From positions 1-61,952 of the forward strand of contig CAXMQY010000127.1 of assembly GCA_964195735.1 (NCBI GenBank): a stretch of DNA of 61,952 bases, read 5' to 3'. Positions 1-61,952 of the stretch are shown here, one piece after another. Made by a program: the position numbers and the translations under genes. Within the stretch, counting starts at the first letter, position 1. Every line of letters begins with the position of its first letter. The notes under the pieces were generated by a model. That model worked only from the letters and a program-made list of their open reading frames with translations. It ran no database searches and had not been told where the DNA came from. Origin of the DNA: an uncultured Haliangium sp. (GTDB lineage: Bacteria > Pseudomonadota > Gammaproteobacteria > GCA-001735895).

Positions 1-970
1 GACCGTTTTCACCGTCCTTGGCCCATTCGATATCCATCGGGCGGCCATAGTGCTGCTCGATAGTGACCGCCATCTTCGCCAACGCGGTGATATCCGCATC
101 GTCGATGGAGAAGCGCGCGCGCTCGGCGGCATCGACATCGACGGTTTGAATCGCCTTTTCGGGCGCGTCGTCATCGGCGTAAACCATTTTGATCAGCTTG
201 CTGCCACGACTCTTCAGCAGGATGCTGTGCTCGGCTGTTTCCAGCGTTTTCTTGTAGACATAAAACTCATCCGGGTTGACCGCACCCTGGACTACGGTCT
301 CGCCGAGTCCATAACTGCTGGTGATGAACACCACGTCTTCGAAACCCGATTCGGTGTCGATGCTGAACATGACCCCGCTGGCGGCGAGATCGCTGCGCAC
401 CATGCGCTGAATTCCGGCCGATAGCGATACCTCGGCGTGTTTAAATCCCTGGTGCACACGGTATGAGATCGCGCGGTCGTTGAACAGCGACGCGAATACC
501 AGCTTGATCGCGTGCAGCAACTGATCGTTGCCCTTGATGTTCAAATAGGTTTCCTGTTGCCCGGCAAAGGACGCATCCGGTAAATCCTCCGCGGTCGCCG
601 AGGAACGCACCGCCACGGTCGCATCCAGTCCATCGGTGGCCATAGCCTGGTAGGCGTCGGATATTTCAACTTGCAAGTCGGCGGGCAGGGGTGAGTCGAT
701 GATCCAGCCGCGGATTTCCTGGCCGACCGCGGCCAACTGGTTGACATCGTCGGTGTCGAGCTGATCCAGACGTTCATGGATGCGCTCGCGAATACCGGCC
801 TCGTCGAGAAAACGCTCGAACGCGCTGGCCGTAGTGGCGAAGCCTCCCGGCACTTCTACGCCGAGACTGCCGAGGTTCTTGATCATTTCTCCCAACGAGG
901 CGTTCTTGCCGCCGACGCGTGGAACGTCATTCATGCCGAGCTGATCCAAAGGCACAATGTTATCTGACAT
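1..970 (-). CDS. ppsA: Phosphoenolpyruvate synthase, 5' part (runs off the window edge)
   Basis: Not in the ORF track. Manual minus-strand translation from ATG at 970 gives [30 protein letters not shown], later [26 protein letters not shown]. Divergent from ppsR, as is usual. Confidence 0.96.
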
Positions 971-1057
971 AAGGCTTTTTCCCGGTAAGGCTGTGTGTAG
1001 GTGTTGGATCGGATTATACTAGACTATTCACTCGAAACCGAAGCCCAAACGCCACCG

Positions 1058-1885
1058 ATGCAAGCCAATTCACGCCAGGTCTTTTTCCTGTCTAACGGAA
1101 CCGCGATCACCGCGGAAACTCTGGGTACGAGCCTGCTCGCCCAGTTCCCCGATCACTCGTTCCAGACTCACACCGTGCCATTTGTCGACACGCTGAAAAA
1201 AGCCCATGCAGTCGCCGACGATATCAACCGCTGCATCGGCGAGACCGGGCAGCTTCCCATCGTCATCTGCACCATGGGAGACGAGGATCTGATCAAGATC
1301 GTGATGCAGTGCAACGCGCTCGTCATCGATCCCTTCGGCGACATACTGCCGCGCCTGGAAAAGACACTCTCCGCACAACACCATCAGCCGGGGGAATCGC
1401 ATCGTACGGTAAACCCGTCGATATACGAATCGCGCATCGACGCCATCGATTACGCCATGCTGCACGACGATGGCGGCCGTATTCAGAATTACGACGAAGC
1501 CGAGATCATTCTCGTCGGCGTGTCACGCTCGGGCAAGACGCCGAGCTGCCTGTTCCTGGCGCTACAGTTCGGCATCAAGGCGGCCAACTACCCGATTACC
1601 GAGGAAGATATGGACAGCGAAAAGCTGCCCGTACCACTACGCCCATTCAAGGATCGACTCTACGGTTTGACCACGGATTTACAACGGCTGATGAACATCC
1701 GCCAGGAGCGCCGTCCCAACAGCCGATACGCATCGGCGGATCAGTGTCGTTTCGAGCTGCGCGCGGTCGAGGATATGTATCTGCACCACCACATACGCTA
1801 CATCAACACCTCGAGAATGTCGGTCGAGGAAATTTCAGCCCGTATCATCCGAGATAACGGGCTACATCGAATGGAAATGACCTAG
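1058..1885 (+). CDS. ppsR: PEP synthase regulatory protein (kinase/pyrophosphorylase, DUF299)
   Basis: VFFLSNGTAITAETLG, LVGVSRSGKTP and AANYP motifs; next to ppsA. ATG 1058 preferred over GTG 1001. Confidence 0.93.
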   Translation: MQANSRQVFFLSNGTAITAETLGTSLLAQFPDHSFQTHTVPFVDTLKKAHAVADDINRCIGETGQLPIVICTMGDEDLIKIVMQCNALVIDPFGDILPRLEKTLSAQHHQPGESHRTVNPSIYESRIDAIDYAMLHDDGGRIQNYDEAEIILVGVSRSGKTPSCLFLALQFGIKAANYPITEEDMDSEKLPVPLRPFKDRLYGLTTDLQRLMNIRQERRPNSRYASADQCRFELRAVEDMYLHHHIRYINTSRMSVEEISARIIRDNGLHRMEMT

Positions 1886-1892
1886 CAAGCCT

Positions 1893-2135
1893 GTCATTGC
1901 ACATTGGTTGCCCAATACCGCGGCGGGCTTTCGCATGAACTCCGAGAAGCGTTGTAATGGGTACCGGGTCAAGCCCGGCACGACAAATACTCATCGTCAT
2001 TGCGGGCCCGAGCCGAGACGTCGGACCGCGCAATCTATACCCCCTAAACTAGTCATCCCCGACCGCATGCGGCCCACTTAGCGGGGACCTTATAACGACG
2101 GCTAGTTGTAAGATCCCCGCGGGCGCGGGGATGAC
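1893..2135. repeat. Cluster of CGTC/GTCAT-tagged REP-like palindromes between convergent ppsR and icd
   Basis: Reverse complement of 1958-1984 is GTCGTGCCGGGCTTGACCCGGTACCCA. Also GTCATTGCGGGCCCGAGCC...GCAATCT (1996-2036) and GTCATCCCCG...GCGGGGACCT paired with AGATCCCCGCGGGCGCGGGGATGAC (2052-2135). Confidence 0.8.
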
Positions 2136-2146
2136 AATACCCTTCG

Positions 2147-3406
2147 CTAGTCCATATGGGCGATGACGGCGTCGCCGAAGGCGGAGGTGCTGAGTTCGGC
2201 TGCACCGGGCTCGTTGCGCGCCAGGTCGTAAGTCACCTGCTTTGCGCCGATGGCGCCTTCCATGCCAGCAATGATTCGATCGGCCGCTTCGGCCCAGCCC
2301 ATGTAGCGCAGCATCATTTCCGCCGACAGGATGATCGATCCGGGATTAACCTTGTCCATGCCGGTGTACTTGGGCGCGGTGCCATGAGTCGCTTCGAACA
2401 CACCGACGGTATCGGCGATATTGGCGCCAGGTGCGATGCCGATGCCGCCCACCTGTGCGGCCAGCGCATCGGAGATGTAGTCGCCGTTCAGATTCAGCGT
2501 GGCAATTACGTCGTACTCGCTCGGACGCGTCACGATCTGCTGCAGGAAATTATCGGCAATCACGTCCTTCACGGTAATCGTGGTGCCGGTTTTGGGGTTG
2601 GTGAATTCACACCAGGGACCAGCTCCGATCGGTGTCGCACCGTAAAGTTCGGCGGCCAGTTCATAGCCCCAGTTGCGAAATGCACCCTCGGTGAACTTCA
2701 TGATATTGCCCTTGTGCACCAGCGCCACCGATTTCAGATCGTTGTCGATGGCATACTGAAACGCCTTGCGCACCAGGCGCCGGGTACCCTCGGACGATAC
2801 CGGTTTGACTCCGATACCCGAGGTTTCCGGAAAACGAATGCTGGTCACGCCCATTTCTTCGATCAGGAACTGAATGACTTTCTGCGCCTGCGGGCTGCCG
2901 GATTCCCATTCGATGCCGGCGTATATGTCTTCGGTGTTCTCGCGAAAGATCGTCATGTGAGTATCTTGCGGGCGCTTCAGCGGCGTTTCGATACCGGTGA
3001 AGTAGCGTACCGGGCGGACGCAGGCATACAGGTCCAGACGCTGGCGTATAGACACGTTGAGCGAGCGGATACCGCCACCGACCGGCGTGGTCAGGGGACC
3101 CTTGATCGAAACCACGTAATCCTGCATCGCCGCCAGGGATTCATCCGGCAACCAGTTGTCTTCGCCGTATATCGAGGTAGCCTTTTCACCCGCGTAGATT
3201 TCCATCCAGGCAATCTTGCGAGCGCCCTGGTAAGCCTTGTCGATAGCTGCATCGACAACCTTGATCATCACCGGGGAAATATCGGCACCGATGCCGTCGC
3301 CTTCAATGTAGGGTATGACCGGGTTATCCGGCACATTCAGGCTAAGGTCTTCGTTAGTGGTAATCGGCTGGCCTTCGGCCGGTATCTTAATGTGTTGATA
3401 GCTCAT
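2147..3406 (-). CDS. icd: NADP-dependent isocitrate dehydrogenase (dimeric type)
   Basis: [39 protein letters not shown] and [11 protein letters not shown] motifs. Confidence 0.97.
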
Positions 3407-3833
3407 CGTATCCCCTGGCTTGCGTGTTTTTTGGTAGCGCGCAAGTATACATCAGAAAACACGCGAAAATAGAAAGCAGGGCGCCCGAATACGCCCTGGG
3501 GGCAAAAATTAAACCCCGTTATTAAGGATGGCTATACAACAAGTTGCCGGCGGAAGATCGTATGTGAGTTTGATCAGCCGCCAAGTGATCGAATGTTGTG
3601 TGCTTGCAGGCCCATAGGACCTTCGTTGATTTCGATTTCGCCTTTCTGGCTTGAAGTTTACTTCCTGTAAAAGGTGACAAAACTACCGGCTCAGGGATTA
3701 TTATTTTCGTTCCTGCGGGCCAGTTCTTATGCTTTTTTCTCGCTCCATAACACGAAATTATGATAACCAAGCCTTGAATTATTTCAATCCCAGCATTACT
3801 TTATAGGCTTTACTGAAGCGATATCGCAACCAC

Positions 3834-4157
3834 ATGTCCGATCAGCAGCCAGGCAACGACGACGACGACACCCTGCTACTCGAGCGTACTCGTCCCAAAC
3901 TCAAGAAACCGCCATTGTTCAAGGTCGTTTTGCTGAACGACGATTACACGCCGATGGAATTCGTGGTGCACGTGCTGGAAGCCATTTTCGGTCACAACCG
4001 TGAAAACGCCACCCGCATCATGCTTAGCGTACACAAGACAGGGAAGGGTATTTGCGGAATTTACACCGGCGATATCGCCGAAACCAAGGTCACCGCGGTG
4101 AACAGCTACGCACGCGAAAACAAGCATCCCCTGTTGTGCGATATGGAAGAAAGTTGA
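3834..4157 (+). CDS. clpS: ATP-dependent Clp protease adaptor ClpS
   Basis: [17 protein letters not shown] and HPLLC motifs; directly upstream of clpA. Confidence 0.97.
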
Positions 4158-4268
4158 AATGCGTAAACGCTTTGATCCACGTCCACAGGATGAATGAACA
4201 TTTAACACCCATTAAACGTCAAATCGTCTATATTTAGATTTATTGGCAGACATCGACAAACTGGAACT

Positions 4269-6545
<2,277 letters not shown>

Positions 6546-6580
6546 GCGGTCGACCCCGGGCTGGACCCCGGGCTGGATAA

Positions 6581-6799
6581 TTAGCGTTCGCGGAAAGTAA
6601 TTCTTCCCTTGGTAAGATCGTAAGGCGTCAGTTCCACCGTTACAGTGTCGCCTGTCAGAATACGAATGTAGTGTTTGCGCATCTTGCCCGAGATGTGGGC
6701 CGTGACGACATGTCCATTTTCAAGTTCGACGCGAAACATGGTATTTGGCAAAGTATCCTTTACCACGCCACGCATTTCGATGTGATCGCCTTTTGGCAT
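6581..6799 (-). CDS. infA: Translation initiation factor IF-1
   Basis: [35 protein letters not shown]; 72 aa. Confidence 0.98.
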
Positions 6800-7043
6800 A
6801 TTCTCACTCAGTGTTTAAAGCGCGACATTATCCATTATTTAACCGGTATATCAATAGAACGATTAACCCTCGGAGATTCGGCCGGCAATTCGGCGGACAG
6901 TATACCTGTTTGCCGAGAGATTCCTGGCTCAGAAAGCATTGATCAAATAGGTATACTGTCCGCCGAATTACAGTCCCCCGAATCCAGATTAACACCTCGC
7001 AAAACGCTGTGATAACATCCTTTTCTTTTCGACCATTTCAGCA

Positions 7044-7994
7044 ATGACAAGTTTTGCATACGTATTCCCGGGCCAGGGCTCACAGTCGGTGGGCATGATG
7101 ACCGACTGGGGGGAGCACCAGGCGATCGTTGACGATGTCTACGCGCAGGCGTCGGAAGTGCTTGGCTACAACCTCGGCTCGGTGGCAGCGCTTGGCCCGC
7201 TGGAAAAACTCAATCAGACCGAAGTCACACAACCTGCCATGCTTTGCGCCGGGGTCGCCAGCTGGCGCATCGCCAACCAGTGCGCGATGCCAGCAGCGAC
7301 GCTTATGGCCGGACACAGTCTCGGTGAATACAGCGCGTTGGTCTGCGCCGACAGCCTTGAGCTCGGCGATGCGGTTGCACTGGTTGCACGTCGTGGTCAG
7401 CTAATGCAATCCGCAGTCGCGGCGGGCGAAGGCGCGATGGCGGCTATTATCGGTCTCGACGACGATGCCGTGCGCGCGGCCTGTGCCAGTGTTGGTGTCG
7501 GTGTCGTCGAAGCGGTGAATTTCAATGCTCCGGGGCAGGTAGTAATCGCCGGCGAAAGCGTCGCGGTCGAAGCTGCCATGCAAAACGCAAAAGAGCTCGG
7601 TGCCAGGCGCGCGCTGCCGTTACCGGTCAGCGTGCCGTCACATTGTTCGTTGATGCGCGACGCCGCCGCACAACTCGCCGCGGAACTGGAAGGAATTTCT
7701 ATAGAGCTACCGCAGGTCAGCGTGATCCATAATCATGGCGCAAGCGCCGCGACTTCGGTCGACGAAATCCGTGAACGCCTGAAGTTACAGCTTTACCGCC
7801 CGGTGGAATGGGTCGCGAGCGTGCAACAGATGCAACAGCAGGGGGTTTCTGTTTTGATCGAATGCGGTCCCGGCAAAGTATTGACCGGACTCACACGCCG
7901 CATCGATAAATCGATGCAGGGCTTCGCGCTGTTCGACACCGCGTCACTCGAACAAACCCAACAATCTATCGGAGATCTGCAACATGCTAACTGA
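7044..7994 (+). CDS. fabD: Malonyl CoA-ACP transacylase
   Basis: FPGQGSQ, GHSLGEY and VSVPSH motifs. Confidence 0.97.
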   Translation: MTSFAYVFPGQGSQSVGMMTDWGEHQAIVDDVYAQASEVLGYNLGSVAALGPLEKLNQTEVTQPAMLCAGVASWRIANQCAMPAATLMAGHSLGEYSALVCADSLELGDAVALVARRGQLMQSAVAAGEGAMAAIIGLDDDAVRAACASVGVGVVEAVNFNAPGQVVIAGESVAVEAAMQNAKELGARRALPLPVSVPSHCSLMRDAAAQLAAELEGISIELPQVSVIHNHGASAATSVDEIRERLKLQLYRPVEWVASVQQMQQQGVSVLIECGPGKVLTGLTRRIDKSMQGFALFDTASLEQTQQSIGDLQHAN

Positions 7995-8724
7995 CCAGAT
8001 AGCGCTGGTGACCGGCGCCAGCCGCGGCATCGGCCAGGCAATTGCCCTGGCACTCGGCGCCGAGCAAGCCATCGTCATCGGCACCGCCACCAGCCAGGCG
8101 GGAGCCGACAGCATCAGCGCCACGCTCGAAGCGAGCGGCATCAAAGGCAGCGGCCTGGTGCTCGATGTCGCCGACTCGCAATCGGTGGGTGACTGTATCA
8201 AGCAGGTGGCAGAGCTCTACGGGGCACCCGATATCCTCGTCAATAATGCCGGGATAACGCGTGACAACTTGTTGATGATAATGAAAGACGAACAATGGGA
8301 CGACATCATCAATACCAATCTCAGCTCGGTTTTCCGTATGAGCAAAGCAGTAATTCGCGCGATGATGAAGAAGCGCAGTGGGCGTATTATCAACGTCTCC
8401 TCGGTGGTCGGCGCAACCGGTAATCCCGGGCAAACCAACTACGCCGCCAGCAAGGCTGGCCTGGTGGGTTTCAGCAAATCACTGGCGCGAGAAATCGGCT
8501 CCCGCAGCATTACCGTCAACACTGTTGCGCCAGGGTTTATCGACACCGACATGACCCGCGAGCTGGCCGAGGAACAACGCAAGGCGCTCACGGCGCAGAT
8601 CCCGCTGGGTCGTCTCGGTAGCGCCGATGAAGTCGCGGCGGCGGTAGTATTTCTGGCTTCGCCGGCGGCGGCCTACATCACCGGCGAAACGATTCACGTC
8701 AACGGCGGAATGTACATGGTGTGA
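7984..8724 (+). CDS. fabG: 3-oxoacyl-ACP reductase
   Basis: TGASRGIG, NNAGITRDNL and YAASK motifs; within the fab cluster. Confidence 0.97.
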   Translation: MLTDQIALVTGASRGIGQAIALALGAEQAIVIGTATSQAGADSISATLEASGIKGSGLVLDVADSQSVGDCIKQVAELYGAPDILVNNAGITRDNLLMIMKDEQWDDIINTNLSSVFRMSKAVIRAMMKKRSGRIINVSSVVGATGNPGQTNYAASKAGLVGFSKSLAREIGSRSITVNTVAPGFIDTDMTRELAEEQRKALTAQIPLGRLGSADEVAAAVVFLASPAAAYITGETIHVNGGMYMV

Positions 8725-8875
8725 CGTTGGACAAGGAAAACCGGTTAAGTTATTGAATTAAAACAACTTATAGCGCAGAAAAAAAGTTTCAACATTTCTG
8801 GCAACTAATCCTGGTTTTCAATACAATATCGCACCTTACAAGTTTTCTATTTATCAAACAGGAGAAACTCTCAAA

Positions 8876-9109
8876 ATGAGCTCTGTAGAAGAACGTGTTA
8901 AGAAGATTGTTGCGGAACAATTAGGCGTCAAGGAAGAGGAGGTCACCAACACGGCATCCTTCGTCGATGATCTTGGTGCTGACTCCCTCGATACTGTAGA
9001 GCTGGTAATGGCACTGGAAGAGGAATTCGAAACCGAAATCCCGGATGAAGAAGCCGAAAAAAGCACCAGTGTTCAACTCGCTATCGACTACGTCAACGCC
9101 AACCTGTAG
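8876..9109 (+). CDS. acpP: Acyl carrier protein
   Basis: [20 protein letters not shown] phosphopantetheine motif; AGGAGA RBS upstream. Confidence 0.98.
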
Positions 9110-9128
9110 ATAGCTAATCGATCGATGG

Positions 9129-9168
9129 ATGCCGCTTATCATCTAGCATGTTAAGCGGCATTTTCATT
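9129..9168 (+). terminator. Probable intrinsic terminator or processing hairpin after acpP
   Basis: ATGCCGCTTA...TAAGCGGCAT stem followed by TTTCATTT. Confidence 0.6.
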
Positions 9169-9215
9169 TAGCATTTCTATATTTGGGCGAATGTACACTT
9201 GAAGAGGATTTGATC

Positions 9216-10454
9216 TTGGCAAAACGTCGCGTCGTAGTAACGGGTCTCGGGTTATTGACGCCAGTTGGAAATACTGTCGAAGAATCCTGGAAAAATATAG
9301 TCGCCGGAAAAAGCGGGATCGCACCGATCACCGCATTTGACGCCAGTGGTTTCACGACCCGCATATCGGGTTCGGTGAAGGGTTTTGATCCCGCCGACTA
9401 CATTCCTTCCAAGGACATCAAGAAAATGGATACCTTTATCCATTTCGGTATCGCGGCCGGGATTCAGGCCCTGGACGATTCCGGGCTCGAAGTCACCGAG
9501 GCAAATGCCGAACGCATCGGCGTGGCGATCGGTTCGGGTATTGGTGGGCTGCCTGCCATCGAGAAGAATCGTGATGCCTATGTCGCCGGCGGTCCGCGCA
9601 AGATATCCCCATTCTTCGTTCCCAGCTCGTTGATCAACATGGTTTCAGGCAACCTGTCGATCATGCGCGGTCTCAAGGGGCCGAACATATCGATCGTCAG
9701 TGCCTGCACCACCGGCGCGCATAACATCGGCGACGCGGCACGCATGATTTCCTACGGAGATGCCGATGTCATGGTCGCCGGCGCTTCCGAAATGGCAACC
9801 TCGGCACTCGGTGTCGGCGGCTTTGCCGCGGCGCGTGCATTATCAACGCGCAACGACGATCCGGAAGCGGCCAGTCGCCCCTGGGATCGGGATCGCGATG
9901 GCTTCGTACTGGGCGACGGCGCTGGTGTGGTCGTGCTCGAGGAATACGAGATGGCGAAGAAGCGTGGCGCCAATATTTACTGCGAACTGGTAGGCTACGG
10001 CATGAGCGGCGACGCCTATCACATGACTTCGCCTTCGGAAGGTGGTGAAGGCGCGGCGCGTTGCATGGTCAACGCGATGAACGATGCCGGCCTGAATCCT
10101 GAAGACGTCGGCTATATCAATGCCCACGGCACCTCGACGCCCGCGGGCGACGTCGCCGAAACCATGGCGGTCAAGCTGGCGATGGGAGACCACGCCTACA
10201 AGCTTGTAGTCAGCTCGACCAAGTCGATGACCGGGCACCTGCTCGGCGCTGCCGGTGGCATCGAAACGATATTTTCGATACTCGCCCTGCGTGACCAGGT
10301 GGTTCCGCCCACCATTAACCTTGAAAACCAGGATCCGGCATGCGATCTCGACTTTGTGGCCAACACGGCCCGTGAGATGAAACTGAACGTGACAATGTCG
10401 AATTCGTTCGGCTTCGGTGGCACCAACGGCACCTGCGTCTTCAAGACCATCTAG
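9216..10454 (+). CDS. fabF: 3-oxoacyl-ACP synthase II
   Basis: [34 protein letters not shown] and NSFGFGGTN motifs. TTG start at 9216 with GAGG upstream. Confidence 0.96.
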
Positions 10455-10504
10455 TTCGCTGGCTACCGTCCGCTACGGTAGCCGTTACGGAATAGCACGA
10501 GACC

Positions 10505-11518
10505 ATGGCCAGGTTCTTTCGACGATTGATGATCTGGAGTTTTGTCTGCGCACTGCTGTTGATTGGCGTACTGGTGTTTCAACTGTTGCGTTTCCAGCAC
10601 GGCGCCATCCCGATGGATTCTCAACCCACCGTGTTCCTGATTCGTTCGGGCAGTAACATCAAGTCCATCGCGCAGGAACTGGCGCTGCAGAAAATTATCG
10701 ACGATCCCTGGCTGTTCATCCTGCTGGCGAAGGTAAAGGGTCTCGAAACCCGGGTGCGCGCCGGTGAATATCGAATCGAACCCGGCATCAGCGCTGACGA
10801 ACTGCTGCAGAAATTCGCCAAAGGCAACGCCGTACAATACAGCTTCACGATTATCGAGGGCTGGTCATTTCGGCAAATGCTTGCGGCACTCGCCGACAAT
10901 CAGATCATCGAGCACAAACTGACCGACAAGAGTGATGACGAAATCATGCAATTGCTGGGCCTTCCCAACCAGCACCCCGAGGGCATGTTTTTCCCCGATA
11001 CTTATCGCTTCCCCAAGGGCACCAGCGACGTAGGCTTTCTCAAGCGTGCCTACCAGGTTATGCAGAAGCACCTGCAGCGTGAATGGGAAAACCGCGCCGT
11101 GGAACTACCGCTCAAGTCGAGTTACGAGGCGCTGATACTGGCCTCGATCGTTGAAAAGGAAACCGGCGCCGAGTTTGAACGCCCATTGATCGCAGGGGTT
11201 TTCATCGAGCGCCTGAAGCGCAACATGCGACTACAAACCGATCCGACCATTATTTACGGCCTGGGCGAGAAGTTCGACGGAAACATACGTTCCCGAGACT
11301 TGAAAAAAGACACGCCATATAATACCTACCTGCACGCAGGGCTGACGCCGACACCGATCGCGCTTCCCGGGCTCGACGCCATCCACGCGGCATTGCATCC
11401 GGCGCCAACCGAAGCCCTCTATTTTGTTTCCAGGGGCGATGGCACACACCAGTTTTCGGCCACGCTTGAAGAGCACAACGCCGCGGTCAGGCGCTACCAG
11501 TTAAACAAGCACAAGTAA
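10505..11518 (+). CDS. mltG: Endolytic transglycosylase MltG (YceG)
   Basis: N-terminal TM helix; LILASIVEKETG, LQTDPT and YNTY motifs. Confidence 0.95.
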   Translation: MARFFRRLMIWSFVCALLLIGVLVFQLLRFQHGAIPMDSQPTVFLIRSGSNIKSIAQELALQKIIDDPWLFILLAKVKGLETRVRAGEYRIEPGISADELLQKFAKGNAVQYSFTIIEGWSFRQMLAALADNQIIEHKLTDKSDDEIMQLLGLPNQHPEGMFFPDTYRFPKGTSDVGFLKRAYQVMQKHLQREWENRAVELPLKSSYEALILASIVEKETGAEFERPLIAGVFIERLKRNMRLQTDPTIIYGLGEKFDGNIRSRDLKKDTPYNTYLHAGLTPTPIALPGLDAIHAALHPAPTEALYFVSRGDGTHQFSATLEEHNAAVRRYQLNKHK

Positions 11519-11525
11519 CCTGAGC

Positions 11526-12200
11526 ATGCACAAACACACCGTGAATACACCCCACTGCGACAACCGCATGATCGTCATCGACGGTATCGACGGCTCTGGC
11601 AAGGGTGAGCAATCTCGACGGCTGTTGCAAGCCTTCGGCGCGGCGGGCGCAAACGCGATATTGACGCGCGAGCCGGGCGGATCGGATGCGGCAGAAGAAA
11701 TACGCCAGTTGTTGGTCCGCGGCAAGCCCGACAAGTGGGACGACATGAGCGAACTTCTGCTGATGTATGCCGCACGCCGCGCACATCTGCGCGATACCGT
11801 CTGGCCCGCACTCGAAGCCGGACAATGGGTGATCAGTGATAGGTACGCAGATTCCAGCCGTGCATTTCAGGGCATCGCCGGCAATCTCGGCCTGGAAACC
11901 GTTGAACAGATACATCGCCTCGTGGTCGGCGATTTTGAACCCGCGCTGGTGTTGATACTCGATGTCCCCGTCGCAGTCGCGCTCGAACGTACGCGCCGAC
12001 GCGGTGACGACGAGGACCGTTTCGAGAAGAAGGGCGAGGATTATCACCTAAACGTGCGCACAGCGTTCCAGCAGATTGCCGCCACCGATCCGTCGCGATA
12101 CCGGATCATCGATGCCGCGCAAAGCATGGACAAGGTGTGCACGGATATTGTCGATGCCGCCAACGCCCATTTTTCGTTGCAGCTGAAACCCGGCATTTAG
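11526..12200 (+). CDS. tmk: Thymidylate kinase
   Basis: DGIDGSGKG P-loop, TREPGG, SDRY and DRFE motifs; between mltG and holB. Start could be further downstream. Confidence 0.92.
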   Translation: MHKHTVNTPHCDNRMIVIDGIDGSGKGEQSRRLLQAFGAAGANAILTREPGGSDAAEEIRQLLVRGKPDKWDDMSELLLMYAARRAHLRDTVWPALEAGQWVISDRYADSSRAFQGIAGNLGLETVEQIHRLVVGDFEPALVLILDVPVAVALERTRRRGDDEDRFEKKGEDYHLNVRTAFQQIAATDPSRYRIIDAAQSMDKVCTDIVDAANAHFSLQLKPGI

Positions 12201-12207
12201 GCGGCAA

Positions 12208-13200
12208 ATGGAACCCGGCGGACCGCAGATGTTCCCCTGGCAAGGCGAGGTACTGCTAAGGGCGCTGAAATTGAAACACGAACAGCGTTTACCACACGCG
12301 GTATTACTCGATACCCCGAGCGCACACCACATCGACGAACTTGCCCATTACCTTTCGATGCTGATGCTATGTGATGCCCCCGACGAGCTAGCGTTGTGCG
12401 GCAGCTGCGAAGCCTGCCGCATGATGTCGGCGGGCACTTACGCGGACTTCAATCGGATCACGCTCCAGTTCGATGAGAAATCGAAAAAACTTAAGAAAAA
12501 CATATCGATAGAGCAGATTCGTAAGCTGATACATGAACTTTCTCTGACGCGCAAACACAACCGCCTGAAGATTGCGGTGATCTATCCGGCCGAGGCCATG
12601 AACAAAAACAGCGCCAACGCCCTGCTGAAAACCCTGGAAGAGCCGGCTCCTGACGTCCTGTTGGTTTTGCTGACCCATAATCCAGGGCGTATTCCAATCA
12701 CACTGCGCAGCCGCTGCCAACTGTGGAGTATCCACCCGCCTTCAGCAGAAGTGGCGCAGCGGTGGCTGCAAGCCCGCGGACTCGATGCCGACAGCGCCGC
12801 GCAATACCTGCAATTCGCGGCGGGCGATCCATTGCTCGCACTGCAGCTGCAGCAGCAGGATTTCGCGCAGCAGGTAGACGGATTCAAGTCGCGTCTGAGT
12901 GCTTTTTTGCGCGGCGCGCTGAGCGCCAGCGAGCTGGGTAAAGGCCTCTCCGGCGACAACGCGATAACAAGGCGGCTGATCGCAATGACCCTGGACGCCT
13001 ACTGCTTCCAGGCCAGCGGCGTCGAGGGTCCGGCGCAGGCAAACGCGACTCTGCAACGTTCCAGAGCGCGCCGTCTGCTGAATTTGCGTGCCCGCGCGCA
13101 ACGTCAATTGCAGGTCGAAGAAAATAATCTTGATTTCCAAATTCAGCTGGAGGACGTGCTAATATCATTGAAACAGATATTAACCTGGAGATTGAATTGA
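12208..13200 (+). CDS. holB: DNA polymerase III subunit delta'
   Basis: C..CGSCEAC zinc motif, NALLKTLEEP, TLRSRC; tmk-holB-pilZ synteny. Confidence 0.93.
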   Translation: MEPGGPQMFPWQGEVLLRALKLKHEQRLPHAVLLDTPSAHHIDELAHYLSMLMLCDAPDELALCGSCEACRMMSAGTYADFNRITLQFDEKSKKLKKNISIEQIRKLIHELSLTRKHNRLKIAVIYPAEAMNKNSANALLKTLEEPAPDVLLVLLTHNPGRIPITLRSRCQLWSIHPPSAEVAQRWLQARGLDADSAAQYLQFAAGDPLLALQLQQQDFAQQVDGFKSRLSAFLRGALSASELGKGLSGDNAITRRLIAMTLDAYCFQASGVEGPAQANATLQRSRARRLLNLRARAQRQLQVEENNLDFQIQLEDVLISLKQILTWRLN

Positions 13201-13556
13201 TGGGAGCGCAAGGTACAGGTAGTAGCCAGGGCATACTTTCACTTAACATCAAGGATAAGAGCTCGCTTTACGCTGCCTATATGCCTTATGTTCAGAACGG
13301 CGGCTTGTTCATTCCGACCAACAAGCAATATACCCTCGGTGACGAAGTCTTCATGCTGCTCAGCCTGATGAACGACAAGGATCGCCTGCCGGTCGCGGGC
13401 AAGATCATCTGGGTGACTCCGCAAGGTGCACAGAATAGCAAGACAGCCGGTATCGGTGTTCAGTTCAGCGCGCAGGACAACGGCACCACTCGTAATAAAA
13501 TCGAAGGTTTCCTCGCCGGCGCGTTACAGGCCGATCGCCCGACCCACACCATGTAA
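13200..13556 (+). CDS. pilZ: Type IV pilus assembly protein PilZ (PA2960 type)
   Basis: LSLNIKDKSSLYAAYMPYVQNGGLFIPT...RPTHTM; the ATG overlaps the holB stop (TGATG). Confidence 0.93.
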   Translation: MGAQGTGSSQGILSLNIKDKSSLYAAYMPYVQNGGLFIPTNKQYTLGDEVFMLLSLMNDKDRLPVAGKIIWVTPQGAQNSKTAGIGVQFSAQDNGTTRNKIEGFLAGALQADRPTHTM

Positions 13557-13589
13557 GCCCCGATTCCGCGGAGCCTGGACAGGTAGCAA

Positions 13590-14363
13590 ATGTTCTTCGA
13601 CTCGCACTGTCATCTGGATCGAATCGACCTGGATGGCTTCGACAATGATTTTAAGCAGCTGTTGCAAACCATCGAACAGGCCGGCGTCACGCGCATGATC
13701 TGCATCGGCGTCGATCTCGAATCCTTCGAGACCATGCACCGCCAGATCCTGCCTTACGACTCTGTTTTCTGCAGCGCCGGCGTACATCCCGATTATATCG
13801 ATGCCACTGAACCCGACGTCGACAAGCTCTGCCTGCTCGCCGAACGCGACAAGGTGGTCGCCATCGGCGAGACCGGACTCGATTACTTCCACCAGTCCGG
13901 TGACCTGGGCTGGCAACGCGAACGCTTCGTCACACACATCGAGGCGGCACGCCAGTGCAAGCTTCCATTGATCATACATACTCGCGACGCCAGGGAAGAT
14001 ACCCTGACATTGCTACGCCGCCACAAGGCAGACGAAGTCGGCGGTGTGCTGCACTGTTTCACTGAAGACTGGGAAATGGCGAGCGCGGCGATCGATCTCG
14101 GTTTTTACATTTCCATTTCCGGCATCGTAACCTTCAACCAGGCGCAAAACGTGCGTGACATGGCGCAACGGATTCCCCTGCAAAACCTGCTCATCGAAAC
14201 CGATGCCCCCTGGCTGTCACCCGCTCCGTTTCGCGGCAAGGTCAATCATCCGGGACGGGTCAGGCTGGTCGCTCTGAAGCTCGCTGAAATACGCGGCGAG
14301 TCGCTCGAGACCCTGGCGGATGCGACCTACCGCAATGCCAATCGACTGTTTAGCCTGCCTTAG
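13590..14363 (+). CDS. tatD: TatD family hydrolase (YcfH-like)
   Basis: DSHCH, AIGETGLDY, IIHTR, GVLHCF and ETDAP motifs; holB-pilZ-tatD synteny. Confidence 0.92.
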   Translation: MFFDSHCHLDRIDLDGFDNDFKQLLQTIEQAGVTRMICIGVDLESFETMHRQILPYDSVFCSAGVHPDYIDATEPDVDKLCLLAERDKVVAIGETGLDYFHQSGDLGWQRERFVTHIEAARQCKLPLIIHTRDAREDTLTLLRRHKADEVGGVLHCFTEDWEMASAAIDLGFYISISGIVTFNQAQNVRDMAQRIPLQNLLIETDAPWLSPAPFRGKVNHPGRVRLVALKLAEIRGESLETLADATYRNANRLFSLP

Positions 14364-14583
14364 GGCCTGTTAACACTAACGGGATTGCCACTGCTGGGGC
14401 GTGTTTGTCTCCAGCAAGGCGGAAGGAGTGCCGTGTAGTCATTCTACATAAACGACTGACAATGCGGCTGGACTCGCCAGGCGCTGGAAATATCACCACG
14501 CGGTGGTTTATGCTACGAACTTCTCCGCCTGGCTGATAAACCTGCCCACGCAGGTGACGGCGGCACTTTACACTGTAAACAGG
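14361..14583. mobile_element. Possible degenerate MITE
   Basis: Left end TAGGGCCTGTTAACACTA; partial inverted copy TGTAAACAGG at 14574-14583; internal TGTAG-TCATT-CTACA hairpin; no credible ORF. Confidence 0.45.
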
Positions 14584-14594
14584 AATCCCGGGAT

Positions 14595-15584
14595 ATGACC
14601 GAAGTGGAACCCATGGCACTACGCGAACAGGTCCTGGCGCTGCAGGATTTCATGAACTCGCGCATTCTCGGGCAACAGCACCTGTGTTCGCGAATGCTGA
14701 TCGCCTTGCTCGCGGACGGCCACATCCTTGTCGAGGGTCCGCCGGGGCTGGCCAAGACCCGCGCGGTAAAGACGCTAGCCAGTGGCGTGCAGGGGGATTT
14801 TCAACGCATCCAGTTTACGCCCGACCTGTTGCCAGCCGACCTGACCGGTACCGACGTTTATCGACCGCAGGACAGCAGTTTCAGCTTCCAGCCGGGGCCG
14901 TTGATGCATCACGTCATCGTCGCCGACGAAATCAACCGCGCACCCGCCAAGGTGCAATCGGCTTTGCTCGAGGCGATGGAAGAACGCCAGATCACGGTCG
15001 GCGGGAATACTTACCCATTATCGCGGCTCTATTTTGTCATGGCGACGCAAAACCCGATCGAACAGGAAGGGACCTATCCCTTGCCCGAATCTCAACTGGA
15101 TCGCTTCCTGTTGAAGATCAGCATCGACTACCCCGGGCTCGAAGATGAGGTCGACATCATGCGCCAGGTACGGATGGAAGCTCGACAGGAACAGCAGGTT
15201 CAACAGCTACCGACAGAACTGCCACTGTCGCAGCAAGTCGTGTTTGCCGCGCGCGCGCAAGTACTGGAATTGTTTACCGCCGAGCCGGTGGAGCAATACA
15301 TCGCCCAGCTGGTCGACGCCAGTCGTCATCCGCAACATTACTCGGACGAACTCGCCAGCTGGATTCAATACGGTGCAAGCCCGCGCGCCAGCATCGCCTT
15401 CGACCGTTGTGCGCGCGCACTGGCCTGGCTCGAAGGCCGCGACTACGTGTCGCCAGAAGACGTGCAGAAGCTGGCCCATGAAATCCTGCGCCACCGGATC
15501 CTGTTAACCTACCAGGCTGAAGCTGACGGGGTTTCCATCGATTCCGTTATCGACGAGTTGCTGGCTCGGGTGCCAGTCGGCTGA
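14595..15584 (+). CDS. moxR: MoxR family AAA+ ATPase
   Basis: [44 protein letters not shown] and [16 protein letters not shown] motifs. Confidence 0.95.
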
Positions 15585-15600
15585 AGTCGCCGTAACTGAC

Positions 15601-16521
15601 ATGGCCGCCACCGCCGACAAGATTCCGGGGATTAGCATTGATGTCGATGACCTGATCGCGGTACGTACCCGGCTCAGCGGCCTGTCCGGTGCCCGTATCC
15701 GGCGTCAGGCCAGTAACCATGCGGGCGCGCGTGAGTTGCACCTGCGCGGACCCGGCATGGAGTACGTGGAATCACGTGCCTACGTCTACGGCGACGACGT
15801 CCGCACCATGGACTGGCGCGTGATGGCGCGTACCGGGGAGGCGCACACCAAGGTATTTGCCGAGGAAAAAGATCGTTGCTGTCTGCTCGCTGTCGACCTG
15901 TCGGCCTCGATGTTTTTCGGCACTCGCGTAGCCTTCAAATCATGGGCCGCCGCCCAGGTCGCCGCCCATGCCGGCTGGCTAGCCAGCTTTGCCGGCGAAC
16001 GCATCGGCGGCCTGGTCGTGGCGCCCGACTACCACGGTGAAATCAGACCCGGCAAAAACCGCTCCGGGCTGCTCGACGTTTTTCACCACCTGGCTCGCGC
16101 CGGCGACTCGACAATAGCGCGGCCCGATGCCGACAGCCGGCTAGGATTCCTGTTGCGTGAACTGAACCGGGTAACTCGGCCGGGCGCGAACATTGCGTTG
16201 ATCTCGGATTTTCTCGATGTCGGTGACACCGCAATGCAAGCCCTCGCGGATATTACCCGGCACAACCAGGTCACGGCTTACTGGATCTACGACGACATCG
16301 AGGTCAATGACTGGCCGGCCGGGCACTACCCGGTGCAGAGTGGCCGGCACAGCCTGTTGCTCGACCTGGTCGATGAGCAACGCAAGGCCTGGCTGAGACA
16401 GCGCCAGCAACAGCATCGAGAGCGCATCGAGTCGCTGTGCGCAAACTTCAACATATTGCTGTTACCGCTTAGCTGTAACCACGATATCACCCGTCAGTTT
16501 CTGCAGGACCCGGAGCGCTGA
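15601..16521 (+). CDS. DUF58 family (VWA-like) protein
   Basis: GMEYVESRAYVYGDDVRTMDWRVMAR and VDLSASM.FG motifs; follows moxR. Confidence 0.9.
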   Translation: MAATADKIPGISIDVDDLIAVRTRLSGLSGARIRRQASNHAGARELHLRGPGMEYVESRAYVYGDDVRTMDWRVMARTGEAHTKVFAEEKDRCCLLAVDLSASMFFGTRVAFKSWAAAQVAAHAGWLASFAGERIGGLVVAPDYHGEIRPGKNRSGLLDVFHHLARAGDSTIARPDADSRLGFLLRELNRVTRPGANIALISDFLDVGDTAMQALADITRHNQVTAYWIYDDIEVNDWPAGHYPVQSGRHSLLLDLVDEQRKAWLRQRQQQHRERIESLCANFNILLLPLSCNHDITRQFLQDPER

Positions 16522-16522
16522 G

Positions 16523-17023
16523 ATGAGCGAGGAAGAATTGCTGCTGCAACTGCGGGACATCCAGGCACCGCCGGAACCGGCCTGGTGGCTACTCGCGCCC
16601 GGTCACCTGGCAGTTCTCGGCCTGGTAATCCTGCTGCTCGGCGGCGGCTGGTTGATACTGAGGCGTCGCCGTGCAAACCGCCTGGCAAAGCTCGCCGAGT
16701 ACGAGTTGCAACTCATCAAGTCAGACTTTCACCACCACAAGGACCCGCGTCAACTGGCAACCCGGCTGTCGTGCTGGCTCAAACAGGTGGCACTGCAGGC
16801 CTATCCCGCGAGGCAGCTGCAAAGCATCAGCGGACAAGCCTGGCTCGAATTTCTCGACAAGAGTCTCGGCGACTCTCAATTCACCCGGGGTTGCGGCCAG
16901 GTGTTCGGAGCGGCTGTCTATCGACCGCAGATCACGCTCGATGCAGACCAGGTCTTCGCGCTGTGTACTCACTGGTTGCAGGCAGTGAGGCCGCGCCTGC
17001 AACGTCGGGGCAGGGGGCAATGA
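16523..17023 (+). CDS. DUF4381 family membrane protein
   Basis: QLRDI..P.EPAWW..APG followed by a TM helix; typical third gene of MoxR/Bat operons. Confidence 0.85.
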   Translation: MSEEELLLQLRDIQAPPEPAWWLLAPGHLAVLGLVILLLGGGWLILRRRRANRLAKLAEYELQLIKSDFHHHKDPRQLATRLSCWLKQVALQAYPARQLQSISGQAWLEFLDKSLGDSQFTRGCGQVFGAAVYRPQITLDADQVFALCTHWLQAVRPRLQRRGRGQ

Positions 17024-18015
17024 TCGGGCTTGACTGGTGGTGGGCGCTGTTGCTGTTGCCGCTGCCGCTACTTGCCCGCTTGTTGTTGCCGGCGGCATCT
17101 GACGCCGAGCTTGCGCTCAGTGTGCCCCTGTTGAGCGGCGCCGCGCTCAGCGACACGGCCGTTACGCGCGCTTCGCTGCGACCACGGAGGGCGTGGCTAT
17201 GGATATTCTGGTGCTGCCTGGTGCTGGCGGCGAGTCGGCCATTCTGGCTGGGTGAACCCATCTCGAGAACCGTCAGCGGACGCGACCTGATGCTGGCGGT
17301 CGACATTTCCGGCAGCATGAACGAGGCCGACATGACCGTCAATGACAAGGCCACCACGCGCATCGAAGTGCTCAAACTTGTGGTCGGTAAATTCATCGAA
17401 CGCCGTGAGGGTGACCGCCTCGGCCTGATCCTGTTCGGCACCAACGCCTATACCTATGTCCCGCTCACCTTTGACCTGGGGGCGCTCGGCAAGCTGCTGA
17501 ACGATGTCAGCACCGGGCTCGCCGGACGCCATACCGCCATCGGCGACGCCATCGGGGTCGCGATGAAATCTATGCGCAAGCAGCACAGCCGGCACAAGGT
17601 GCTGGTGCTGGTTACCGACGGTTCCAACACAGCTGGTTTCGAAAATCCCGTGGTTGCGGCCCAGGCGGCGGCACGGCAGGGACTCACTATCTACACCATC
17701 GGCATCGGTACCGACGCCGATACCCTGGGGCGCATATACGGCGTGAAGAATATCCCGACCGGTGTCGCGCTCAACGAACACGTGCTCGGGAGCATCGCCC
17801 AAGTAGCTAACGGGCGCTATTTTCGTGCAACCAACCTCGCCGCACTGGAACAGATTTACCTCGAGCTCGACAAGCTCGAACCCATCGAATACGAATACCA
17901 GCGGCATCGACCGCGCCATGAACTCTACCGCCTGCCTCTGTTCGCGGGATTGTCGTTACTGTTGGTTTACCTGCTCGCCAGCTTACAACGCGCGCGCACG
18001 GCGACCCTTTCATGA
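17020..18015 (+). CDS. VWA domain membrane protein (BatA-like)
   Basis: GRDLMLAVDISGSM (MIDAS), GDRLGLILFG, TAIGDAIG and LVTDGSNTAG. Real start is ATG 17020 overlapping the upstream TGA, not 16585. Confidence 0.9.
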   Translation: MIGLDWWWALLLLPLPLLARLLLPAASDAELALSVPLLSGAALSDTAVTRASLRPRRAWLWIFWCCLVLAASRPFWLGEPISRTVSGRDLMLAVDISGSMNEADMTVNDKATTRIEVLKLVVGKFIERREGDRLGLILFGTNAYTYVPLTFDLGALGKLLNDVSTGLAGRHTAIGDAIGVAMKSMRKQHSRHKVLVLVTDGSNTAGFENPVVAAQAAARQGLTIYTIGIGTDADTLGRIYGVKNIPTGVALNEHVLGSIAQVANGRYFRATNLAALEQIYLELDKLEPIEYEYQRHRPRHELYRLPLFAGLSLLLVYLLASLQRARTATLS

Positions 18016-19757
18016 ACAGCGCTGCCAGTTTCCAGTTTCTGCATCCACTGTGGCTGTTGCTACTGGCGCCGCTATGGGCGCTGATGTGGGCCTATGCCCG
18101 CCAGGCGCGTCGCAAATCGATGTGGCTGCGCATCTGCGATCCGCGTTTACTGGCCGAGATGACATCGCAGCAGACCCGCCGATCTGGACATACAGCAGCG
18201 GCATGGATCATCGGCATCGTGCTGACGCTGGGAATCATTGCCTCAGCCGCGCCCAGCTGGAGCCGGGTATCCAGCCCGCTGCTGGAGGCGAGCACGGCGC
18301 GCGTCATCGTGCTCGACCTGTCACGCGCCATGCTGGCGGAGGACGTCCGGCCGAATCGCTACCAGCATGCCGTGGTGGCGACATCCGAGCTGATCGGCAA
18401 CGGCTTTGATGGAGAAACCGGCCTGGTAGTGTTTGCCGGTGCGGCATTCGTGTTGGCGCCGCTGTCGCGTGATGCCGACACACTGCAGGCATTCGTCGAG
18501 GCAATGTCTCCCGAGGCCATGCCGCAGGATGGCAGTAACATCGGCCAGGCCATCGGCATGGCGCAGGATCTGTTGAGCGCATCACTCACCGGCCACGGCC
18601 AAATCCTGTTGATCAGTGCCGGCGATAGCAACGACGCTTCCGCAATTCAGGCAGCCACGGAAGCCGCGGCACTGGGGCATCGCATTTCCGTACTGGCCAT
18701 CGGCAGCCGCGCCGGCGGGCCGTTGCGGGATGCGCGCGGAGCACTGTTACGTGACGCCGACGGCAAGATACTGCTCAGCAAATCCAATTTCGACTTGCTG
18801 CAGCGCATTGCCACCGCGGGCGAGGGCTCAATGGCGCTCGCGCTGGCCGATGTTGCCGGCGGCGACCTGTTGTCCTCGAGGCTGGGCGCCAACCGCCTGG
18901 TCGAGGCCGCGCATAATGCCAGCAGCGACTCCGGCGAGGCTGCTGACGACGGCATCTGGTTGCTATGGCTTATGCTACCGATTGCGCTGCTACTGTTCAG
19001 AAGGAATGTCTTGCTGGTGCTGACGTTGATGTTGCTGGTACCAGGCGAACAGGGAGTCTATGCAAGTGAGCCCGGCGGCATGTGGAAGCACGCGGAGCAG
19101 GTCGCTTTTGGCGCCTACCAGCGCGGAGAGTTCGAAGCCGCAATCGAGCTATCAGGCAGCGCGATTTTACGTGGCGCGGCATTTTATCGCCGCGGCCTGT
19201 TTGCGCAGGCATTGGAACAATTCAGCGATGAGCATTCCGCAGCCTCGGTGTATAACCGCGCCAATACACTGGTACAGCTGCAGCGTTACCCCGAAGCCAT
19301 CGCCGCTTACAAGCTGGCGCTGGAGTTGGACCCTGGACTTGAGGCAGCGCGCTACAACCAGCGTTTGCTGGAACTTTTTCTACAGCAACAGGCGGCAGCG
19401 GCTGACGGCCAGAATAGCGACGCCGATGGCGACCTGGCCGGCGATGGAGAATCGCAGGATGACTCGACAATGCGTATCGGCATCGCCTCGGAGTTGAACA
19501 TCAATCCTGCGGACGACCAGCAACCCGGGCCCGGCACCGGCGCCAGCCAGCAAACCGGCCAGGTAGATCCGATGGAGCGTTTTGACGGTACGGATATTGA
19601 GCAGGCGCGCTTTATACTGCGTGCCCAGGGACCTGACCAGGCGCCACCGACCGAATTCATCGAGCGCTGGATCAGCAGCCTGCCTGAGACATCGACCGAG
19701 CTGTATCGGCGAAAATTCCTGCGCGATTATCAGCGCCAGCAGCGCCAGCAGCGCTAG
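18012..19757 (+). CDS. VWA plus TPR membrane protein (BatB/BatC-like fusion)
   Basis: FQFLHPLWL, VIVLDLSRAM.AEDVRPNR, TPR segment YNRANTLVQLQRYPEAIAAYKLAL and an acidic tail. Confidence 0.85.
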   Translation: MNSAASFQFLHPLWLLLLAPLWALMWAYARQARRKSMWLRICDPRLLAEMTSQQTRRSGHTAAAWIIGIVLTLGIIASAAPSWSRVSSPLLEASTARVIVLDLSRAMLAEDVRPNRYQHAVVATSELIGNGFDGETGLVVFAGAAFVLAPLSRDADTLQAFVEAMSPEAMPQDGSNIGQAIGMAQDLLSASLTGHGQILLISAGDSNDASAIQAATEAAALGHRISVLAIGSRAGGPLRDARGALLRDADGKILLSKSNFDLLQRIATAGEGSMALALADVAGGDLLSSRLGANRLVEAAHNASSDSGEAADDGIWLLWLMLPIALLLFRRNVLLVLTLMLLVPGEQGVYASEPGGMWKHAEQVAFGAYQRGEFEAAIELSGSAILRGAAFYRRGLFAQALEQFSDEHSAASVYNRANTLVQLQRYPEAIAAYKLALELDPGLEAARYNQRLLELFLQQQAAAADGQNSDADGDLAGDGESQDDSTMRIGIASELNINPADDQQPGPGTGASQQTGQVDPMERFDGTDIEQARFILRAQGPDQAPPTEFIERWISSLPETSTELYRRKFLRDYQRQQRQQR

Positions 19758-19759
19758 CC

Positions 19760-21430
19760 ATGTATCGCACCGGCCTCGTCCTAACCACCCTCCTGCTGAC
19801 CTCGTTCGCGCAGGCACAAACCACCACGCTGCGCCAACAACAAATCCACACGGGCGATATTGCCGAGCTGACAATCGAATACGAGGCAGCCATCCCATCA
19901 CTGTATGCGATCGATACGGCGCCGCTCGAAGTCGATTTCAAAGTGCTCGACACGCGTTCGAGCGTCACCCGTGTACTCAAGGAGAAACAGACGATGCATC
20001 GCATGCACTGGAGCGTAACGCTGGTGCCTCGGCGCAGCGGCAGACTGCGAATTCCGGCACTCGGCTTCGGTGACAATCACAGTGACGTCCTGTGGCTCGA
20101 CGTCGAACCCGTAAGCCCCGGTTTGCAAACACGACAAAACGCGTTTATCGAAATCGAGGCGATTCCGTACAAACCATACCCAGGTCAACAAACCCGCATC
20201 ATCCTGCGTCTGCTGCACAACCTGGATGTGCTCGACGGTCGACTGGAAGACCCCGGAATCGAGCAAGCCCGGGTGTTTCGCAGCGGTCGCGACGCCCTTT
20301 ACCCCAGCATGCGTGACGGTGAGTCCTTTTCGGTACTGGAGCGCGGCATTCTGCTGATACCCGAGTCCGCCGATACCCTGGCGATCGGACCTGCGGGCTA
20401 TCGCGGTGTCATTACCCCGGCAAACGAACCCGGTGGCAAGGTGATACAGGAAAATCCTCGTTACATATACCGTAGTAGCGATGCACTGCAACTGCAGGTC
20501 CGTGAACTACCGCCAGGATTCGACAGGGAAGGGTGGCTACCGGCGCAGGATCTTGAAATGGATCTGGCCTGGGACGAATTTCCGCAACCTCCCAGGATCG
20601 GTGATTCGCTCGGGGTCACACTGACCTTGCAGGCTGTCGGGCTGCCCGCAGAGGCACTTCCTGCGGACCTGCTGTTGCGTGAATCGAATCAATTCCGTAT
20701 CTACGCCGACCAGGCTAATCGCAGTACAAGAGTCGAGGGCCTGGCGCACGATGCTCAATTGATCGGGCGATTGCAACAGCGTTACGTCATTATCATCGAC
20801 CAGGCAGGTGTTGTAACTCTGCCACAGCTGCGTTTGACCTGGTGGGACGTGAAGCGGGACGCAGCACGCGTGGTGACACTGGATGCGACCAGTGTCACGG
20901 TCGCCGCCGATCCAGATATCGACGCCGACCATCACGACATTCTCTCCTCCCTGGCAGCTGCTAAACCCGGAGGCTGGTTGATTCAACCGCTGTTTCGCTA
21001 CTGGCCATGGTTTACCGCAGCCTCGATAGTATTGTTGATCGCCGGGCTACTCGGCGCCGCCACGGGGCTGCGACGGCGCCTGGTTGCGACGGCGTGGCGC
21101 GCGCTACAGCGGCGGCAATGCCGGCGAGTGTTGAAACAGGCATGCTTCGGAAATGACGCCGCGGCGACTCACCGGGCATTGATCGCATGGAGCAGGCTGC
21201 ATTGGCGTGATCCGCGTATCAGCAGCCTGTACTCGATTGCGAGTCGTTGTGGCTCGAGCGACTGGAACGAACCGCTGGCGCGACTCGATGCCGCCCTGTT
21301 CGCAGCGCGGCCAGGCGACTGGCAGGGCAGGGAGCTTTGGCATCTGGTGCGGATGCAGGGCAGCTCAGGAGCAGGGCGGAAGCCGGATCTCTCAAACCGC
21401 TTGCCCGGGCTATATCCACTGCAGGCCTGA
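19760..21430 (+). CDS. BatD family protein
   Basis: Signal peptide, repeated beta-rich segments, LPQLRLTWWD motif, C-terminal TM and LP.LYP end; last gene of the MoxR operon. Confidence 0.8.
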   Translation: MYRTGLVLTTLLLTSFAQAQTTTLRQQQIHTGDIAELTIEYEAAIPSLYAIDTAPLEVDFKVLDTRSSVTRVLKEKQTMHRMHWSVTLVPRRSGRLRIPALGFGDNHSDVLWLDVEPVSPGLQTRQNAFIEIEAIPYKPYPGQQTRIILRLLHNLDVLDGRLEDPGIEQARVFRSGRDALYPSMRDGESFSVLERGILLIPESADTLAIGPAGYRGVITPANEPGGKVIQENPRYIYRSSDALQLQVRELPPGFDREGWLPAQDLEMDLAWDEFPQPPRIGDSLGVTLTLQAVGLPAEALPADLLLRESNQFRIYADQANRSTRVEGLAHDAQLIGRLQQRYVIIIDQAGVVTLPQLRLTWWDVKRDAARVVTLDATSVTVAADPDIDADHHDILSSLAAAKPGGWLIQPLFRYWPWFTAASIVLLIAGLLGAATGLRRRLVATAWRALQRRQCRRVLKQACFGNDAAATHRALIAWSRLHWRDPRISSLYSIASRCGSSDWNEPLARLDAALFAARPGDWQGRELWHLVRMQGSSGAGRKPDLSNRLPGLYPLQA

Positions 21431-23470
21431 TCAGGAATCCTGATCGTCGAGTTGCGACCAGCCCGCGGCCGGCTGGAAACGCTCGCCGAAGCGAGATTCG
21501 TATTCCTTCATCGAAGCGACGATCGCAACGATACCTTCACTCAGGCTGTAATTCATCGGCCCACCGCGAAACGGGGCGAAACCAGTGCCGAAGATAATGC
21601 CGGCATCGAGCAAATCACTGTCGGCGACGATTTCTTCCTGCAGGCAGGCGGCGGCCTCGTTCAAAAACCGAAACACCAGCCGGTTCTGGATCATCTTCTG
21701 ATCACCCAGGTCAACATCCTTGTCCTGTACCGGTTTTCCTTTTTTATAGGTATAGAATCCACGTCCTGATTTCTTACCGAGGTGCTTCGCATCGACAAAC
21801 CGGTTCAATCCCGCTGGCACTGCGGTTCCGTAAGCCTCGGACAGGTTCTGCGCCACCGACAGGCAGATATCGAGACCGACGGTATCGGCCAGTTCCACCG
21901 GTCCCATCGGCATGCCGAAATCGACCGCGGCCTTGTCGATGGCTTCGGGCGCGACACCCTCGTCGTAGAGCGTAAAGGCCTCCACCAGGTAGGGCATCAG
22001 GATGCGGTTGACCAGGAATCCGGGCGAGCTCTTGACCGGTAACGGCAACTTGCCGATGTGCTGGGTAAAGGCGATCGCCTGTTGCTGGGTTTGCTCGGAG
22101 GTCTGCGCCGAACTGACGATCTCGACCAGCGGCATCATCGCAACCGGGTTGAAAAAGTGCACCCCTACCAGGCGCTCGGGTTGCTTTAGCGCGGTCGCCA
22201 GTGTTTCCAGTGGAATGCTCGAGGTATTGGTGGCGAGTACCGCATCAGGCTTCATACGCACCTCGACGTCGCGGTAAATGGCTTGCTTGGCATCGACGTC
22301 CTCGAAAATCGCTTCGATGATCACATCGGCTTTGGCGACACCGTCGCCGGGCACATCCGGAATCAGGCGATCGATGGCCGCGTTGCGCTCGGCGGTAATC
22401 TTCAGGCGCTTGCCAAAGAGCTGATGGGCGCGTTTGAAGGCATTGCTCAGGAACTTCGTTTCCCGATCCTGCAGGGTAACGGTAAAACCGCGCAGCGCGC
22501 ACCAGGCCGCAATGTCGCCGCCCATGGTGCCTGCGCCTATGACATGCACATGCCGCGGTACGAACGATTTCTTGTCGCCGAGCCCCTTCAGTCGTGTCTG
22601 CAGAAAGAATACCCGGATCAGATTGCGCACCGTGTCGCCCTGGATCAAGAGCGCGACCGAATTCGCCTCTTCATCCATCATGCGCTTGTGGTTGCCGTAA
22701 TAATTGGCCCACACATCAAGAATTGCGTATGGGGCAGGGTAGTGCTGTCGTGGTGCTTTTTTCGCGACCTGTTTTTTCATGTATTTGGCGAGCAGGCTGC
22801 GTATTCCCGGCAGCGATAGCGCCTTGCCGAGCAGGGGCATGCGCTGCCGCTGCGGTGGCGTCAGCGCAATACTGCGCACGGCTCGCTCGATCTGGCGTTC
22901 TGGCTGCGCGATGTCGACCAGGCCGATGGCGCGCGCGGCGCGCGCCGACAGAGCCCGGCCGGTCAGCATTAATTCGAGCGATTTCAATGGATTAATGATG
23001 GCAGTCGAGCGCACCAGGCCACCATAGGCCGGATGTATGCCGAGCTTCACTTCGGGCAGGCCGATACGGGTCGCGCGATCGTCGAGCGCGACGCGGTAAT
23101 CGCAGGCCAGCGCGAGCTCCGTTCCGCCACCCATGCAGAAGCCTTCGATCATGGCAACCGTCGGACAGGACAGGTCGGCAATGCGGCTGAACAGCTTCTG
23201 CCCGCGCTTGATCATAATCAACGCGTCCTGGGTCGTCTCGATCTCGAGAAATTCATTGACGTCGGCACCTGCGATGAATCCGCCTGTCTTTGCGGAGCGA
23301 AATACCAGCGCCCGGGGTAGGCTTTGCTCAATCTCGTCGAGCAAGCCGTCGAGTTGTTCCAGCACGCTGATCGAGAGCACATTAGTATCGGTATTCTGCT
23401 TGTCGAGGATGAGCCAGCGTATGCCGTCGTCATCTACCTGGCTTTGCCAATCGGAAGCGCTTGCGTTCAT
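21431..23470 (-). CDS. fadJ: Fatty acid oxidation complex alpha subunit (enoyl-CoA hydratase/3-hydroxyacyl-CoA dehydrogenase)
   Basis: FIAGAD, GGGTELALAC, GLPEVKLG, GAGTMGG, NTSS, HFFNP and PGFLVNR motifs. ATG 23470 overlaps the thiolase stop. Confidence 0.85.
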   Translation of the reverse strand: MNASASDWQSQVDDDGIRWLILDKQNTDTNVLSISVLEQLDGLLDEIEQSLPRALVFRSAKTGGFIAGADVNEFLEIETTQDALIMIKRGQKLFSRIADLSCPTVAMIEGFCMGGGTELALACDYRVALDDRATRIGLPEVKLGIHPAYGGLVRSTAIINPLKSLELMLTGRALSARAARAIGLVDIAQPERQIERAVRSIALTPPQRQRMPLLGKALSLPGIRSLLAKYMKKQVAKKAPRQHYPAPYAILDVWANYYGNHKRMMDEEANSVALLIQGDTVRNLIRVFFLQTRLKGLGDKKSFVPRHVHVIGAGTMGGDIAAWCALRGFTVTLQDRETKFLSNAFKRAHQLFGKRLKITAERNAAIDRLIPDVPGDGVAKADVIIEAIFEDVDAKQAIYRDVEVRMKPDAVLATNTSSIPLETLATALKQPERLVGVHFFNPVAMMPLVEIVSSAQTSEQTQQQAIAFTQHIGKLPLPVKSSPGFLVNRILMPYLVEAFTLYDEGVAPEAIDKAAVDFGMPMGPVELADTVGLDICLSVAQNLSEAYGTAVPAGLNRFVDAKHLGKKSGRGFYTYKKGKPVQDKDVDLGDQKMIQNRLVFRFLNEAAACLQEEIVADSDLLDAGIIFGTGFAPFRGGPMNYSLSEGIVAIVASMKEYESRFGERFQPAAGWSQLDDQDS

Positions 23471-24774
23471 GACGGACTCCTCTGCAGCAACATCGCGCCG
23501 CCCTGACCACCGCCAATGCACAGCGAAGCGATCCCGGTGGCGGCATTTTTCTGTTCCAGCACCCTGGCCAGGTGCAACACGATTCGTGCACCGCTGGCGC
23601 CGACCGGATGGCCCAGGCTGACGCCGCCACCGTGAATATTGAGCCGATCGGCTGGAATTTCACCAACCGAGCTGCGCAACCCCAGTTGTTGTTTACAATA
23701 ATCCTTGTCATTCAGCGCTGCGAGCACGGCCAGCACCTGCGCCGCGAAGGCTTCGTTGATTTCCCAATAGTCAACATCGGTGACCTTGAGCCGCTGCGAT
23801 TTCAACAGCGGTGCGATTGAATGCGCTGGCCCGAGGCCCATCTCGGCCGGATCGAGCGCCGCCCATTCAGTCGAAACCAGCCGGGCCATGACCTTCAGGT
23901 CATGTTTTTCCACCGCGGCTTCGCTCGCGAGTATCAGCGCCGCAGCGCCATCGGTAATCTGTGCGCTGTTGCCGGGTGTCACCAGGCCGAAAGGCTTGTC
24001 GAAAGCAGGGCGCAGTTTGGCGAGTTTTTCCAGGCTGGAATCGGGTCGTACCCCGTCATCGTGGTCATAGACATTGCCCTGTGCGTCGTACAGCGGCACC
24101 ACCTCGCTCAACTCGTTGTTTTGCTGAGCCTGGTGCAGTTTCTGATGGCTTTCCAACGCAAACTGGTCCATTTGCTCACGCGTGATACCGAAACGGTAAG
24201 CGATCTGTTCGGCTGTTTGTCCCATGTTGAGTCCGACCACCGGATCGGTCAGCCCTTTGAGTAAAGCGATTACTGGTGCGAATAGTCCAGGTCTCAATTT
24301 CGTCAGCAGCTTGAATCGCTGTCCGATCGACTTCGCTGCCCACCAGTCGGCCAGCCAGCTCACCATTTTCGGGTGAAATAACAGCGGAGCCTGGCTCATC
24401 GCCTCGATACCACCCGCTAGCACCAGGTCGGAGCGCCCGCTTGCAATTGACATCGCCGCGTTGTCGAGTGCCTGCATGCCCGAGGCACAATTTCGCTGTA
24501 CCGTGTACGCCGGCATCGTATCGCCACAGCCGAGCCGCAGGGCAACGATACGCGCGATATTGGCCTCGTCCGGACCGGGCATGGTCGCACCGAAAATAAC
24601 CTCGTCAATTTCTGTCGCATCGAAGGGCATGCGTACCAGTAGCGCGCGCGCGGCGGCTATGCCGAGATCAGCGTGTTTGAAAGGCCCCGGTTTTCCGCGC
24701 GCCTTGATAAAAGGCGTGCGACTACCATCTACTAGGTAGACGGGCTTGGCGTATTTTTTTTTGGTGGCGGCCAT
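23467..24774 (-). CDS. fadI: Acetyl-CoA C-acyltransferase (thiolase)
   Basis: RNCASG, NEAFAAQ, GHPVGASG and CIGGGQG motifs; coupled to the FadJ-like gene. Confidence 0.85.
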   Translation of the reverse strand: MAATKKKYAKPVYLVDGSRTPFIKARGKPGPFKHADLGIAAARALLVRMPFDATEIDEVIFGATMPGPDEANIARIVALRLGCGDTMPAYTVQRNCASGMQALDNAAMSIASGRSDLVLAGGIEAMSQAPLLFHPKMVSWLADWWAAKSIGQRFKLLTKLRPGLFAPVIALLKGLTDPVVGLNMGQTAEQIAYRFGITREQMDQFALESHQKLHQAQQNNELSEVVPLYDAQGNVYDHDDGVRPDSSLEKLAKLRPAFDKPFGLVTPGNSAQITDGAAALILASEAAVEKHDLKVMARLVSTEWAALDPAEMGLGPAHSIAPLLKSQRLKVTDVDYWEINEAFAAQVLAVLAALNDKDYCKQQLGLRSSVGEIPADRLNIHGGGVSLGHPVGASGARIVLHLARVLEQKNAATGIASLCIGGGQGGAMLLQRSPS

Positions 24775-25492
24775 CTGCGATCTCGGAGTGAAGGATACTC
24801 AGTTTATAACTTAAAGCCGGAATCATAAACCATCATAAAGTAGTTTTGAAATGAAACCTTTGGTTCGTGTTAAACCGAAGTTCTGACACTAGACAGGAAA
24901 GAGGAAAAGAAGCGGCGACGATAATCTTTTATGGCTTTCCAGTGCCGATATATCTGATTAGGTAAGTAGGCGATGTCGCGAACGCCTTCATCATTCGTTT
25001 TGCACTAACCTTGAAATAACAACCCTGGCCTTGCCAGCCAACTCCTTATCCGTACCGAGCCCGGCAAAGGCGATTGCAAACTCGAATATCGATTTCCGGA
25101 GCTATGGCTATGCCTGTGTTAGCCGTGAAATAGACTGGCCATTCGCAGGCCCGGGTAACGCCATCCAATCACCAATCGTTTCGCGACCCGGTTTACGGTT
25201 TGCCCCTGGTTGTTCGACCACTAGCATAAAATCGCGAGTTTCTCCGGCGCCGATTTTCCCCTGTATCCACCGTAAAAGCTTTACATACCGCCGTTTTGAC
25301 CTATAGATACAAGTCTGATGCACAATCGATTGACCCAGTCACGATAACTGCCACAGACCGAACAGCGAATTCAATTTACAAGCAGAAGTGGATTGAAATT
25401 GACAGGCAGAAGTGTAGTGAGCGAGTTTCTGGATAGATACTGACAAACCGTCAGGACGATTCGGACCCGAGCGGGAGACAGAGGTTACAAAA

Positions 25493-26260
25493 TTGGAAGA
25501 GAAGGTTAAATTGAGCCACATCGGGCTTTCCGAACTGGAAGTCAGGGTACTTAAAAGCATTTTCACCCTGGCTCCGCAACTCAACGAAAACTACAGCCTG
25601 ATTTCTCCCGAGCTCATACACGCGGCAGATGTCATCCTGGTCAATGCCGACGACGCCGACATTCTGCGCAAGTGGCAAAGTATTACTGCGAACAACAAGC
25701 TGACCAGTTCATTGATGTTGACCGACCAGGGTGAATCGAAACTGGGCGATCTCACCATCCAGCGTCCGATCCGCGTACAGAAACTCGTTTCGGCCCTGGA
25801 AGACCTCGTGGCGCAAACCTGCATCGATCTCAGTGAGGCGGAGGCCGGCGCGGAATTTTGCATCATGGTTGTGGACGATAGCTTCCCGGTCAGAAAGTTC
25901 ATGAAACACAAGTTACACCAATTGATAAAAGCACCGATCAAGCTGCACCTCGCCGCCAGCGGTGAAGAGGCAATGCGCAAACTCGTGCGCATCGATTGCG
26001 ACATTATCTTTCTCGACGTGATGATGGAAGGCGTGGACGGTTACAAGGTTTGCAAAGCCATCAAGGCCAGTAGCGACACCTACGTCGTCATGCTGACCAG
26101 CAAGAAATCACCCTTTGACAAGGTGCGCGGCACCATGTCCGGTTGCGACGCCTATGTGACCAAGCCGCCCTCGGATGAAAAGCTGATCGAAGCCGTCAAT
26201 AAGTACGCGGCTCGTCATGAGGAATTTCAGGTCGATGTCGCAACCATGGGAGCGGGGTAG
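25493..26260 (+). CDS. PilG-like response regulator with an N-terminal pseudo-receiver domain
   Basis: C-terminal REC domain: VVDDS, FLDVMM, MLTSKKSPFDKVRG, YVTKP. TTG start with GAGG upstream. Confidence 0.8.
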   Translation: MEEKVKLSHIGLSELEVRVLKSIFTLAPQLNENYSLISPELIHAADVILVNADDADILRKWQSITANNKLTSSLMLTDQGESKLGDLTIQRPIRVQKLVSALEDLVAQTCIDLSEAEAGAEFCIMVVDDSFPVRKFMKHKLHQLIKAPIKLHLAASGEEAMRKLVRIDCDIIFLDVMMEGVDGYKVCKAIKASSDTYVVMLTSKKSPFDKVRGTMSGCDAYVTKPPSDEKLIEAVNKYAARHEEFQVDVATMGAG

Positions 26261-26331
26261 CGTCTTTATTTTTGAGCCAGATTCGAGAAAGCAACTATAA
26301 GTCTAAACAACAGCACCAGGGAGAAGAGACA

Positions 26332-26697
26332 ATGGCAGGCAAGAAAGTACTGGTAGTCGATGACACGGCTGCCCATTTGCAGCAGATGAAAGAGATTGTT
26401 TCCGACGCGGGTTACCAGGTTATTACGGCAACATCGGGAAGGGAAGCGGTCGAAAAAACCAGGAAGGAAAAACCCAGTATGGTGTTTCTCGACATCGTAA
26501 TGGATGACCTCGATGGTTACGGGGCCTGCAGGGAAATTACCCGGGATGATGAAACCAGCGGCATACCCGTTGTCTTTGTCAGCACCAAAAACCAGCGCGC
26601 TGACAGAATCTGGGCGGAAAAACAGGGTGCCAAGGCATTGCTGACGAAACCCGCCAATTCGGCTGAAATTGTCGACAGCCTGAAAATGTATACCTAG
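26332..26697 (+). CDS. PilH/CheY-like single-domain response regulator
   Basis: KKVLVVDD, FLDIVM, IPVVFVSTKNQRADRIWAEKQGA..LLTKP (PilH-like). ATG 26332 follows GGAGA. Confidence 0.88.
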   Translation: MAGKKVLVVDDTAAHLQQMKEIVSDAGYQVITATSGREAVEKTRKEKPSMVFLDIVMDDLDGYGACREITRDDETSGIPVVFVSTKNQRADRIWAEKQGAKALLTKPANSAEIVDSLKMYT

Positions 26698-26703
26698 ATA
26701 AAG

Positions 26704-27249
26704 TTGGAAATTCGAATTCAGAAGAGTGCAGATGCGATGCGACCAAGCGAAGCCCTGAACCGGGAATTTATTCTGGCTGACATACCACAGCCAGAACAAC
26801 AGGCCGGCGACGGGAAAACACGGGGAATTACCACCCATGCCGTTCTGGTAGGAAATATCGGATTGTTACTGCCGCGTAGAGAAGTAAGTGAACTGGTCGA
26901 AAATCAGGCGATCTGCCAGCTGCCGAATACATCGACATGGTTCAACGGCGTTACCAGCGTCCGCGGAAACATGATTCCCATTTTCGATTTGCACAGGCTG
27001 TTCGACATTGGTCACCAGGACAATCGTCGCAGGATGATTGTGGTTGGTGAGGCGGAGAAGGCTGTTGCCTTCTGGGTTGACGAGATGCCGCGCATGGTGT
27101 CCGTCAGTGAGGATGACGTCATGAGCAGTGCGCCGCCCATACCGTCATTGATCAAGGATCACTCCCAGCGATTTTTTTTAAAGGACAGTCAAATCTGGAT
27201 CGACTGGGACGTCAGGGCTTTCTTCATGGCCCTGGGTAATCTTATATAA
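26704..27249 (+). CDS. CheW family protein (PilI-like)
   Basis: LPNTSTWFNGVTSVRGNMIPIFDL CheW signature. Confidence 0.88.
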   Translation: MEIRIQKSADAMRPSEALNREFILADIPQPEQQAGDGKTRGITTHAVLVGNIGLLLPRREVSELVENQAICQLPNTSTWFNGVTSVRGNMIPIFDLHRLFDIGHQDNRRRMIVVGEAEKAVAFWVDEMPRMVSVSEDDVMSSAPPIPSLIKDHSQRFFLKDSQIWIDWDVRAFFMALGNLI

Positions 27250-27314
27250 AGCACGATCGCGGGCCTCGCAGCCGGCAAGCCCCTATCGGAAAACTTATCT
27301 GGAGTAGTAACGAG

Positions 27315-27890
27315 ATGTATAAAAGAATTCTATTGATACTTGTTCTGTTAGTCCCCGGCTTGCTGCAGGCTGAGGTCGAGTTGAGCCAGCAAGAAATTAA
27401 CGATCTGCTGGGAGTAAAAATTCGGTTTGCTACGCATATGGCATTCAACCCCAGTGTTATTCGCGCAGTCGCAGTACAAAACGACGAGACGGTCTCACTG
27501 GCCGAAATAAAGCAGCGTGACCAGGACTGGAAGAATGCCGACGGTAATCCGATCGCTCTTATTCGCGAAATCACCAGCAACGACGTGGCCAGATACTTCC
27601 AGCGCCGGGTTGAAAACAACGTTGCCATCGACGAAGTGTTCCTGACGGACAACCAGGGCGCCAATGTCGCTGCCTATCCGGCCACCAGTGACTACTGGCA
27701 GGGCGACGAAGACAAGTGGACCATGTCGTATAACGACGGTAATGGCGAGGTGTTTATCGGGCCACTGGAATACGACGACAGTACCCAAAAAACCCAGGTG
27801 CAAATCAGTGCGCCGATCATTTCCAACGATGAAACCATCGGCGTACTGGTGCTGGGTGTATCGGTCGATTACCTGGTCACCAGGCAGTAG
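27315..27890 (+). CDS. Secreted stand-alone Cache/PDC-like sensor domain protein
   Basis: Signal peptide MYKRILLILVLLVPGLLQA; EVFLTDNQGANVA..TSDYWQGDEDKW..QISAPI..IGVLVLGV resembles a Cache/PDC fold; GGAG RBS. Confidence 0.72.
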   Translation: MYKRILLILVLLVPGLLQAEVELSQQEINDLLGVKIRFATHMAFNPSVIRAVAVQNDETVSLAEIKQRDQDWKNADGNPIALIREITSNDVARYFQRRVENNVAIDEVFLTDNQGANVAAYPATSDYWQGDEDKWTMSYNDGNGEVFIGPLEYDDSTQKTQVQISAPIISNDETIGVLVLGVSVDYLVTRQ

Positions 27891-27986
27891 CTGAATGGTT
27901 CCAGGATGGAATCAATCACTTTTATGGGCAAACTGCGGCGCCAGATTTTAAGCTTTTGAAAACACTATTGATTCAGGAATACAGTT

Positions 27987-29789
27987 ATGTTTAGCAATAT
28001 CAGAATTGGTCGGCGCCTCATGATCCTTATCAGTGTACTGACACTGATCTTTGTCTCGACGGGTGCGGTAACACTGGTGGGTATGTCGGATATGTCAAAC
28101 GACACGTCTGAACTGAATGCGAAAACGGCGGAAGCTGCGGCCTTCGTAAAACTCGCTGGATCGGTTCGATTCCACCTGGTTGATGTCAGTCAGCAACTCG
28201 CCTCGGGCATACTGACCTGGCATGAAGCCATACAGCTTCTCGATGCCGGCGCCAGCGAGTTCGACACGCTGTGGGATCGACAAAGGGCACGGTATGCAGT
28301 CAGCCCTGATGACGTAGAATTCTTTACCGATGCTTTCGGTATCGAAGTCAGCCTGGTCAAGGAAGGATATGTCGACCTCATCAAGATTATCGAGGACGAG
28401 AACCGCGAACTGCTCTCACTATACCTGCGGAACGATGCGCGTGCATATTCAGAGCCATTCCTGAACGCTGCGGATGCCCTGTCCACACTGGGTTCGGTGG
28501 AAGCGCAATCCATTTACGACTCGAGCCAGTACTATGCCAATCTTTACCTGCTGGTGAGTGCCGTGGTGGTCATCTCCGGTCTGTTGATTGCAATCACACT
28601 GGGTCCGATGATCTTCGTTTCGATTACCTCGCCGATCAAGCGCATATCCGAAGTTGTAGGCAAGGTCGCCGATGGTGATCTCGAAGCGCGTACCGGGCTC
28701 GGAAGCCAGGACGAAATCGGGCAGCTGGGACAAGCGTTCGACAAAATGTTGAATGAACGTGTATCCACCATGTCCCAGGTGGAAGAGGAGAACGATAAGC
28801 TCAACAATTCAGTTATCGACCTGCTCGAGGCGGTATCGGACCTGAGTAATCGTGACCTTACCGTGAACGTACCCGTCGCGGAAGACGTAACCGGTCCGGT
28901 GGCCGACGCGATGAACATGATGGCCGCGGAAACCGCGCGTGTACTGGCCGAGATACGCAAAATCTCGCACCAGGTAGCGAGCGCCGCGTCTACTGTCGAG
29001 ACCCAGGGTGGCAAGATCAACCAGTTGGCGGACGACGAGCGACAAATCATTGAAGACACCATGGCAAAACTCGAAGAAGCGTCGAAAACCATGAATATCA
29101 TCGCCCGGCAGGCCAAGGCCAGTAACGAAATTGCCGAGCGCGCTTCCACCTCTACCCGGGAAGCACTGGAAATCGTATCGAGAACCGGTAGCGGCATGAA
29201 CGATATTCGCGAAACCATTTCCGAAACAGAAAAACGCATCAAGCGCCTGGGTGAACGTTCGCAAGAAATCAACGGTGTCGTGGAAATCATCAACAACATC
29301 GCGGAACGTACGCACATACTGGCGCTCAATGCTTCCATGCAGGCGGCCGCGGCCGGTGACGCGGGTCGAGGATTCGCGGTTGTTGCGGACGAGGTACAAC
29401 GCCTCGCCGAATCATCACGTGAATCAACCTCGGAAATCGCGGCACTGGTCAGCAACATCCAGGCCGAAACCGCGGAAACCATGGCGACGATGAACAAGGC
29501 GATAGAGCAGGTGGTCGAAGGTACCGAGCTGGCACAGGCCTCAGGTGTGCAAATGCAACTTACGCAGGAAACAACTGCTGAACTGGTAGCCGCGGTTGAA
29601 CAGATCGCGAAACGTTCGCTGATTCAGGCTCATGTTAGTAACAATCTTCGTGAACAGACCGAACAAGCACAAAAGAGCACTGAAGAAACCAACGTTGAGC
29701 TGAAGTTGCAGACCGCCCAAACCACTAACCTGGTTGAATTCTCCAGGCAGTTACTCGAGTCGGTTAACGTTTTCAAACTGCCCGCGTAA
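27987..29789 (+). CDS. Methyl-accepting chemotaxis protein (PilJ-like)
   Basis: Two TM helices, HAMP (DEIGQLGQAFDKM), signalling tip KRIKRLGERSQEI...LALNASMQAAAAGDAGRGFAVVADEVQRLAE. Confidence 0.93.
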   Translation: MFSNIRIGRRLMILISVLTLIFVSTGAVTLVGMSDMSNDTSELNAKTAEAAAFVKLAGSVRFHLVDVSQQLASGILTWHEAIQLLDAGASEFDTLWDRQRARYAVSPDDVEFFTDAFGIEVSLVKEGYVDLIKIIEDENRELLSLYLRNDARAYSEPFLNAADALSTLGSVEAQSIYDSSQYYANLYLLVSAVVVISGLLIAITLGPMIFVSITSPIKRISEVVGKVADGDLEARTGLGSQDEIGQLGQAFDKMLNERVSTMSQVEEENDKLNNSVIDLLEAVSDLSNRDLTVNVPVAEDVTGPVADAMNMMAAETARVLAEIRKISHQVASAASTVETQGGKINQLADDERQIIEDTMAKLEEASKTMNIIARQAKASNEIAERASTSTREALEIVSRTGSGMNDIRETISETEKRIKRLGERSQEINGVVEIINNIAERTHILALNASMQAAAAGDAGRGFAVVADEVQRLAESSRESTSEIAALVSNIQAETAETMATMNKAIEQVVEGTELAQASGVQMQLTQETTAELVAAVEQIAKRSLIQAHVSNNLREQTEQAQKSTEETNVELKLQTAQTTNLVEFSRQLLESVNVFKLPA

Positions 29790-29867
29790 GACAGCATGGT
29801 GTTTTATCCATTCTGCTGTATCGGGCGATCGCGTTATGTGTGAAATCTCGAACGGAATGTCACAATA

Positions 29868-32800
29868 ATGAGTGAAGTAGAAGCCACCGGTACCGAAGCC
29901 CTGCTGGGCCTGATAAGCATGGCCCTGGACGAGCTTTCGGATGCGGTCATGCTAAGTCAGGTTGAAGAACCGGTGGAGTTGCAGCAAATCTTCTGCAAGC
30001 ACATCGATAATTTGATCGAGGTATCCGAGCAGGCTGGACTTGTCGTCCTGAAAACAATTGCCGAGGGTATGATTATCGACCTGGCCTCAGCCGGAAGCGA
30101 TCTGGATCCGGAACGGGGAATGGATGTCATCGAGTGGCTTTCCAATATTCAGTTGCACCTGTCAATGCCCGACGACGAGGAAAACGTCGAATTGCTGTTA
30201 AGCCCACTGACTGAAGAAAGCCAGGCACTGGTCGCCATTGCCTTGCAGGAGCTTGCCAACAATGGTGGCACAATGGCGATCGGTGGTAGTGGAACTGCCG
30301 TCGATACGACTCCCGAAAGCAGTGTGATTCAAGTGCAGCAAGCTGGCGATATTGAAATCGACCTGGCGGAGTTTCCCGTCGCGAGTAGCGTCGATGAAAA
30401 TCTCGCGGAAAAGGAAGAATCCGGTGCCCTGGAAACAGTCACTTTCGAAGAAAACGAAACTGAATTTGATACCGACGATATTCTGGGGATGCTGGCGTCT
30501 GAACTGCATGAGGTCGCGCCACAGTTAAGTGAACTGGCATTGACCATATCCAACACTTCGAGCGACGAAACTCTGACCCAGGCTGTTGAAAGCTATAGCG
30601 AATTGGTCAGCCGGGTAGGTGCCGTATCGAAGGAGCTGGGGCTGGATGGCCTGATGCTTGTTTGTGATTTTATTCTGAACAATCTGTCGTTACTCGCCAG
30701 CCTGCCTGCCGGGGATCGAATTCTGCCGCTAGACGTGCTGCAAGGCTGGCCGAAAGTGGTTGTCGACCATCTGACCAGCCCGGACGACGACAGCCGCTGT
30801 ATCGCCGTAATCGATTTCCTGGAAAGGGATAGCTGGCCCGAGCCCCTGCCATATCCGGAAATGCGCGGTTTTATCGAAGGCCTGACCAAGGGCCTGGAAC
30901 TGAGTAGCGAATTCGAGGCCGAGCAGCGAGAAATCGAAGCAAGCGCGGACGATGTTTCACTTGAAATGTCGGCCGACGCCAGCCCCGAGTTGATCGATGC
31001 ATTCTTTGCCGAGTCGCCGTCACATGCGGAGAGTTTGTCACGACTGATTTCGGCCATTTCCCGTGGTGAAAAAGTCCAGGAAAACCTCGAAGCGGCGCAA
31101 CGAATCGCACATACCTTGAAAGGCTCCGGTAACCTGGTCGGCCTCAAGGGAATCGCCAATCTCTCGCACCACCTCGAGGATATTTTCGAATACATCGCCA
31201 AACATAAGATTAAACCTCCGCAGATGCTCGCAAACACCATGCAGGAGGTTGCCGATTGCATCGAGACCATGCTCGAATCGCTGCAGGGCATGGCCCCGCC
31301 CCCAGATGACGCGCAGCGCATCCTGCAGGAATTGCTCGACTGGGCCAATCGAATCGACAGCGGAAACCTGCGTGACGCGGATTTCAGCGACGAAGACGCC
31401 AATGCCGCCAACCAGGCGATTTCGGTTGAAGTAGATGAAACCGTCACCGAGGGGCGGATCGAACGACGTCAGAAACCGGATGGCGGGGAACTGGTAGCCG
31501 AGTCCCGTAACGAATCCATCAGGGTTCCGCTCAAGATACTGGACAACATATTCCGGGTAGTCAGTGAAACGGCCATTACCACGGGACAGATTCAGGAGCG
31601 ACTCAATCGCCTCGAGGACAGCGAAAAAATGATTCGCAAAAACGATAATAGCCTGCAGCAGATGCGCTATGAACTCGAAAACCTGGTCAGCATCCGCGGC
31701 ATGGCAGCGCGCCACCGCGGTTCCTCCGGAGACAACAACAAGGATTTTGACCCATTGGAAATGGATGAATACGACGAGTATTACGGTGCAACTCACTCCT
31801 ATATCGAGGGTGTCGCCGATTCGCGTGAGATTCTGCGTTCATTTACCAGTGAGGTCTATGAGCTGAATGCACTATTCCTGATGCAACAGCGCCTCAACAA
31901 GGAATTACAACAGGTTGTCATGACTACCCGAATGGTGCCCGTCAGCATGATATCTGCACGTTTGCAACGTGCGGTACGCCAGGCATGCCGGGCGACCGGA
32001 AAGCAGGCCGAGCTCACCATTGTGGGACAGGAACTGCTGTTGGACGGCGATGTATTGAACAAATTGGCGGACCCGTTGATGCACATGTTGCGCAACGCCG
32101 TCGATCACGGCATCGAAGGATCTGAAGTGCGCCTGGCCAGTGACAAACCGACCAGCGGCCAGATAACCTTGAGTTTCCGGCAGGAAGGGAACAACGTGCT
32201 TGTCCAGTGCAGCGACGATGGCGCGGGACTGAACTATGAGCGCATTCGCAAAACCGCGATAGATAAAGATCTGTTGGGTGAAAGCGAGTCGGTTGACAAC
32301 CCGGCACTGGCACGGATGATTCTGCAACCGGGCTTCTCAACCAGCAAAAATATAACCCAGATTTCGGGTCGAGGGGTTGGCATGGATGTCGTTCACAACA
32401 CGATTCAATCGTTAAATGGCGGCATGGATATCACAGACGCAACAGCAGGTGGAACACAGATTTCGCTGCGAGTGCCGATTACCCTGCTAACCAGTCACTG
32501 CCTGCTCGCGGGCGTTGGCAAGGATCGAATTTTTGCCATACCCACAATCTCGCTGACCCAGATCCTGTCACCCGGCACCGGTAAGATCGGCAAAGTAGGG
32601 GAGCGCCTGTCTTACCAACTGGGCAAAGAAGTCTACGATGCCTGCAGCCTGAATTCTCTGGTCGGAGTTGAGCAACAGAATGGCGGCGATGATATCGAAA
32701 ATTCCAGCGTACTACTGGTTCAGTCAGCTACCGGGATAACCGCAGTGACCGTGGACCGGGTGGTCACCAGCTATGACCTCGTGGTCAAGAACATGGGGGC

Positions 32801-33335
32801 CTACGTAAAGTCGATTACCGGCGTCGCCGGCGTATCCATGCTCGGTGACGGTACTGTGGTTACCGTTCTCGATCTGGCCTCATTGTTACAGGCGCGCAAT
32901 ACAGGTAGTGACGCATACCGGGCCGGCACTAACATGGCGCCGGCAGAAACAGGCGCTACAGCTTTGCCAAAGGTATTGATCGTCGACGATTCACTCAGCG
33001 TGCGTAGCTCTCTGTCCCAGTTGGTGAGCGACGGTGGTTATCGAGTCGTTACCGCAAGAGATGGATTGGAAGCGGTGAGCATGCTCGAAGTCGAAAATCC
33101 GGATATGGTGCTTACCGACCTGGAAATGCCGCGCATGAACGGGCTTGACCTGGCGAGTTACATTCGTCATTCGAATCAGTGGAGCCAATTGCCCATTGTC
33201 ATGATCACTTCCCGCACCATGGCAAAACATCGCGAACAGGCCAGCCAGGCTGGAATCAGCCAGTACATTACCAAGCCGTTTAGCGAAGACGATATATTGG
33301 CATCGATTGGCACCGAACTGGCAATGAGCTCCTGA
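29868..33335 (+). CDS. Hybrid CheA-type histidine kinase (ChpA/PilL-like: Hpt, HATPase, CheW, REC)
   Basis: AHTLKGSG (Hpt), HMLRNAVDHGIE, DDGAG, SGRGVGMDVV, a CheW domain and a C-terminal REC (IVDDS, TDLEMPRMNG, ITKP). Confidence 0.93.
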   Translation: MSEVEATGTEALLGLISMALDELSDAVMLSQVEEPVELQQIFCKHIDNLIEVSEQAGLVVLKTIAEGMIIDLASAGSDLDPERGMDVIEWLSNIQLHLSMPDDEENVELLLSPLTEESQALVAIALQELANNGGTMAIGGSGTAVDTTPESSVIQVQQAGDIEIDLAEFPVASSVDENLAEKEESGALETVTFEENETEFDTDDILGMLASELHEVAPQLSELALTISNTSSDETLTQAVESYSELVSRVGAVSKELGLDGLMLVCDFILNNLSLLASLPAGDRILPLDVLQGWPKVVVDHLTSPDDDSRCIAVIDFLERDSWPEPLPYPEMRGFIEGLTKGLELSSEFEAEQREIEASADDVSLEMSADASPELIDAFFAESPSHAESLSRLISAISRGEKVQENLEAAQRIAHTLKGSGNLVGLKGIANLSHHLEDIFEYIAKHKIKPPQMLANTMQEVADCIETMLESLQGMAPPPDDAQRILQELLDWANRIDSGNLRDADFSDEDANAANQAISVEVDETVTEGRIERRQKPDGGELVAESRNESIRVPLKILDNIFRVVSETAITTGQIQERLNRLEDSEKMIRKNDNSLQQMRYELENLVSIRGMAARHRGSSGDNNKDFDPLEMDEYDEYYGATHSYIEGVADSREILRSFTSEVYELNALFLMQQRLNKELQQVVMTTRMVPVSMISARLQRAVRQACRATGKQAELTIVGQELLLDGDVLNKLADPLMHMLRNAVDHGIEGSEVRLASDKPTSGQITLSFRQEGNNVLVQCSDDGAGLNYERIRKTAIDKDLLGESESVDNPALARMILQPGFSTSKNITQISGRGVGMDVVHNTIQSLNGGMDITDATAGGTQISLRVPITLLTSHCLLAGVGKDRIFAIPTISLTQILSPGTGKIGKVGERLSYQLGKEVYDACSLNSLVGVEQQNGGDDIENSSVLLVQSATGITAVTVDRVVTSYDLVVKNMGAYVKSITGVAGVSMLGDGTVVTVLDLASLLQARNTGSDAYRAGTNMAPAETGATALPKVLIVDDSLSVRSSLSQLVSDGGYRVVTARDGLEAVSMLEVENPDMVLTDLEMPRMNGLDLASYIRHSNQWSQLPIVMITSRTMAKHREQASQAGISQYITKPFSEDDILASIGTELAMSS

Positions 33336-33356
33336 TCAGGGGGCGAGAGATAAACC

Positions 33357-33797
33357 ATGGCGGCAACTAACCTGGCTGTAATCAGTTTTGACGGAGTTCA
33401 CCTGTTGTTGCCGCAGCGAGCTGTAGCTACTGTCGAAATGACCAGCAGCATTATCAGTAATGATATCCATGGAGAATCGATAGGGCAGTTGAAAACGACT
33501 TCGGGTGAGTGGCCGGCATACGCGCTTCAGGCTGATTTCAATGCCTGCACACAGTGTCCAGCTCGATATCGCTACTGTGTCGCAATCAACCAGGATAACC
33601 AGGAAGCCTTTTCCATTGCCTGCGAAGAAGTCAGCTCGATTACCATAGAGAATGAAGATGAACTCAGGCCCTTGCAAACCTGCATGCGTGCTCCGGATAG
33701 TCCGATTGAAGCTGTGATGCTTAAGGGCAACAAGTTGATGCTAGTCAGCAATGTCGAAACCATGCAACGGTTTCTGTCACGGAGGGCCGCGGCGTGA
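33357..33797 (+). CDS. CheW-like protein (ChpC-like)
   Basis: LLLPQRAVATVE start and position directly after the hybrid CheA. Confidence 0.6.
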   Translation: MAATNLAVISFDGVHLLLPQRAVATVEMTSSIISNDIHGESIGQLKTTSGEWPAYALQADFNACTQCPARYRYCVAINQDNQEAFSIACEEVSSITIENEDELRPLQTCMRAPDSPIEAVMLKGNKLMLVSNVETMQRFLSRRAAA

Positions 33798-34267
33798 CGG
33801 CAAGCCAGGCCTGGTTGCTCGACTGCGGCAATTCGCTATCAATCGCTGTCGGATTTCATGAAATGGCGGAGCTATTGCAAAACCATAACAGCTATAGCGT
33901 ACCCGGGTCTCCGGGGTATTGTTCCAGTCTACTGGTCTGGCAGAACAACAGCCTCGTACCGGTAATGGATCTCGCAATGCTATCCGGCAAAAAACAGGCC
34001 GACAATGAAGTCCCTTTCGTTAGCATACTCAGCTACCAGGAAGCGCCGCGGATGCCACTTCAACACCTCGCATTGAAAGTCAAAACGGCACCGCGAAGAA
34101 TCCTGATCGACGATGAGCAGGTTTGTGATTTCCCGCAGGGGCCAAACTTTAGCCTGCTGCGACCGGTCACCTTATCCTCTGTTCTACACGAGGAAAATGC
34201 AGTCATGATTATCGATATCGCACGCCTGTGCTCGGCCGAATTCCGTGACCTGGCAAATGCGGCCTGA
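33794..34267 (+). CDS. CheW-like protein
   Basis: VPGSPGYCSSLLVWQNNSLVPVMDL resembles the CheW core; the GTG overlaps the upstream stop. Confidence 0.7.
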   Translation: MTASQAWLLDCGNSLSIAVGFHEMAELLQNHNSYSVPGSPGYCSSLLVWQNNSLVPVMDLAMLSGKKQADNEVPFVSILSYQEAPRMPLQHLALKVKTAPRRILIDDEQVCDFPQGPNFSLLRPVTLSSVLHEENAVMIIDIARLCSAEFRDLANAA

Positions 34268-34326
34268 AGTGATTTAGCAGAGGCTTACCGCCCGAGCCTG
34301 GGTGTGTAATCGGCAAGCATCGGACA

Positions 34327-34358
34327 AAAGAAACGGCATCCTGGAATGCCGTTTCTTT
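34327..34358. terminator. Bidirectional intrinsic terminator
   Basis: AAAGAAACGGCAT-cctgga-ATGCCGTTTCTTT, 60 bp after the chemosensory operon. Confidence 0.8.
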
Positions 34359-34373
34359 CATCTATTTAAGCTC

Positions 34374-34525
34374 GTCATTGCGGACCCACGGGGCCTAAAT
34401 ACCCAAAGGGCACAAGAGCGCAGCGAAGCAATCTACCGATCCCGAGCCAGCCATATGGAGATTGCTTCGTCACTGCGCTCCTTTATGCCCTTTGGGTATT
34501 TAGGCCCTGTGGGTCTCGCAATGAC
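34374..34525. repeat. Long CGTC-tagged palindromic element (REP doublet)
   Basis: Arms 34374-34434 and 34459-34525 are near-perfect inverted repeats: GTCATTGCG...GAAGCAATCT and AGATTGCTTC...CGCAATGAC. Confidence 0.9.
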
Positions 34526-34562
34526 GGTTGTTGGGCTTAAGTAAGTGCCATTCGGGTCAGAG

Positions 34563-34619
34563 CTAGTCGTAACGACGAATTTGCTCGAGTAATTCCTCGG
34601 CCTGGAAGGGTTTGGTAAT
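34563..34619 (-). pseudogene. Relic C-terminus of a response-regulator receiver domain
   Basis: Minus strand reads ITKPFQAEELLEQIRRYD*, preceded in frame by TAG; no upstream REC sequence is recognisable. Confidence 0.6.
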
Positions 34620-34728
34620 CTAAGACAATTCCTGTCCAGATTTACCTCGCTATCGGGATTAAACGGGGAAACAGGGAAACCCCCGGATTGACTGAAGCAG
34701 CATACCTTACACCTGCATTCCCTATATA

Positions 34729-34756
34729 GATGCGCATAATGTATATTATGTAAAGT
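34729..34756 (+). other. dif: dif site (XerCD chromosome dimer resolution site)
   Basis: GATGCGCATAA-TGTATA-TTATGTAAAGT versus E. coli GGTGCGCATAA-TGTATA-TTATGTTAAAT; intergenic; KOPS polarity flips here. Confidence 0.92.
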
Positions 34757-34956
34757 TGAGCATAAATATTTCCAACCAATAGAATCGAGATTAATGATCG
34801 CCTCAAAAGTATGCCAATCACACGATCAAGTTAGCGTTAACCGCCCTGTTCCGTATATTGAGCTGACTGGCGCAATTTCGTTTCAATTAAATTCGCGTCA
34901 TGGAAACGGCACCCGACAACGTCATGAGGCTGTCATGAGGGACACACACTCTGAAA

Positions 34957-35058
34957 ATGCTGCTACCGCTGCAATTGCTGGCCTACCATATCGCGCTGAT
35001 ACTTGAGTGCGACGTCGACCAACCCCGCAACCTGGCAAAAAGCGTCACTGTGGAATAG
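34957..35058 (+). pseudogene. glmS: Isolated GlmS C-terminal fragment (33 codons; contains the attTn7/TnsD-binding determinant)
   Basis: Translates as [33 protein letters not shown]. An in-frame TGA at 34936-34938 means no longer gene is present. Confidence 0.88.
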
Positions 35059-35158
35059 CCCGTATGGATGATTGCGCCGAGAACCTGGGGCTCCGCTAAC
35101 GGGTTGGGTTATGTATCCGGCGAGAATTGGCACAGCGGATAGTGAGCGACAAGGAGGT

Positions 35159-36208
35159 TCAAGCGCCCGTCGACAAACCGATGCCGCCACGAATCTCGCC
35201 GGATTCAACCGAACCCCACAGAACAGAATGAGATGGCGGCAGCGCCCGATGGGGCGCCGATAACCAGATTCTCCACAGACAGCGCTGCCTGCCGGAACCC
35301 GGATCATCTTCAAAGGCGGTCCTCGAATGGTAGATCACATGGTTATTGATGAACTGAACATCACCCTTGGCAAGCACCATATCAAAATGCTGTTCTTCGG
35401 CGAGCAGCGCGAGAGTATCCAGGGCTTGCCATTGCCTGGGTGAAATTTCCGGGGCCCCCGGTACGTGCTCCAGCGCCTCGATAAAAGTACGGGAGTAGTG
35501 GCTGGTAAACTTTCCATCTCGAACGCCCCAGACCGGCAGCTGGTACCAGGCATTTTCCCCATTCGCCTCTTCACCCACGCGGCTGCGCGGTAAATCACAA
35601 TAGAGTAAATCGCACAATTCGGGGTAGCGCAGCAGCATCTCATTGTGAACCGTGACGGAACTCGCGATTTTGCTTAACCCGCCCCGACTGGCGACGCCGG
35701 TACAAAGCAGCCCTACTATATCGGTGCGGTCGGTGTGGAAGCGCAACTCGGCATTCGATGCTGTTCGGGCGCGTGATGATAAAAATTGCCCATTTTCTGT
35801 TGGCAGCTGTCCGTGGCGCTCGCCAACATCGCCCTCTTCCGCGCGAATTTCTCGTAATAGCTGGCCATCCGAATTCTGGAACACTGGTTGTCCCAGGTGA
35901 CAGGCAAGCCCCATCCAGACAAGCTCGAGATCTTCCCTGGGCCAGCGCTCGACAGGCAAACCTCTCAACCGGACAAATCCACAGCCATCCTCGAGTTCAC
36001 TTGCGATTTTTACAATTTTCGATTTAACGACATCGAGTGGAAAATGGTCAGCGCGAACACTGCGAAAGTTGAGCTTCTTCTCCTTGCAATGTCGAAGTGC
36101 CTCGCCAATTTCATCCAGATCCGATTCTTCCAGGAAATACTGCCAACGTGGATCATCCTTGATGTCCAAACCCTTCCAGGCAGCTTTAGCTTCGATAATT
36201 TCTGTCAT
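35159..36208 (-). CDS. TauD/TfdA family Fe(II)/2-oxoglutarate dioxygenase
   Basis: GCGFVRLRGLP, FHTD (HxD), GGLSKIASS and NNHVIYHSRTAF (distal His/Arg). Confidence 0.88.
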   Translation of the reverse strand: MTEIIEAKAAWKGLDIKDDPRWQYFLEESDLDEIGEALRHCKEKKLNFRSVRADHFPLDVVKSKIVKIASELEDGCGFVRLRGLPVERWPREDLELVWMGLACHLGQPVFQNSDGQLLREIRAEEGDVGERHGQLPTENGQFLSSRARTASNAELRFHTDRTDIVGLLCTGVASRGGLSKIASSVTVHNEMLLRYPELCDLLYCDLPRSRVGEEANGENAWYQLPVWGVRDGKFTSHYSRTFIEALEHVPGAPEISPRQWQALDTLALLAEEQHFDMVLAKGDVQFINNHVIYHSRTAFEDDPGSGRQRCLWRIWLSAPHRALPPSHSVLWGSVESGEIRGGIGLSTGA

Positions 36209-36810
36209 CGATTTGCGTCGACAGCCATGCGGAACCTCAGCTTGTTTTCGACCGCGTCGCGGGTCGGCATGACGCGTTCGGGCTGCTCCGTTGCGACCCG
36301 CACCAGCAAAAAGCGAACCGTTCCGCGGCGCTGAAACCTGTCCCGGATATCCTCGAGCTCATCCTGCGTCGATACCCGCCATGAATTGCGGATGCCGCAG
36401 CCCTTCGCGATGGCACACAGGTCGCTACCGAGACTGGTGTGGCTTGGCTGCATCCCGGTTTCGCCGTAAACCCCATTATCGAGCACCAGTATGGCAAGAT
36501 TCTCGGGCGCCTTCGCCGCCACGGTCGCGAGGCTTCCCATCCCCATCAGCATTTCACCGTCTCCGGTGACTACCAGCACGTCCAGGTCGGGGCGCGCCAG
36601 TGCGAGTCCGAGCCCCGTCGCAACCGCGCCGCCCATCGCGCCCCACAGGTAAAAATTGCGTTCGTGATCCCCGACCGCGGCGACATCATAGGTTGGCGAA
36701 CCCAGCCCGGTGATCACCGCGAGTCCCTCCCGCCCTGCGAGCAAATTACCGACCACCGTTCTGCGTTCCAGTTCGGCTGTCGGCTCCGCCCCCGCGTTCA
36801 CTCTACCCAT
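36205..36810 (-). CDS. TPP-dependent decarboxylase beta subunit (sulfopyruvate/phosphonopyruvate decarboxylase-like)
   Basis: NFYLWGAMG and GDGEMLM...DNGVYGETG TPP-binding motif. Alternative start GTG 36801 overlaps the alpha-subunit stop. Confidence 0.85.
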   Translation of the reverse strand: MGRVNAGAEPTAELERRTVVGNLLAGREGLAVITGLGSPTYDVAAVGDHERNFYLWGAMGGAVATGLGLALARPDLDVLVVTGDGEMLMGMGSLATVAAKAPENLAILVLDNGVYGETGMQPSHTSLGSDLCAIAKGCGIRNSWRVSTQDELEDIRDRFQRRGTVRFLLVRVATEQPERVMPTRDAVENKLRFRMAVDANR

Positions 36811-37316
36811 TTTTTCCGCCCCAGTAATTGCTGCGAAAAGATCACCGCATTGGCGACATTGCTGGCGTAGGCCATGTCGATGGCCGCGGCAACGGTTTCG
36901 CCTGCGGCCTCGGCATGGTCTACGCGGTAAGTCTGAAAATCACACAACTGCAGCACGCGCTCGGTGATCGAGCTCATCGGCACCTGCCACGGATTGAATT
37001 CGGCGTATTCCCCGCGCATGGTGACGATGAGCACCAGTGGAATGCGCGCGATACGCTGCAGCGACAGCATGTTCACGCAGTTACCGACCCCGCTGGATTG
37101 CATCAGTAAAACCGAGCGCATGCCGCCAAGCCAGGCACCCGCGCACAGCGGAATCCCCTCTTCTTCGCTCGTCAACAGCACATCCCGAATATCCGGGTCG
37201 CGCCTGGCATTGTCGATCAGGCTGGCATGCCCCGCGTCGGGCACATAGCCAATCAACTCGATGCGGCGTTCCTTTATCACGTCGTAGACGCCTTGTTGCC
37301 AGCCGTCAACCGTCAC
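36798..37316 (-). CDS. TPP-dependent decarboxylase alpha subunit (ComD/Ppd N-terminal-like)
   Basis: YVPD, SEEEG, GAWLGG, LLMQSSGVGN and MRG motifs. GTG 37316 overlaps the upstream TGA. Confidence 0.85.
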   Translation of the reverse strand: MTVDGWQQGVYDVIKERRIELIGYVPDAGHASLIDNARRDPDIRDVLLTSEEEGIPLCAGAWLGGMRSVLLMQSSGVGNCVNMLSLQRIARIPLVLIVTMRGEYAEFNPWQVPMSSITERVLQLCDFQTYRVDHAEAAGETVAAAIDMAYASNVANAVIFSQQLLGRKKWVE

Positions 37317-38140
37317 TGGATGGAACCCCAGATCTGCCGGACGCGGTCGCGAATGATCAGCGCTTCCTGCCAACGATCCGACAGCTCTTCGCCATCGGCG
37401 CCGGTCATCGCGTATTCGCGCGGGCCGAGCTCGCACAGGTAGTTCAGCACGGCATCGTCCGGATTACGCCGTTTCCAGGAGCGAAACCCGTAAGCCCACC
37501 AGTCGGCAAACTGGTCAAACCATTCGCGGTGATGCGGGAAACTGATCTGCAACTGTATCTGCTCGCGCGACGCGACGCGCCCCTGCAAGGCGGCGGAACG
37601 ATCGAGCACCGTTTCAATTTGAGACTGTGTTTCGCGTGTGATAGGCCACTTGAGCTCGCGCCCGACCACAAAATGGGACAGGTCCGCGCACAGCGCCATT
37701 TCGGGCACCGCATCCATCAATTGCAGGGTGTAAAGCATATCGGTGGTAATGCAATCGCGGTGCGTCTCGATAGTTACCGGCATGTTGGCATTGTAACAAA
37801 GCTCCAGCCAACCGCGTACGTAGAGGGTGCCCTCCTCCACGCTGAGCGGATACACGGCTCCAATGATGTTGAGATGGCGCGCATCGAGCGCAAGCGCAAG
37901 CTCCAGCGCTGGTTGCAGGGCATCGATGCTGTCGGGAAAGGCCGTCACCGTGCAGGCCAGCCCCCATTCCGCCAGCAAAGGCTGCAGGTTGGCCTCGGAG
38001 TAGTCGCCGTAGACGATATCGACGCCATCGAAGTCGGCGGCCGCGATTTTCGCCATCATTTGCGCCAGTGGCATTTCGACACCATTTCGTGGGCGTAGCG
38101 TCATCGCCCACAGGGATTGAAAGACTTCGAGTGTCTGCAT
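37313..38140 (-). CDS. Xylose-isomerase-like TIM-barrel protein (sugar phosphate isomerase/epimerase family)
   Basis: IETHR, ADLSH and CELGP putative metal-ligand motifs; GGAG RBS. Confidence 0.75.
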   Translation of the reverse strand: MQTLEVFQSLWAMTLRPRNGVEMPLAQMMAKIAAADFDGVDIVYGDYSEANLQPLLAEWGLACTVTAFPDSIDALQPALELALALDARHLNIIGAVYPLSVEEGTLYVRGWLELCYNANMPVTIETHRDCITTDMLYTLQLMDAVPEMALCADLSHFVVGRELKWPITRETQSQIETVLDRSAALQGRVASREQIQLQISFPHHREWFDQFADWWAYGFRSWKRRNPDDAVLNYLCELGPREYAMTGADGEELSDRWQEALIIRDRVRQIWGSIQ

Positions 38141-38151
38141 CGTTGACTCCC

Positions 38152-40569
38152 TTATCCGCGCAGGTATTCGTTGCGCGGATCGAACAGGGGATCGACGTAG
38201 AGTTTCGCCGCAATCATTTCCCCGAGAATCTCAATTTCGACCTCGCGCCCCTGTGTTGCCAGTTCGGTGGGCAGGAAGCCGAATGCTATGCTCTTTTGCG
38301 CATGATGCGAGTATCCGCCCGAAGTGACATAGCCGACGACTTCGCCGCCGTGCCAGATCGGCTCCCAGGCGACCGTATCGGCGTCGTTAGCCGCCACTTC
38401 AAAAGTACACAGCTTGCGCTCGACGCCCTGCTCGCGCTCGGCGAGCGCGGCCGCCTTGCCGATGAAATCGACCGGCTTGTCGTAAGCGACGAAGCGATCC
38501 AGCCCTGTTTCCAGCGGCGTGTAGTCAGGCTTGAATTCGCGCATCCACGAGCCGAACGACTTGTCCAGGCGCAGACTCATCATTGCGCGCATGCCGAAAG
38601 GCCGCAGACCGAATCCCTCGCCGGCCTCGCTCAACACCTGGTAGAGCGCTGCCTGGTTGTGCCAGGGCACGTAAATCTCGTAACCGCGATCGCCCGTGTA
38701 GCTGACGCGCTGCACGATGGCCTGGCACTGGCCGACATCGATCTCGCGCACCGACAGGAACGGAAAAGCTGCCGTGGAAACGTCTGCGCGCGTCACCTTC
38801 GCCAACAACTGTTGCGCCTTCGGCCCGGCAACCTGGAAACCGATTCGCAATTTGGACACGTTTTCGAGCTTGACGCCGCTATCCGGTAAATGTTGTTCGA
38901 ACCAGCGCATGTGATAGGCCTGCGCGCCAAACGAGGCGGTTACCTGGAAGCGATTTTCATCCAGGCAGGCAATGGTGAAATCGCCCATGATGCGACCCTT
39001 CGGACTCAACATCGGGTTCAGACTGAGGCGTCCGGATTTCGGAATCCTGCCTGCCATAATGCGGTCGAGGTATGCGCGCGCCCCCTCCCCGCTGAATTCG
39101 TACTTGCCAAAATTATGCACCTCGTTGAGGCCGACGCCTTCGCGCACCGCTCGGCACTCAGCGGCGACCGTAGCGAAGGCATTGGAGCGCCTGAAAGTCG
39201 GGATTTCATACGGTTCTTCGCCCTCGGGTGCGAAATAATTGACGTGCTCCATGCCATAGGCCGCACCAAATACAGCGTTGTGCTGCTGCCAGATTCCGTA
39301 GGCGGGCGTGGTATCGAGCGGCCGCGCTGCCGGCAGCTCTTCGTTCGGGTAAGACACGGTAAAGCGTCGCTGGTAGTTTTCGGTCACCTTGAGGCGCGTA
39401 TAGGACGGCGTGCAGTAGTCGCCGAAGCGCGCCACATCCATCGCGAACACGTCGCGCGACGGCTCGCCCTCGATCATCCATTCGGCCAGCGTGAGACCCA
39501 CGCCACCACCCTGGCTGAAGCCCGCCATCACTGCACAGGCCGACCAGTAATTGCGCAGCCCGGGCACCGGACCCACCAGCGGGTTACCGTCCGGCGCGAA
39601 GGTAAAGGGACCGTTGATAATGGTCTTGATACCTGCTTCGGCAAGTACCGGGTACCGCTTGAAGGCAAACTCCATCGAATCGCCGATACGATCGAGATTT
39701 TCGTCGAGCAGTTCGTGGCCGAAATCCCAGCGCGTGCCGTCAACGCCCCAGGGCACACAATTCTGTTCGTAGAAGCCGATCACCAGTCCGCGCCCTTCCT
39801 GGCGCAGATAGCTCTCCCCTTCGGGATCCATCACGTGCGGTAGCTCGGCATCACGCTCAACTACTTCGGCAATCGCGTCGGTGGCGAAATATTGATGCTC
39901 CATCGGGTGCAGTGGCAGGTAGACACCGGCCATCGCTCCGACTTCGCGTGCCCACAGGCCGGCCGCGTTCACCAGATGTTCGGCGACAATCGTACCCTGT
40001 TCAGTCACTACTTCCCAGCTACCGTCGACGCGTGCATTGGTTTCCAGCACCGGGTTACGCAGCATGATCTCGGCACCCTGCATCTGCGCCGCTTTCGCGT
40101 AGGCGTGCGTGGTGCCCGACGGGTCGAGGTGCCCGTCGAGCGGGTCGTAAAGCGCGCCGAGCACGCCCTCGGTGTTGGTGATCGGGCTTAAGCGACGGAT
40201 TTCCTCGGGCGTCACCAGCTCGGTGTCGAGGCCCATGTGTCGGTGCATGGCGCGCGCCGACTTGAGAAAATCGAGCCGTTCTGGTGACTCGGCAAGCGTC
40301 AGCCCGCCGACGTGGTGCAGGCTGCAGGATTGTCCCGTAATTTCCTCGAGTTCGCGGTAAAGCCGGATGGTGTAGCCCTGCAACGCCGCCATGTTGGTGT
40401 CGGCATTCAGCGTATGAAAACCGCCCGCCGCGTGCCAGGTCGAGCCCGAGGTCAGTTCGGAACGCTCGATCAACACGACGTCCTTCCAGCCAAGTTTGGT
40501 CAAGTGATAAATAACGCTGCAGCCGACGACCCCGCCGCCGATCACGACTACCTGAGCATGTGAACGCAT
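38152..40569 (-). CDS. GcvT-family FAD-dependent oxidoreductase (dimethylglycine/sarcosine dehydrogenase-like)
   Basis: VIGGGVVG, LTSGSTWHAAG (covalent FAD His), FAPDGNPLVG, SYTGDRGYE, SLRLDK and a C-terminal GcvT domain; 805 aa. Confidence 0.92.
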   Translation of the reverse strand: MRSHAQVVVIGGGVVGCSVIYHLTKLGWKDVVLIERSELTSGSTWHAAGGFHTLNADTNMAALQGYTIRLYRELEEITGQSCSLHHVGGLTLAESPERLDFLKSARAMHRHMGLDTELVTPEEIRRLSPITNTEGVLGALYDPLDGHLDPSGTTHAYAKAAQMQGAEIMLRNPVLETNARVDGSWEVVTEQGTIVAEHLVNAAGLWAREVGAMAGVYLPLHPMEHQYFATDAIAEVVERDAELPHVMDPEGESYLRQEGRGLVIGFYEQNCVPWGVDGTRWDFGHELLDENLDRIGDSMEFAFKRYPVLAEAGIKTIINGPFTFAPDGNPLVGPVPGLRNYWSACAVMAGFSQGGGVGLTLAEWMIEGEPSRDVFAMDVARFGDYCTPSYTRLKVTENYQRRFTVSYPNEELPAARPLDTTPAYGIWQQHNAVFGAAYGMEHVNYFAPEGEEPYEIPTFRRSNAFATVAAECRAVREGVGLNEVHNFGKYEFSGEGARAYLDRIMAGRIPKSGRLSLNPMLSPKGRIMGDFTIACLDENRFQVTASFGAQAYHMRWFEQHLPDSGVKLENVSKLRIGFQVAGPKAQQLLAKVTRADVSTAAFPFLSVREIDVGQCQAIVQRVSYTGDRGYEIYVPWHNQAALYQVLSEAGEGFGLRPFGMRAMMSLRLDKSFGSWMREFKPDYTPLETGLDRFVAYDKPVDFIGKAAALAEREQGVERKLCTFEVAANDADTVAWEPIWHGGEVVGYVTSGGYSHHAQKSIAFGFLPTELATQGREVEIEILGEMIAAKLYVDPLFDPRNEYLRG

Positions 40570-40588
40570 TCCAATTACCCCTGTTGAA

Positions 40589-41434
40589 CTACTCGCATTT
40601 CTGCAACAGCCCTTGCAGATAATCGCGAATTTCGTGTGGATGGACGATCGCCTTGCGGATCAGATCGTCGAAGCGATCGGTGATTCGTCGTATGTGGTCA
40701 ATGTTATTGACGATGATATACAGCTTGCCCAGAAACAGCGAAACCCGCATCGGTCCGAAGATGGTAAGCGAAATCGAATATGTCTGTTTACCATCGTACA
40801 GAAACCAGCGAAAACCGGGATACAACTCTTCGTTCAGGTCGATCATGCGCTGCAATTGCGCGCGCCGGTCGGCTACTGGAAAATCACGCCAGATACCTTC
40901 GCCTATCGCGAAACCATCCAGATGATGCAACGGCATACAGGTTTCCAGTTCACTGCCGGGATGGCGTTGTTGCAGCAACAACAGCTGGTTGTCGCGCACC
41001 GATTGATCGATCTTGCCGGAGCCATAGCGGTTGAATTCGTACTCGGCAACCGCTTCGGTTTTCAGCAGGTCCGGCAGCGTCGTCGGTACATAACGAATCT
41101 TGTAGCCGCGCGCCTCGCGATGCCACTCGAGGTTCTTCTCGAAAATACTGGTAGCGGAATCGTCGACCTCGAGCGCCTCGTGCACGATGTTGGCGCCCAT
41201 GCCGCCTTCCTGGGTGATGCCGAGCAGCCAGTCGATGCTGACCTGGTATACCTCGGCGATCGACAACACGGTATCGGCACGCGGCAGGCGTAGGTTATCG
41301 GTCGACAATAGCTGCGACAAGGTGGAGCGATCGACACGAATGGAGGTCGCGAACGAAGAACGGTTCAAACCACTGTGCTGGATAACGCGTTGCAAGCGCT
41401 CTTGGAACAATGTCACCCGTTCCTGCAATTTCAT
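40589..41434 (-). CDS. XRE-family HTH transcriptional regulator with a C-terminal sensory domain
   Basis: LNRSSFATSIRVDRSTLSQLLS..RLPRAD....IAEVYQVSIDWLLG HTH; ATGA overlap with the methyltransferase gene. Confidence 0.85.
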   Translation of the reverse strand: MKLQERVTLFQERLQRVIQHSGLNRSSFATSIRVDRSTLSQLLSTDNLRLPRADTVLSIAEVYQVSIDWLLGITQEGGMGANIVHEALEVDDSATSIFEKNLEWHREARGYKIRYVPTTLPDLLKTEAVAEYEFNRYGSGKIDQSVRDNQLLLLQQRHPGSELETCMPLHHLDGFAIGEGIWRDFPVADRRAQLQRMIDLNEELYPGFRWFLYDGKQTYSISLTIFGPMRVSLFLGKLYIIVNNIDHIRRITDRFDDLIRKAIVHPHEIRDYLQGLLQKCE

Positions 41435-42951
41435 TGCGCCAGCTCCAGTTCACGTCGGCGCTCGTTCGCAAATTGTTCCAGAGAAGTGCGAACCGTCGCA
41501 TCCATTTCCGGTTCTTCATAGCGCTCGAGGGTTTCGCGGTAAACCCGGTTGGCGCGCTGGTAAGCCGTCTGCTCGCCGTTTTCCGCCCAGGTTTCGAAAT
41601 TGCTCCAATCTGATACCAGCGGCTCGTAAAACGCCGTTGTGTAGTTGGCCAGGGTGTGCGCGGTGCCGAAGAAATGACCGCCGTGCCCCGCTTCGACGAT
41701 CGCATCGAGCGCCAGCGTGGACTCGTCGACTTGTAGCGGTTTCAGGGTTTCCGCCATCATCTGCAGCATGTCGATGTCGATGATGAACTTCTCGAAGGAT
41801 GCGCAAAGGCCGCCTTCCAGCCAGCCGGCGGCGTGCTTGACGATGTGTGCCCCACCCATCACCGCGCCCCACAACGACATTTGCGACTCCCAGGCGGCCT
41901 GTGCGTCGACGCAGTTCGAGGCATTGGTGTTGGATGAGCGAAATGGCATATTGTAGCGGCGCGTCAGTTGTCCGGTAGCCCAGGCCGCGCGCGTGTATTC
42001 CGGCGTACCGAAAGCCGGGGCGCCGCTGCGCATGTCGGCGTTAGAGGTAAAACCGCCGTAGACCATGGGTGCGCCCGGATTGACGATTTGCGACAGGGCG
42101 ATGACGCCGAGTGCCTCGGCATTCTGCTGCGCCAGCGCGCCGGCGATGGTGATCGGGCACATCGCGCCGGACAGCGTAAACGGGGTGACTATGGTGGGCT
42201 GGCCGTTTTGCGCCATTTCGATCAGGCCGTCGAGCATGGAGCCATCGACACGCAGCGGTGAGTTGGTATTGACCACGGTGATGATGCTGGGCTCGGACTT
42301 AAGCTGCTCGCGGTCGACGCCGCGCGCAATCGCGGTCATCTCGATGCCGTCGCTGACGCGACCGCCGCCGAGGCAATAAAGCGAAAAAGCGCGATCGGTC
42401 AGCGTCATCGCGGCCAGCGTGGCATCGAGGTGGCGCGTGTCCGGATGGATATCGATGGGTTCGACCGGGTAACCGCTGAGAAAGTCGATGACGTCAAAGC
42501 TCTGCGCCAGACGCAGGAAGTTGCAGTAATCCTCGAAATTTCCGGTGCGGCGCCCACCTTCCATGTCCGAGCTGTTGGGCGCACTCGCTACGGTGGTGAA
42601 GTTGACCGCATTGCCACCCACGAGGCGATTGCGTTCGGGGTTGCGCGAATGCATGGTGAATTGCGTCGGTACCGTGGCCAGGCGTCGCATCAGTTTTTCG
42701 CGGTCGATATAGACGCGTTGCAGATCCCAGTCGACGCGCGCACCGTCTTGCTCGTACAAACCCAGCGCGGATTCATTGAGAACTTCGAGACCGATTTCCT
42801 CGAGGATACGCATCGAACCGTCGTGTATCAGATCAAGCGCCTCTTTGCCCAACGCCTCTATCGGTTGATAGGGATTGAACAACTGTTCGGCCTTCGGTTT
42901 GACCAGTTCATCCGGCGTTGCCTGGCGGTTGCGACCTCTTCTGCGGCTCAT
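41431..42951 (-). CDS. Trimethylamine methyltransferase (MttB) family protein, non-pyrrolysine (MtgB-like)
   Basis: NTNSPLRVD, PFTLSGAMCPITIAG, GGFTSNADMRSGAPAFGTPE and HAAGWLEGGL motifs; no in-frame amber codon. Start 42951 is uncertain (alternative 42996). Confidence 0.92.
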   Translation of the reverse strand: MSRRRGRNRQATPDELVKPKAEQLFNPYQPIEALGKEALDLIHDGSMRILEEIGLEVLNESALGLYEQDGARVDWDLQRVYIDREKLMRRLATVPTQFTMHSRNPERNRLVGGNAVNFTTVASAPNSSDMEGGRRTGNFEDYCNFLRLAQSFDVIDFLSGYPVEPIDIHPDTRHLDATLAAMTLTDRAFSLYCLGGGRVSDGIEMTAIARGVDREQLKSEPSIITVVNTNSPLRVDGSMLDGLIEMAQNGQPTIVTPFTLSGAMCPITIAGALAQQNAEALGVIALSQIVNPGAPMVYGGFTSNADMRSGAPAFGTPEYTRAAWATGQLTRRYNMPFRSSNTNASNCVDAQAAWESQMSLWGAVMGGAHIVKHAAGWLEGGLCASFEKFIIDIDMLQMMAETLKPLQVDESTLALDAIVEAGHGGHFFGTAHTLANYTTAFYEPLVSDWSNFETWAENGEQTAYQRANRVYRETLERYEEPEMDATVRTSLEQFANERRRELELAQ

Positions 42952-43042
42952 TGTGCGTGACTCATGACGGACTCCCCCGATGGAACGTCTGATCATATGT
43001 GAGAAAACAACAGCGGTCTATAAGCGCTACAGTGGTTATTTA

Positions 43043-43058
43043 TAAACAATTTTGTTTA
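43043..43058. promoter_or_regulatory. Candidate operator palindrome upstream of the MttB operon
   Basis: TAAACAA-TT-TTGTTTA inside an AT-rich promoter-like region. Confidence 0.45.
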
Positions 43059-43188
43059 CTTAAATCAACAATATAATCAAGCCGTGACGGGATTCTCGGC
43101 CCAGTTGTTCGTGAATGTCGGCAAGATCAACAGTCGGTTGACGAATTCCAACGCCTTGTCATCTTAGGTGCAGGATTCCATTCTCGCG

Positions 43189-44004
43189 CTAGCGCAGATC
43201 GGGGTAAGCGCGATCGATGGCGAATTGTTCGGTTTCGACGACGTCGTGGTAATCCTGCAGTTGCACGCTGGCAAATCCCGTCAGGTGCAGCGTGGCTCGA
43301 ACCGCGCCTTCACAGGCCGTGAGTGCCTGGTTGAGCCGATCGACAATTGCGCCAGTATCGTTTTCGGTAATGGCCGTAAGCGGCATCACCAGTGGCAGTC
43401 CGCAGGTTTTTACGGTGTCGCCAATAATCCGCACCCGCGCGACCAGTTCGGGTTGCCAGTCGGCAATCAACTGGTAACTGACGCAATCGATGGCGGCGAC
43501 ATCGGCCGCGCCGCTCGCCACCGCTTCGAGGCTGTGCAAATGCCCGCCACTGGTAAGCACGCGCGAAAAAAATGCACCCCCGTCTTCATGTATGCCTGCG
43601 ACCGCATGGCGCAATAGGTTCATGCCACTGTTTGAATCCGAGTTGTTCATTGCCGTAACATGATCGCGGCATTCGGCCAGCGATTGAAGCTTCGACTCGG
43701 CGCCAACAATGATACGACTCGAGTACCGCCTGCCCTCGGTACCCTGGACGTTGAACAGTGGCACGCAAAACGGACTGAAATCATCTTGCAGGTGTGATAC
43801 CAGCGGATAGCCACAGGTATGCCCGAACCACAGCCCGGGCTCGCGTAATATCGCCGAGCCGTGCTCGAACTTCAGTGTTATTTGCCCGGGTGCGATATCC
43901 GACAGGTCGAAAAAATGATCGAACAACTGTTGCCAGGCATTTTGTTGCGCCTGGGTAAATGCGTACATGCCGCAGGCGATAAATCGATTGGAATCCCCGT
44001 TCAT
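43189..44004 (-). CDS. PhnD/SsuA/transferrin-like substrate-binding protein (no evident signal peptide)
   Basis: HTCGYP, YSSRIIV, NNSDSNSG, SGGHLHSLEAVASGAADVAAIDCV motifs. Start 44004 or 44037. Confidence 0.8.
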   Translation of the reverse strand: MNGDSNRFIACGMYAFTQAQQNAWQQLFDHFFDLSDIAPGQITLKFEHGSAILREPGLWFGHTCGYPLVSHLQDDFSPFCVPLFNVQGTEGRRYSSRIIVGAESKLQSLAECRDHVTAMNNSDSNSGMNLLRHAVAGIHEDGGAFFSRVLTSGGHLHSLEAVASGAADVAAIDCVSYQLIADWQPELVARVRIIGDTVKTCGLPLVMPLTAITENDTGAIVDRLNQALTACEGAVRATLHLTGFASVQLQDYHDVVETEQFAIDRAYPDLR

Positions 44005-44166
44005 GCGCTCAAAGTAGCGCGCAATTTCGCAAAACACCAGAAATGATACCTACGGACTCCCGCAGAAAATATTTTTATCCAACCAGCGCTTGATCCCGAC
44101 CGGGTATTTCCAGTTAAACTAGCGTCTTTTCTGCCCGCAAACTGACGCTGAAAGGATGGCACGCTA

Positions 44167-46410
44167 ATGCCCCACTCCACCTATCTCCCCGAAAAAATGG
44201 GTTCGGCCGTGGTCGAACCGAGCGGTAGCTTCGAAGCCGGCTCTTACCAGGAATTCACGCTGACCTATACTGCCGGCTATTTCGGCATCGACGATACCGG
44301 TTCGCTCAAGGTCGTTCACCGCTTCGCCTCGGACATGGGGCGCCCACAGTTCGACAACCCACAGGCCGCCAATTACGTTACCGTGGAGGCCAGCAACGGC
44401 GCGGTGCTGCACGTCGAATACGACATGAAGCGCAATATTCGCCCCTGGGACAAGACGCTCTACATCAAGGTGGTGCGCGGTTTCCTGCGCGAAGGCGACC
44501 AGATAGTGGTGCGCTTCGGCGATCGCCGCCAGGGCTCGCCCGGCATGCGCATCCAGACCTTTTGCGAGGCGACCTTCGAGTTCAAGGTGCTGGTCGACGC
44601 GATCGCGACCTACAACTACGTCGAACTACCCGAGCAACCCGTAATCGCGATCGTGCCCGGCCCGCCGGTATTGTTCAAGGCTATCCTGCCGACCTCGCGG
44701 CGCCAGGGCGAAAAATTTCGGCTGTGCATCAAGGGCGAGGATCGCTGGGGTAATCCGTCGAACCTCTGCGACCAGCAACTGGAGCTGCGCTCTAACTTGC
44801 CGTTCGATGCCCTGCCCGCAGGCATTCAGTTCGAACCCGGACAGTTCGCGCAAATTGTCGAGGGGCTTGCCGTCAGTCAAGCGGGCGATCTCGTCATCGA
44901 ACTACTCGACAACGAGGGCGGTGTCGTCGCCCGATCCAATCCCTGCCGCATCGTCTCGTCCACGGATCTGCTGCCTTACTGGGGCGACCTGCACGGGCAG
45001 TCCGAGGAAACCATCGGCACCAACTCGGCGCGTGATTTTTACGAGTTCGGGCGCGATAAGGCCTTCCTCGACATTTGTGTGCACCAGGGCAACGACTTTC
45101 AGATCACCACCGAATTCTGGCACTGGTTGAACGAACTATCTGCAGAATTTACCGAGGACGGCAGCTTCATCGTCTTCCCCGGCTGGGAGTGGTCCGGCAA
45201 TACCGGGCTCGGCGGCGACCGCAACGTGCTGCACATGCAGGAGGGCCGTCAGATCCACCGTTCCTCGCACGCACTGGTCGACGATTTGTCTGATGTCGAC
45301 AGCGACGCGACCTCGGCCGGGGATTTGTTCGAGGCGCTCAAGGGCGAAGATTGTACCGTTTTTGCGCACATCGGCGGTCGCTATGCCGATATCAAGGTCG
45401 CGCATGATCAGCGCCTCGAAAAAGGCGTCGAGGTGCATTCGGCCTGGGGCACCTTCGAGTGGCTGATCCACGACGCCTTCGAGCAGGGCTATCGTGTCGG
45501 CATATTGTCCAATTCCGACGGCCACAAGGGCCGGCCCGGCGCGTCGCACCCAGGCTCCACCAAGTTCGGCGCCTACGGCGGGCTGACTTGCGTTCTGGCG
45601 CCGGCTTTCACGCGCGCCGGCATCATGCAGGGCCTGCGCCAGCGCCATCATTACGGCACCACCGGAAACCGTGTCATTCTCGATACTCGCGTCGAATTCA
45701 GCGCGGACGCCGAACTGTTCAGCGACGACCCGCGCCTCGGTGACGTCAGTTCACAGACCGTGCGCGGCGCGATGATGGGCGACATTCTGCGCAGCGATGC
45801 CGAATCGGTCACTTTCACGATCGACGTCCACGGTACCGCCCCGATCGAACGCATCGACATCCGCAACGGCCTCGACACGCTGGAAGTCTATCGCCCGTAT
45901 AGCGAATCCGATCTTGGCCGCCGCATCCGCGTGATCTGGGAGGGATCCGAGTATCGCGGGCGTGGGCGCGAAACTATCTGGGATGGCCACGCCGAACTGC
46001 ACGACAACAGTTTCGATAGCCTGACTGCCATCAATCGCTTCAACATCGACAGGCGCTTCGAACAGACCGTACCCGGCCGCGTCGAATGGAGCGCACTCAC
46101 CACCGGTGGGTTCGGCGGATTCGAAGCGATGCTGGGTGATGCCAGCGCGGGCAGCCTCGAAATCGACACCGCGCTGATTCAACAGCGCATCGATATCGAC
46201 TCGATCGGTTACGATGAACAGATCTTCGAAAACGGCGGCATCGAGCGCCGTATCCGCGTGTTTCGCCTGCCCGACCAGAATCCGCACGAGTCGGTGCGCA
46301 TCGAACGCCAGGTTCCGCTGCGCGATGACCGGGACAATGCGCTCTACGTGCGTGTCACCTTCGAGGACGGCCACTACGCGTGGTCTAGCCCGATTTACCT
46401 GTTTCGCTAA
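44167..46410 (+). CDS. DUF3604-like PHP-family metallohydrolase, 747 aa
   Basis: YWGDLHGQS, FPGWEWS, DRNV, AH, VEVHS.WG and SNSDGHKGRPG fit a PHP/DUF3604 metal-binding pattern; beta-rich flanks. Confidence 0.72.
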   Translation: MPHSTYLPEKMGSAVVEPSGSFEAGSYQEFTLTYTAGYFGIDDTGSLKVVHRFASDMGRPQFDNPQAANYVTVEASNGAVLHVEYDMKRNIRPWDKTLYIKVVRGFLREGDQIVVRFGDRRQGSPGMRIQTFCEATFEFKVLVDAIATYNYVELPEQPVIAIVPGPPVLFKAILPTSRRQGEKFRLCIKGEDRWGNPSNLCDQQLELRSNLPFDALPAGIQFEPGQFAQIVEGLAVSQAGDLVIELLDNEGGVVARSNPCRIVSSTDLLPYWGDLHGQSEETIGTNSARDFYEFGRDKAFLDICVHQGNDFQITTEFWHWLNELSAEFTEDGSFIVFPGWEWSGNTGLGGDRNVLHMQEGRQIHRSSHALVDDLSDVDSDATSAGDLFEALKGEDCTVFAHIGGRYADIKVAHDQRLEKGVEVHSAWGTFEWLIHDAFEQGYRVGILSNSDGHKGRPGASHPGSTKFGAYGGLTCVLAPAFTRAGIMQGLRQRHHYGTTGNRVILDTRVEFSADAELFSDDPRLGDVSSQTVRGAMMGDILRSDAESVTFTIDVHGTAPIERIDIRNGLDTLEVYRPYSESDLGRRIRVIWEGSEYRGRGRETIWDGHAELHDNSFDSLTAINRFNIDRRFEQTVPGRVEWSALTTGGFGGFEAMLGDASAGSLEIDTALIQQRIDIDSIGYDEQIFENGGIERRIRVFRLPDQNPHESVRIERQVPLRDDRDNALYVRVTFEDGHYAWSSPIYLFR

Positions 46411-46418
46411 CACCGATT

Positions 46419-47270
46419 GTGATGCTGTTAACACCTCTTACCCCCCATCTCGGCGCCGAGATCACCGACATCGATATCCGTCAACTGGACGCTGCTGGCT
46501 TCGAAAAGCTGCGTCAGCACTGGCTCGATTACAAGGTGCTGTTTCTGCGCGAGCAACAGACAGGGCTGAATGAACTGCTGCATTTCAGCCGCCGCTTCGG
46601 TGAGTTGATGCGCCTACCCTACATCAAGCCGCTCGAGGATCACCCGGATATCATCCGCGTTCTCAAGGAGGAAGACGAGGTCGATATGGGCGTGTTTGGT
46701 GGCGACTGGCATTCCGATTTCAGTTTCCTGGCGGCGCCTCCGAGCGCGTCGATACTCTTCGCCGAACAAGTGCCTGCAGTCGGCGGCGATACCCTGTGGA
46801 TCGACATGGCGCAGGCGCTCCGGGCATTGCCGCGCGAGCAGCGCAGCCTGCTTGAAGGTAATATCGCGATACACAGCGGTCGCCCCTATGGCATTGCGCA
46901 CGCACCTGAGGAAAGCACCCGTTTCAAAGGGTCGATCGAGATCGAACGCGACAACCCGGAAGCCGACAATGAAACCCGGCACCCGGCAATTTGCCGCCAC
47001 CCGGAAACCGGCGAAGAAATGCTGTTCGTCAACCCCACCTACACCACGCGCATCGACGGCCTGCCAGCAGAGCAAAGCCGCCAGTTGCTGGCAGACCTGT
47101 ATCGGCACTGCAGCCGGCCCGAGTTCGGTTGCCGTTTCAGGTGGTCGGCGGGCAGCATCGCGATATGGGATAATCGCTCTACTCTTCACTATGCGGTCAA
47201 CGACTACGATGGCCAGCGACGCTGCCTGTATCGCATCACCATCGCTGGTCACGCTCCGCTTTCCGCCTGA
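46419..47270 (+). CDS. TauD/TfdA family dioxygenase (taurine dioxygenase-like)
   Basis: LGAEI, WHSD, GGDTLW and WDNRSTLHYA..R motifs. Confidence 0.9.
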   Translation: MMLLTPLTPHLGAEITDIDIRQLDAAGFEKLRQHWLDYKVLFLREQQTGLNELLHFSRRFGELMRLPYIKPLEDHPDIIRVLKEEDEVDMGVFGGDWHSDFSFLAAPPSASILFAEQVPAVGGDTLWIDMAQALRALPREQRSLLEGNIAIHSGRPYGIAHAPEESTRFKGSIEIERDNPEADNETRHPAICRHPETGEEMLFVNPTYTTRIDGLPAEQSRQLLADLYRHCSRPEFGCRFRWSAGSIAIWDNRSTLHYAVNDYDGQRRCLYRITIAGHAPLSA

Positions 47271-47391
47271 TACTCGACGTTCGCTCCTAACCCAAATTGA
47301 TTGCCGAATTTCGGCTCTACCTGCCAGATTTTAGCCTATAATTGCATTATTTAATGGCCGTACCGGCCCGGTAACACATGACCCCATTAAC

Positions 47392-48099
47392 ATGACGCTG
47401 CCCCAAGCCAATATTGATGTCGACGAAATCGATCTGAAACCGGTCGAAGATATCACTGCGTTCTCCGACAACGAGAAGATTCCGGTCGAACACGTCAATA
47501 TCGAGTTTGAGCAAAGCAATAAACTGCAGGGTATGCTGCGCCAATTGACTGTATTCAACGATTCCCAGTGCTACCAGAAGATCAAGCACAAGCACCGACG
47601 CAAATACAAGTTTCGCATCAATCTGGCCTACCTCGACCCGCGCCCGTTTCGCATTCGCCGCATCGTCTGGAAGTGGCTGTACGCCAGTCTGGCGCTGTGG
47701 GCGCTGGACGCGGGCCTTCTGTTGACAGACTGGTTCAACCCCGGGTTTGCCATTTTCTTCGGCATCGTCACCATCACGACCGTGACCGCGCTGATAACGC
47801 TGCTGACGTTTTTCTACCTGTCGCACGACACCGTGTATTTTCGCAGTAACTTCGGCAAGATCCGGCTGCTGGAACTGTCAAACAACAACCCGGACAAGAA
47901 AAGTTTTCACGTTTTCGTCAACAAGATCGTCGTGCAGATCAACAAGAGCAAGACCGCCAAGAACATGAACCAGAGTCAGTTCCTGACTTCCGAGTTAAAA
48001 GAACTGCGCCGGCTCAAGGATGAATCCATCGTGACGGAAGAATCCTACCAGAGAGCGAAAAGGCGAATTTTTAAACACGAAGCCTTCAGGTCGGCTTGA
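47392..48099 (+). CDS. Hypothetical membrane protein (2 TM, SHOCT-like tail)
   Basis: Two hydrophobic segments; C-terminal ELKELRRLKDESIVTEESYQRAKRRI. Confidence 0.7.
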   Translation: MTLPQANIDVDEIDLKPVEDITAFSDNEKIPVEHVNIEFEQSNKLQGMLRQLTVFNDSQCYQKIKHKHRRKYKFRINLAYLDPRPFRIRRIVWKWLYASLALWALDAGLLLTDWFNPGFAIFFGIVTITTVTALITLLTFFYLSHDTVYFRSNFGKIRLLELSNNNPDKKSFHVFVNKIVVQINKSKTAKNMNQSQFLTSELKELRRLKDESIVTEESYQRAKRRIFKHEAFRSA

Positions 48100-48177
48100 T
48101 AACGGCCGCGAACCAGCCTCGAGTATCAGCTAATCGCATTACCCGCAGGCCAGATTGGTGTAAAATAGCCGCTTTGA

Positions 48178-49560
<1,383 letters not shown>

Positions 49561-49571
49561 TTCGAAGAACC

Positions 49572-50711
49572 ATGCTCAATATCGATATCAACGAATTCGT
49601 AGAAAACTACTGGCAGAAAAAACCCTGCCTGCTGCGAAACGCCATTGCCGATTTCGATGCGGCCGTCAGCCCGGAAGAACTGGCCGGTCTCGCCTGCGAA
49701 GAAGATGTGCACTGCCGCCTGGTCATGGAGACGGGTGCCGAGCCACCGTGGACGCTGCGCTACGGCCCCTTCGAGGAAGCCGATTTCCTCGATCTGCCAG
49801 AATCGAATTACTCACTGCTGGTATCCGAATGCGAGAAATGGATACCCGAGTTGGCCGAATTGCTCGACCGGTTTCGCTTCCTGCCTGACTGGCGCATCGA
49901 TGACCTGATGATCAGCTATGCGCCCGCTGGCGGGTCGGTCGGGCCCCACGTCGACCAGTACGACGTGTTTCTGCTACAGACCCTTGGCAGACGTCGCTGG
50001 CTGTACAATGAAACTCCGGCGCAGGATCAGGCCATCATTCCAGACCTGGAGTTGGCGATCCTGCAGGAATTCACAGCCGATCAAGATGTGGTGCTGAATC
50101 CGGGTGACATTCTCTACCTGCCGCCCGGCTTCGCGCACCACGGTATTGCGCTGGAGCGTTGCATGACTTACTCGATCGGATTTCGCGCCCCGACCGCCAC
50201 CAGCGCGCTCGAATCCTTTGTGCTGGAATGCGAGGGCCTCGGCGTCACCGAGCGCTACCACGATGCGGACCTCGAACTCGATCGTCATCATGCCGAGATT
50301 ACCGATCAGGAAGTCGAGCGCCTGCGCACAATGGCCGCTCGCTTGCTTGAGCAATCGCCCGACCTGTGGCGCAACGCAGTAGGAAAAATGCTGTCCGACA
50401 GCGCGGTCGCAACTTCCGATATGGATGAGGATCAACCGGTTTACCTGTCCGATTTACAGGCATGCAGCTGGATCCGCCACCCGGAAACGCGCCTGCTCTA
50501 TCACCAATCCGACGGGGTAATCGAGGTCTACTACAATGGACGCGTGCACGCGTTACACGGGGACCGCGAAGTTGTCGATCAGCTGCAAAAATTGTGCGAG
50601 AATCGCGAATGGTCGGTCGAATTGATTAGCGAATCGATTAAATTCGAAGCACTGGGAGACTTGCTGATCGAACTAGCAACGAATCACGCAGTACTGCCGA
50701 TACATGAATAG
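49572..50711 (+). CDS. roxA: JmjC/cupin protein (RoxA/YcfD ribosomal protein uL16 hydroxylase-like)
   Basis: YWQKKP, WRIDDLMISYA..GGSVGPHVDQYDVFLLQ, PGDILYLPPGFAHHG; follows purB. Confidence 0.85.
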   Translation: MLNIDINEFVENYWQKKPCLLRNAIADFDAAVSPEELAGLACEEDVHCRLVMETGAEPPWTLRYGPFEEADFLDLPESNYSLLVSECEKWIPELAELLDRFRFLPDWRIDDLMISYAPAGGSVGPHVDQYDVFLLQTLGRRRWLYNETPAQDQAIIPDLELAILQEFTADQDVVLNPGDILYLPPGFAHHGIALERCMTYSIGFRAPTATSALESFVLECEGLGVTERYHDADLELDRHHAEITDQEVERLRTMAARLLEQSPDLWRNAVGKMLSDSAVATSDMDEDQPVYLSDLQACSWIRHPETRLLYHQSDGVIEVYYNGRVHALHGDREVVDQLQKLCENREWSVELISESIKFEALGDLLIELATNHAVLPIHE

Positions 50712-50735
50712 TAACTAGCGTATTTTCAATAAGTT

Positions 50736-51224
50736 ATGGATGAAACTTCGAGTATATTATTGGATGGCCGCAGCGACTGCACCGAGGCCGCCAGGACCCT
50801 CGTGCTGGGCTGCACCGGGCGCCTTTACCTGATCACGCAGCGACTCGAGGCGGAACTCTACAATCACGCTGAGATTCACGAGCATCTGGCGGTGCTGACG
50901 GTGTCGAATCGCAACACCGATATCCGCATCATCGCACAGGATACCCGCGTCGCAGCTAACCGGGGCCACTACCTGATTCACCTGGCACAAAAATTTCCGA
51001 CTTTCGTGCAGATCCGCACCACCGTGACGCCGGCTCACCGCAATTTCCGCGAGAGCTGGTTGCTTGCCGATGACAGCGCTTACCTGCGCCTGCGTAACCC
51101 GGATCGTTACGAGGGCTACTACGAACTCGACAACAAGCTCGAGTGTCGCTCCTACCACGAGCAGTTCATCGAAATGTGGGAAGCCTGCGAACCCGACCAG
51201 AACACCCGCCGCCTCAGCCTCTAA
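50736..51224 (+). CDS. Conserved hypothetical protein of the type found after purB-cupin (often GNAT-associated)
   Basis: Clean ORF in operon position; LEAELYNH, IRIIAQD, GHYLIHLAQK and F.EMWE pattern. Confidence 0.7.
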   Translation: MDETSSILLDGRSDCTEAARTLVLGCTGRLYLITQRLEAELYNHAEIHEHLAVLTVSNRNTDIRIIAQDTRVAANRGHYLIHLAQKFPTFVQIRTTVTPAHRNFRESWLLADDSAYLRLRNPDRYEGYYELDNKLECRSYHEQFIEMWEACEPDQNTRRLSL

Positions 51225-51369
51225 CCCGCCCTTCGTGGAGGCAAGTTCTGTCTACCCTTGGGGGCCTATACTGCCTAGAACAGGCCCTGGGGGAGGTGGA
51301 AAGCATTTCTGTACCTGATTCAAGCGCACAAAACCTATCGTGCGGACTAAATTTAACCAACAAGAAAAC

Positions 51370-51647
51370 GTCATGCCGGGCTTGACCCGGTATCCATTAC
51401 AACGCGCTTCGGAACTCCAGCGAAAGCCCTACAGGCTTTCGGGCAGGCTCGATGCCATCGTTACAATAGATTGCGGCTCGGGGGCCGCAATGACGGGGAC
51501 CTTCGTCATGCCGGGCTTGATCCGGCATCTATTACAACGATCCTGAGAAGTCAGGCGAAAGCCCTGCGGGCTTTCGGGAAGGTTTGGCGCCGCCTTTGAA
51601 ATGGGTTGCGGCTCGGGGGCCGCAACGACGAGGACCTTCGTCATGCG
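51370..51647. repeat. Tandem 135-bp BIME-like array of CGTC-tagged REPs (2 units plus a stub)
   Basis: GTCATGC begins at 51370, 51505 and 51640. Each unit has GTCATGCCGGGCTTGA.CCGG, a CGAAAGCC...GGCTTTCG hairpin and TTGCGGCTCGGGGGCCGCAA.GAC. Confidence 0.9.
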
Positions 51648-51676
51648 GCTATATCGAATTGCGATATTTGTGGGGT

Positions 51677-52543
51677 CTAGCCGGCGAACATGGGTTCGGG
51701 GCAGCCGCGGTAGCCTGTTCCGCTGACCACAAGTACCCTTCCTGGGCTCGTGACACCTGGTGCGGGAGCGGCTTCGTGAACTTCGACCGAGGTGGTGGTG
51801 ACGTAGATCAGGTCGAGTTTCGGTCCACCGAACATGACACTGCTGACCACCTGGCCCGGAAAGTCGATGCGCCTGTCGAGGCTGCCATCCGGAGCGATGC
51901 GGATAATACAGGCATCGTCCCACTGCGCGCTCCAGATGTAACCCTCGGCATCGACGGTGGCGCCATCCGGGTTGCAATCGGCGAGTAGTATCCGGCCATT
52001 ACGTGGATTCAGCTCGGGGCCGTAATCGAACACTTCGATCGCGCACTCGTCACGTCCGGTTACATACAGAAGGTCACCTGCTGCGCTGAAACAGGGGCCG
52101 TTGAAACAGCTGAATCCCTGCAGGATGTCGCGCAGTTCGAACTCGGCTGTCAGCAAGTACATCGAACAATCGACATGCTGGTGGAAATCGATATTCATCG
52201 CGCCGGTAACAAAGTTGCCGAAGGGATCGACCTTGCCATCGTTGAGGCGCAGGCCGTCCGTGCCAGCGAGCGGCTGCACGATAAGCTCGACTTCACCATT
52301 AGCCGGATCAAAGGCATAAATACCCTGGTCCATCGCCAATATCAGGCCACCCGTACCCCGCAGCGCGAGGCTGCCGACGGTGCTACCCGGCAACGGCCAT
52401 GTCCGGGTCTTGCCACTCGAAAAGTCGTATCGGTACAGAGCCGGAGCGAAGCTGTCGACCCAGTACAACGCCTCACCCTGAGGATCCCACAGCGGGCCTT
52501 CGCCAAGCTGGCACTGGTAGTCGCCGAGCGCGGAAATCTTCAC
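51677..52543 (-). CDS. SMP-30/gluconolactonase/LRE family protein
   Basis: LGEGPLWD, RLNDGKVDPFG, FNG, PDGATVDAEG.IWSA and FGGPKLD.IYVT motifs. Confidence 0.92.
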   Translation of the reverse strand: MKISALGDYQCQLGEGPLWDPQGEALYWVDSFAPALYRYDFSSGKTRTWPLPGSTVGSLALRGTGGLILAMDQGIYAFDPANGEVELIVQPLAGTDGLRLNDGKVDPFGNFVTGAMNIDFHQHVDCSMYLLTAEFELRDILQGFSCFNGPCFSAAGDLLYVTGRDECAIEVFDYGPELNPRNGRILLADCNPDGATVDAEGYIWSAQWDDACIIRIAPDGSLDRRIDFPGQVVSSVMFGGPKLDLIYVTTTSVEVHEAAPAPGVTSPGRVLVVSGTGYRGCPEPMFAG

Positions 52544-53478
52544 CTGCCAGGCCCGCTAACCGGCATCGACTCGGCAATCGCCCGGATGTGTTCAGGATTG
52601 GTACCACAACAGCCGCCGATCACTCGAATTCCATGCGCTTGCTGCAGCGCCTGGTTCGCCCGTGCAAAACTTGCAGGCTCCTCGGTGTCGAGTTCTTCGA
52701 GCCCATCCAGCTCTGCCGCGGTACGCGCCGAGGTATTGCCACTGAAACTGATGATGCGACCCTCGATGCCGGGATTTTTTTCGAGCGCCTGCTGCAACAC
52801 GCTTGGATGCACACAGTTGACCGCATAGCAGGGAACCGCGCCGACAGTGCTCGCATCGATCTGCTCGATCGCCCGCGCCAGCCGTGTCCCGTCGAGCAAA
52901 CAGCCCGACTTGTCGACGACGAAGCTGATGATATAAGGCAACCCGGTCTGCGCCATGAGCTGCGCGATACCGATTGCTTCGGTCAGGGCAGGCAGGGTAG
53001 CCGCCTGCAGGAAATCGACGCCACCTGCCACGAGGTCTTCAATCTGATAAGCGTGAAATTGCCGTGCGGCCTCGCTGGACAAGGCTTCCTCGGGTTTATA
53101 GGCATCGCCGCGTGGCCCGATCGTACCACCGACCAGCAGGGTCGGGGCAGTATCGCCGTAACTGTCCACGATAGCGCGCAAAAACCTTGTGTTGTCGCGA
53201 TTAACTGCCCGGCCGCGAAATGCCGAGGCATCGACACGCTCGCGATTGGCGCGCCAGGTAGCGGTGGTAGTCAGCATCGGTCGCCGCTGTGCGACCGCGA
53301 CATCGATGTATTCGCGGAAGACGCGCTCGAGCACCTTTGCCCATTGCGGGTGATACACCAGGCCCGCGTGCGCGATGTGCTCATCGAATTCAACTTCGGG
53401 GCTGCGCCGCAGCAGTTCATACATCGAACCATCACCGAGTATGAGCTGATCCGTCTGCAACAATGCGTGTAGATTCAT
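52540..53478 (-). CDS. Homocysteine S-methyltransferase family protein
   Basis: LGDG, IGPRGDAY, AVNC and GGCCGT (Zn ligands). Confidence 0.88.
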   Translation of the reverse strand: MNLHALLQTDQLILGDGSMYELLRRSPEVEFDEHIAHAGLVYHPQWAKVLERVFREYIDVAVAQRRPMLTTTATWRANRERVDASAFRGRAVNRDNTRFLRAIVDSYGDTAPTLLVGGTIGPRGDAYKPEEALSSEAARQFHAYQIEDLVAGGVDFLQAATLPALTEAIGIAQLMAQTGLPYIISFVVDKSGCLLDGTRLARAIEQIDASTVGAVPCYAVNCVHPSVLQQALEKNPGIEGRIISFSGNTSARTAAELDGLEELDTEEPASFARANQALQQAHGIRVIGGCCGTNPEHIRAIAESMPVSGPGR

Positions 53479-53605
53479 TGACTGGTGCCTCCCTGGGCAG
53501 AGATTCGATTTAGCCAGAAGCCGGAATTTATCACACTATCCCGTGTTCAGCCCGGGCAGTGTGCGGCACAGCGGAGCTGTCGCCAAATGCAGCGGTCAAC
53601 GCTCT

Positions 53606-55543
53606 TCAATCATGCCCCAGCGAACGCACGAAGGTCTTCACTTCATCGAGATCGGAACTGCGCCGCATTGGTGGCAGGCTATCGAGCATGCCGCGACCGT
53701 AGCCCTTTGTGTTGAGTCGATTGTCACAAAGAACGACGATACCGCGGTCGCCGGCATCACGAATCAGGCGCCCTGTCCCCTGGCGCAGGCTGATTGTCGC
53801 TTCCGGAACCTGGATTTCGAAAAATGCGTTACCGCCGTGTTGGTTGACCCGCTGGATGCGTTTGCGATACACCGGATCCTGCGGCGACTTGAATGGCAGC
53901 TTGTCTATGATCACGCAGCGCAACTGGTCGCCCTTGACGTCCACGCCTTCCCAGAAACTGCTGGTGCCGAGCAGCACCGGATTGTCGATGCGGATGAATT
54001 GCTGCAACAACTCGTTTCGCTGCAGCTCACCCTGCACCAGCAGCGGATAATCGCAGTGCGCGCGCAGGTACTCGGCGGTCAGGCTGAGCATGCGGTAACT
54101 GGTGAAGAGGATGAAACAATGTCCTGAACAAGCCTCCACCAGTTCACGGCAGAGCTCGCCGAACAGCATCGGAAAGCGCTCATCCGAAGGGTCTGGCAAC
54201 TGCCGCGGCAGGTACAGCAACGCCTGTGTCGCGTAATCGAAGGGGCTGTCAAAATTGGCACATTCGATATCGGCAAGCCCGAGACGCTCGCTGTAGTAGC
54301 GAAACGATTGCTGCGAACTCAGCGTTGCCGAGGTGAAAAACACAGAGCGGAAATCGGCCAGCTTCAATTGCTCGCGAAATGGCTGCGCCACTTCTAACGG
54401 TGAGCGCACCAGGCGGAAACTGCGCTCGCTCAATTCATACCAGCTGACCTGGTTGTCCTCGATCTCGAGAAAACTCGCCAACGACTGCATCAACCCCTGC
54501 AGGCGACGGTAGCAAACCGCCAGTTCCTTGCCGCGACCGATCATGGTCTCGAGTTCGCTAGCCAATGTCTGTAACGCATCCCTCAGTACCGTTAATGCGC
54601 CTTGTATCGGGGGCGCGTGCTGGATGCGCTCCCACTCCGCCTTTTGTGCAAACGGTTGCAGCGCGAGTCGAAAATCGGCTGCGCGCCGCGTGACAGCGTC
54701 GCTATGTTTTTGCAATACCCTGGATTCGGCCGCCTCGGCGACCTCGGCATCGACGATTTCACGACACAGCATCTCGATCTGGCGCAGGGTAATCTGCTCG
54801 CCGTAAAAATTTCCGGCAATCTCGGGAAGCTGGTGCGCCTCATCGAAAATCAGCACGTCGGCGGCGGGCAGCAATTCACCGAAACCGTCCTGCTTCAATG
54901 CCAGGTCGGAAAAATACAGGTGATGATTGATGACAATGATATCGGCATCCATCGCCTGCTTGCGCGCTTTCAGCACGAAACAGCGATCGATTTCAGGACA
55001 ATCGCTGCCGAGGCAATTGTCAACATTTGAGGTCGCGTAATACCACAGGCTGTCGTTTTCAGGAATATCGGCGAATTCACCGATGTCACCACTGTCGCTG
55101 TGCGCCGACCAGGCTGCCAGCGCGTTAAATATCGCCACCATCTCACGACTCTTGAAACGATCCTGGTGGCGATACTGGTTCAGTCGGTGCGGGCAACAGT
55201 AGTTACTACGCCCTTTCAGCAAAGCCACTTTACGAGCGCTGACGATGGCCTTGCGCAGCAGTGGAATATCTTTCTGGAACAGTTGATCCTGCAAGTTTCG
55301 TGTGCCGGTGGAAATAACTACCCGCGCGTCACTCAGGAATGCGGGTACGAGGTAGGCGAAAGATTTACCGATACCGGTGCTGGCCTCGATAATCCTTGAT
55401 TCGCCCTGCGCGATCGCTTCAGCGATCAACTCCGCCATGGCGAGCTGACTGGCGCGCGATTCGAAACCCTCGATGTGCTCACCGATGATGCCGTCGTGGC
55501 CGAGCACCGCCGCTACGTCGAGTTCAGTCGAAAGCTGCGGCAT
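53606..55543 (-). CDS. yoaA: DinG-family ATP-dependent DNA helicase (YoaA-like)
   Basis: EASTGIGKS, KGRSNY, Fe-S cysteines, DEAH, TSATL, SFWEGVDV and QGTGRLIR motifs. Confidence 0.88.
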   Translation of the reverse strand: MPQLSTELDVAAVLGHDGIIGEHIEGFESRASQLAMAELIAEAIAQGESRIIEASTGIGKSFAYLVPAFLSDARVVISTGTRNLQDQLFQKDIPLLRKAIVSARKVALLKGRSNYCCPHRLNQYRHQDRFKSREMVAIFNALAAWSAHSDSGDIGEFADIPENDSLWYYATSNVDNCLGSDCPEIDRCFVLKARKQAMDADIIVINHHLYFSDLALKQDGFGELLPAADVLIFDEAHQLPEIAGNFYGEQITLRQIEMLCREIVDAEVAEAAESRVLQKHSDAVTRRAADFRLALQPFAQKAEWERIQHAPPIQGALTVLRDALQTLASELETMIGRGKELAVCYRRLQGLMQSLASFLEIEDNQVSWYELSERSFRLVRSPLEVAQPFREQLKLADFRSVFFTSATLSSQQSFRYYSERLGLADIECANFDSPFDYATQALLYLPRQLPDPSDERFPMLFGELCRELVEACSGHCFILFTSYRMLSLTAEYLRAHCDYPLLVQGELQRNELLQQFIRIDNPVLLGTSSFWEGVDVKGDQLRCVIIDKLPFKSPQDPVYRKRIQRVNQHGGNAFFEIQVPEATISLRQGTGRLIRDAGDRGIVVLCDNRLNTKGYGRGMLDSLPPMRRSSDLDEVKTFVRSLGHD

Positions 55544-55545
55544 TT

Positions 55546-55956
55546 TTACTGGCACTGGTCCCGCAACGCGGCATTGGCGTCGTCAACTGCCGGATCGTTC
55601 TGACTGTAGCTATGCGAACGCTCGATCATGCTCAGGCAATGCTCATATTCGCCGCGGCGCCAATAGATATCGGCAAGATAATGCCAGCTCCAGGCGTTGC
55701 GCGGCTGTATCTTGATCGCCCGCTGCAGGTAATCGATGGCGAGCGGATATTGGTCCTCGTTGATCGCTGCCAGCGCCTGGTTCTGCAGCTGGATGACCGC
55801 TGCGGCGACCGCTTCGGCCTCGGACGAGGCGTCTTCAATGCTGCGCTGATAGCGATTATCGGGCTCTTGCTCGGGTACGCTGCATGCAGCGCAGATTGCA
55901 ACCAGCGCGAGGATCGCAAGACGGCCAAATGAAAAGATTGAACGGGTTACTGGCAT
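55546..55956 (-). CDS. TPR-containing lipoprotein
   Basis: Lipobox-like CAAC, TPR segment AIDYLQRAIKIQPRNAWSWHYLA; downstream of mrcB. Confidence 0.8.
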   Translation of the reverse strand: MPVTRSIFSFGRLAILALVAICAACSVPEQEPDNRYQRSIEDASSEAEAVAAAVIQLQNQALAAINEDQYPLAIDYLQRAIKIQPRNAWSWHYLADIYWRRGEYEHCLSMIERSHSYSQNDPAVDDANAALRDQCQ

Positions 55957-58223
55957 CGCGCACGGGTTTTCGGAATTCGATCTTTGGGAATCGGTAACAA
56001 TACACTATTTGCGCATCCCTGTTGGCTGATTCCTCCTGTTAACGCATCGATATGGCGCCAGACCAGGCTGTCGTCACGGCTCAGCTTGAAGGGCTCGAAA
56101 CCCTGTAACTCCATGATATCCGCCCACACCCGCAGGGCGCCGGAAGAGCCCGTAAGGCCGATCGGCGCATTGTCGTCCCGTCCCAGCCAGACCACGCTTA
56201 ACAGGCGCTCGGAAAACCCGGCAAACCAGGAGTCGCGGGCGTCGTTGGTGGTGCCGGTTTTGCCTGCCAGAGTTTGCTCGCCAAAGCGCTGTGCGAGGTA
56301 ACGAGCAGTCCCCTGTTCGCCGACACCGACCATGGCGCGCTGCACCTGGATCATGCGCGCCTGGTCAAACAGCTTGTGCGATTCCAGCGGAATTCGCGCC
56401 AGGGTCCGGTTTTGCTGATCGGTGACGCTGCGTATTGTCGTCAGCGGTGTAAAGTAGCCATTGTTGGCGATCACCTGGAACATCTGCGCTACTTCGAATG
56501 CGGACATCGCCGTGGTGCCGAGCAACATCGACGGGTACACCACCTCGTGTTTTAGCAGCTTGATCTTCTCCAGGCTCAGCGCCAGCGCCTCGAGTCCACC
56601 CTGCTCTACACCAAGCGCGATAAACGGCAGGTTGTAAGAACGGATAAAGGCCTCGTACAGGCTCATCTTGCCGTGCAGCTTACGGTCGTAATTACGCGGC
56701 TCCCAGACATCACCATTTGACTGGCGAATACGAATCGGTTGATCAGTCACCAGGCTCGCCAGGCTCAGATCACCCTGTAGCAGTGTGTACAGCAGTAACG
56801 GCTTGATCAGCGAGCCGATCTGGCGCTGCGCCATGAGCGCCCGGTTGAATCCCGGGTAATCGGTAACCCGGTCACCGACCAGCGCCAGGATATCGCCATT
56901 CAGGTAATCGGTCATGACCACGGCCGCCTGCAACTCGGGTTGCTTGAAACGTTGCAGGCCGCGCGCCAGCCCGCGCTCGAGATTTTGTTGCACCAATGGA
57001 TCGAAAGCGGTGAAAACACGCAACCCCTGGCGCGACAGCTCGGCATCGGAATAACTGCTCTGCAACTGCTGCTTGGCCATGTCCAGGTAGGCCGGGAACG
57101 GATTGACACCGGGCAATTTCCGCGCTACGCCGAGCGCTTTTGCGCGCGCGCTTTCGTATGCCGTCATATCCAGCAAACCCTGTTGCTGCATGATCTTCAA
57201 CACCAGGTTGCGGCGCTCTAGTGCGGCCTCGGGGGCGGTCAGCGGGTTGTAGCGTGACGGCCCCTTGACCATACCCACCAGCAGCGCCAGTTGCTCTGGC
57301 GCGAGCCGGTCGACGCCGCGATTGAACAGCATCCGGCTGGCGCGTGCAAAACCGTGGATAGCGATGCGATTCTGCTGCAACAGAAACACTTCGTTGATGT
57401 ATGCAGTGATGATTGCTTGCTTGCTGAAACGCAGCTCCAGCAACAACGCCATGAAGGCCTCGTTGATCTTGCGCGGTAGCGACCTTTCCGGTGTCAGGAA
57501 CATGTTCTTGGCAAGTTGCTGCGTCAGCGTGCTGCCACCCTGCACCGTCTTGCCGGCTTTCAGGTTGGCCCAGAGCGCGCGCAGGATCGCGAACGGACTG
57601 ACACCCGAATGCTGGTAGAAGGAACGATCCTCGACCGCGATCAGCGCCGCCACCAATCGCTCGGGCACTTCGCTTTCGGCGAGCAATAAACGGTCCTGCC
57701 CGCTTTGCGGGTAATAACTGCCGAGAATCAGTGGGGGCACGCGAAACACCGCGAGATCGGCACTCGTCGTTGAATCGGTGAGCGCGAGGATATGCCCATC
57801 GTCGAAGAAAACCTGCAATTGTCGCGCCGCCTGCGCCTGGTCGGTGAATTCGAAGGCGCGGCTATGAAATTCCAGCGAAGCCCCGAGCAAGCGGTACTCG
57901 CCGGGCAAGGGTGGCGTATCGACACGCAGGTAACTGGACAGCTCCAGTTCGTAAACCAAATGCTTGCGGGTCAGGTCCGACCCCGGGTAAAGCTCCAGCG
58001 CACGCGCGTATACCCGCGACGGCAGTGCCCAGGCGCCACCGTCGAAGCGTGAATTGATGAGGTAGTTCAGGTACCCGAGATAAGCCGCAAGCAGCGCCAG
58101 CAGCAACAGCCCGACAGCAAAGAAATAGCGCCTTTTATTGCCACGCTGAGCACTGCTGCGCCGCCGGGTTCGGCCTCGTGCCGATTTCTTTCGGATAGGC
58201 TTGCGGACGGGTTTGCGTGGCAT
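55947..58223 (-). CDS. mrcB: Penicillin-binding protein 1B
   Basis: Basic N-terminus plus TM, UB2H-like region, EDRSF, GGSTLTQQLAKN, SLIK, SYN and KTGT motifs. Confidence 0.95.
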   Translation of the reverse strand: MPRKPVRKPIRKKSARGRTRRRSSAQRGNKRRYFFAVGLLLLALLAAYLGYLNYLINSRFDGGAWALPSRVYARALELYPGSDLTRKHLVYELELSSYLRVDTPPLPGEYRLLGASLEFHSRAFEFTDQAQAARQLQVFFDDGHILALTDSTTSADLAVFRVPPLILGSYYPQSGQDRLLLAESEVPERLVAALIAVEDRSFYQHSGVSPFAILRALWANLKAGKTVQGGSTLTQQLAKNMFLTPERSLPRKINEAFMALLLELRFSKQAIITAYINEVFLLQQNRIAIHGFARASRMLFNRGVDRLAPEQLALLVGMVKGPSRYNPLTAPEAALERRNLVLKIMQQQGLLDMTAYESARAKALGVARKLPGVNPFPAYLDMAKQQLQSSYSDAELSRQGLRVFTAFDPLVQQNLERGLARGLQRFKQPELQAAVVMTDYLNGDILALVGDRVTDYPGFNRALMAQRQIGSLIKPLLLYTLLQGDLSLASLVTDQPIRIRQSNGDVWEPRNYDRKLHGKMSLYEAFIRSYNLPFIALGVEQGGLEALALSLEKIKLLKHEVVYPSMLLGTTAMSAFEVAQMFQVIANNGYFTPLTTIRSVTDQQNRTLARIPLESHKLFDQARMIQVQRAMVGVGEQGTARYLAQRFGEQTLAGKTGTTNDARDSWFAGFSERLLSVVWLGRDDNAPIGLTGSSGALRVWADIMELQGFEPFKLSRDDSLVWRHIDALTGGISQQGCANSVLLPIPKDRIPKTRARCQ

Positions 58224-58244
58224 GGTGATGCCGTCGGCGAGACC

Positions 58245-59303
58245 TTAGCCGGCTTGACGCTTTGCCTTGACCGCCTCGGCCAGTTCGCGCAACAGCTTTT
58301 CCGAATCGTCCCAGCCGATGCAGGCATCGGTGATGCTCTGTCCGTAGGTCGGCTCGACCCCGGGTACGTAATTCTGACGACCTTCGACCAGGTGTGACTC
58401 GATCATCAGGCCGAAGATATTATCCTGTCCGGTATTAATCTGGTGAATGATGTCGCGGCACACTTCGACTTGCTTGTGGAACTGCTTCTGGCTGTTGGCG
58501 TGACTGGTATCGATCATCAGCCGCGGGTTGAGACCGCTTGCCTTGAGCCTTTCGGTCACCGCGGCGACGCTGACACGATCATAGTTGGGGCGATCCGCGC
58601 CACCACGCAGGATGACATGGGTGTACTCGTTGCCGGCGGTAGTGAAAATGGCCGAGTGCCCCTGCAGCGTAATCGAAATGAAATGGTGCGAACCCTGCGC
58701 CGCGCCCATCGCATCGATCGCAACCTGCACACCGCCATCGGTACCGTTCTTGAAACCGACCGGGCATGAAAGCCCCGACGCCAGTTCACGGTGACCCTGG
58801 CTTTCGGTGGTGCGCGCACCGATGGCGCCCCAGCACACCAGGTCGGAAATGTATTGCGGGCTGATCAGGTCGAGGTATTCGTGGCCCGCGGGAACGCCCA
58901 TCTCGGCGAGGTTGAGCAACAGTTCGCGCGCCTTGCGTACGCCCTTGTTGATGCGGAAGCTTCCGTCGAGGTCGGGATCGTTGATCAAGCCCTTCCAGCC
59001 CACCGTGGTGCGCGGTTTTTCGAAGTAGACGCGCATCACGATCACCAGTTCCTGCTCGAGTTCATCCTTGAGTTTCTTCAGGCGATCCGCGTATTCCAGC
59101 GCGGCCCCGGTATCGTGGATCGAACAGGGCCCGATGATAACCACCAGGCGATCGTCGTTGCCGTCGAGCACATCGTAAATCTGCTGACGTGTTTCGGTCA
59201 CTGTCCGTGCCGCCTGCTCGGACAGCGGCAGGTCTTGCATCAACGCTTCCGGTGTCTGGATTTCCTTGGTGCCCGTGATGCGCAGGTCTTTGGTCTGATG
59301 CAT
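58245..59303 (-). CDS. aroG: Class I DAHP synthase (AroG/F/H isoform not resolvable from sequence alone)
   Basis: GPCSIHD, RVYFEKPRTTVGWKG, GARTTESQ.HRELASG and SITDAC motifs. Alternative start 59309. Confidence 0.92.
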   Translation of the reverse strand: MHQTKDLRITGTKEIQTPEALMQDLPLSEQAARTVTETRQQIYDVLDGNDDRLVVIIGPCSIHDTGAALEYADRLKKLKDELEQELVIVMRVYFEKPRTTVGWKGLINDPDLDGSFRINKGVRKARELLLNLAEMGVPAGHEYLDLISPQYISDLVCWGAIGARTTESQGHRELASGLSCPVGFKNGTDGGVQVAIDAMGAAQGSHHFISITLQGHSAIFTTAGNEYTHVILRGGADRPNYDRVSVAAVTERLKASGLNPRLMIDTSHANSQKQFHKQVEVCRDIIHQINTGQDNIFGLMIESHLVEGRQNYVPGVEPTYGQSITDACIGWDDSEKLLRELAEAVKAKRQAG

Positions 59304-59386
59304 AATCATTTCGATATATTTCGCGCCTGGTGTGGCGGTAGTAAAAAGCCGGATATTTTTAACTATCGGCCCAGAAATTGCCAGAG

Positions 59387-60388
59387 CTAATTACCAGACT
59401 TAAATGTATCCAGCAATTCGCGGGTCTGCTCGGCTCTGAGACGAGGCCCATACTGGGTGACGATCTTTGCGGCTGCTTGCGCCGCCAGGTCGCCTGCATG
59501 GTGAAAGCTCATGCCTTGCGACAACCCGTACAGCATCGCGCCGGCAAACATATCACCTGCCCCCAGCGTGTCGATTGCCTCGACCTTGCGCGGTTTTATT
59601 TCGATTTCCATGATGCCGTCGAACAGCAGCGCACCCTCACTGCCCCGCGTGATCGCGAACTTGCGCGCAAGCTTTTTGAACAATTGCACCGCATCCGCGA
59701 GATTATCGCTGCCGGCCAGTTCCATGGCTTCGTCTTCATTGGCGAACAGCAGGTCGACGCCGTTACCGATCATGGCCTCCATCGACTCGCGGAAAAACTT
59801 GACCATGTTCGGATCCGAGAGCGTCAACGACGTCATTATCTTGCGCCTTTCGGCGATGCTCCGCGCTTCGATGGCCGCGTCTCGGGTATTGTCGGAACTC
59901 GCCAGGTATCCTTCGATATAAATTGCATGCGATTGCTTGATCGCCTCCTTGTTGATATCGCTGACATCGAGATCACCGCTAACGCCTAAAAAGGTGTTCA
60001 TTGTGCGGTCCGCGTCGGGAGTCACGAACACCAGGCACTTACCAGTGATGCCACTTGGTAACGGCTTGTTATCGAGACCCGAATGTACGCCAGATTCGTG
60101 CAGGTCGCGGGCAAAGATCTGTCCGGTCATATCATTGGACACGCGGCAATCAAAATGGGCTGTTGCGCCCATTTGTGCCATTGCAATCACCGTATTGGCA
60201 GCCGACCCACCGCAAGTCATACTTTCATGGGATTCCGCAAGCTGCGCGATCAGGCTGTTCTGGCGCTGTTCATCAATGAGCGTCATCACACCCTTGTCGA
60301 TATTTAATTCCGCGAGCTTTGCCGGCGTCGCGTGGTACTCGATATCGACCAGCGCGTTCCCGATCGCATAGACATCGTATTTCTTCAT
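59387..60388 (-). CDS. PfkB family carbohydrate/adenosine kinase
   Basis: IGNALVD, GGSAANT, FANEDE and DTLGAGDMFAG motifs. Confidence 0.92.
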   Translation of the reverse strand: MKKYDVYAIGNALVDIEYHATPAKLAELNIDKGVMTLIDEQRQNSLIAQLAESHESMTCGGSAANTVIAMAQMGATAHFDCRVSNDMTGQIFARDLHESGVHSGLDNKPLPSGITGKCLVFVTPDADRTMNTFLGVSGDLDVSDINKEAIKQSHAIYIEGYLASSDNTRDAAIEARSIAERRKIMTSLTLSDPNMVKFFRESMEAMIGNGVDLLFANEDEAMELAGSDNLADAVQLFKKLARKFAITRGSEGALLFDGIMEIEIKPRKVEAIDTLGAGDMFAGAMLYGLSQGMSFHHAGDLAAQAAAKIVTQYGPRLRAEQTRELLDTFKSGN

Positions 60389-60516
60389 AATCGTCCTTCT
60401 ATCAGTGTCTCAATCGGCGCATTTTAACCGCATTATCAGCAACAAAGGGGATTCTTTAGATTTACTGGTGAAAAAAACTGGAACGATTATCGAAGTAATT
60501 TCAAGGCAGACACTAG

Positions 60517-60553
60517 ATAGTAATCGTCTATTGATTTTATAAATAAAATTAAC
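60517..60553 (+). promoter_or_regulatory. OxyR-like binding site upstream of rubrerythrin
   Basis: ATAG-N7-CTAT-N7-ATAA-N7-TAAC versus the consensus ATAG-N7-CTAT-N7-ATAG-N7-CTAT. Confidence 0.6.
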
Positions 60554-60624
60554 TTCATTTATATTTCTGTCTTGATAATATACGCGCTCCATAGAAGTTA
60601 ACCCCGACAATATCTGGAGGCATC

Positions 60625-61044
60625 ATGTCCCTGAAAGGATCAAAAACTGAGCAAAACCTGAAAGACGCTTTCGCCGGAGAATCACAGGCTAACCGTCGTT
60701 ACCTGTATTTCGCCGCCAAGGCCGACGTCGAAGGCTTCAACGATGTATCCGCGGTTTTCCGCTCCACCGCCGAAGGTGAAACCGGCCATGCCCACGGACA
60801 CCTCGAGTACCTCGAGGAAGTTGGCGACCCCGCAACCGGAATGCCGATCGGTAGCACCGAAAACAACCTGAAAGCATCCATTGCCGGCGAAACCCACGAG
60901 TACACCGACATGTACCCGGGTATGGCGAAATCCGCTCGCGAAGAAGGTTTTGACGAAATTGCAGACTGGTTCGAGACCCTGGCGAAGGCAGAGCGTTCCC
61001 ACGCGAACCGCTTCCAGAAAGCACTCGATAACCTCGACGCTTAA
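60625..61044 (+). CDS. rbr: Rubrerythrin (short form, no rubredoxin domain)
   Basis: [33 protein letters not shown] and AERSH di-iron ligands; GGAGG RBS. Confidence 0.95.
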
Positions 61045-61050
61045 TCTACA

Positions 61051-61084
61051 CAGGTCACCGGGCCCCCGTGGGCCCGGTGACCTG
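61051..61084 (+). other. Perfect 15-bp intercistronic hairpin
   Basis: CAGGTCACCGGGCCC-CCGT-GGGCCCGGTGACCTG with no U-tract. Confidence 0.75.
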
Positions 61085-61096
61085 ACGAGGACCCGC

Positions 61097-61952
61097 ATGT
61101 CTACTGCATCTCGTGAAGGCAGCCTCGAGGCACCTACGCGCCATCCGCTCGGACAGAATGAACCGGGATTTTACGATGAGGCTTCGCTGTTCGACGAACT
61201 CGAACGCGTATTCGATATCTGTCACGGCTGTCGCCGCTGTGTAAACCTGTGTAATTCTTTCCCTACCCTGTTCGACCTGGTCGACAATTCCGACACCATG
61301 GAAGTCGACGGCGTCGACCGCAAGGATTACTGGAATGTCGTCGACCACTGTTACCTGTGCGACCTATGCTACCTGACCAAGTGTCCCTACGTGCCGCCGC
61401 ACGAGTGGAACGTCGACTTTCCACACCTGATGCTGCGCGCCAAGGCACTCGGCTACAAACAGGGGCGCGCAAAATTCCGCGACAAGGTTATTTCCTCGAC
61501 CGACACCATTGGCAAGCTCGCCAGCATTCCCATCGTCGTAAATGTGGTCAACGCGGCCAATCGCAACGAGCATACGCGTGCGCTGCTCGAATCAGCCCTC
61601 GACATTCATCCCGATGCTCGCCTGCCCGAGTATCACAGCAACACCCTGAGCAAGCGTAGCCGCAATCACCAAACAGCCGCTATCGAAGCGCAGCCCACCG
61701 AACGCACTACCGGCAAGGTGGCGATATTCGCAACCTGTTACGGTGAGTACAACGAGCCGCTGCTCGGCGAGGATTTGCTGGCAGTGTTCGAGCACAACGA
61801 CATCCCGACCCAGGTTGTCAAAAACAGCGTTTGCTGCGGTATGCCCAAGATGGAACTAGGCGATCTGGACTCCGTCGAGAAACTGAAGAATCACAATATC
61901 CCGCTGCTCGCGGCACTGGTCGATGACGGCTGGGATATCATTTCACCGGTGC
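61097..61952 (+). CDS. Rubrerythrin-associated Fe-S oxidoreductase (GlpC/HdrD-like), runs off the window edge
   Basis: Not in the ORF track. Manual translation: MSTASREGSLEAPTRHPL...ICHGCRRCVNLC...CYLCDLCYLTKCPY...CCGMP; GAGGA RBS. Confidence 0.92.
   Translation, partial: MSTASREGSLEAPTRHPLGQNEPGFYDEASLFDELERVFDICHGCRRCVNLCNSFPTLFDLVDNSDTMEVDGVDRKDYWNVVDHCYLCDLCYLTKCPYVPPHEWNVDFPHLMLRAKALGYKQGRAKFRDKVISSTDTIGKLASIPIVVNVVNAANRNEHTRALLESALDIHPDARLPEYHSNTLSKRSRNHQTAAIEAQPTERTTGKVAIFATCYGEYNEPLLGEDLLAVFEHNDIPTQVVKNSVCCGMPKMELGDLDSVEKLKNHNIPLLAALVDDGWDIISPV

Follow-up and report, generated by a model that had tools for sequence, protein, structure and literature searches.

When a gene is lost from a bacterial genome by deletion, part of it may be left behind beside a retained neighbour gene, and pseudogene relics of this kind are ordinary. 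Displaced 3' ends of genes are also known from the borders of integrase-borne genomic islands. Some bacteria (e.g. Burkholderia) have several copies of glmS and hence several attTn7 sites. According to Mitra et al. (2010; PMC2918618), the TnsD site is the final 36 bp of the glmS ORF, which alone suffices to direct Tn7 insertion, and changes at +31, +33, +42, +43, +45, +51 and +54 cause a strong loss of TnsD binding. The chromosomal dif site also receives mobile DNA; the elements of the IMEX type named in a review (PMC5357621) include CTX-phi, TLC-phi, the gonococcal genetic island and EludIMEX-1.

The DNA considered below, referred to as the window, is a stretch of 61,952 nucleotides from an uncultured Haliangium sp., whose assembly (G000) comprises 176 contigs and is 77% complete. 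A first-pass annotation had picked out in it a free-standing mini-ORF resembling the C-terminus of GlmS and had offered three explanations, namely a second or decoy landing pad for Tn7, a small peptide mimicking the GlmS tail, and a remnant of a deleted glmS paralogue or a 3' end displaced by an island. We consider that the mini-ORF is probably a non-functional pseudogene relic, the 3' end of a lost accessory paralogue for which the name glmS2 is introduced here. A literature search (orphan, partial or truncated glmS; second attTn7) found no description of free-standing glmS tails. The features discussed are listed in Table 1.

Table 1. Coordinates of the features discussed, in window positions unless a locus (L) is named.
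Feature	Position	Strand	Basis or remarks
glmS2 relic (orphan 3' end: last 33 codons and TAG)	34957..35058	+	profile, alignment, genus search
TnsD-binding-site equivalent (attTn7 +58 to +23)	35023..35058	+	position mapping against E. coli, after PMC2918618
Chromosomal dif, putative (XerC arm, 6-bp centre, XerD arm)	34729..34756	+	28-mer pattern, synteny, KOPS polarity
Spacer from dif to relic, 200 bp	34757..34956	.	blastn, tblastx
Gap from relic stop to TauD-like gene stop, 100 bp, empty	35059..35158	.	sequence; no blastn or tblastx match
TauD/TfdA-family dioxygenase gene, 349 aa, convergent to relic	35159..36208	-	family scan
Palindromic repeat element	34370..34530	.	arms of 33 nt at 34383-34415 and 34483-34515; genome-dispersed
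Chemosensory cluster, ~10 kb	24860..34700	.	relatives' synteny, family scan, G+C
91-aa ORF upstream of glmS2, in relatives	L022:1173-1448, L023:7865-8140, L081:9336-9611, L082:929-1204		alignment

The frame is present as it had been described: an ATG is followed by 33 codons in all (MLLPLQ...KSVTVE) and a TAG at 35056-35058, and the in-frame stop seven codons 5' of the ATG is a TGA at 34936-34938, giving an open frame of 39 aa. Against the glmS profile TIGR01135 the window's contig yields a single match, at 34942-35055, which covers model positions 570-607 of 607 with an E value of 3.3e-11 and 43.5 bits; this is far beyond chance, and the lack of any other match bears out the remark that the window has no other glmS sequence. 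A full-length GlmS (an N-terminal glutaminase domain and two SIS domains) scores above 418 bits, compared with which the 43.5 bits of the mini-ORF represent a C-terminal tail only, the final 16 residues of which are the same as in intact copies. The E. coli GlmS tail that had been quoted for comparison is consistent with the PDB chains of that enzyme.

In an alignment of the window with four intact glmS2 genes (A1), homology extends from approximately 34955, at conserved internal Met-Leu codons, to the stop, 3' of which every sequence diverges, those of the intact glmS2 genes included. Since the homology begins at these conserved codons, the apparent start codon is an inherited internal Met codon of glmS2 and not a dedicated start. 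This is relevant to the proposal that the 33-residue product is a peptide mimicking the tail of GlmS, which might be thought attractive because the frame runs unbroken from ATG to stop and ends in 16 residues identical to those of functional enzymes. Against it, the Met is inherited, the Shine-Dalgarno-like GAGG ends 16 nt 5' of the ATG (the poor spacing already pointed out in the annotation), which leaves the relic without a usable RBS, the change R16L described below is radical, and none of the 60 other genomes of the genus has the mini-ORF conserved as an ORF standing on its own. A promoter consensus scan of 34268-35260 gave two promoter-like sites where 0.8 was expected from shuffles, which is no excess, and no terminator was found 3' of the mini-ORF in the scan of the same interval. 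We regard a functional peptide as most improbable.

The origin of the tail can be sought amongst the glmS genes of this organism and its relatives. The genome's own canonical glmU-glmS pair lies on contig C96; no other glmS2 sequence, neither a second copy nor a second tail, was found in the assembly, which at 77% completeness could have a full glmS2 elsewhere. The tail of the C96 GlmS is 71% identical to the mini-ORF in amino acids, and 36 of 99 nucleotides differ. The mini-ORF is thus not a copy of the housekeeping gene. Its closest counterparts come from relatives: G005:C427 (91% aa and 84% nt identity) and G004:C45 (82% aa), both of which are the ends of 610-aa open frames. The near-identity to the GlmS C-terminus noticed in the first-pass annotation therefore reflects real homology, but the closest relationship is to an accessory paralogue (91%) and not to the housekeeping enzyme (71%). 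On TIGR01135, for which the cut-off is 418 bits, the G005 protein reaches 740, and the paralogue is therefore a genuine second GlmS, i.e. a glutamine-fructose-6-phosphate transaminase.

A search of 61 genomes of the genus with the G005 protein found glmS2 in five (71-100% identity). Four of them, G005, G054, G004 and G072, have the full-length gene, and in G046 a contig end truncates it. In each of these genomes, where assembled, glmS2 is accompanied by a canonical glmS, to which it is 43-46% identical (44% for the G005 paralogue). The context of glmS2 differs in each of the five carriers, and its flanks bear no relation to the window. When up to 20 kb on either side was compared pairwise in four genomes, glmS2 itself and ~350 nt upstream proved to be all that they have in common. 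The upstream stretch holds an ORF of 91 aa (ending ...QRQIRRIIYG), conserved 5' of every intact glmS2 and without a Pfam or NCBIfam family, and ~50 nt before this ORF there is a near-perfect 20-nt palindrome. These two elements may be a dedicated regulator and its operator. In this genus glmS2 is thus a small movable cassette (palindromic site, 91-aa ORF and glmS2) present in a minority of genomes. A leader RNA upstream of glmS2 was also considered; the idea was dropped, the alignment showing that the conserved stretch is the 91-aa ORF, and Rfam gave no match on two glmS2 loci.

It had been suggested that stand-alone tails be sought near dif in other genomes. A search of the genus with the 33 residues did reveal two other stand-alone tails, each in a short open frame (G043:C76:774-872 and G044:C1:2536378-2536458). 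Six further matches in the genus, judged by their coordinates only, lie in open frames of 101-451 aa and mostly near contig ends. When 48 genomes were searched at the level of the order, of which 13 do not belong to the genus, candidate short-frame matches appeared in G080 (136 aa) and G088 (354 aa). The tails of G043 and G044 are of the glmS2 type and have a common right flank (90% identity over ~860 nt), in which a convergent gene ends ~60 nt 3' of the tail. On the left the two break off at different points, with ~55 codons remaining in G043 and ~27 in G044, and differing left breakpoints together with a common right flank are the pattern expected of erosion from the 5' side. Other orphan tails therefore do exist, but in the DNA inspected they are not beside dif. 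The dif pattern has a single match in G044, 520 kb from the tail in record coordinates, with none in the 18 kb around the tail; in G043 no dif match was found. Because dnaA and the dif-pattern match are only 118 kb apart in the G044 record, map distances there are to be trusted only as 'not adjacent'.

Two observations on these relatives may be added. The close spacing of dnaA and dif is found in a nominally single-contig record (G044:C1, 84% complete), which may be a concatenation rather than a closed chromosome. Separately, the surroundings of the two relics (L096, which is G043:C76, and L097, which is G044:C1:2528000-2546000) have in common a MerR/CueR-like regulator, and the product of the convergent gene has a C-terminus that may be cupredoxin-like; the context suggests a copper-resistance island.

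The extent to which the three tails have decayed can be judged from their sequences. Amongst 20 distinct tails compared, the residue at position 16 is Arg in 17, Lys in two and Leu solely in the window's fragment; the R16L replacement (CGC to CTT) requires two base changes. The G043 tail carries L14P, where the others have Leu or Val, and the G044 tail has four unique changes, the last two residues amongst them. Each of the three orphans thus departs from the other tails at a position that is elsewhere invariant. The comparison of DNA and protein identity (of the dN/dS type) that had been proposed for the window's tail gives a mixed answer. Between the mini-ORF and G005 there are 13 synonymous and three non-synonymous codon differences, which is no different from the pattern between pairs of intact glmS2 genes (15-19 and 1-5, respectively), whereas R16L is unique. 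Since the codon pattern is the same as between intact genes, most of the divergence predates the truncation, and from these comparisons decay beyond the single R16L change is not demonstrable. The mini-ORF nevertheless has what characterizes a pseudogene relic, namely partial homology, a lack of expression signals and relaxed constraint, the last of these resting on one unique substitution in the window and on several in the sibling relics.

The position of the relic was described in the first-pass annotation as 200 bp from dif, and this is exact: the spacer between the 28-mer and the ATG is 200 bp, with the relic on the XerD-arm side. The 28-mer has one match per genome in 18 of 24 genomes of the same genus. 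It adjoins a thiolase gene in five of seven relatives inspected, a contig end removing the left side in the other two; the gene in question (window 23467-24774) is directly left of dif in G006, G002, G014, G046 and G004. The polarity of GGGNAGGG, which we take to be a KOPS-like, FtsK-orienting word, flips at the site, with seven (+) and no (-) occurrences on the left and none (+) and three (-) on the right. On account of the single match per genome, the thiolase synteny and this switch of polarity, the 28-mer would appear to be the chromosome's dif; the GC skew (-0.016 in the left flank and -0.038 in the right) is weak evidence alone.

Both flanks of dif are variable in the genus. On the left, a chemosensory cluster sits exactly between the thiolase gene and dif; it encodes a response regulator, two or three CheW-like proteins, a Cache-domain fragment, an MCP and a CheA-like hybrid kinase of 1155 aa with a receiver domain, and has a G+C content of 51-54% against 57-60% in the flanks. 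On the right, the relatives resume at different points of the window: G006 at the genes of 36.2-38.1 kb, G002 and G005 at an oxidoreductase gene of 805 aa (position 38152), and G014 and G046 at the gene situated at 47.4 kb; G004 and G072 carry DNA that is absent from the window. Neither the relic nor the TauD-like gene is present at dif in the relatives inspected, so that both are specific to this genome. Either side of dif is a hot spot of gene gain and loss in this marine-sediment lineage.

It is conceivable that the closeness to dif is mechanistic, an element of the IMEX type having brought or removed DNA at this place. Genome-specific DNA does lie on both sides of the site, the left insert is of lower G+C content, and known IMEX elements integrate at dif (PMC5357621). 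An element between dif and a second dif-like site would be expected; the window, however, contains no second such site (at up to 10 mismatches over 28 nt the only match is dif itself), and near the island borders (24.8 kb and 36-38 kb) there is no half-site at up to four mismatches over 17 nt. Furthermore, the homology to glmS2 starts 200 bp from dif and not at it, and the other orphan tails are not beside dif. We therefore consider an origin through Xer recombination highly unlikely. Because those other tails lie elsewhere in the DNA inspected, the closeness of the window's relic to dif looks incidental.

The DNA immediately around dif and the tail was compared with the genome and with all fetched loci by blastn and tblastx. 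Neither the spacer (34757-34956) nor the stretch 3' of the tail (35059-35158) gave a match, and the stretch left of dif (34531-34728) gave only short matches to a repeat element, of up to 34 nt. Within the spacer, 34888-34907 is a 20-nt tandem duplication in a strain represented in a run of another study, a non-coding indel polymorphism. The palindromic repeat to the left of these stretches has arms that are 94% complementary, and blastn matches it 27 times in the genome, spread over more than a dozen contigs; in sediment-metagenome contigs its depth is 100-600 against ~9 for its flanks, and in one contig of a relative 34318-34541, which spans it, is skipped. It looks like a MITE- or REP-like element. 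The plant miRNA family MIR840 of Rfam, which matched the repeat with a sub-threshold 67 bits against a gathering score of 150, was judged probably spurious.

To the right, the TauD-like gene gives weak NCBIfam matches to amino-acid beta-hydroxylases (VioC, GntD), far under the cut-offs. Its best match in the genus, in G013, is 61-66% identical and has no glmS tail downstream; the genome collection contains one related locus, with the same coordinates as that of G013 and also without a tail. In the metagenome collection five contigs match at 78% nucleotide identity, the homology ends at the gene borders, and neither glmS2 nor dif is present. One of these five contigs has an internal deletion, and the TauD-like gene behaves as a single-gene variable unit. 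It may also be recorded that there is a 16-nt exact inverted match across dif, between 34600-34615 and 36166-36181 (codons 9-14 of the TauD-like gene), with a weak extension to 26 nt at 85%; this may be due to chance or be the trace of an inversion.

An island of another kind might account for the tail, which would then be the displaced 3' end of a glmS2, or a copy derived from an attP, at the border of an element that integrates site-specifically. It is in keeping with this that exactly the 3' end is what remains in all three orphan fragments of the genus, and that the window's tail is set amongst acquired DNA of lower G+C content. Such an island would comprise an intact target, a displaced 3' end and an integrase; yet no integrase family was found amongst the 17 ORFs scanned (23.4-43 kb), the assembly, as far as its 77% completeness goes, holds no second copy or tail of glmS2, and the tail has no direct repeat in 24.7-36.3 kb. 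In addition, a site-specific crossover would fix the boundary, whereas the breakpoints of G043 and G044 differ. The part of the earlier proposal that saw here a 3' end left by an island thus finds neither integrase, partner copy nor fixed breakpoint, and we consider it unlikely.

A misassembly, which had been named as something that would undo the finding, would also bring together unrelated DNA. The genome is fragmented and only 77% complete, and in public runs the contigs are interrupted within the 30-nt dif core: the left-side contigs end at 34759, and this core, which is common to other organisms, is the only break. On the other hand, Logan contigs from runs of two studies (sediment and marine-sediment metagenomes) run from dif through the tail to the TauD-like gene. 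One covers 34730-36500 with no differences, and the other covers 34730-35522 with one base difference and the 20-nt duplication already mentioned, the tail itself being identical in the two strains; one of the bridging runs may be the source sample. Within each run the depth to the left of dif matches that to the right (9.2 and 9.9 in X1, 9.0 and 9.6 in X2; X6 and X7 cover the tail region poorly and were not used), and the outer flanks keep the synteny of relatives. Misassembly is refuted by the bridging contigs, and the probability that the join is an artefact can be taken as negligible.

The sequence of events that we favour is as follows. In an ancestor, glmS2 would have stood in the variable DNA on the right of dif and in convergent orientation to the TauD-like gene, and a deletion or replacement would then have taken everything 5' of codon -33. 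The 3' tail would have survived because it abuts a retained convergent gene, which a longer deletion would have harmed; and its frame is still open, probably because it is short and the event recent relative to the divergence of glmS2. This reading rests on the greater similarity of the fragment to glmS2 (91% aa) than to the genome's own glmS (71%), on the accessory nature of glmS2, on the sibling relics and on the variable flanks of dif. Of the three explanations first offered, it is therefore the remnant of a deleted paralogue that is upheld, with glmS2 found in five of the 61 genomes (intact wherever a contig end does not cut it), orphan tails in two others and a unique R16L in the window. 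The possibility also raised, that relatives carry a full glmS at this position, found no counterpart: neither in the genus nor in the genome and metagenome collections was an intact glmS2 found here or beside an orthologue of the TauD-like gene, and no longer glmS2 occurs at this place in the Logan contigs. Since no such relative was found, we infer rather than observe the ancestral arrangement, i.e. that a full glmS2 once stood at this place and was lost by deletion.

There remains the suggestion that the tail is an ectopic attTn7-like site. To compare it with that of E. coli, +23 was taken as the last base of the stop codon with the top strand as antisense, a mapping that reproduces on the E. 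coli glmS tail the four bases given in Table 1 of PMC2918618. Ten of the 36 bases of the relic are not those of E. coli, none of them at the seven strong positions, and the modest positions +30, +37, +48 and +52 are all as in E. coli. The same seven strong and four modest positions are kept in four intact glmS2 tails and in the genome's own glmS. They are intact in the relic because all these tails encode the same conserved residues, and the relic is thus, on sequence grounds, a competent attTn7-like site that arises as a passive by-product. The predicted point of insertion, at ~35081 from the +23 mapping, is in the non-coding 100-bp gap. The site is empty, as had been thought, since the stop of the next gene (35159) follows the TAG after 100 bp, too short a distance to accommodate a transposon.

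A stronger version of the suggestion is that the tail has been selected as a second attTn7 or as a decoy, offering a landing pad close to the terminus by which Tn7-like transposons that target glmS are diverted. The sufficiency of the final 36 bp (PMC2918618), the retention in the relic of all 11 strong and modest positions, and an insertion point that would fall in non-coding DNA are all compatible with this. However, the positions are kept in all five other glmS and glmS2 tails compared, which encode the same residues, the tail is at this place in this genome only, and its siblings are decaying, G044 having lost the terminal codons. No Tn7-like element was found in the genome or inserted ~23 bp downstream: TniQ and TnsA-N gave no match in G000 (77% complete, no positive control), nor did TniQ in the 61 genomes of the genus, negatives that are weak because there was no positive control and the control genomes are also without Tn7. 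This search thus showed no Tn7-like element in the relatives. Of this first explanation the preserved TnsD positions stand, but they are preserved in every copy compared and with no sign of selection, and we hold a selected decoy to be very unlikely.

A broader idea is that the orphan glmS2 tails are not random debris but are retained, either as the attachment site of glmS-targeting elements or as the 3' UTR or terminator of the neighbouring gene. The exact 3' end is kept in three of the 61 genomes, at two loci, each time abutting a convergent gene. If tails did serve as attachment sites, islands could be seeded away from the essential glmS, the terminus included; we consider retention of this sort distinctly unlikely. 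The readings as decoy, island border, peptide, product of Xer recombination and artefact are disfavoured because each fails at least one direct test, and the relic of a lost glmS2 is the preferred interpretation.

Compared with the attTn7 of E. coli, as described in PMC2918618, the relic has the homologous 36 bp with all binding-relevant positions unchanged; unlike it, the relic is not part of a working glmS and shows no insertion and no sign of maintenance, and no Tn7-like genes were found in the genome or the genus. With IMEX elements (PMC5357621) the locus has in common foreign-looking DNA directly beside dif, whereas the window is without a second dif-like site and without phage or conjugation genes. 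For annotators and users of mini-Tn7 it follows that a TnsD site can persist, competent by its sequence, in an orphan glmS tail, and that potential attTn7 sites may outnumber glmS genes. In this respect the locus is like bacteria with several glmS genes, in that an extra glmS-type sequence adds a potential Tn7 target, although the copies there are intact and here there are 33 codons. It resembles the 3' ends at island borders in being the free-standing end of a conserved gene, and differs from them in having no integrase, partner copy or fixed breakpoint. The conspicuous 'GlmS tail mini-ORF' beside dif thus probably represents a paralogue relic and not a new targeting or peptide system, and in itself it matters little. 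As a kind of object it is an ordinary gene remnant: with ordinary pseudogene relics it shares one-sided truncation, a retained convergent neighbour, unique radical substitutions and breakpoints that vary between siblings, nothing essential differs, and it is unusual only in its place, 200 bp from dif.

Follow-up and report, generated by a model that had tools for sequence, protein, structure and literature searches.

A seven-gene operon in a marine-sediment bacterium: a widely shared MttB core and a strain-level add-on

Do seven closely packed genes, which begin with a methyltransferase and end with a dioxygenase, encode one fixed pathway, and what kind of compound would it serve? The genes lie on the minus strand of a 61,952-nucleotide stretch of DNA, called here the window, from a marine-sediment bacterium whose genome is 77% complete. 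The initial annotation proposed one candidate pathway in which an N-methylated compound, possibly an amino-sulfonate or amino-phosphonate, is demethylated, decarboxylated at the level of sulfo- or phosphonopyruvate, and cleaved oxygenolytically. Its claim that the combination is undescribed agrees with our literature searches: among the publications returned, none links an MttB methyltransferase to a ComDE-type decarboxylase in one bacterial operon, and the matches, judged by title, concern methanogens or a soil survey. A recurring seven-gene cassette is not supported: the locus is a mosaic of a widely shared core and a strain-level add-on formed by the last four genes.

The operon and its upstream region

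ORF calls, family matches and a reading of the sequence give the gene order and junctions that had been described. The first ORF (41431-42996) encodes an MttB-family protein (PF06253, 634.6 bits), with 42951 as its most likely true start. It is followed by genes for an XRE regulator (40589-41434; HTH_3, 25.8 bits), a DMGDH-like enzyme (38152-40569; DAO, 223 bits, FAO_M, GCV_T, 205 bits, and GCV_T_C), a TIM barrel (37313-38140; AP_endonuc_2, 19.3 bits, under the 31.1 cut-off, the fold being taken from an AF2 model and Foldseek), the alpha and beta subunits of a TPP enzyme (36798-37316, with a GTG start, TIGR03845, 120.6 bits; and 36205-36810, TPP_enzyme_C, 64.9 bits), and a TauD-family dioxygenase (35159-36208; PF02668, 82.8 bits). 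The first and last junctions are ATGA overlaps, and the TIM barrel and TPP alpha genes share a GTGA; 19 nucleotides separate the regulator from the DMGDH-like gene, and 11 separate the latter from the TIM barrel. The two TPP genes overlap by GTGA if the second starts at GTG 36801, and by 13 nucleotides if it starts at ATG 36810. Judged by this layout, the seven genes form a genuine, tight operon. The junction between TPP beta and the dioxygenase is spanned by a metagenome contig from a different study (X2 record 4, 35629-36329) and by one from another sequencing run (X3 record 9, 35619-37230), and is therefore no assembly chimera at that point. A scan for terminator-like sites returns 12, against 9.9 +/- 3.2 in shuffles.

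The MttB start at 42951, which yields a protein of 506 amino acids, supports the end coordinate of the initial annotation: the N-terminus from there aligns with orthologues, and the alternative upstream in-frame ATG, at 42996, falls inside a conserved promoter-like block. This block holds a sigma-70-like promoter on the minus strand (42992..43020: TAGACC, 17 nucleotides, TATGAT). Taken alone, the promoter scan does not exceed chance, its 5 sites comparing with 5.2 in shuffles; the regions of the two hexamers lie within conserved blocks of an alignment of nine MttB-upstream regions. Immediately upstream on the same strand, the palindrome TAAACA-N4-TGTTTA (43043..43058), kept in this alignment even in the distant orthologues L127, L136 and L161, is a candidate operator for the XRE regulator. 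The sole good ribosome-binding site, GGGGGAG (42972-42978), stands ahead of a five-codon leader mini-ORF (42948..42965, minus strand) whose TGA overlaps the MttB ATG as ATGA. The same arrangement is found in L035 and L116, and in the more distant L155, L127 and L161 the MttB ATG sits directly after the ribosome-binding site.

Further upstream, a gene at 43189..44037, also on the minus strand, encodes a PhnD/AioX-like protein with the type-2 binding-protein fold (PF12974, 65.7 bits). Of the 20 genus loci read, 19 have it beside MttB, and in the remaining one the contig stops inside MttB; it is co-directional with the core in the window and divergent in most relatives. Its membership of the Phosphonate-bd family would favour a phosphonate substrate. 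However, it scores only 43.9 bits against TIGR03431 (PhnD; cut-off 261.1), its closest solved sequences are the arsenic-oxyanion sensors AioX (E 2.3e-15) and ArrX, and it has no recognisable signal peptide, the N-terminus, read by eye, being without a hydrophobic leader.

The conserved core and its substrate

The XRE regulator joins an HTH to a C-terminal domain of about 200 amino acids without a Pfam match, and its gene, present as a single copy in the genome, serves as our marker of the conserved core. Orthologues with at least 71% identity occur in 30 of the 61 genomes of the genus, where the matches span at least 199 residues, and also on 28 metagenome contigs. We read the locus in 20 of the 29 other genus genomes that have one, with ORFs from a simple longest-ORF script that may miss genes. 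MttB accompanies the regulator in all 20, the DMGDH-like gene is reached in 18 (two contigs stop short), and an extra DAO-family oxidase is present in 13. The MttB-regulator pair is likewise present on 24 of the 28 metagenome contigs; the other four start inside or past the regulator gene. The recurring unit comprises the PhnD/AioX-like protein, MttB, the regulator, an optional MTOX/SoxB-like oxidase and the DMGDH-like dehydrogenase, the last being 83-94% identical among the full-length relatives' loci.

Family matches agree with the initial annotation on the enzymes that open the operon. MttB, with 298 bits against TIGR02369 (cut-off 525) and structure-database matches to PDB 4yyc (E 5.8e-102) and MtgB (2qne/9yce, E 1.8e-94), is assigned to the non-pyrrolysine methyltransferases of the MttB superfamily. 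The domains of the DMGDH-like protein identify it as an FAD and tetrahydrofolate-dependent N-demethylase of the DMGDH/sarcosine-dehydrogenase type.

Could glycine betaine alone account for the core? MttB would then yield dimethylglycine and the DMGDH-like enzyme sarcosine, which either that enzyme or the optional oxidase would turn into glycine. An MttB methyltransferase, a sarcosine-oxidase-like enzyme and a DMGDH perform the textbook steps of glycine betaine breakdown, and the three core enzyme types fit that route exactly. PMC12478193 reports that, in Alpha-, Gamma- and Deltaproteobacteria, the genes for the later demethylations lie close to mtgBCD, a further point in favour of this explanation.

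The active site suggests otherwise. The MtgB residues Y97, R312, H348 and F356, as given in PMC13080624, correspond to A137, R353, H388 and G396 in the window protein (521-aa numbering). The two carboxylate binders, R312 and H348, are retained, a point that is compatible with glycine betaine and from which we infer that the substrate keeps an acidic group. Where MtgB has the aromatic Y97, the window protein has Ala: the four positions read A/R/H/G in the window and in the four orthologues aligned (L035, L127, L130 and L136), and Y/R/H/G in an MttB paralogue on contig C56. Since the F356 equivalent is Gly in this paralogue and in 4yyc too, only the Y97 position sets the window protein apart, and in MtgB the change Y97A raises the Km several hundred-fold, according to PMC13080624.

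The Tyr-bearing paralogue on C56 lies about 7 kb from a gene for a B12-binding (corrinoid) protein, in an ORF of 235 amino acids, whose neighbours also include MTHFR, Pterin_bind, RACo and an AraC/DJ-1 regulator. This paralogue and 11 further MttB-family matches, for a total of 13 in the genome, speak against glycine betaine as the whole explanation; additional MttB and DMGDH pairs lie on C91, C61, C13 and probably C109. Because the Y97 equivalent is Ala across the orthologue group and a Tyr paralogue sits in the C56 helper cluster, the probable substrate is some acidic betaine distinct from glycine betaine, which makes the earlier suggestion of another quaternary amine plausible; glycine betaine as the whole explanation of the core is unlikely.

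The genes behind the core

The AF2 model of the TIM barrel (pLDDT 90.6) matches UlaE, ketose 3-epimerases, IolE and Art22 in Foldseek, with TM-scores of 0.56-0.67 at 12-18% identity; a sequence search of the PDB gives no match. Residues E125, H127, D153, H156 and E237 are invariant in the family alignment, and the protein is putatively a divergent xylose-isomerase-like, metal-dependent isomerase, epimerase or dehydratase. The TPP subunits remain below every family cut-off: 120.6 bits for TIGR03845 (147.95) and 65.7 for TIGR03297 (312.5) in alpha, 135.3 for TIGR03846 (221.5) and 134.2 for PRK06163 (240) in beta. The closest structure to beta is RhiF (9iz3_B, E 1.2e-16), and by these matches the pair is a split TPP decarboxylase of the ComDE/RhiEF type.

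Of the 17 genus loci that were read for 4 kb or more beyond the DMGDH-like gene, one has TIM and/or TPP genes after the core; of the 12 metagenome contigs read for 1 kb or more beyond it, six do. The other 16 loci and 6 contigs lack the tail, and the core therefore works without it. All loci that have these genes there belong to the window's closest relatives, and their gene orders differ. In G006 and the six contigs they stand directly after DMGDH on the same strand: besides the window's order, we find both TPP genes with the TIM barrel (G006/L035 and L132), both TPP genes and then the contig end (L115), the TIM barrel alone (L117, L118, L122), and PALP with the TIM barrel (L120). The GC3 of the TIM and TPP genes, 0.73-0.74, is like that of the core. 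Among 79 other TIM-family loci, six (from SAR116/Puniceispirillaceae, Rhodobiaceae and an unclassified alphaproteobacterium) have a distant MttB gene some 1 kb away from TIM; outside the lineage, TIM and TPP homologues are neighbours in none of these 79 loci and in none of 8 TPP-beta-orthologue loci. The TPP orthologues have as neighbours LysR regulators, short-chain dehydrogenases, and an aldehyde dehydrogenase or FAD oxidase.

With moderate confidence, we favour an operon in two layers: a conserved core for betaine-type N-demethylation, and a lineage-specific tail acting on the carbon skeleton. The gene content, the junctions, the pattern of conservation, the helpers in trans and the active-site differences are observed directly; what each enzyme does, the class of substrate and the metabolic tie of the tail to the core we infer as follows. 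The core would remove N-methyl groups from a betaine-type quaternary amine one step at a time: MttB would hand one methyl to the corrinoid protein encoded on C56, helpers encoded there would move it to tetrahydrofolate, and the DMGDH-like enzyme would take off the next methyl or methyls, also onto tetrahydrofolate. The TIM barrel and the TPP decarboxylase would most likely process the remaining skeleton, a hydroxy- or oxo-acid being isomerised by the former, then decarboxylated to an aldehyde by the latter. The dioxygenase belongs to this tail as a later acquisition. The several arrangements of TIM and TPP behind DMGDH, the shared GC3 and the TIM genes near distant MttB genes all support the link.

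If the core did serve glycine betaine, the tail could be unrelated to it, or could carry out a C2/C3 salvage; this extension is unlikely as well. In E. coli, gcl-hyi encodes glyoxylate carboligase, a TPP enzyme, and hydroxypyruvate isomerase, a xylose-isomerase-like TIM barrel, a pairing that the tail may resemble. However, carboligases have a middle domain, and the TPP enzyme here, of the ComDE/Ppd type, is without one.

The last gene has a different history. Its product, with H158, D160, H294 and R309 invariant among 31 aligned sequences and an AF2 model of pLDDT 93.0, is by sequence a member of the TauD/TfdA superfamily of Fe(II)/2-oxoglutarate dioxygenases, in a subfamily so far uncharacterised. 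Its closest structures are the polyketide hydroxylase TtnM (7n7v, 29% identity) and then the phosphonate hydroxylase FrbJ (5eqn, 25%). The gene has a GC3 of 0.566, against 0.69-0.74 in the other six, and is found at the core in none of 28 metagenome and 20 genus loci; its closest genus orthologues, in G013 (61-66%) and G006 (48%), lie away from core genes. These features mark it as a recent, compositionally foreign addition. The expected co-occurrence of the last four genes with the first three thus fails for the dioxygenase, and holds for the TIM barrel and both TPP genes only in near relatives.

Is the whole tail metabolically unrelated cargo, read through from the core promoter? In G081 the core directly abuts a thiolase gene; in the window, the slot between DMGDH and thiolase/FadB holds the four tail genes, a palindromic repeat of about 150 nucleotides, which is of a dispersed kind, and some 9 kb of clustered chemotaxis genes with low GC. 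Since it also took in this island and the repeat, the slot may be no more than a hot spot for insertions, as the composition of the dioxygenase gene and the many unrelated contexts of TIM and TPP homologues elsewhere would also suggest. We nevertheless find the cargo explanation doubtful, even more so than glycine betaine: the tail junctions overlap, or leave 11 nucleotides with a ribosome-binding site, at least five arrangements, the window's included, put the TIM and TPP families behind DMGDH, their codon composition is that of the host, and TIM lies beside distant MttB genes in the six alphaproteobacterial loci.

A single seven-gene sulfonate or phosphonate pathway is the least probable explanation: it draws on the best NCBIfam names of the TPP subunits (sulfopyruvate and phosphonopyruvate decarboxylase), on RhiF and FrbJ among the nearest structures, on a taurine-dioxygenase-like gene (46419-47270; 218.7 bits, cut-off 313) in the divergent operon, as in G006, and on a true Xsc in the genome (1057 bits, cut-off 676), but the family names are borne by scores under their cut-offs, the TPP orthologues (46-55% identity) have no sulfonate or phosphonate genes beside them in the 8 other Pseudomonadota genomes read, the dioxygenase is nearer to TtnM and, within the operon, unique to this genome among the loci read, neither PhnX nor PEP mutase exceeds its cut-off in the 77%-complete genome, and most core-bearing genomes lack the tail.

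Relation to the MtgBCD scheme

That the operon encodes no corrinoid protein had been noted from the start, and this stands; the absence is explained by the helpers encoded in trans on C56. This set of a corrinoid protein, a pterin methyltransferase, RACo and MTHFR agrees with the aerobic MtgBCD scheme that PMC12478193 described in 2025. The locus is a variant of that recent scheme rather than a new pathway with seven fixed steps.

The seven genes and their junctions

Seven co-directional ORFs were called on the minus strand of the window between 35159 and 42996. Family searches of all seven agree with the labels of the initial annotation: in order, an MttB-family methyltransferase, an XRE regulator, a DMGDH-like protein, a TIM barrel protein, the alpha and beta subunits of a TPP decarboxylase (TPPa and TPPb), and a TauD-like dioxygenase. 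The junctions that it described were confirmed on the sequence and are, in the same order, ATGA, 19 nt, 11 nt, GTGA, GTGA (a 13-nt overlap under an alternative start of TPPb) and ATGA. Co-directional, with short or overlapping junctions, the seven genes would form a single transcription unit. Independent contigs from other sequencing runs, X2 from another study (35629-36329) and X3 (35619-37230), span the join between TPPb and the TauD-like gene and so show it to be genuine rather than a chimera of the assembly. Differences in contig depth between the first three genes, or core, and the last four, or tail, were set aside, depths adding up over organisms.

An alignment of nine regions upstream of MttB contains a conserved palindrome (43043-43058), and the protein N-terminus is conserved from the ATG at 42951. 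Neither the terminator nor the promoter scan rose above shuffle expectation, and only the promoter-like site matching conserved alignment blocks was kept: it lies at 43020-42992, and both of its hexamer regions are conserved in the nine sequences. The in-frame ATG at 42996 sits within this promoter-like block and was therefore rejected as the start of MttB; position 42951, the end coordinate of the initial annotation, is the likely start, the N-terminus being aligned with those of orthologues. A five-codon mini-ORF (42948-42965), whose stop overlaps the MttB start codon, stands behind the sole good ribosome-binding site. It is found in the window and in two orthologous loci, L035 and L116, and is missing from more distant orthologues. 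There are no tRNA genes anywhere in the window.

The methyltransferase, its probable substrate and its presumed helpers

The MttB protein is a member of its superfamily, with 634.6 bits against PF06253 (cut-off 25) over profile positions 4-499 of 500. It is not of the pyrrolysine type: it scores 298.2 bits against TIGR02369, whose cut-off is 525, and its ORF is free of in-frame stops, a UAG being required. In MtgB, glycine betaine is held by Y97 and F356 through cation-pi contacts and by R312 and H348 at the carboxylate, and the Y97A mutation raises the Km several hundred-fold, according to Picking et al. 2026 (PMC13080624). We mapped these positions through a HMMER alignment to 2qne/9yce and an alignment of paralogues and orthologues. 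The equivalents of Y97, R312, H348 and F356 in the window are A137, R353, H388 and G396; the same A/R/H/G set occurs in the orthologues of loci L035, L127, L130 and L136, and the MttB paralogue on contig C56 of the same genome has Y/R/H/G. Of the MtgB signature, the two basic residues alone are retained. The glycine at the F356 position is not diagnostic, because the contig C56 paralogue and 4yyc share it. With the binders of an acidic group kept and one aromatic residue gone, the residue pattern favours, without proving, an acidic betaine other than glycine betaine. The same residues bear on the alternative that glycine betaine alone accounts for the activities: the two carboxylate binders would suit it, the alanine at the Y97 position would not, and we consider it rather unlikely.

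The initial annotation had remarked that the operon holds no corrinoid protein. The absence is true, and is explained by a helper set encoded in trans on contig C56 of the source MAG (3.4 Mb, 77% complete, with 13 MttB-family matches). Positions 1-14000 of that contig (locus L143) carry a full B12-dependent methyl-transfer helper cluster: a flavin reductase, a corrinoid protein whose B12-binding domain lies within a 235-aa ORF, an MTHFR C-terminal domain protein, and, beside the B12-binding gene, MTHFR, a pterin-binding methyltransferase, the corrinoid activase RACo, an AraC/DJ-1 regulator and the MttB paralogue, then an AraC regulator and a DAO oxidase. In aerobic marine bacteria, the MtgB enzymes share a corrinoid protein, MtgC, and a methyl-THF methyltransferase, MtgD, whose genes lie elsewhere (Mausz et al. 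2025, PMC12478193); a corrinoid gene is therefore expected to be absent from the operon. The corrinoid protein, Pterin_bind and RACo of an aerobic MtgBCD-type system are all found on contig C56, together with MTHFR, and these helpers presumably serve the MttB of the window.

The DMGDH-like protein (805 aa) has the domains DAO, FAO_M, GCV_T and GCV_T_C, all above cut-offs, and belongs to the DMGDH/sarcosine dehydrogenase family. Elsewhere in the genome, a cluster on contig C93 (locus L144, 513-9492) has a LysR gene and, in divergent orientation to it, genes for a class V aminotransferase, a DMGDH paralogue (47%), an M24 creatinase-like protein, a sulfatase and a TauD-like paralogue (30%); it is a further methylated-amine cluster, perhaps for a sulfated compound. 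In the window itself, 9.5 kb from the operon, a gene of the homocysteine S-methyltransferase family (52540-53478), with a BHMT/MtgE-like domain, adjoins an SMP-30/gluconolactonase-like gene.

Recurrence of the core and of the last four genes

The XRE regulator (HTH_3, 25.8 bits) is present in a single copy in the genome, and was therefore taken as the marker of the core. Its orthologues, at 71% identity or more, occur in 30 of the 61 genus genomes searched, or about half of them. Twenty of the 29 other genomes were read, leaving out G023, G032, G021, G034, G072, G026, G028, G022 and G011, mostly short contigs or partial matches; the locus tables exclude tblastn alignments under 50-60 residues (under 40% query cover in the survey of TIM loci) and weaker overlapping hits. 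A second group of HTH paralogues, 41-45% identical and present in 13 genus genomes, was discarded: it adjoins neither MttB nor DMGDH in the four loci read.

MttB and the regulator are together in all 20 genus loci, and DMGDH is reached in 18. An additional DAO-family oxidase of 435 aa stands between regulator and DMGDH in 13 of the 20, an MFS transporter is present in at least 12, and a PhnD-like gene (43189..44037 in the window) adjoins the core in 19, the twentieth contig stopping within MttB. Only one of the 17 genus loci followed for 4 kb or more beyond DMGDH has the TIM and TPP genes: it belongs to genome G006, is the same contig as L035, and has the order TPPa-TPPb-TIM. An apparently fused TPP gene in this locus was rejected, since a frame check resolves it into distinct genes for alpha and beta, like those of the window. 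On metagenome contigs, the MttB-regulator pair is found in 24 of 28, the remaining four starting within or after the regulator. Six of these contigs bear tail genes: TPPa and TPPb in L115, TIM alone in L117, L118 and L122, a cysteine-synthase-like PLP enzyme with TIM in L120, and both TPP subunits with TIM in L132; no tail follows DMGDH in six contigs that were read for 1 kb or more beyond it. The regulators of tail-bearing loci are 88-92% identical to that of the window, those of tail-less loci 72-77%, and that of genome G081, where DMGDH directly abuts a thiolase/FadB pair, 81%. The TauD-like gene is in none of the 48 genus and metagenome loci.

The conserved unit is a demethylation core of the MtgB/DMGDH kind, a kind published in 2025; the remaining four genes form a tail specific to the lineage, and the TauD-like gene, as its last member, is unique to this genome. 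The seven-gene arrangement seen in the initial annotation stands, and the dedicated seven-gene pathway drawn from it is not supported, the tail being confined, in the loci read, to near relatives of the window and its last gene to this genome. The best reading, which we regard as moderately probable, is that the core serves an acidic betaine other than glycine betaine and that the add-on processes the carbon skeleton.

The TIM protein (275 aa) scores 19.3 bits against PF01261 (AP_endonuc_2), below the cut-off of 31.1, and its orthologues in L035 and L036 score 32.0 and 37.3 bits. Its AF2 model (pLDDT 90.6) matches xylose-isomerase-like TIM barrels with TM 0.56-0.67, which places it among them; E125, D153 and E237 would be its metal ligands. 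It shares the fold and the conserved acidic and histidine residues at strand ends with UlaE, the ketose 3-epimerases and IolE, but is only 12-18% identical to them and has no PDB sequence match; the Protein Atlas gives generic names only, for TIM and the regulator alike. Members of the family at 44-76% identity are widely distributed (Herbaspirillum, Rhodoferax, Anderseniella, SAR116 and others), with PhyH dioxygenases, an alcohol dehydrogenase or a desaturase-like protein as partners. In six of 79 other TIM loci, a distant MttB (27-30% identity) lies about 1 kb away, a hint that is the sole independent link of the family to quaternary-amine metabolism. On the SAR116-type contig L092 (3238-17705), as on SAR116/Puniceispirillaceae and Rhodobiaceae contigs, the neighbourhood of the TIM-family gene comprises a peptide/opine-type ABC transporter, a fatty-acid-desaturase-like protein, an arginase-family protein, a distant MttB and an OYE/Pyr_redox flavoenzyme, a candidate quaternary-amine cluster of another kind.

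The TauD-like protein (35159-36208) belongs to its superfamily (PF02668, 82.8 bits), with the iron triad H158, D160, H294 and the 2OG-binding R309 invariant in 31 sequences, and does not match the taurine dioxygenase model PRK09553. Its subfamily is large and environmental (1639 proteins at E <= 1e-10), its closest homologues in the protein search being 93-94% and about 80% identical. The nearest genus orthologues are in G013 (61-66%, where the contig ends) and in G006 (48%, surrounded by unrelated genes on a different contig). Its GC3 is 0.566, against 0.69-0.74 for the other six genes of the operon and 0.55-0.62 for the adjacent chemotaxis cluster. That the tail is unrelated cargo would agree with the composition of its last gene; its overlapping junctions, and the return of TIM and TPP genes beside the core in metagenome contigs, speak for the add-on, and we hold cargo to be unlikely.

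The chemotaxis cluster (25493-34267: response regulator, CheW, Cache protein, MCP, CheA-like hybrid kinase, CheW) separates the operon from thiolase/FadB. Its absence from this slot in G006/L035 and G081 makes it a probable inserted island. Between it and the TauD-like gene, a near-perfect palindrome of about 150 nt (34374-34526; RNA fold -117 kcal/mol, z -15.4) resembles a dispersed element of the MITE or REP type. Related copies occur on 15 or more further contigs of this genome, some close to other loci with MttB (for example C61 6945-7014 and C94 17301-17427), and the region has a very high summed metagenome contig depth and many loose ends. The only Rfam match in a scan of 33500-44500, MIR840, is sub-threshold (67 against 150 bits) and was rejected, the element being a palindromic repeat and not a miRNA.

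The initial annotation had proposed a pathway for an N-methylated sulfonate or phosphonate; this interpretation is supported in part, in its demethylation core, and the sulfonate or phosphonate pathway is not supported. Neither TPP subunit reaches the ComDE models (TPPa 120.6 against 147.95 bits for TIGR03845, TPPb 135.3 against 221.5 for TIGR03846) or the phosphonopyruvate decarboxylase model TIGR03297 (65.7 and 120.2 against 312.5). TPPb orthologues (46-55% identity) are in about 10 of 400 sampled Pseudomonadota genomes. In the eight orthologue loci read, the pair never adjoins TIM, MttB, sulfonate or phosphonate genes: a LysR gene adjoins it in four, with, variously, short-chain dehydrogenases, an aldehyde dehydrogenase, or a TctC receptor and an FAD-linked oxidase. 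Nothing in the composition, orthologue or structure results of the TauD-like gene points to such a substrate, and the structure ranking gives TtnM (29%), FrbJ (25%), then amino-acid beta-hydroxylases. No PhnX or PEP mutase is above cut-offs in the 77%-complete genome, the best PEP-mutase match having 109.3 bits against 319.55. A true Xsc is on contig C87, with no clear link to the operon. The PhnD-like neighbour scores 43.9 against 261.1 bits for TIGR03431; by eye, its translated N-terminus has no leader, and the window has no ABC genes. With AioX and ArrX as nearest structures, it was rejected as a periplasmic transporter component. A sulfonate link is left possible, on gene content, by the divergent operon at 44167-48099, which encodes a DUF3604-like protein of 747 aa, a taurine-dioxygenase-like protein (46419-47270; PRK09553, 218.7 bits against 313) and a 235-aa protein of no known family, and has the same position in G006 (L154). 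On the TPP scores, the eight loci and the resemblance to TtnM, the sulfonate or phosphonate pathway is most improbable.

Comparison with known systems

In the sea and in sediments, much of the traffic in carbon, nitrogen and methyl groups passes through methylated osmolytes. With its 13 MttB-family matches and several pairs of MttB with DMGDH, the genome suggests a sediment gammaproteobacterium specialised on many methylated amines. It is conceivable, though doubtful, that the orthologue group with alanine at the Y97 position, always accompanied by its own XRE regulator and apparently leaderless PhnD/AioX-like protein, has a new MttB specificity for an acidic, non-glycine betaine, and that TIM and the split ComDE-like decarboxylase form, in the lineage of the window, an undescribed branch that isomerises and decarboxylates the demethylated oxo-acid skeleton. 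Candidates for the substrate would then include amino-acid betaines, hydroxylated or sulfonated, that algal osmolytes or betaine lipids release. Identification of the substrate would add a specificity to the MttB superfamily, provide a marker gene by which turnover of the compound in sediments could be followed, and give an example of accessory enzymes joined onto a common demethylation core.

The nearest solved relatives of the TauD-like protein are TtnM (7N7V, a tautomycetin hydroxylase) and FrbJ (5EQN, a phosphonate hydroxylase), at 29% and 25% identity and TM 0.76 and 0.71, with the His-Asp-His triad conserved; both are natural-product tailoring enzymes, with unrelated substrates, and the subfamily of the window protein is uncharacterised. 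An assignment of 7N7V to DfmD, a trimethyl-aminoethylphosphonate enzyme, was rejected: the DfmD paper has no crystal structure (PMC9296572), the Foldseek entry is named TtnM, and no citing paper was found for 7N7V in the literature searched. In the TmpA/TmpB catabolism of 2-(trimethylammonio)ethylphosphonate, as the same source describes it, a quaternary amine is handled by a TauD-superfamily enzyme, which recalls the phosphonate idea; however, TmpA and BBOX are only distant fold matches (rank 42 and below, 14-15% identity), and the window has no HD-domain TmpB partner. The TPP pair, with two subunits and no middle domain, has its best family and structure matches in ComDE (sulfopyruvate) and RhiEF (phosphonopyruvate), but differs from both, as a review covers them (PMC12141560), in scoring under every equivalog cut-off and in a catabolic context instead of coenzyme M or phosphonate biosynthesis.

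With MtgB of Desulfitobacterium hafniense (2QNE/9YCE; PMC13080624), the MttB of the window shares fold, family (E 1.8e-94) and the residues R312 and H348; it departs from it by alanine for Y97, glycine for F356, an aerobic-type gammaproteobacterial host and the lack of a corrinoid gene in cis. Another close counterpart is the MtgBCD scheme of Ruegeria pomeroyi, from an aerobic B12-dependent glycine betaine route described only in 2025 (PMC12478193). There, as presumably here, a pfam06253 methyltransferase needs a shared corrinoid protein, methyl-THF methyltransferase, reactivation system and MetF2 encoded elsewhere, all four of which are on contig C56, and DMGDH-type genes for the downstream dimethylglycine and sarcosine steps adjoin the methyltransferase. 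The orthologue group of the window differs from that scheme by the alanine at Y97, its own XRE regulator and the apparently leaderless PhnD/AioX-like neighbour and, in the lineage of the window, by the tail of TIM, TPP and dioxygenase genes. For now, this is a well-documented variant rather than a new kind of system.
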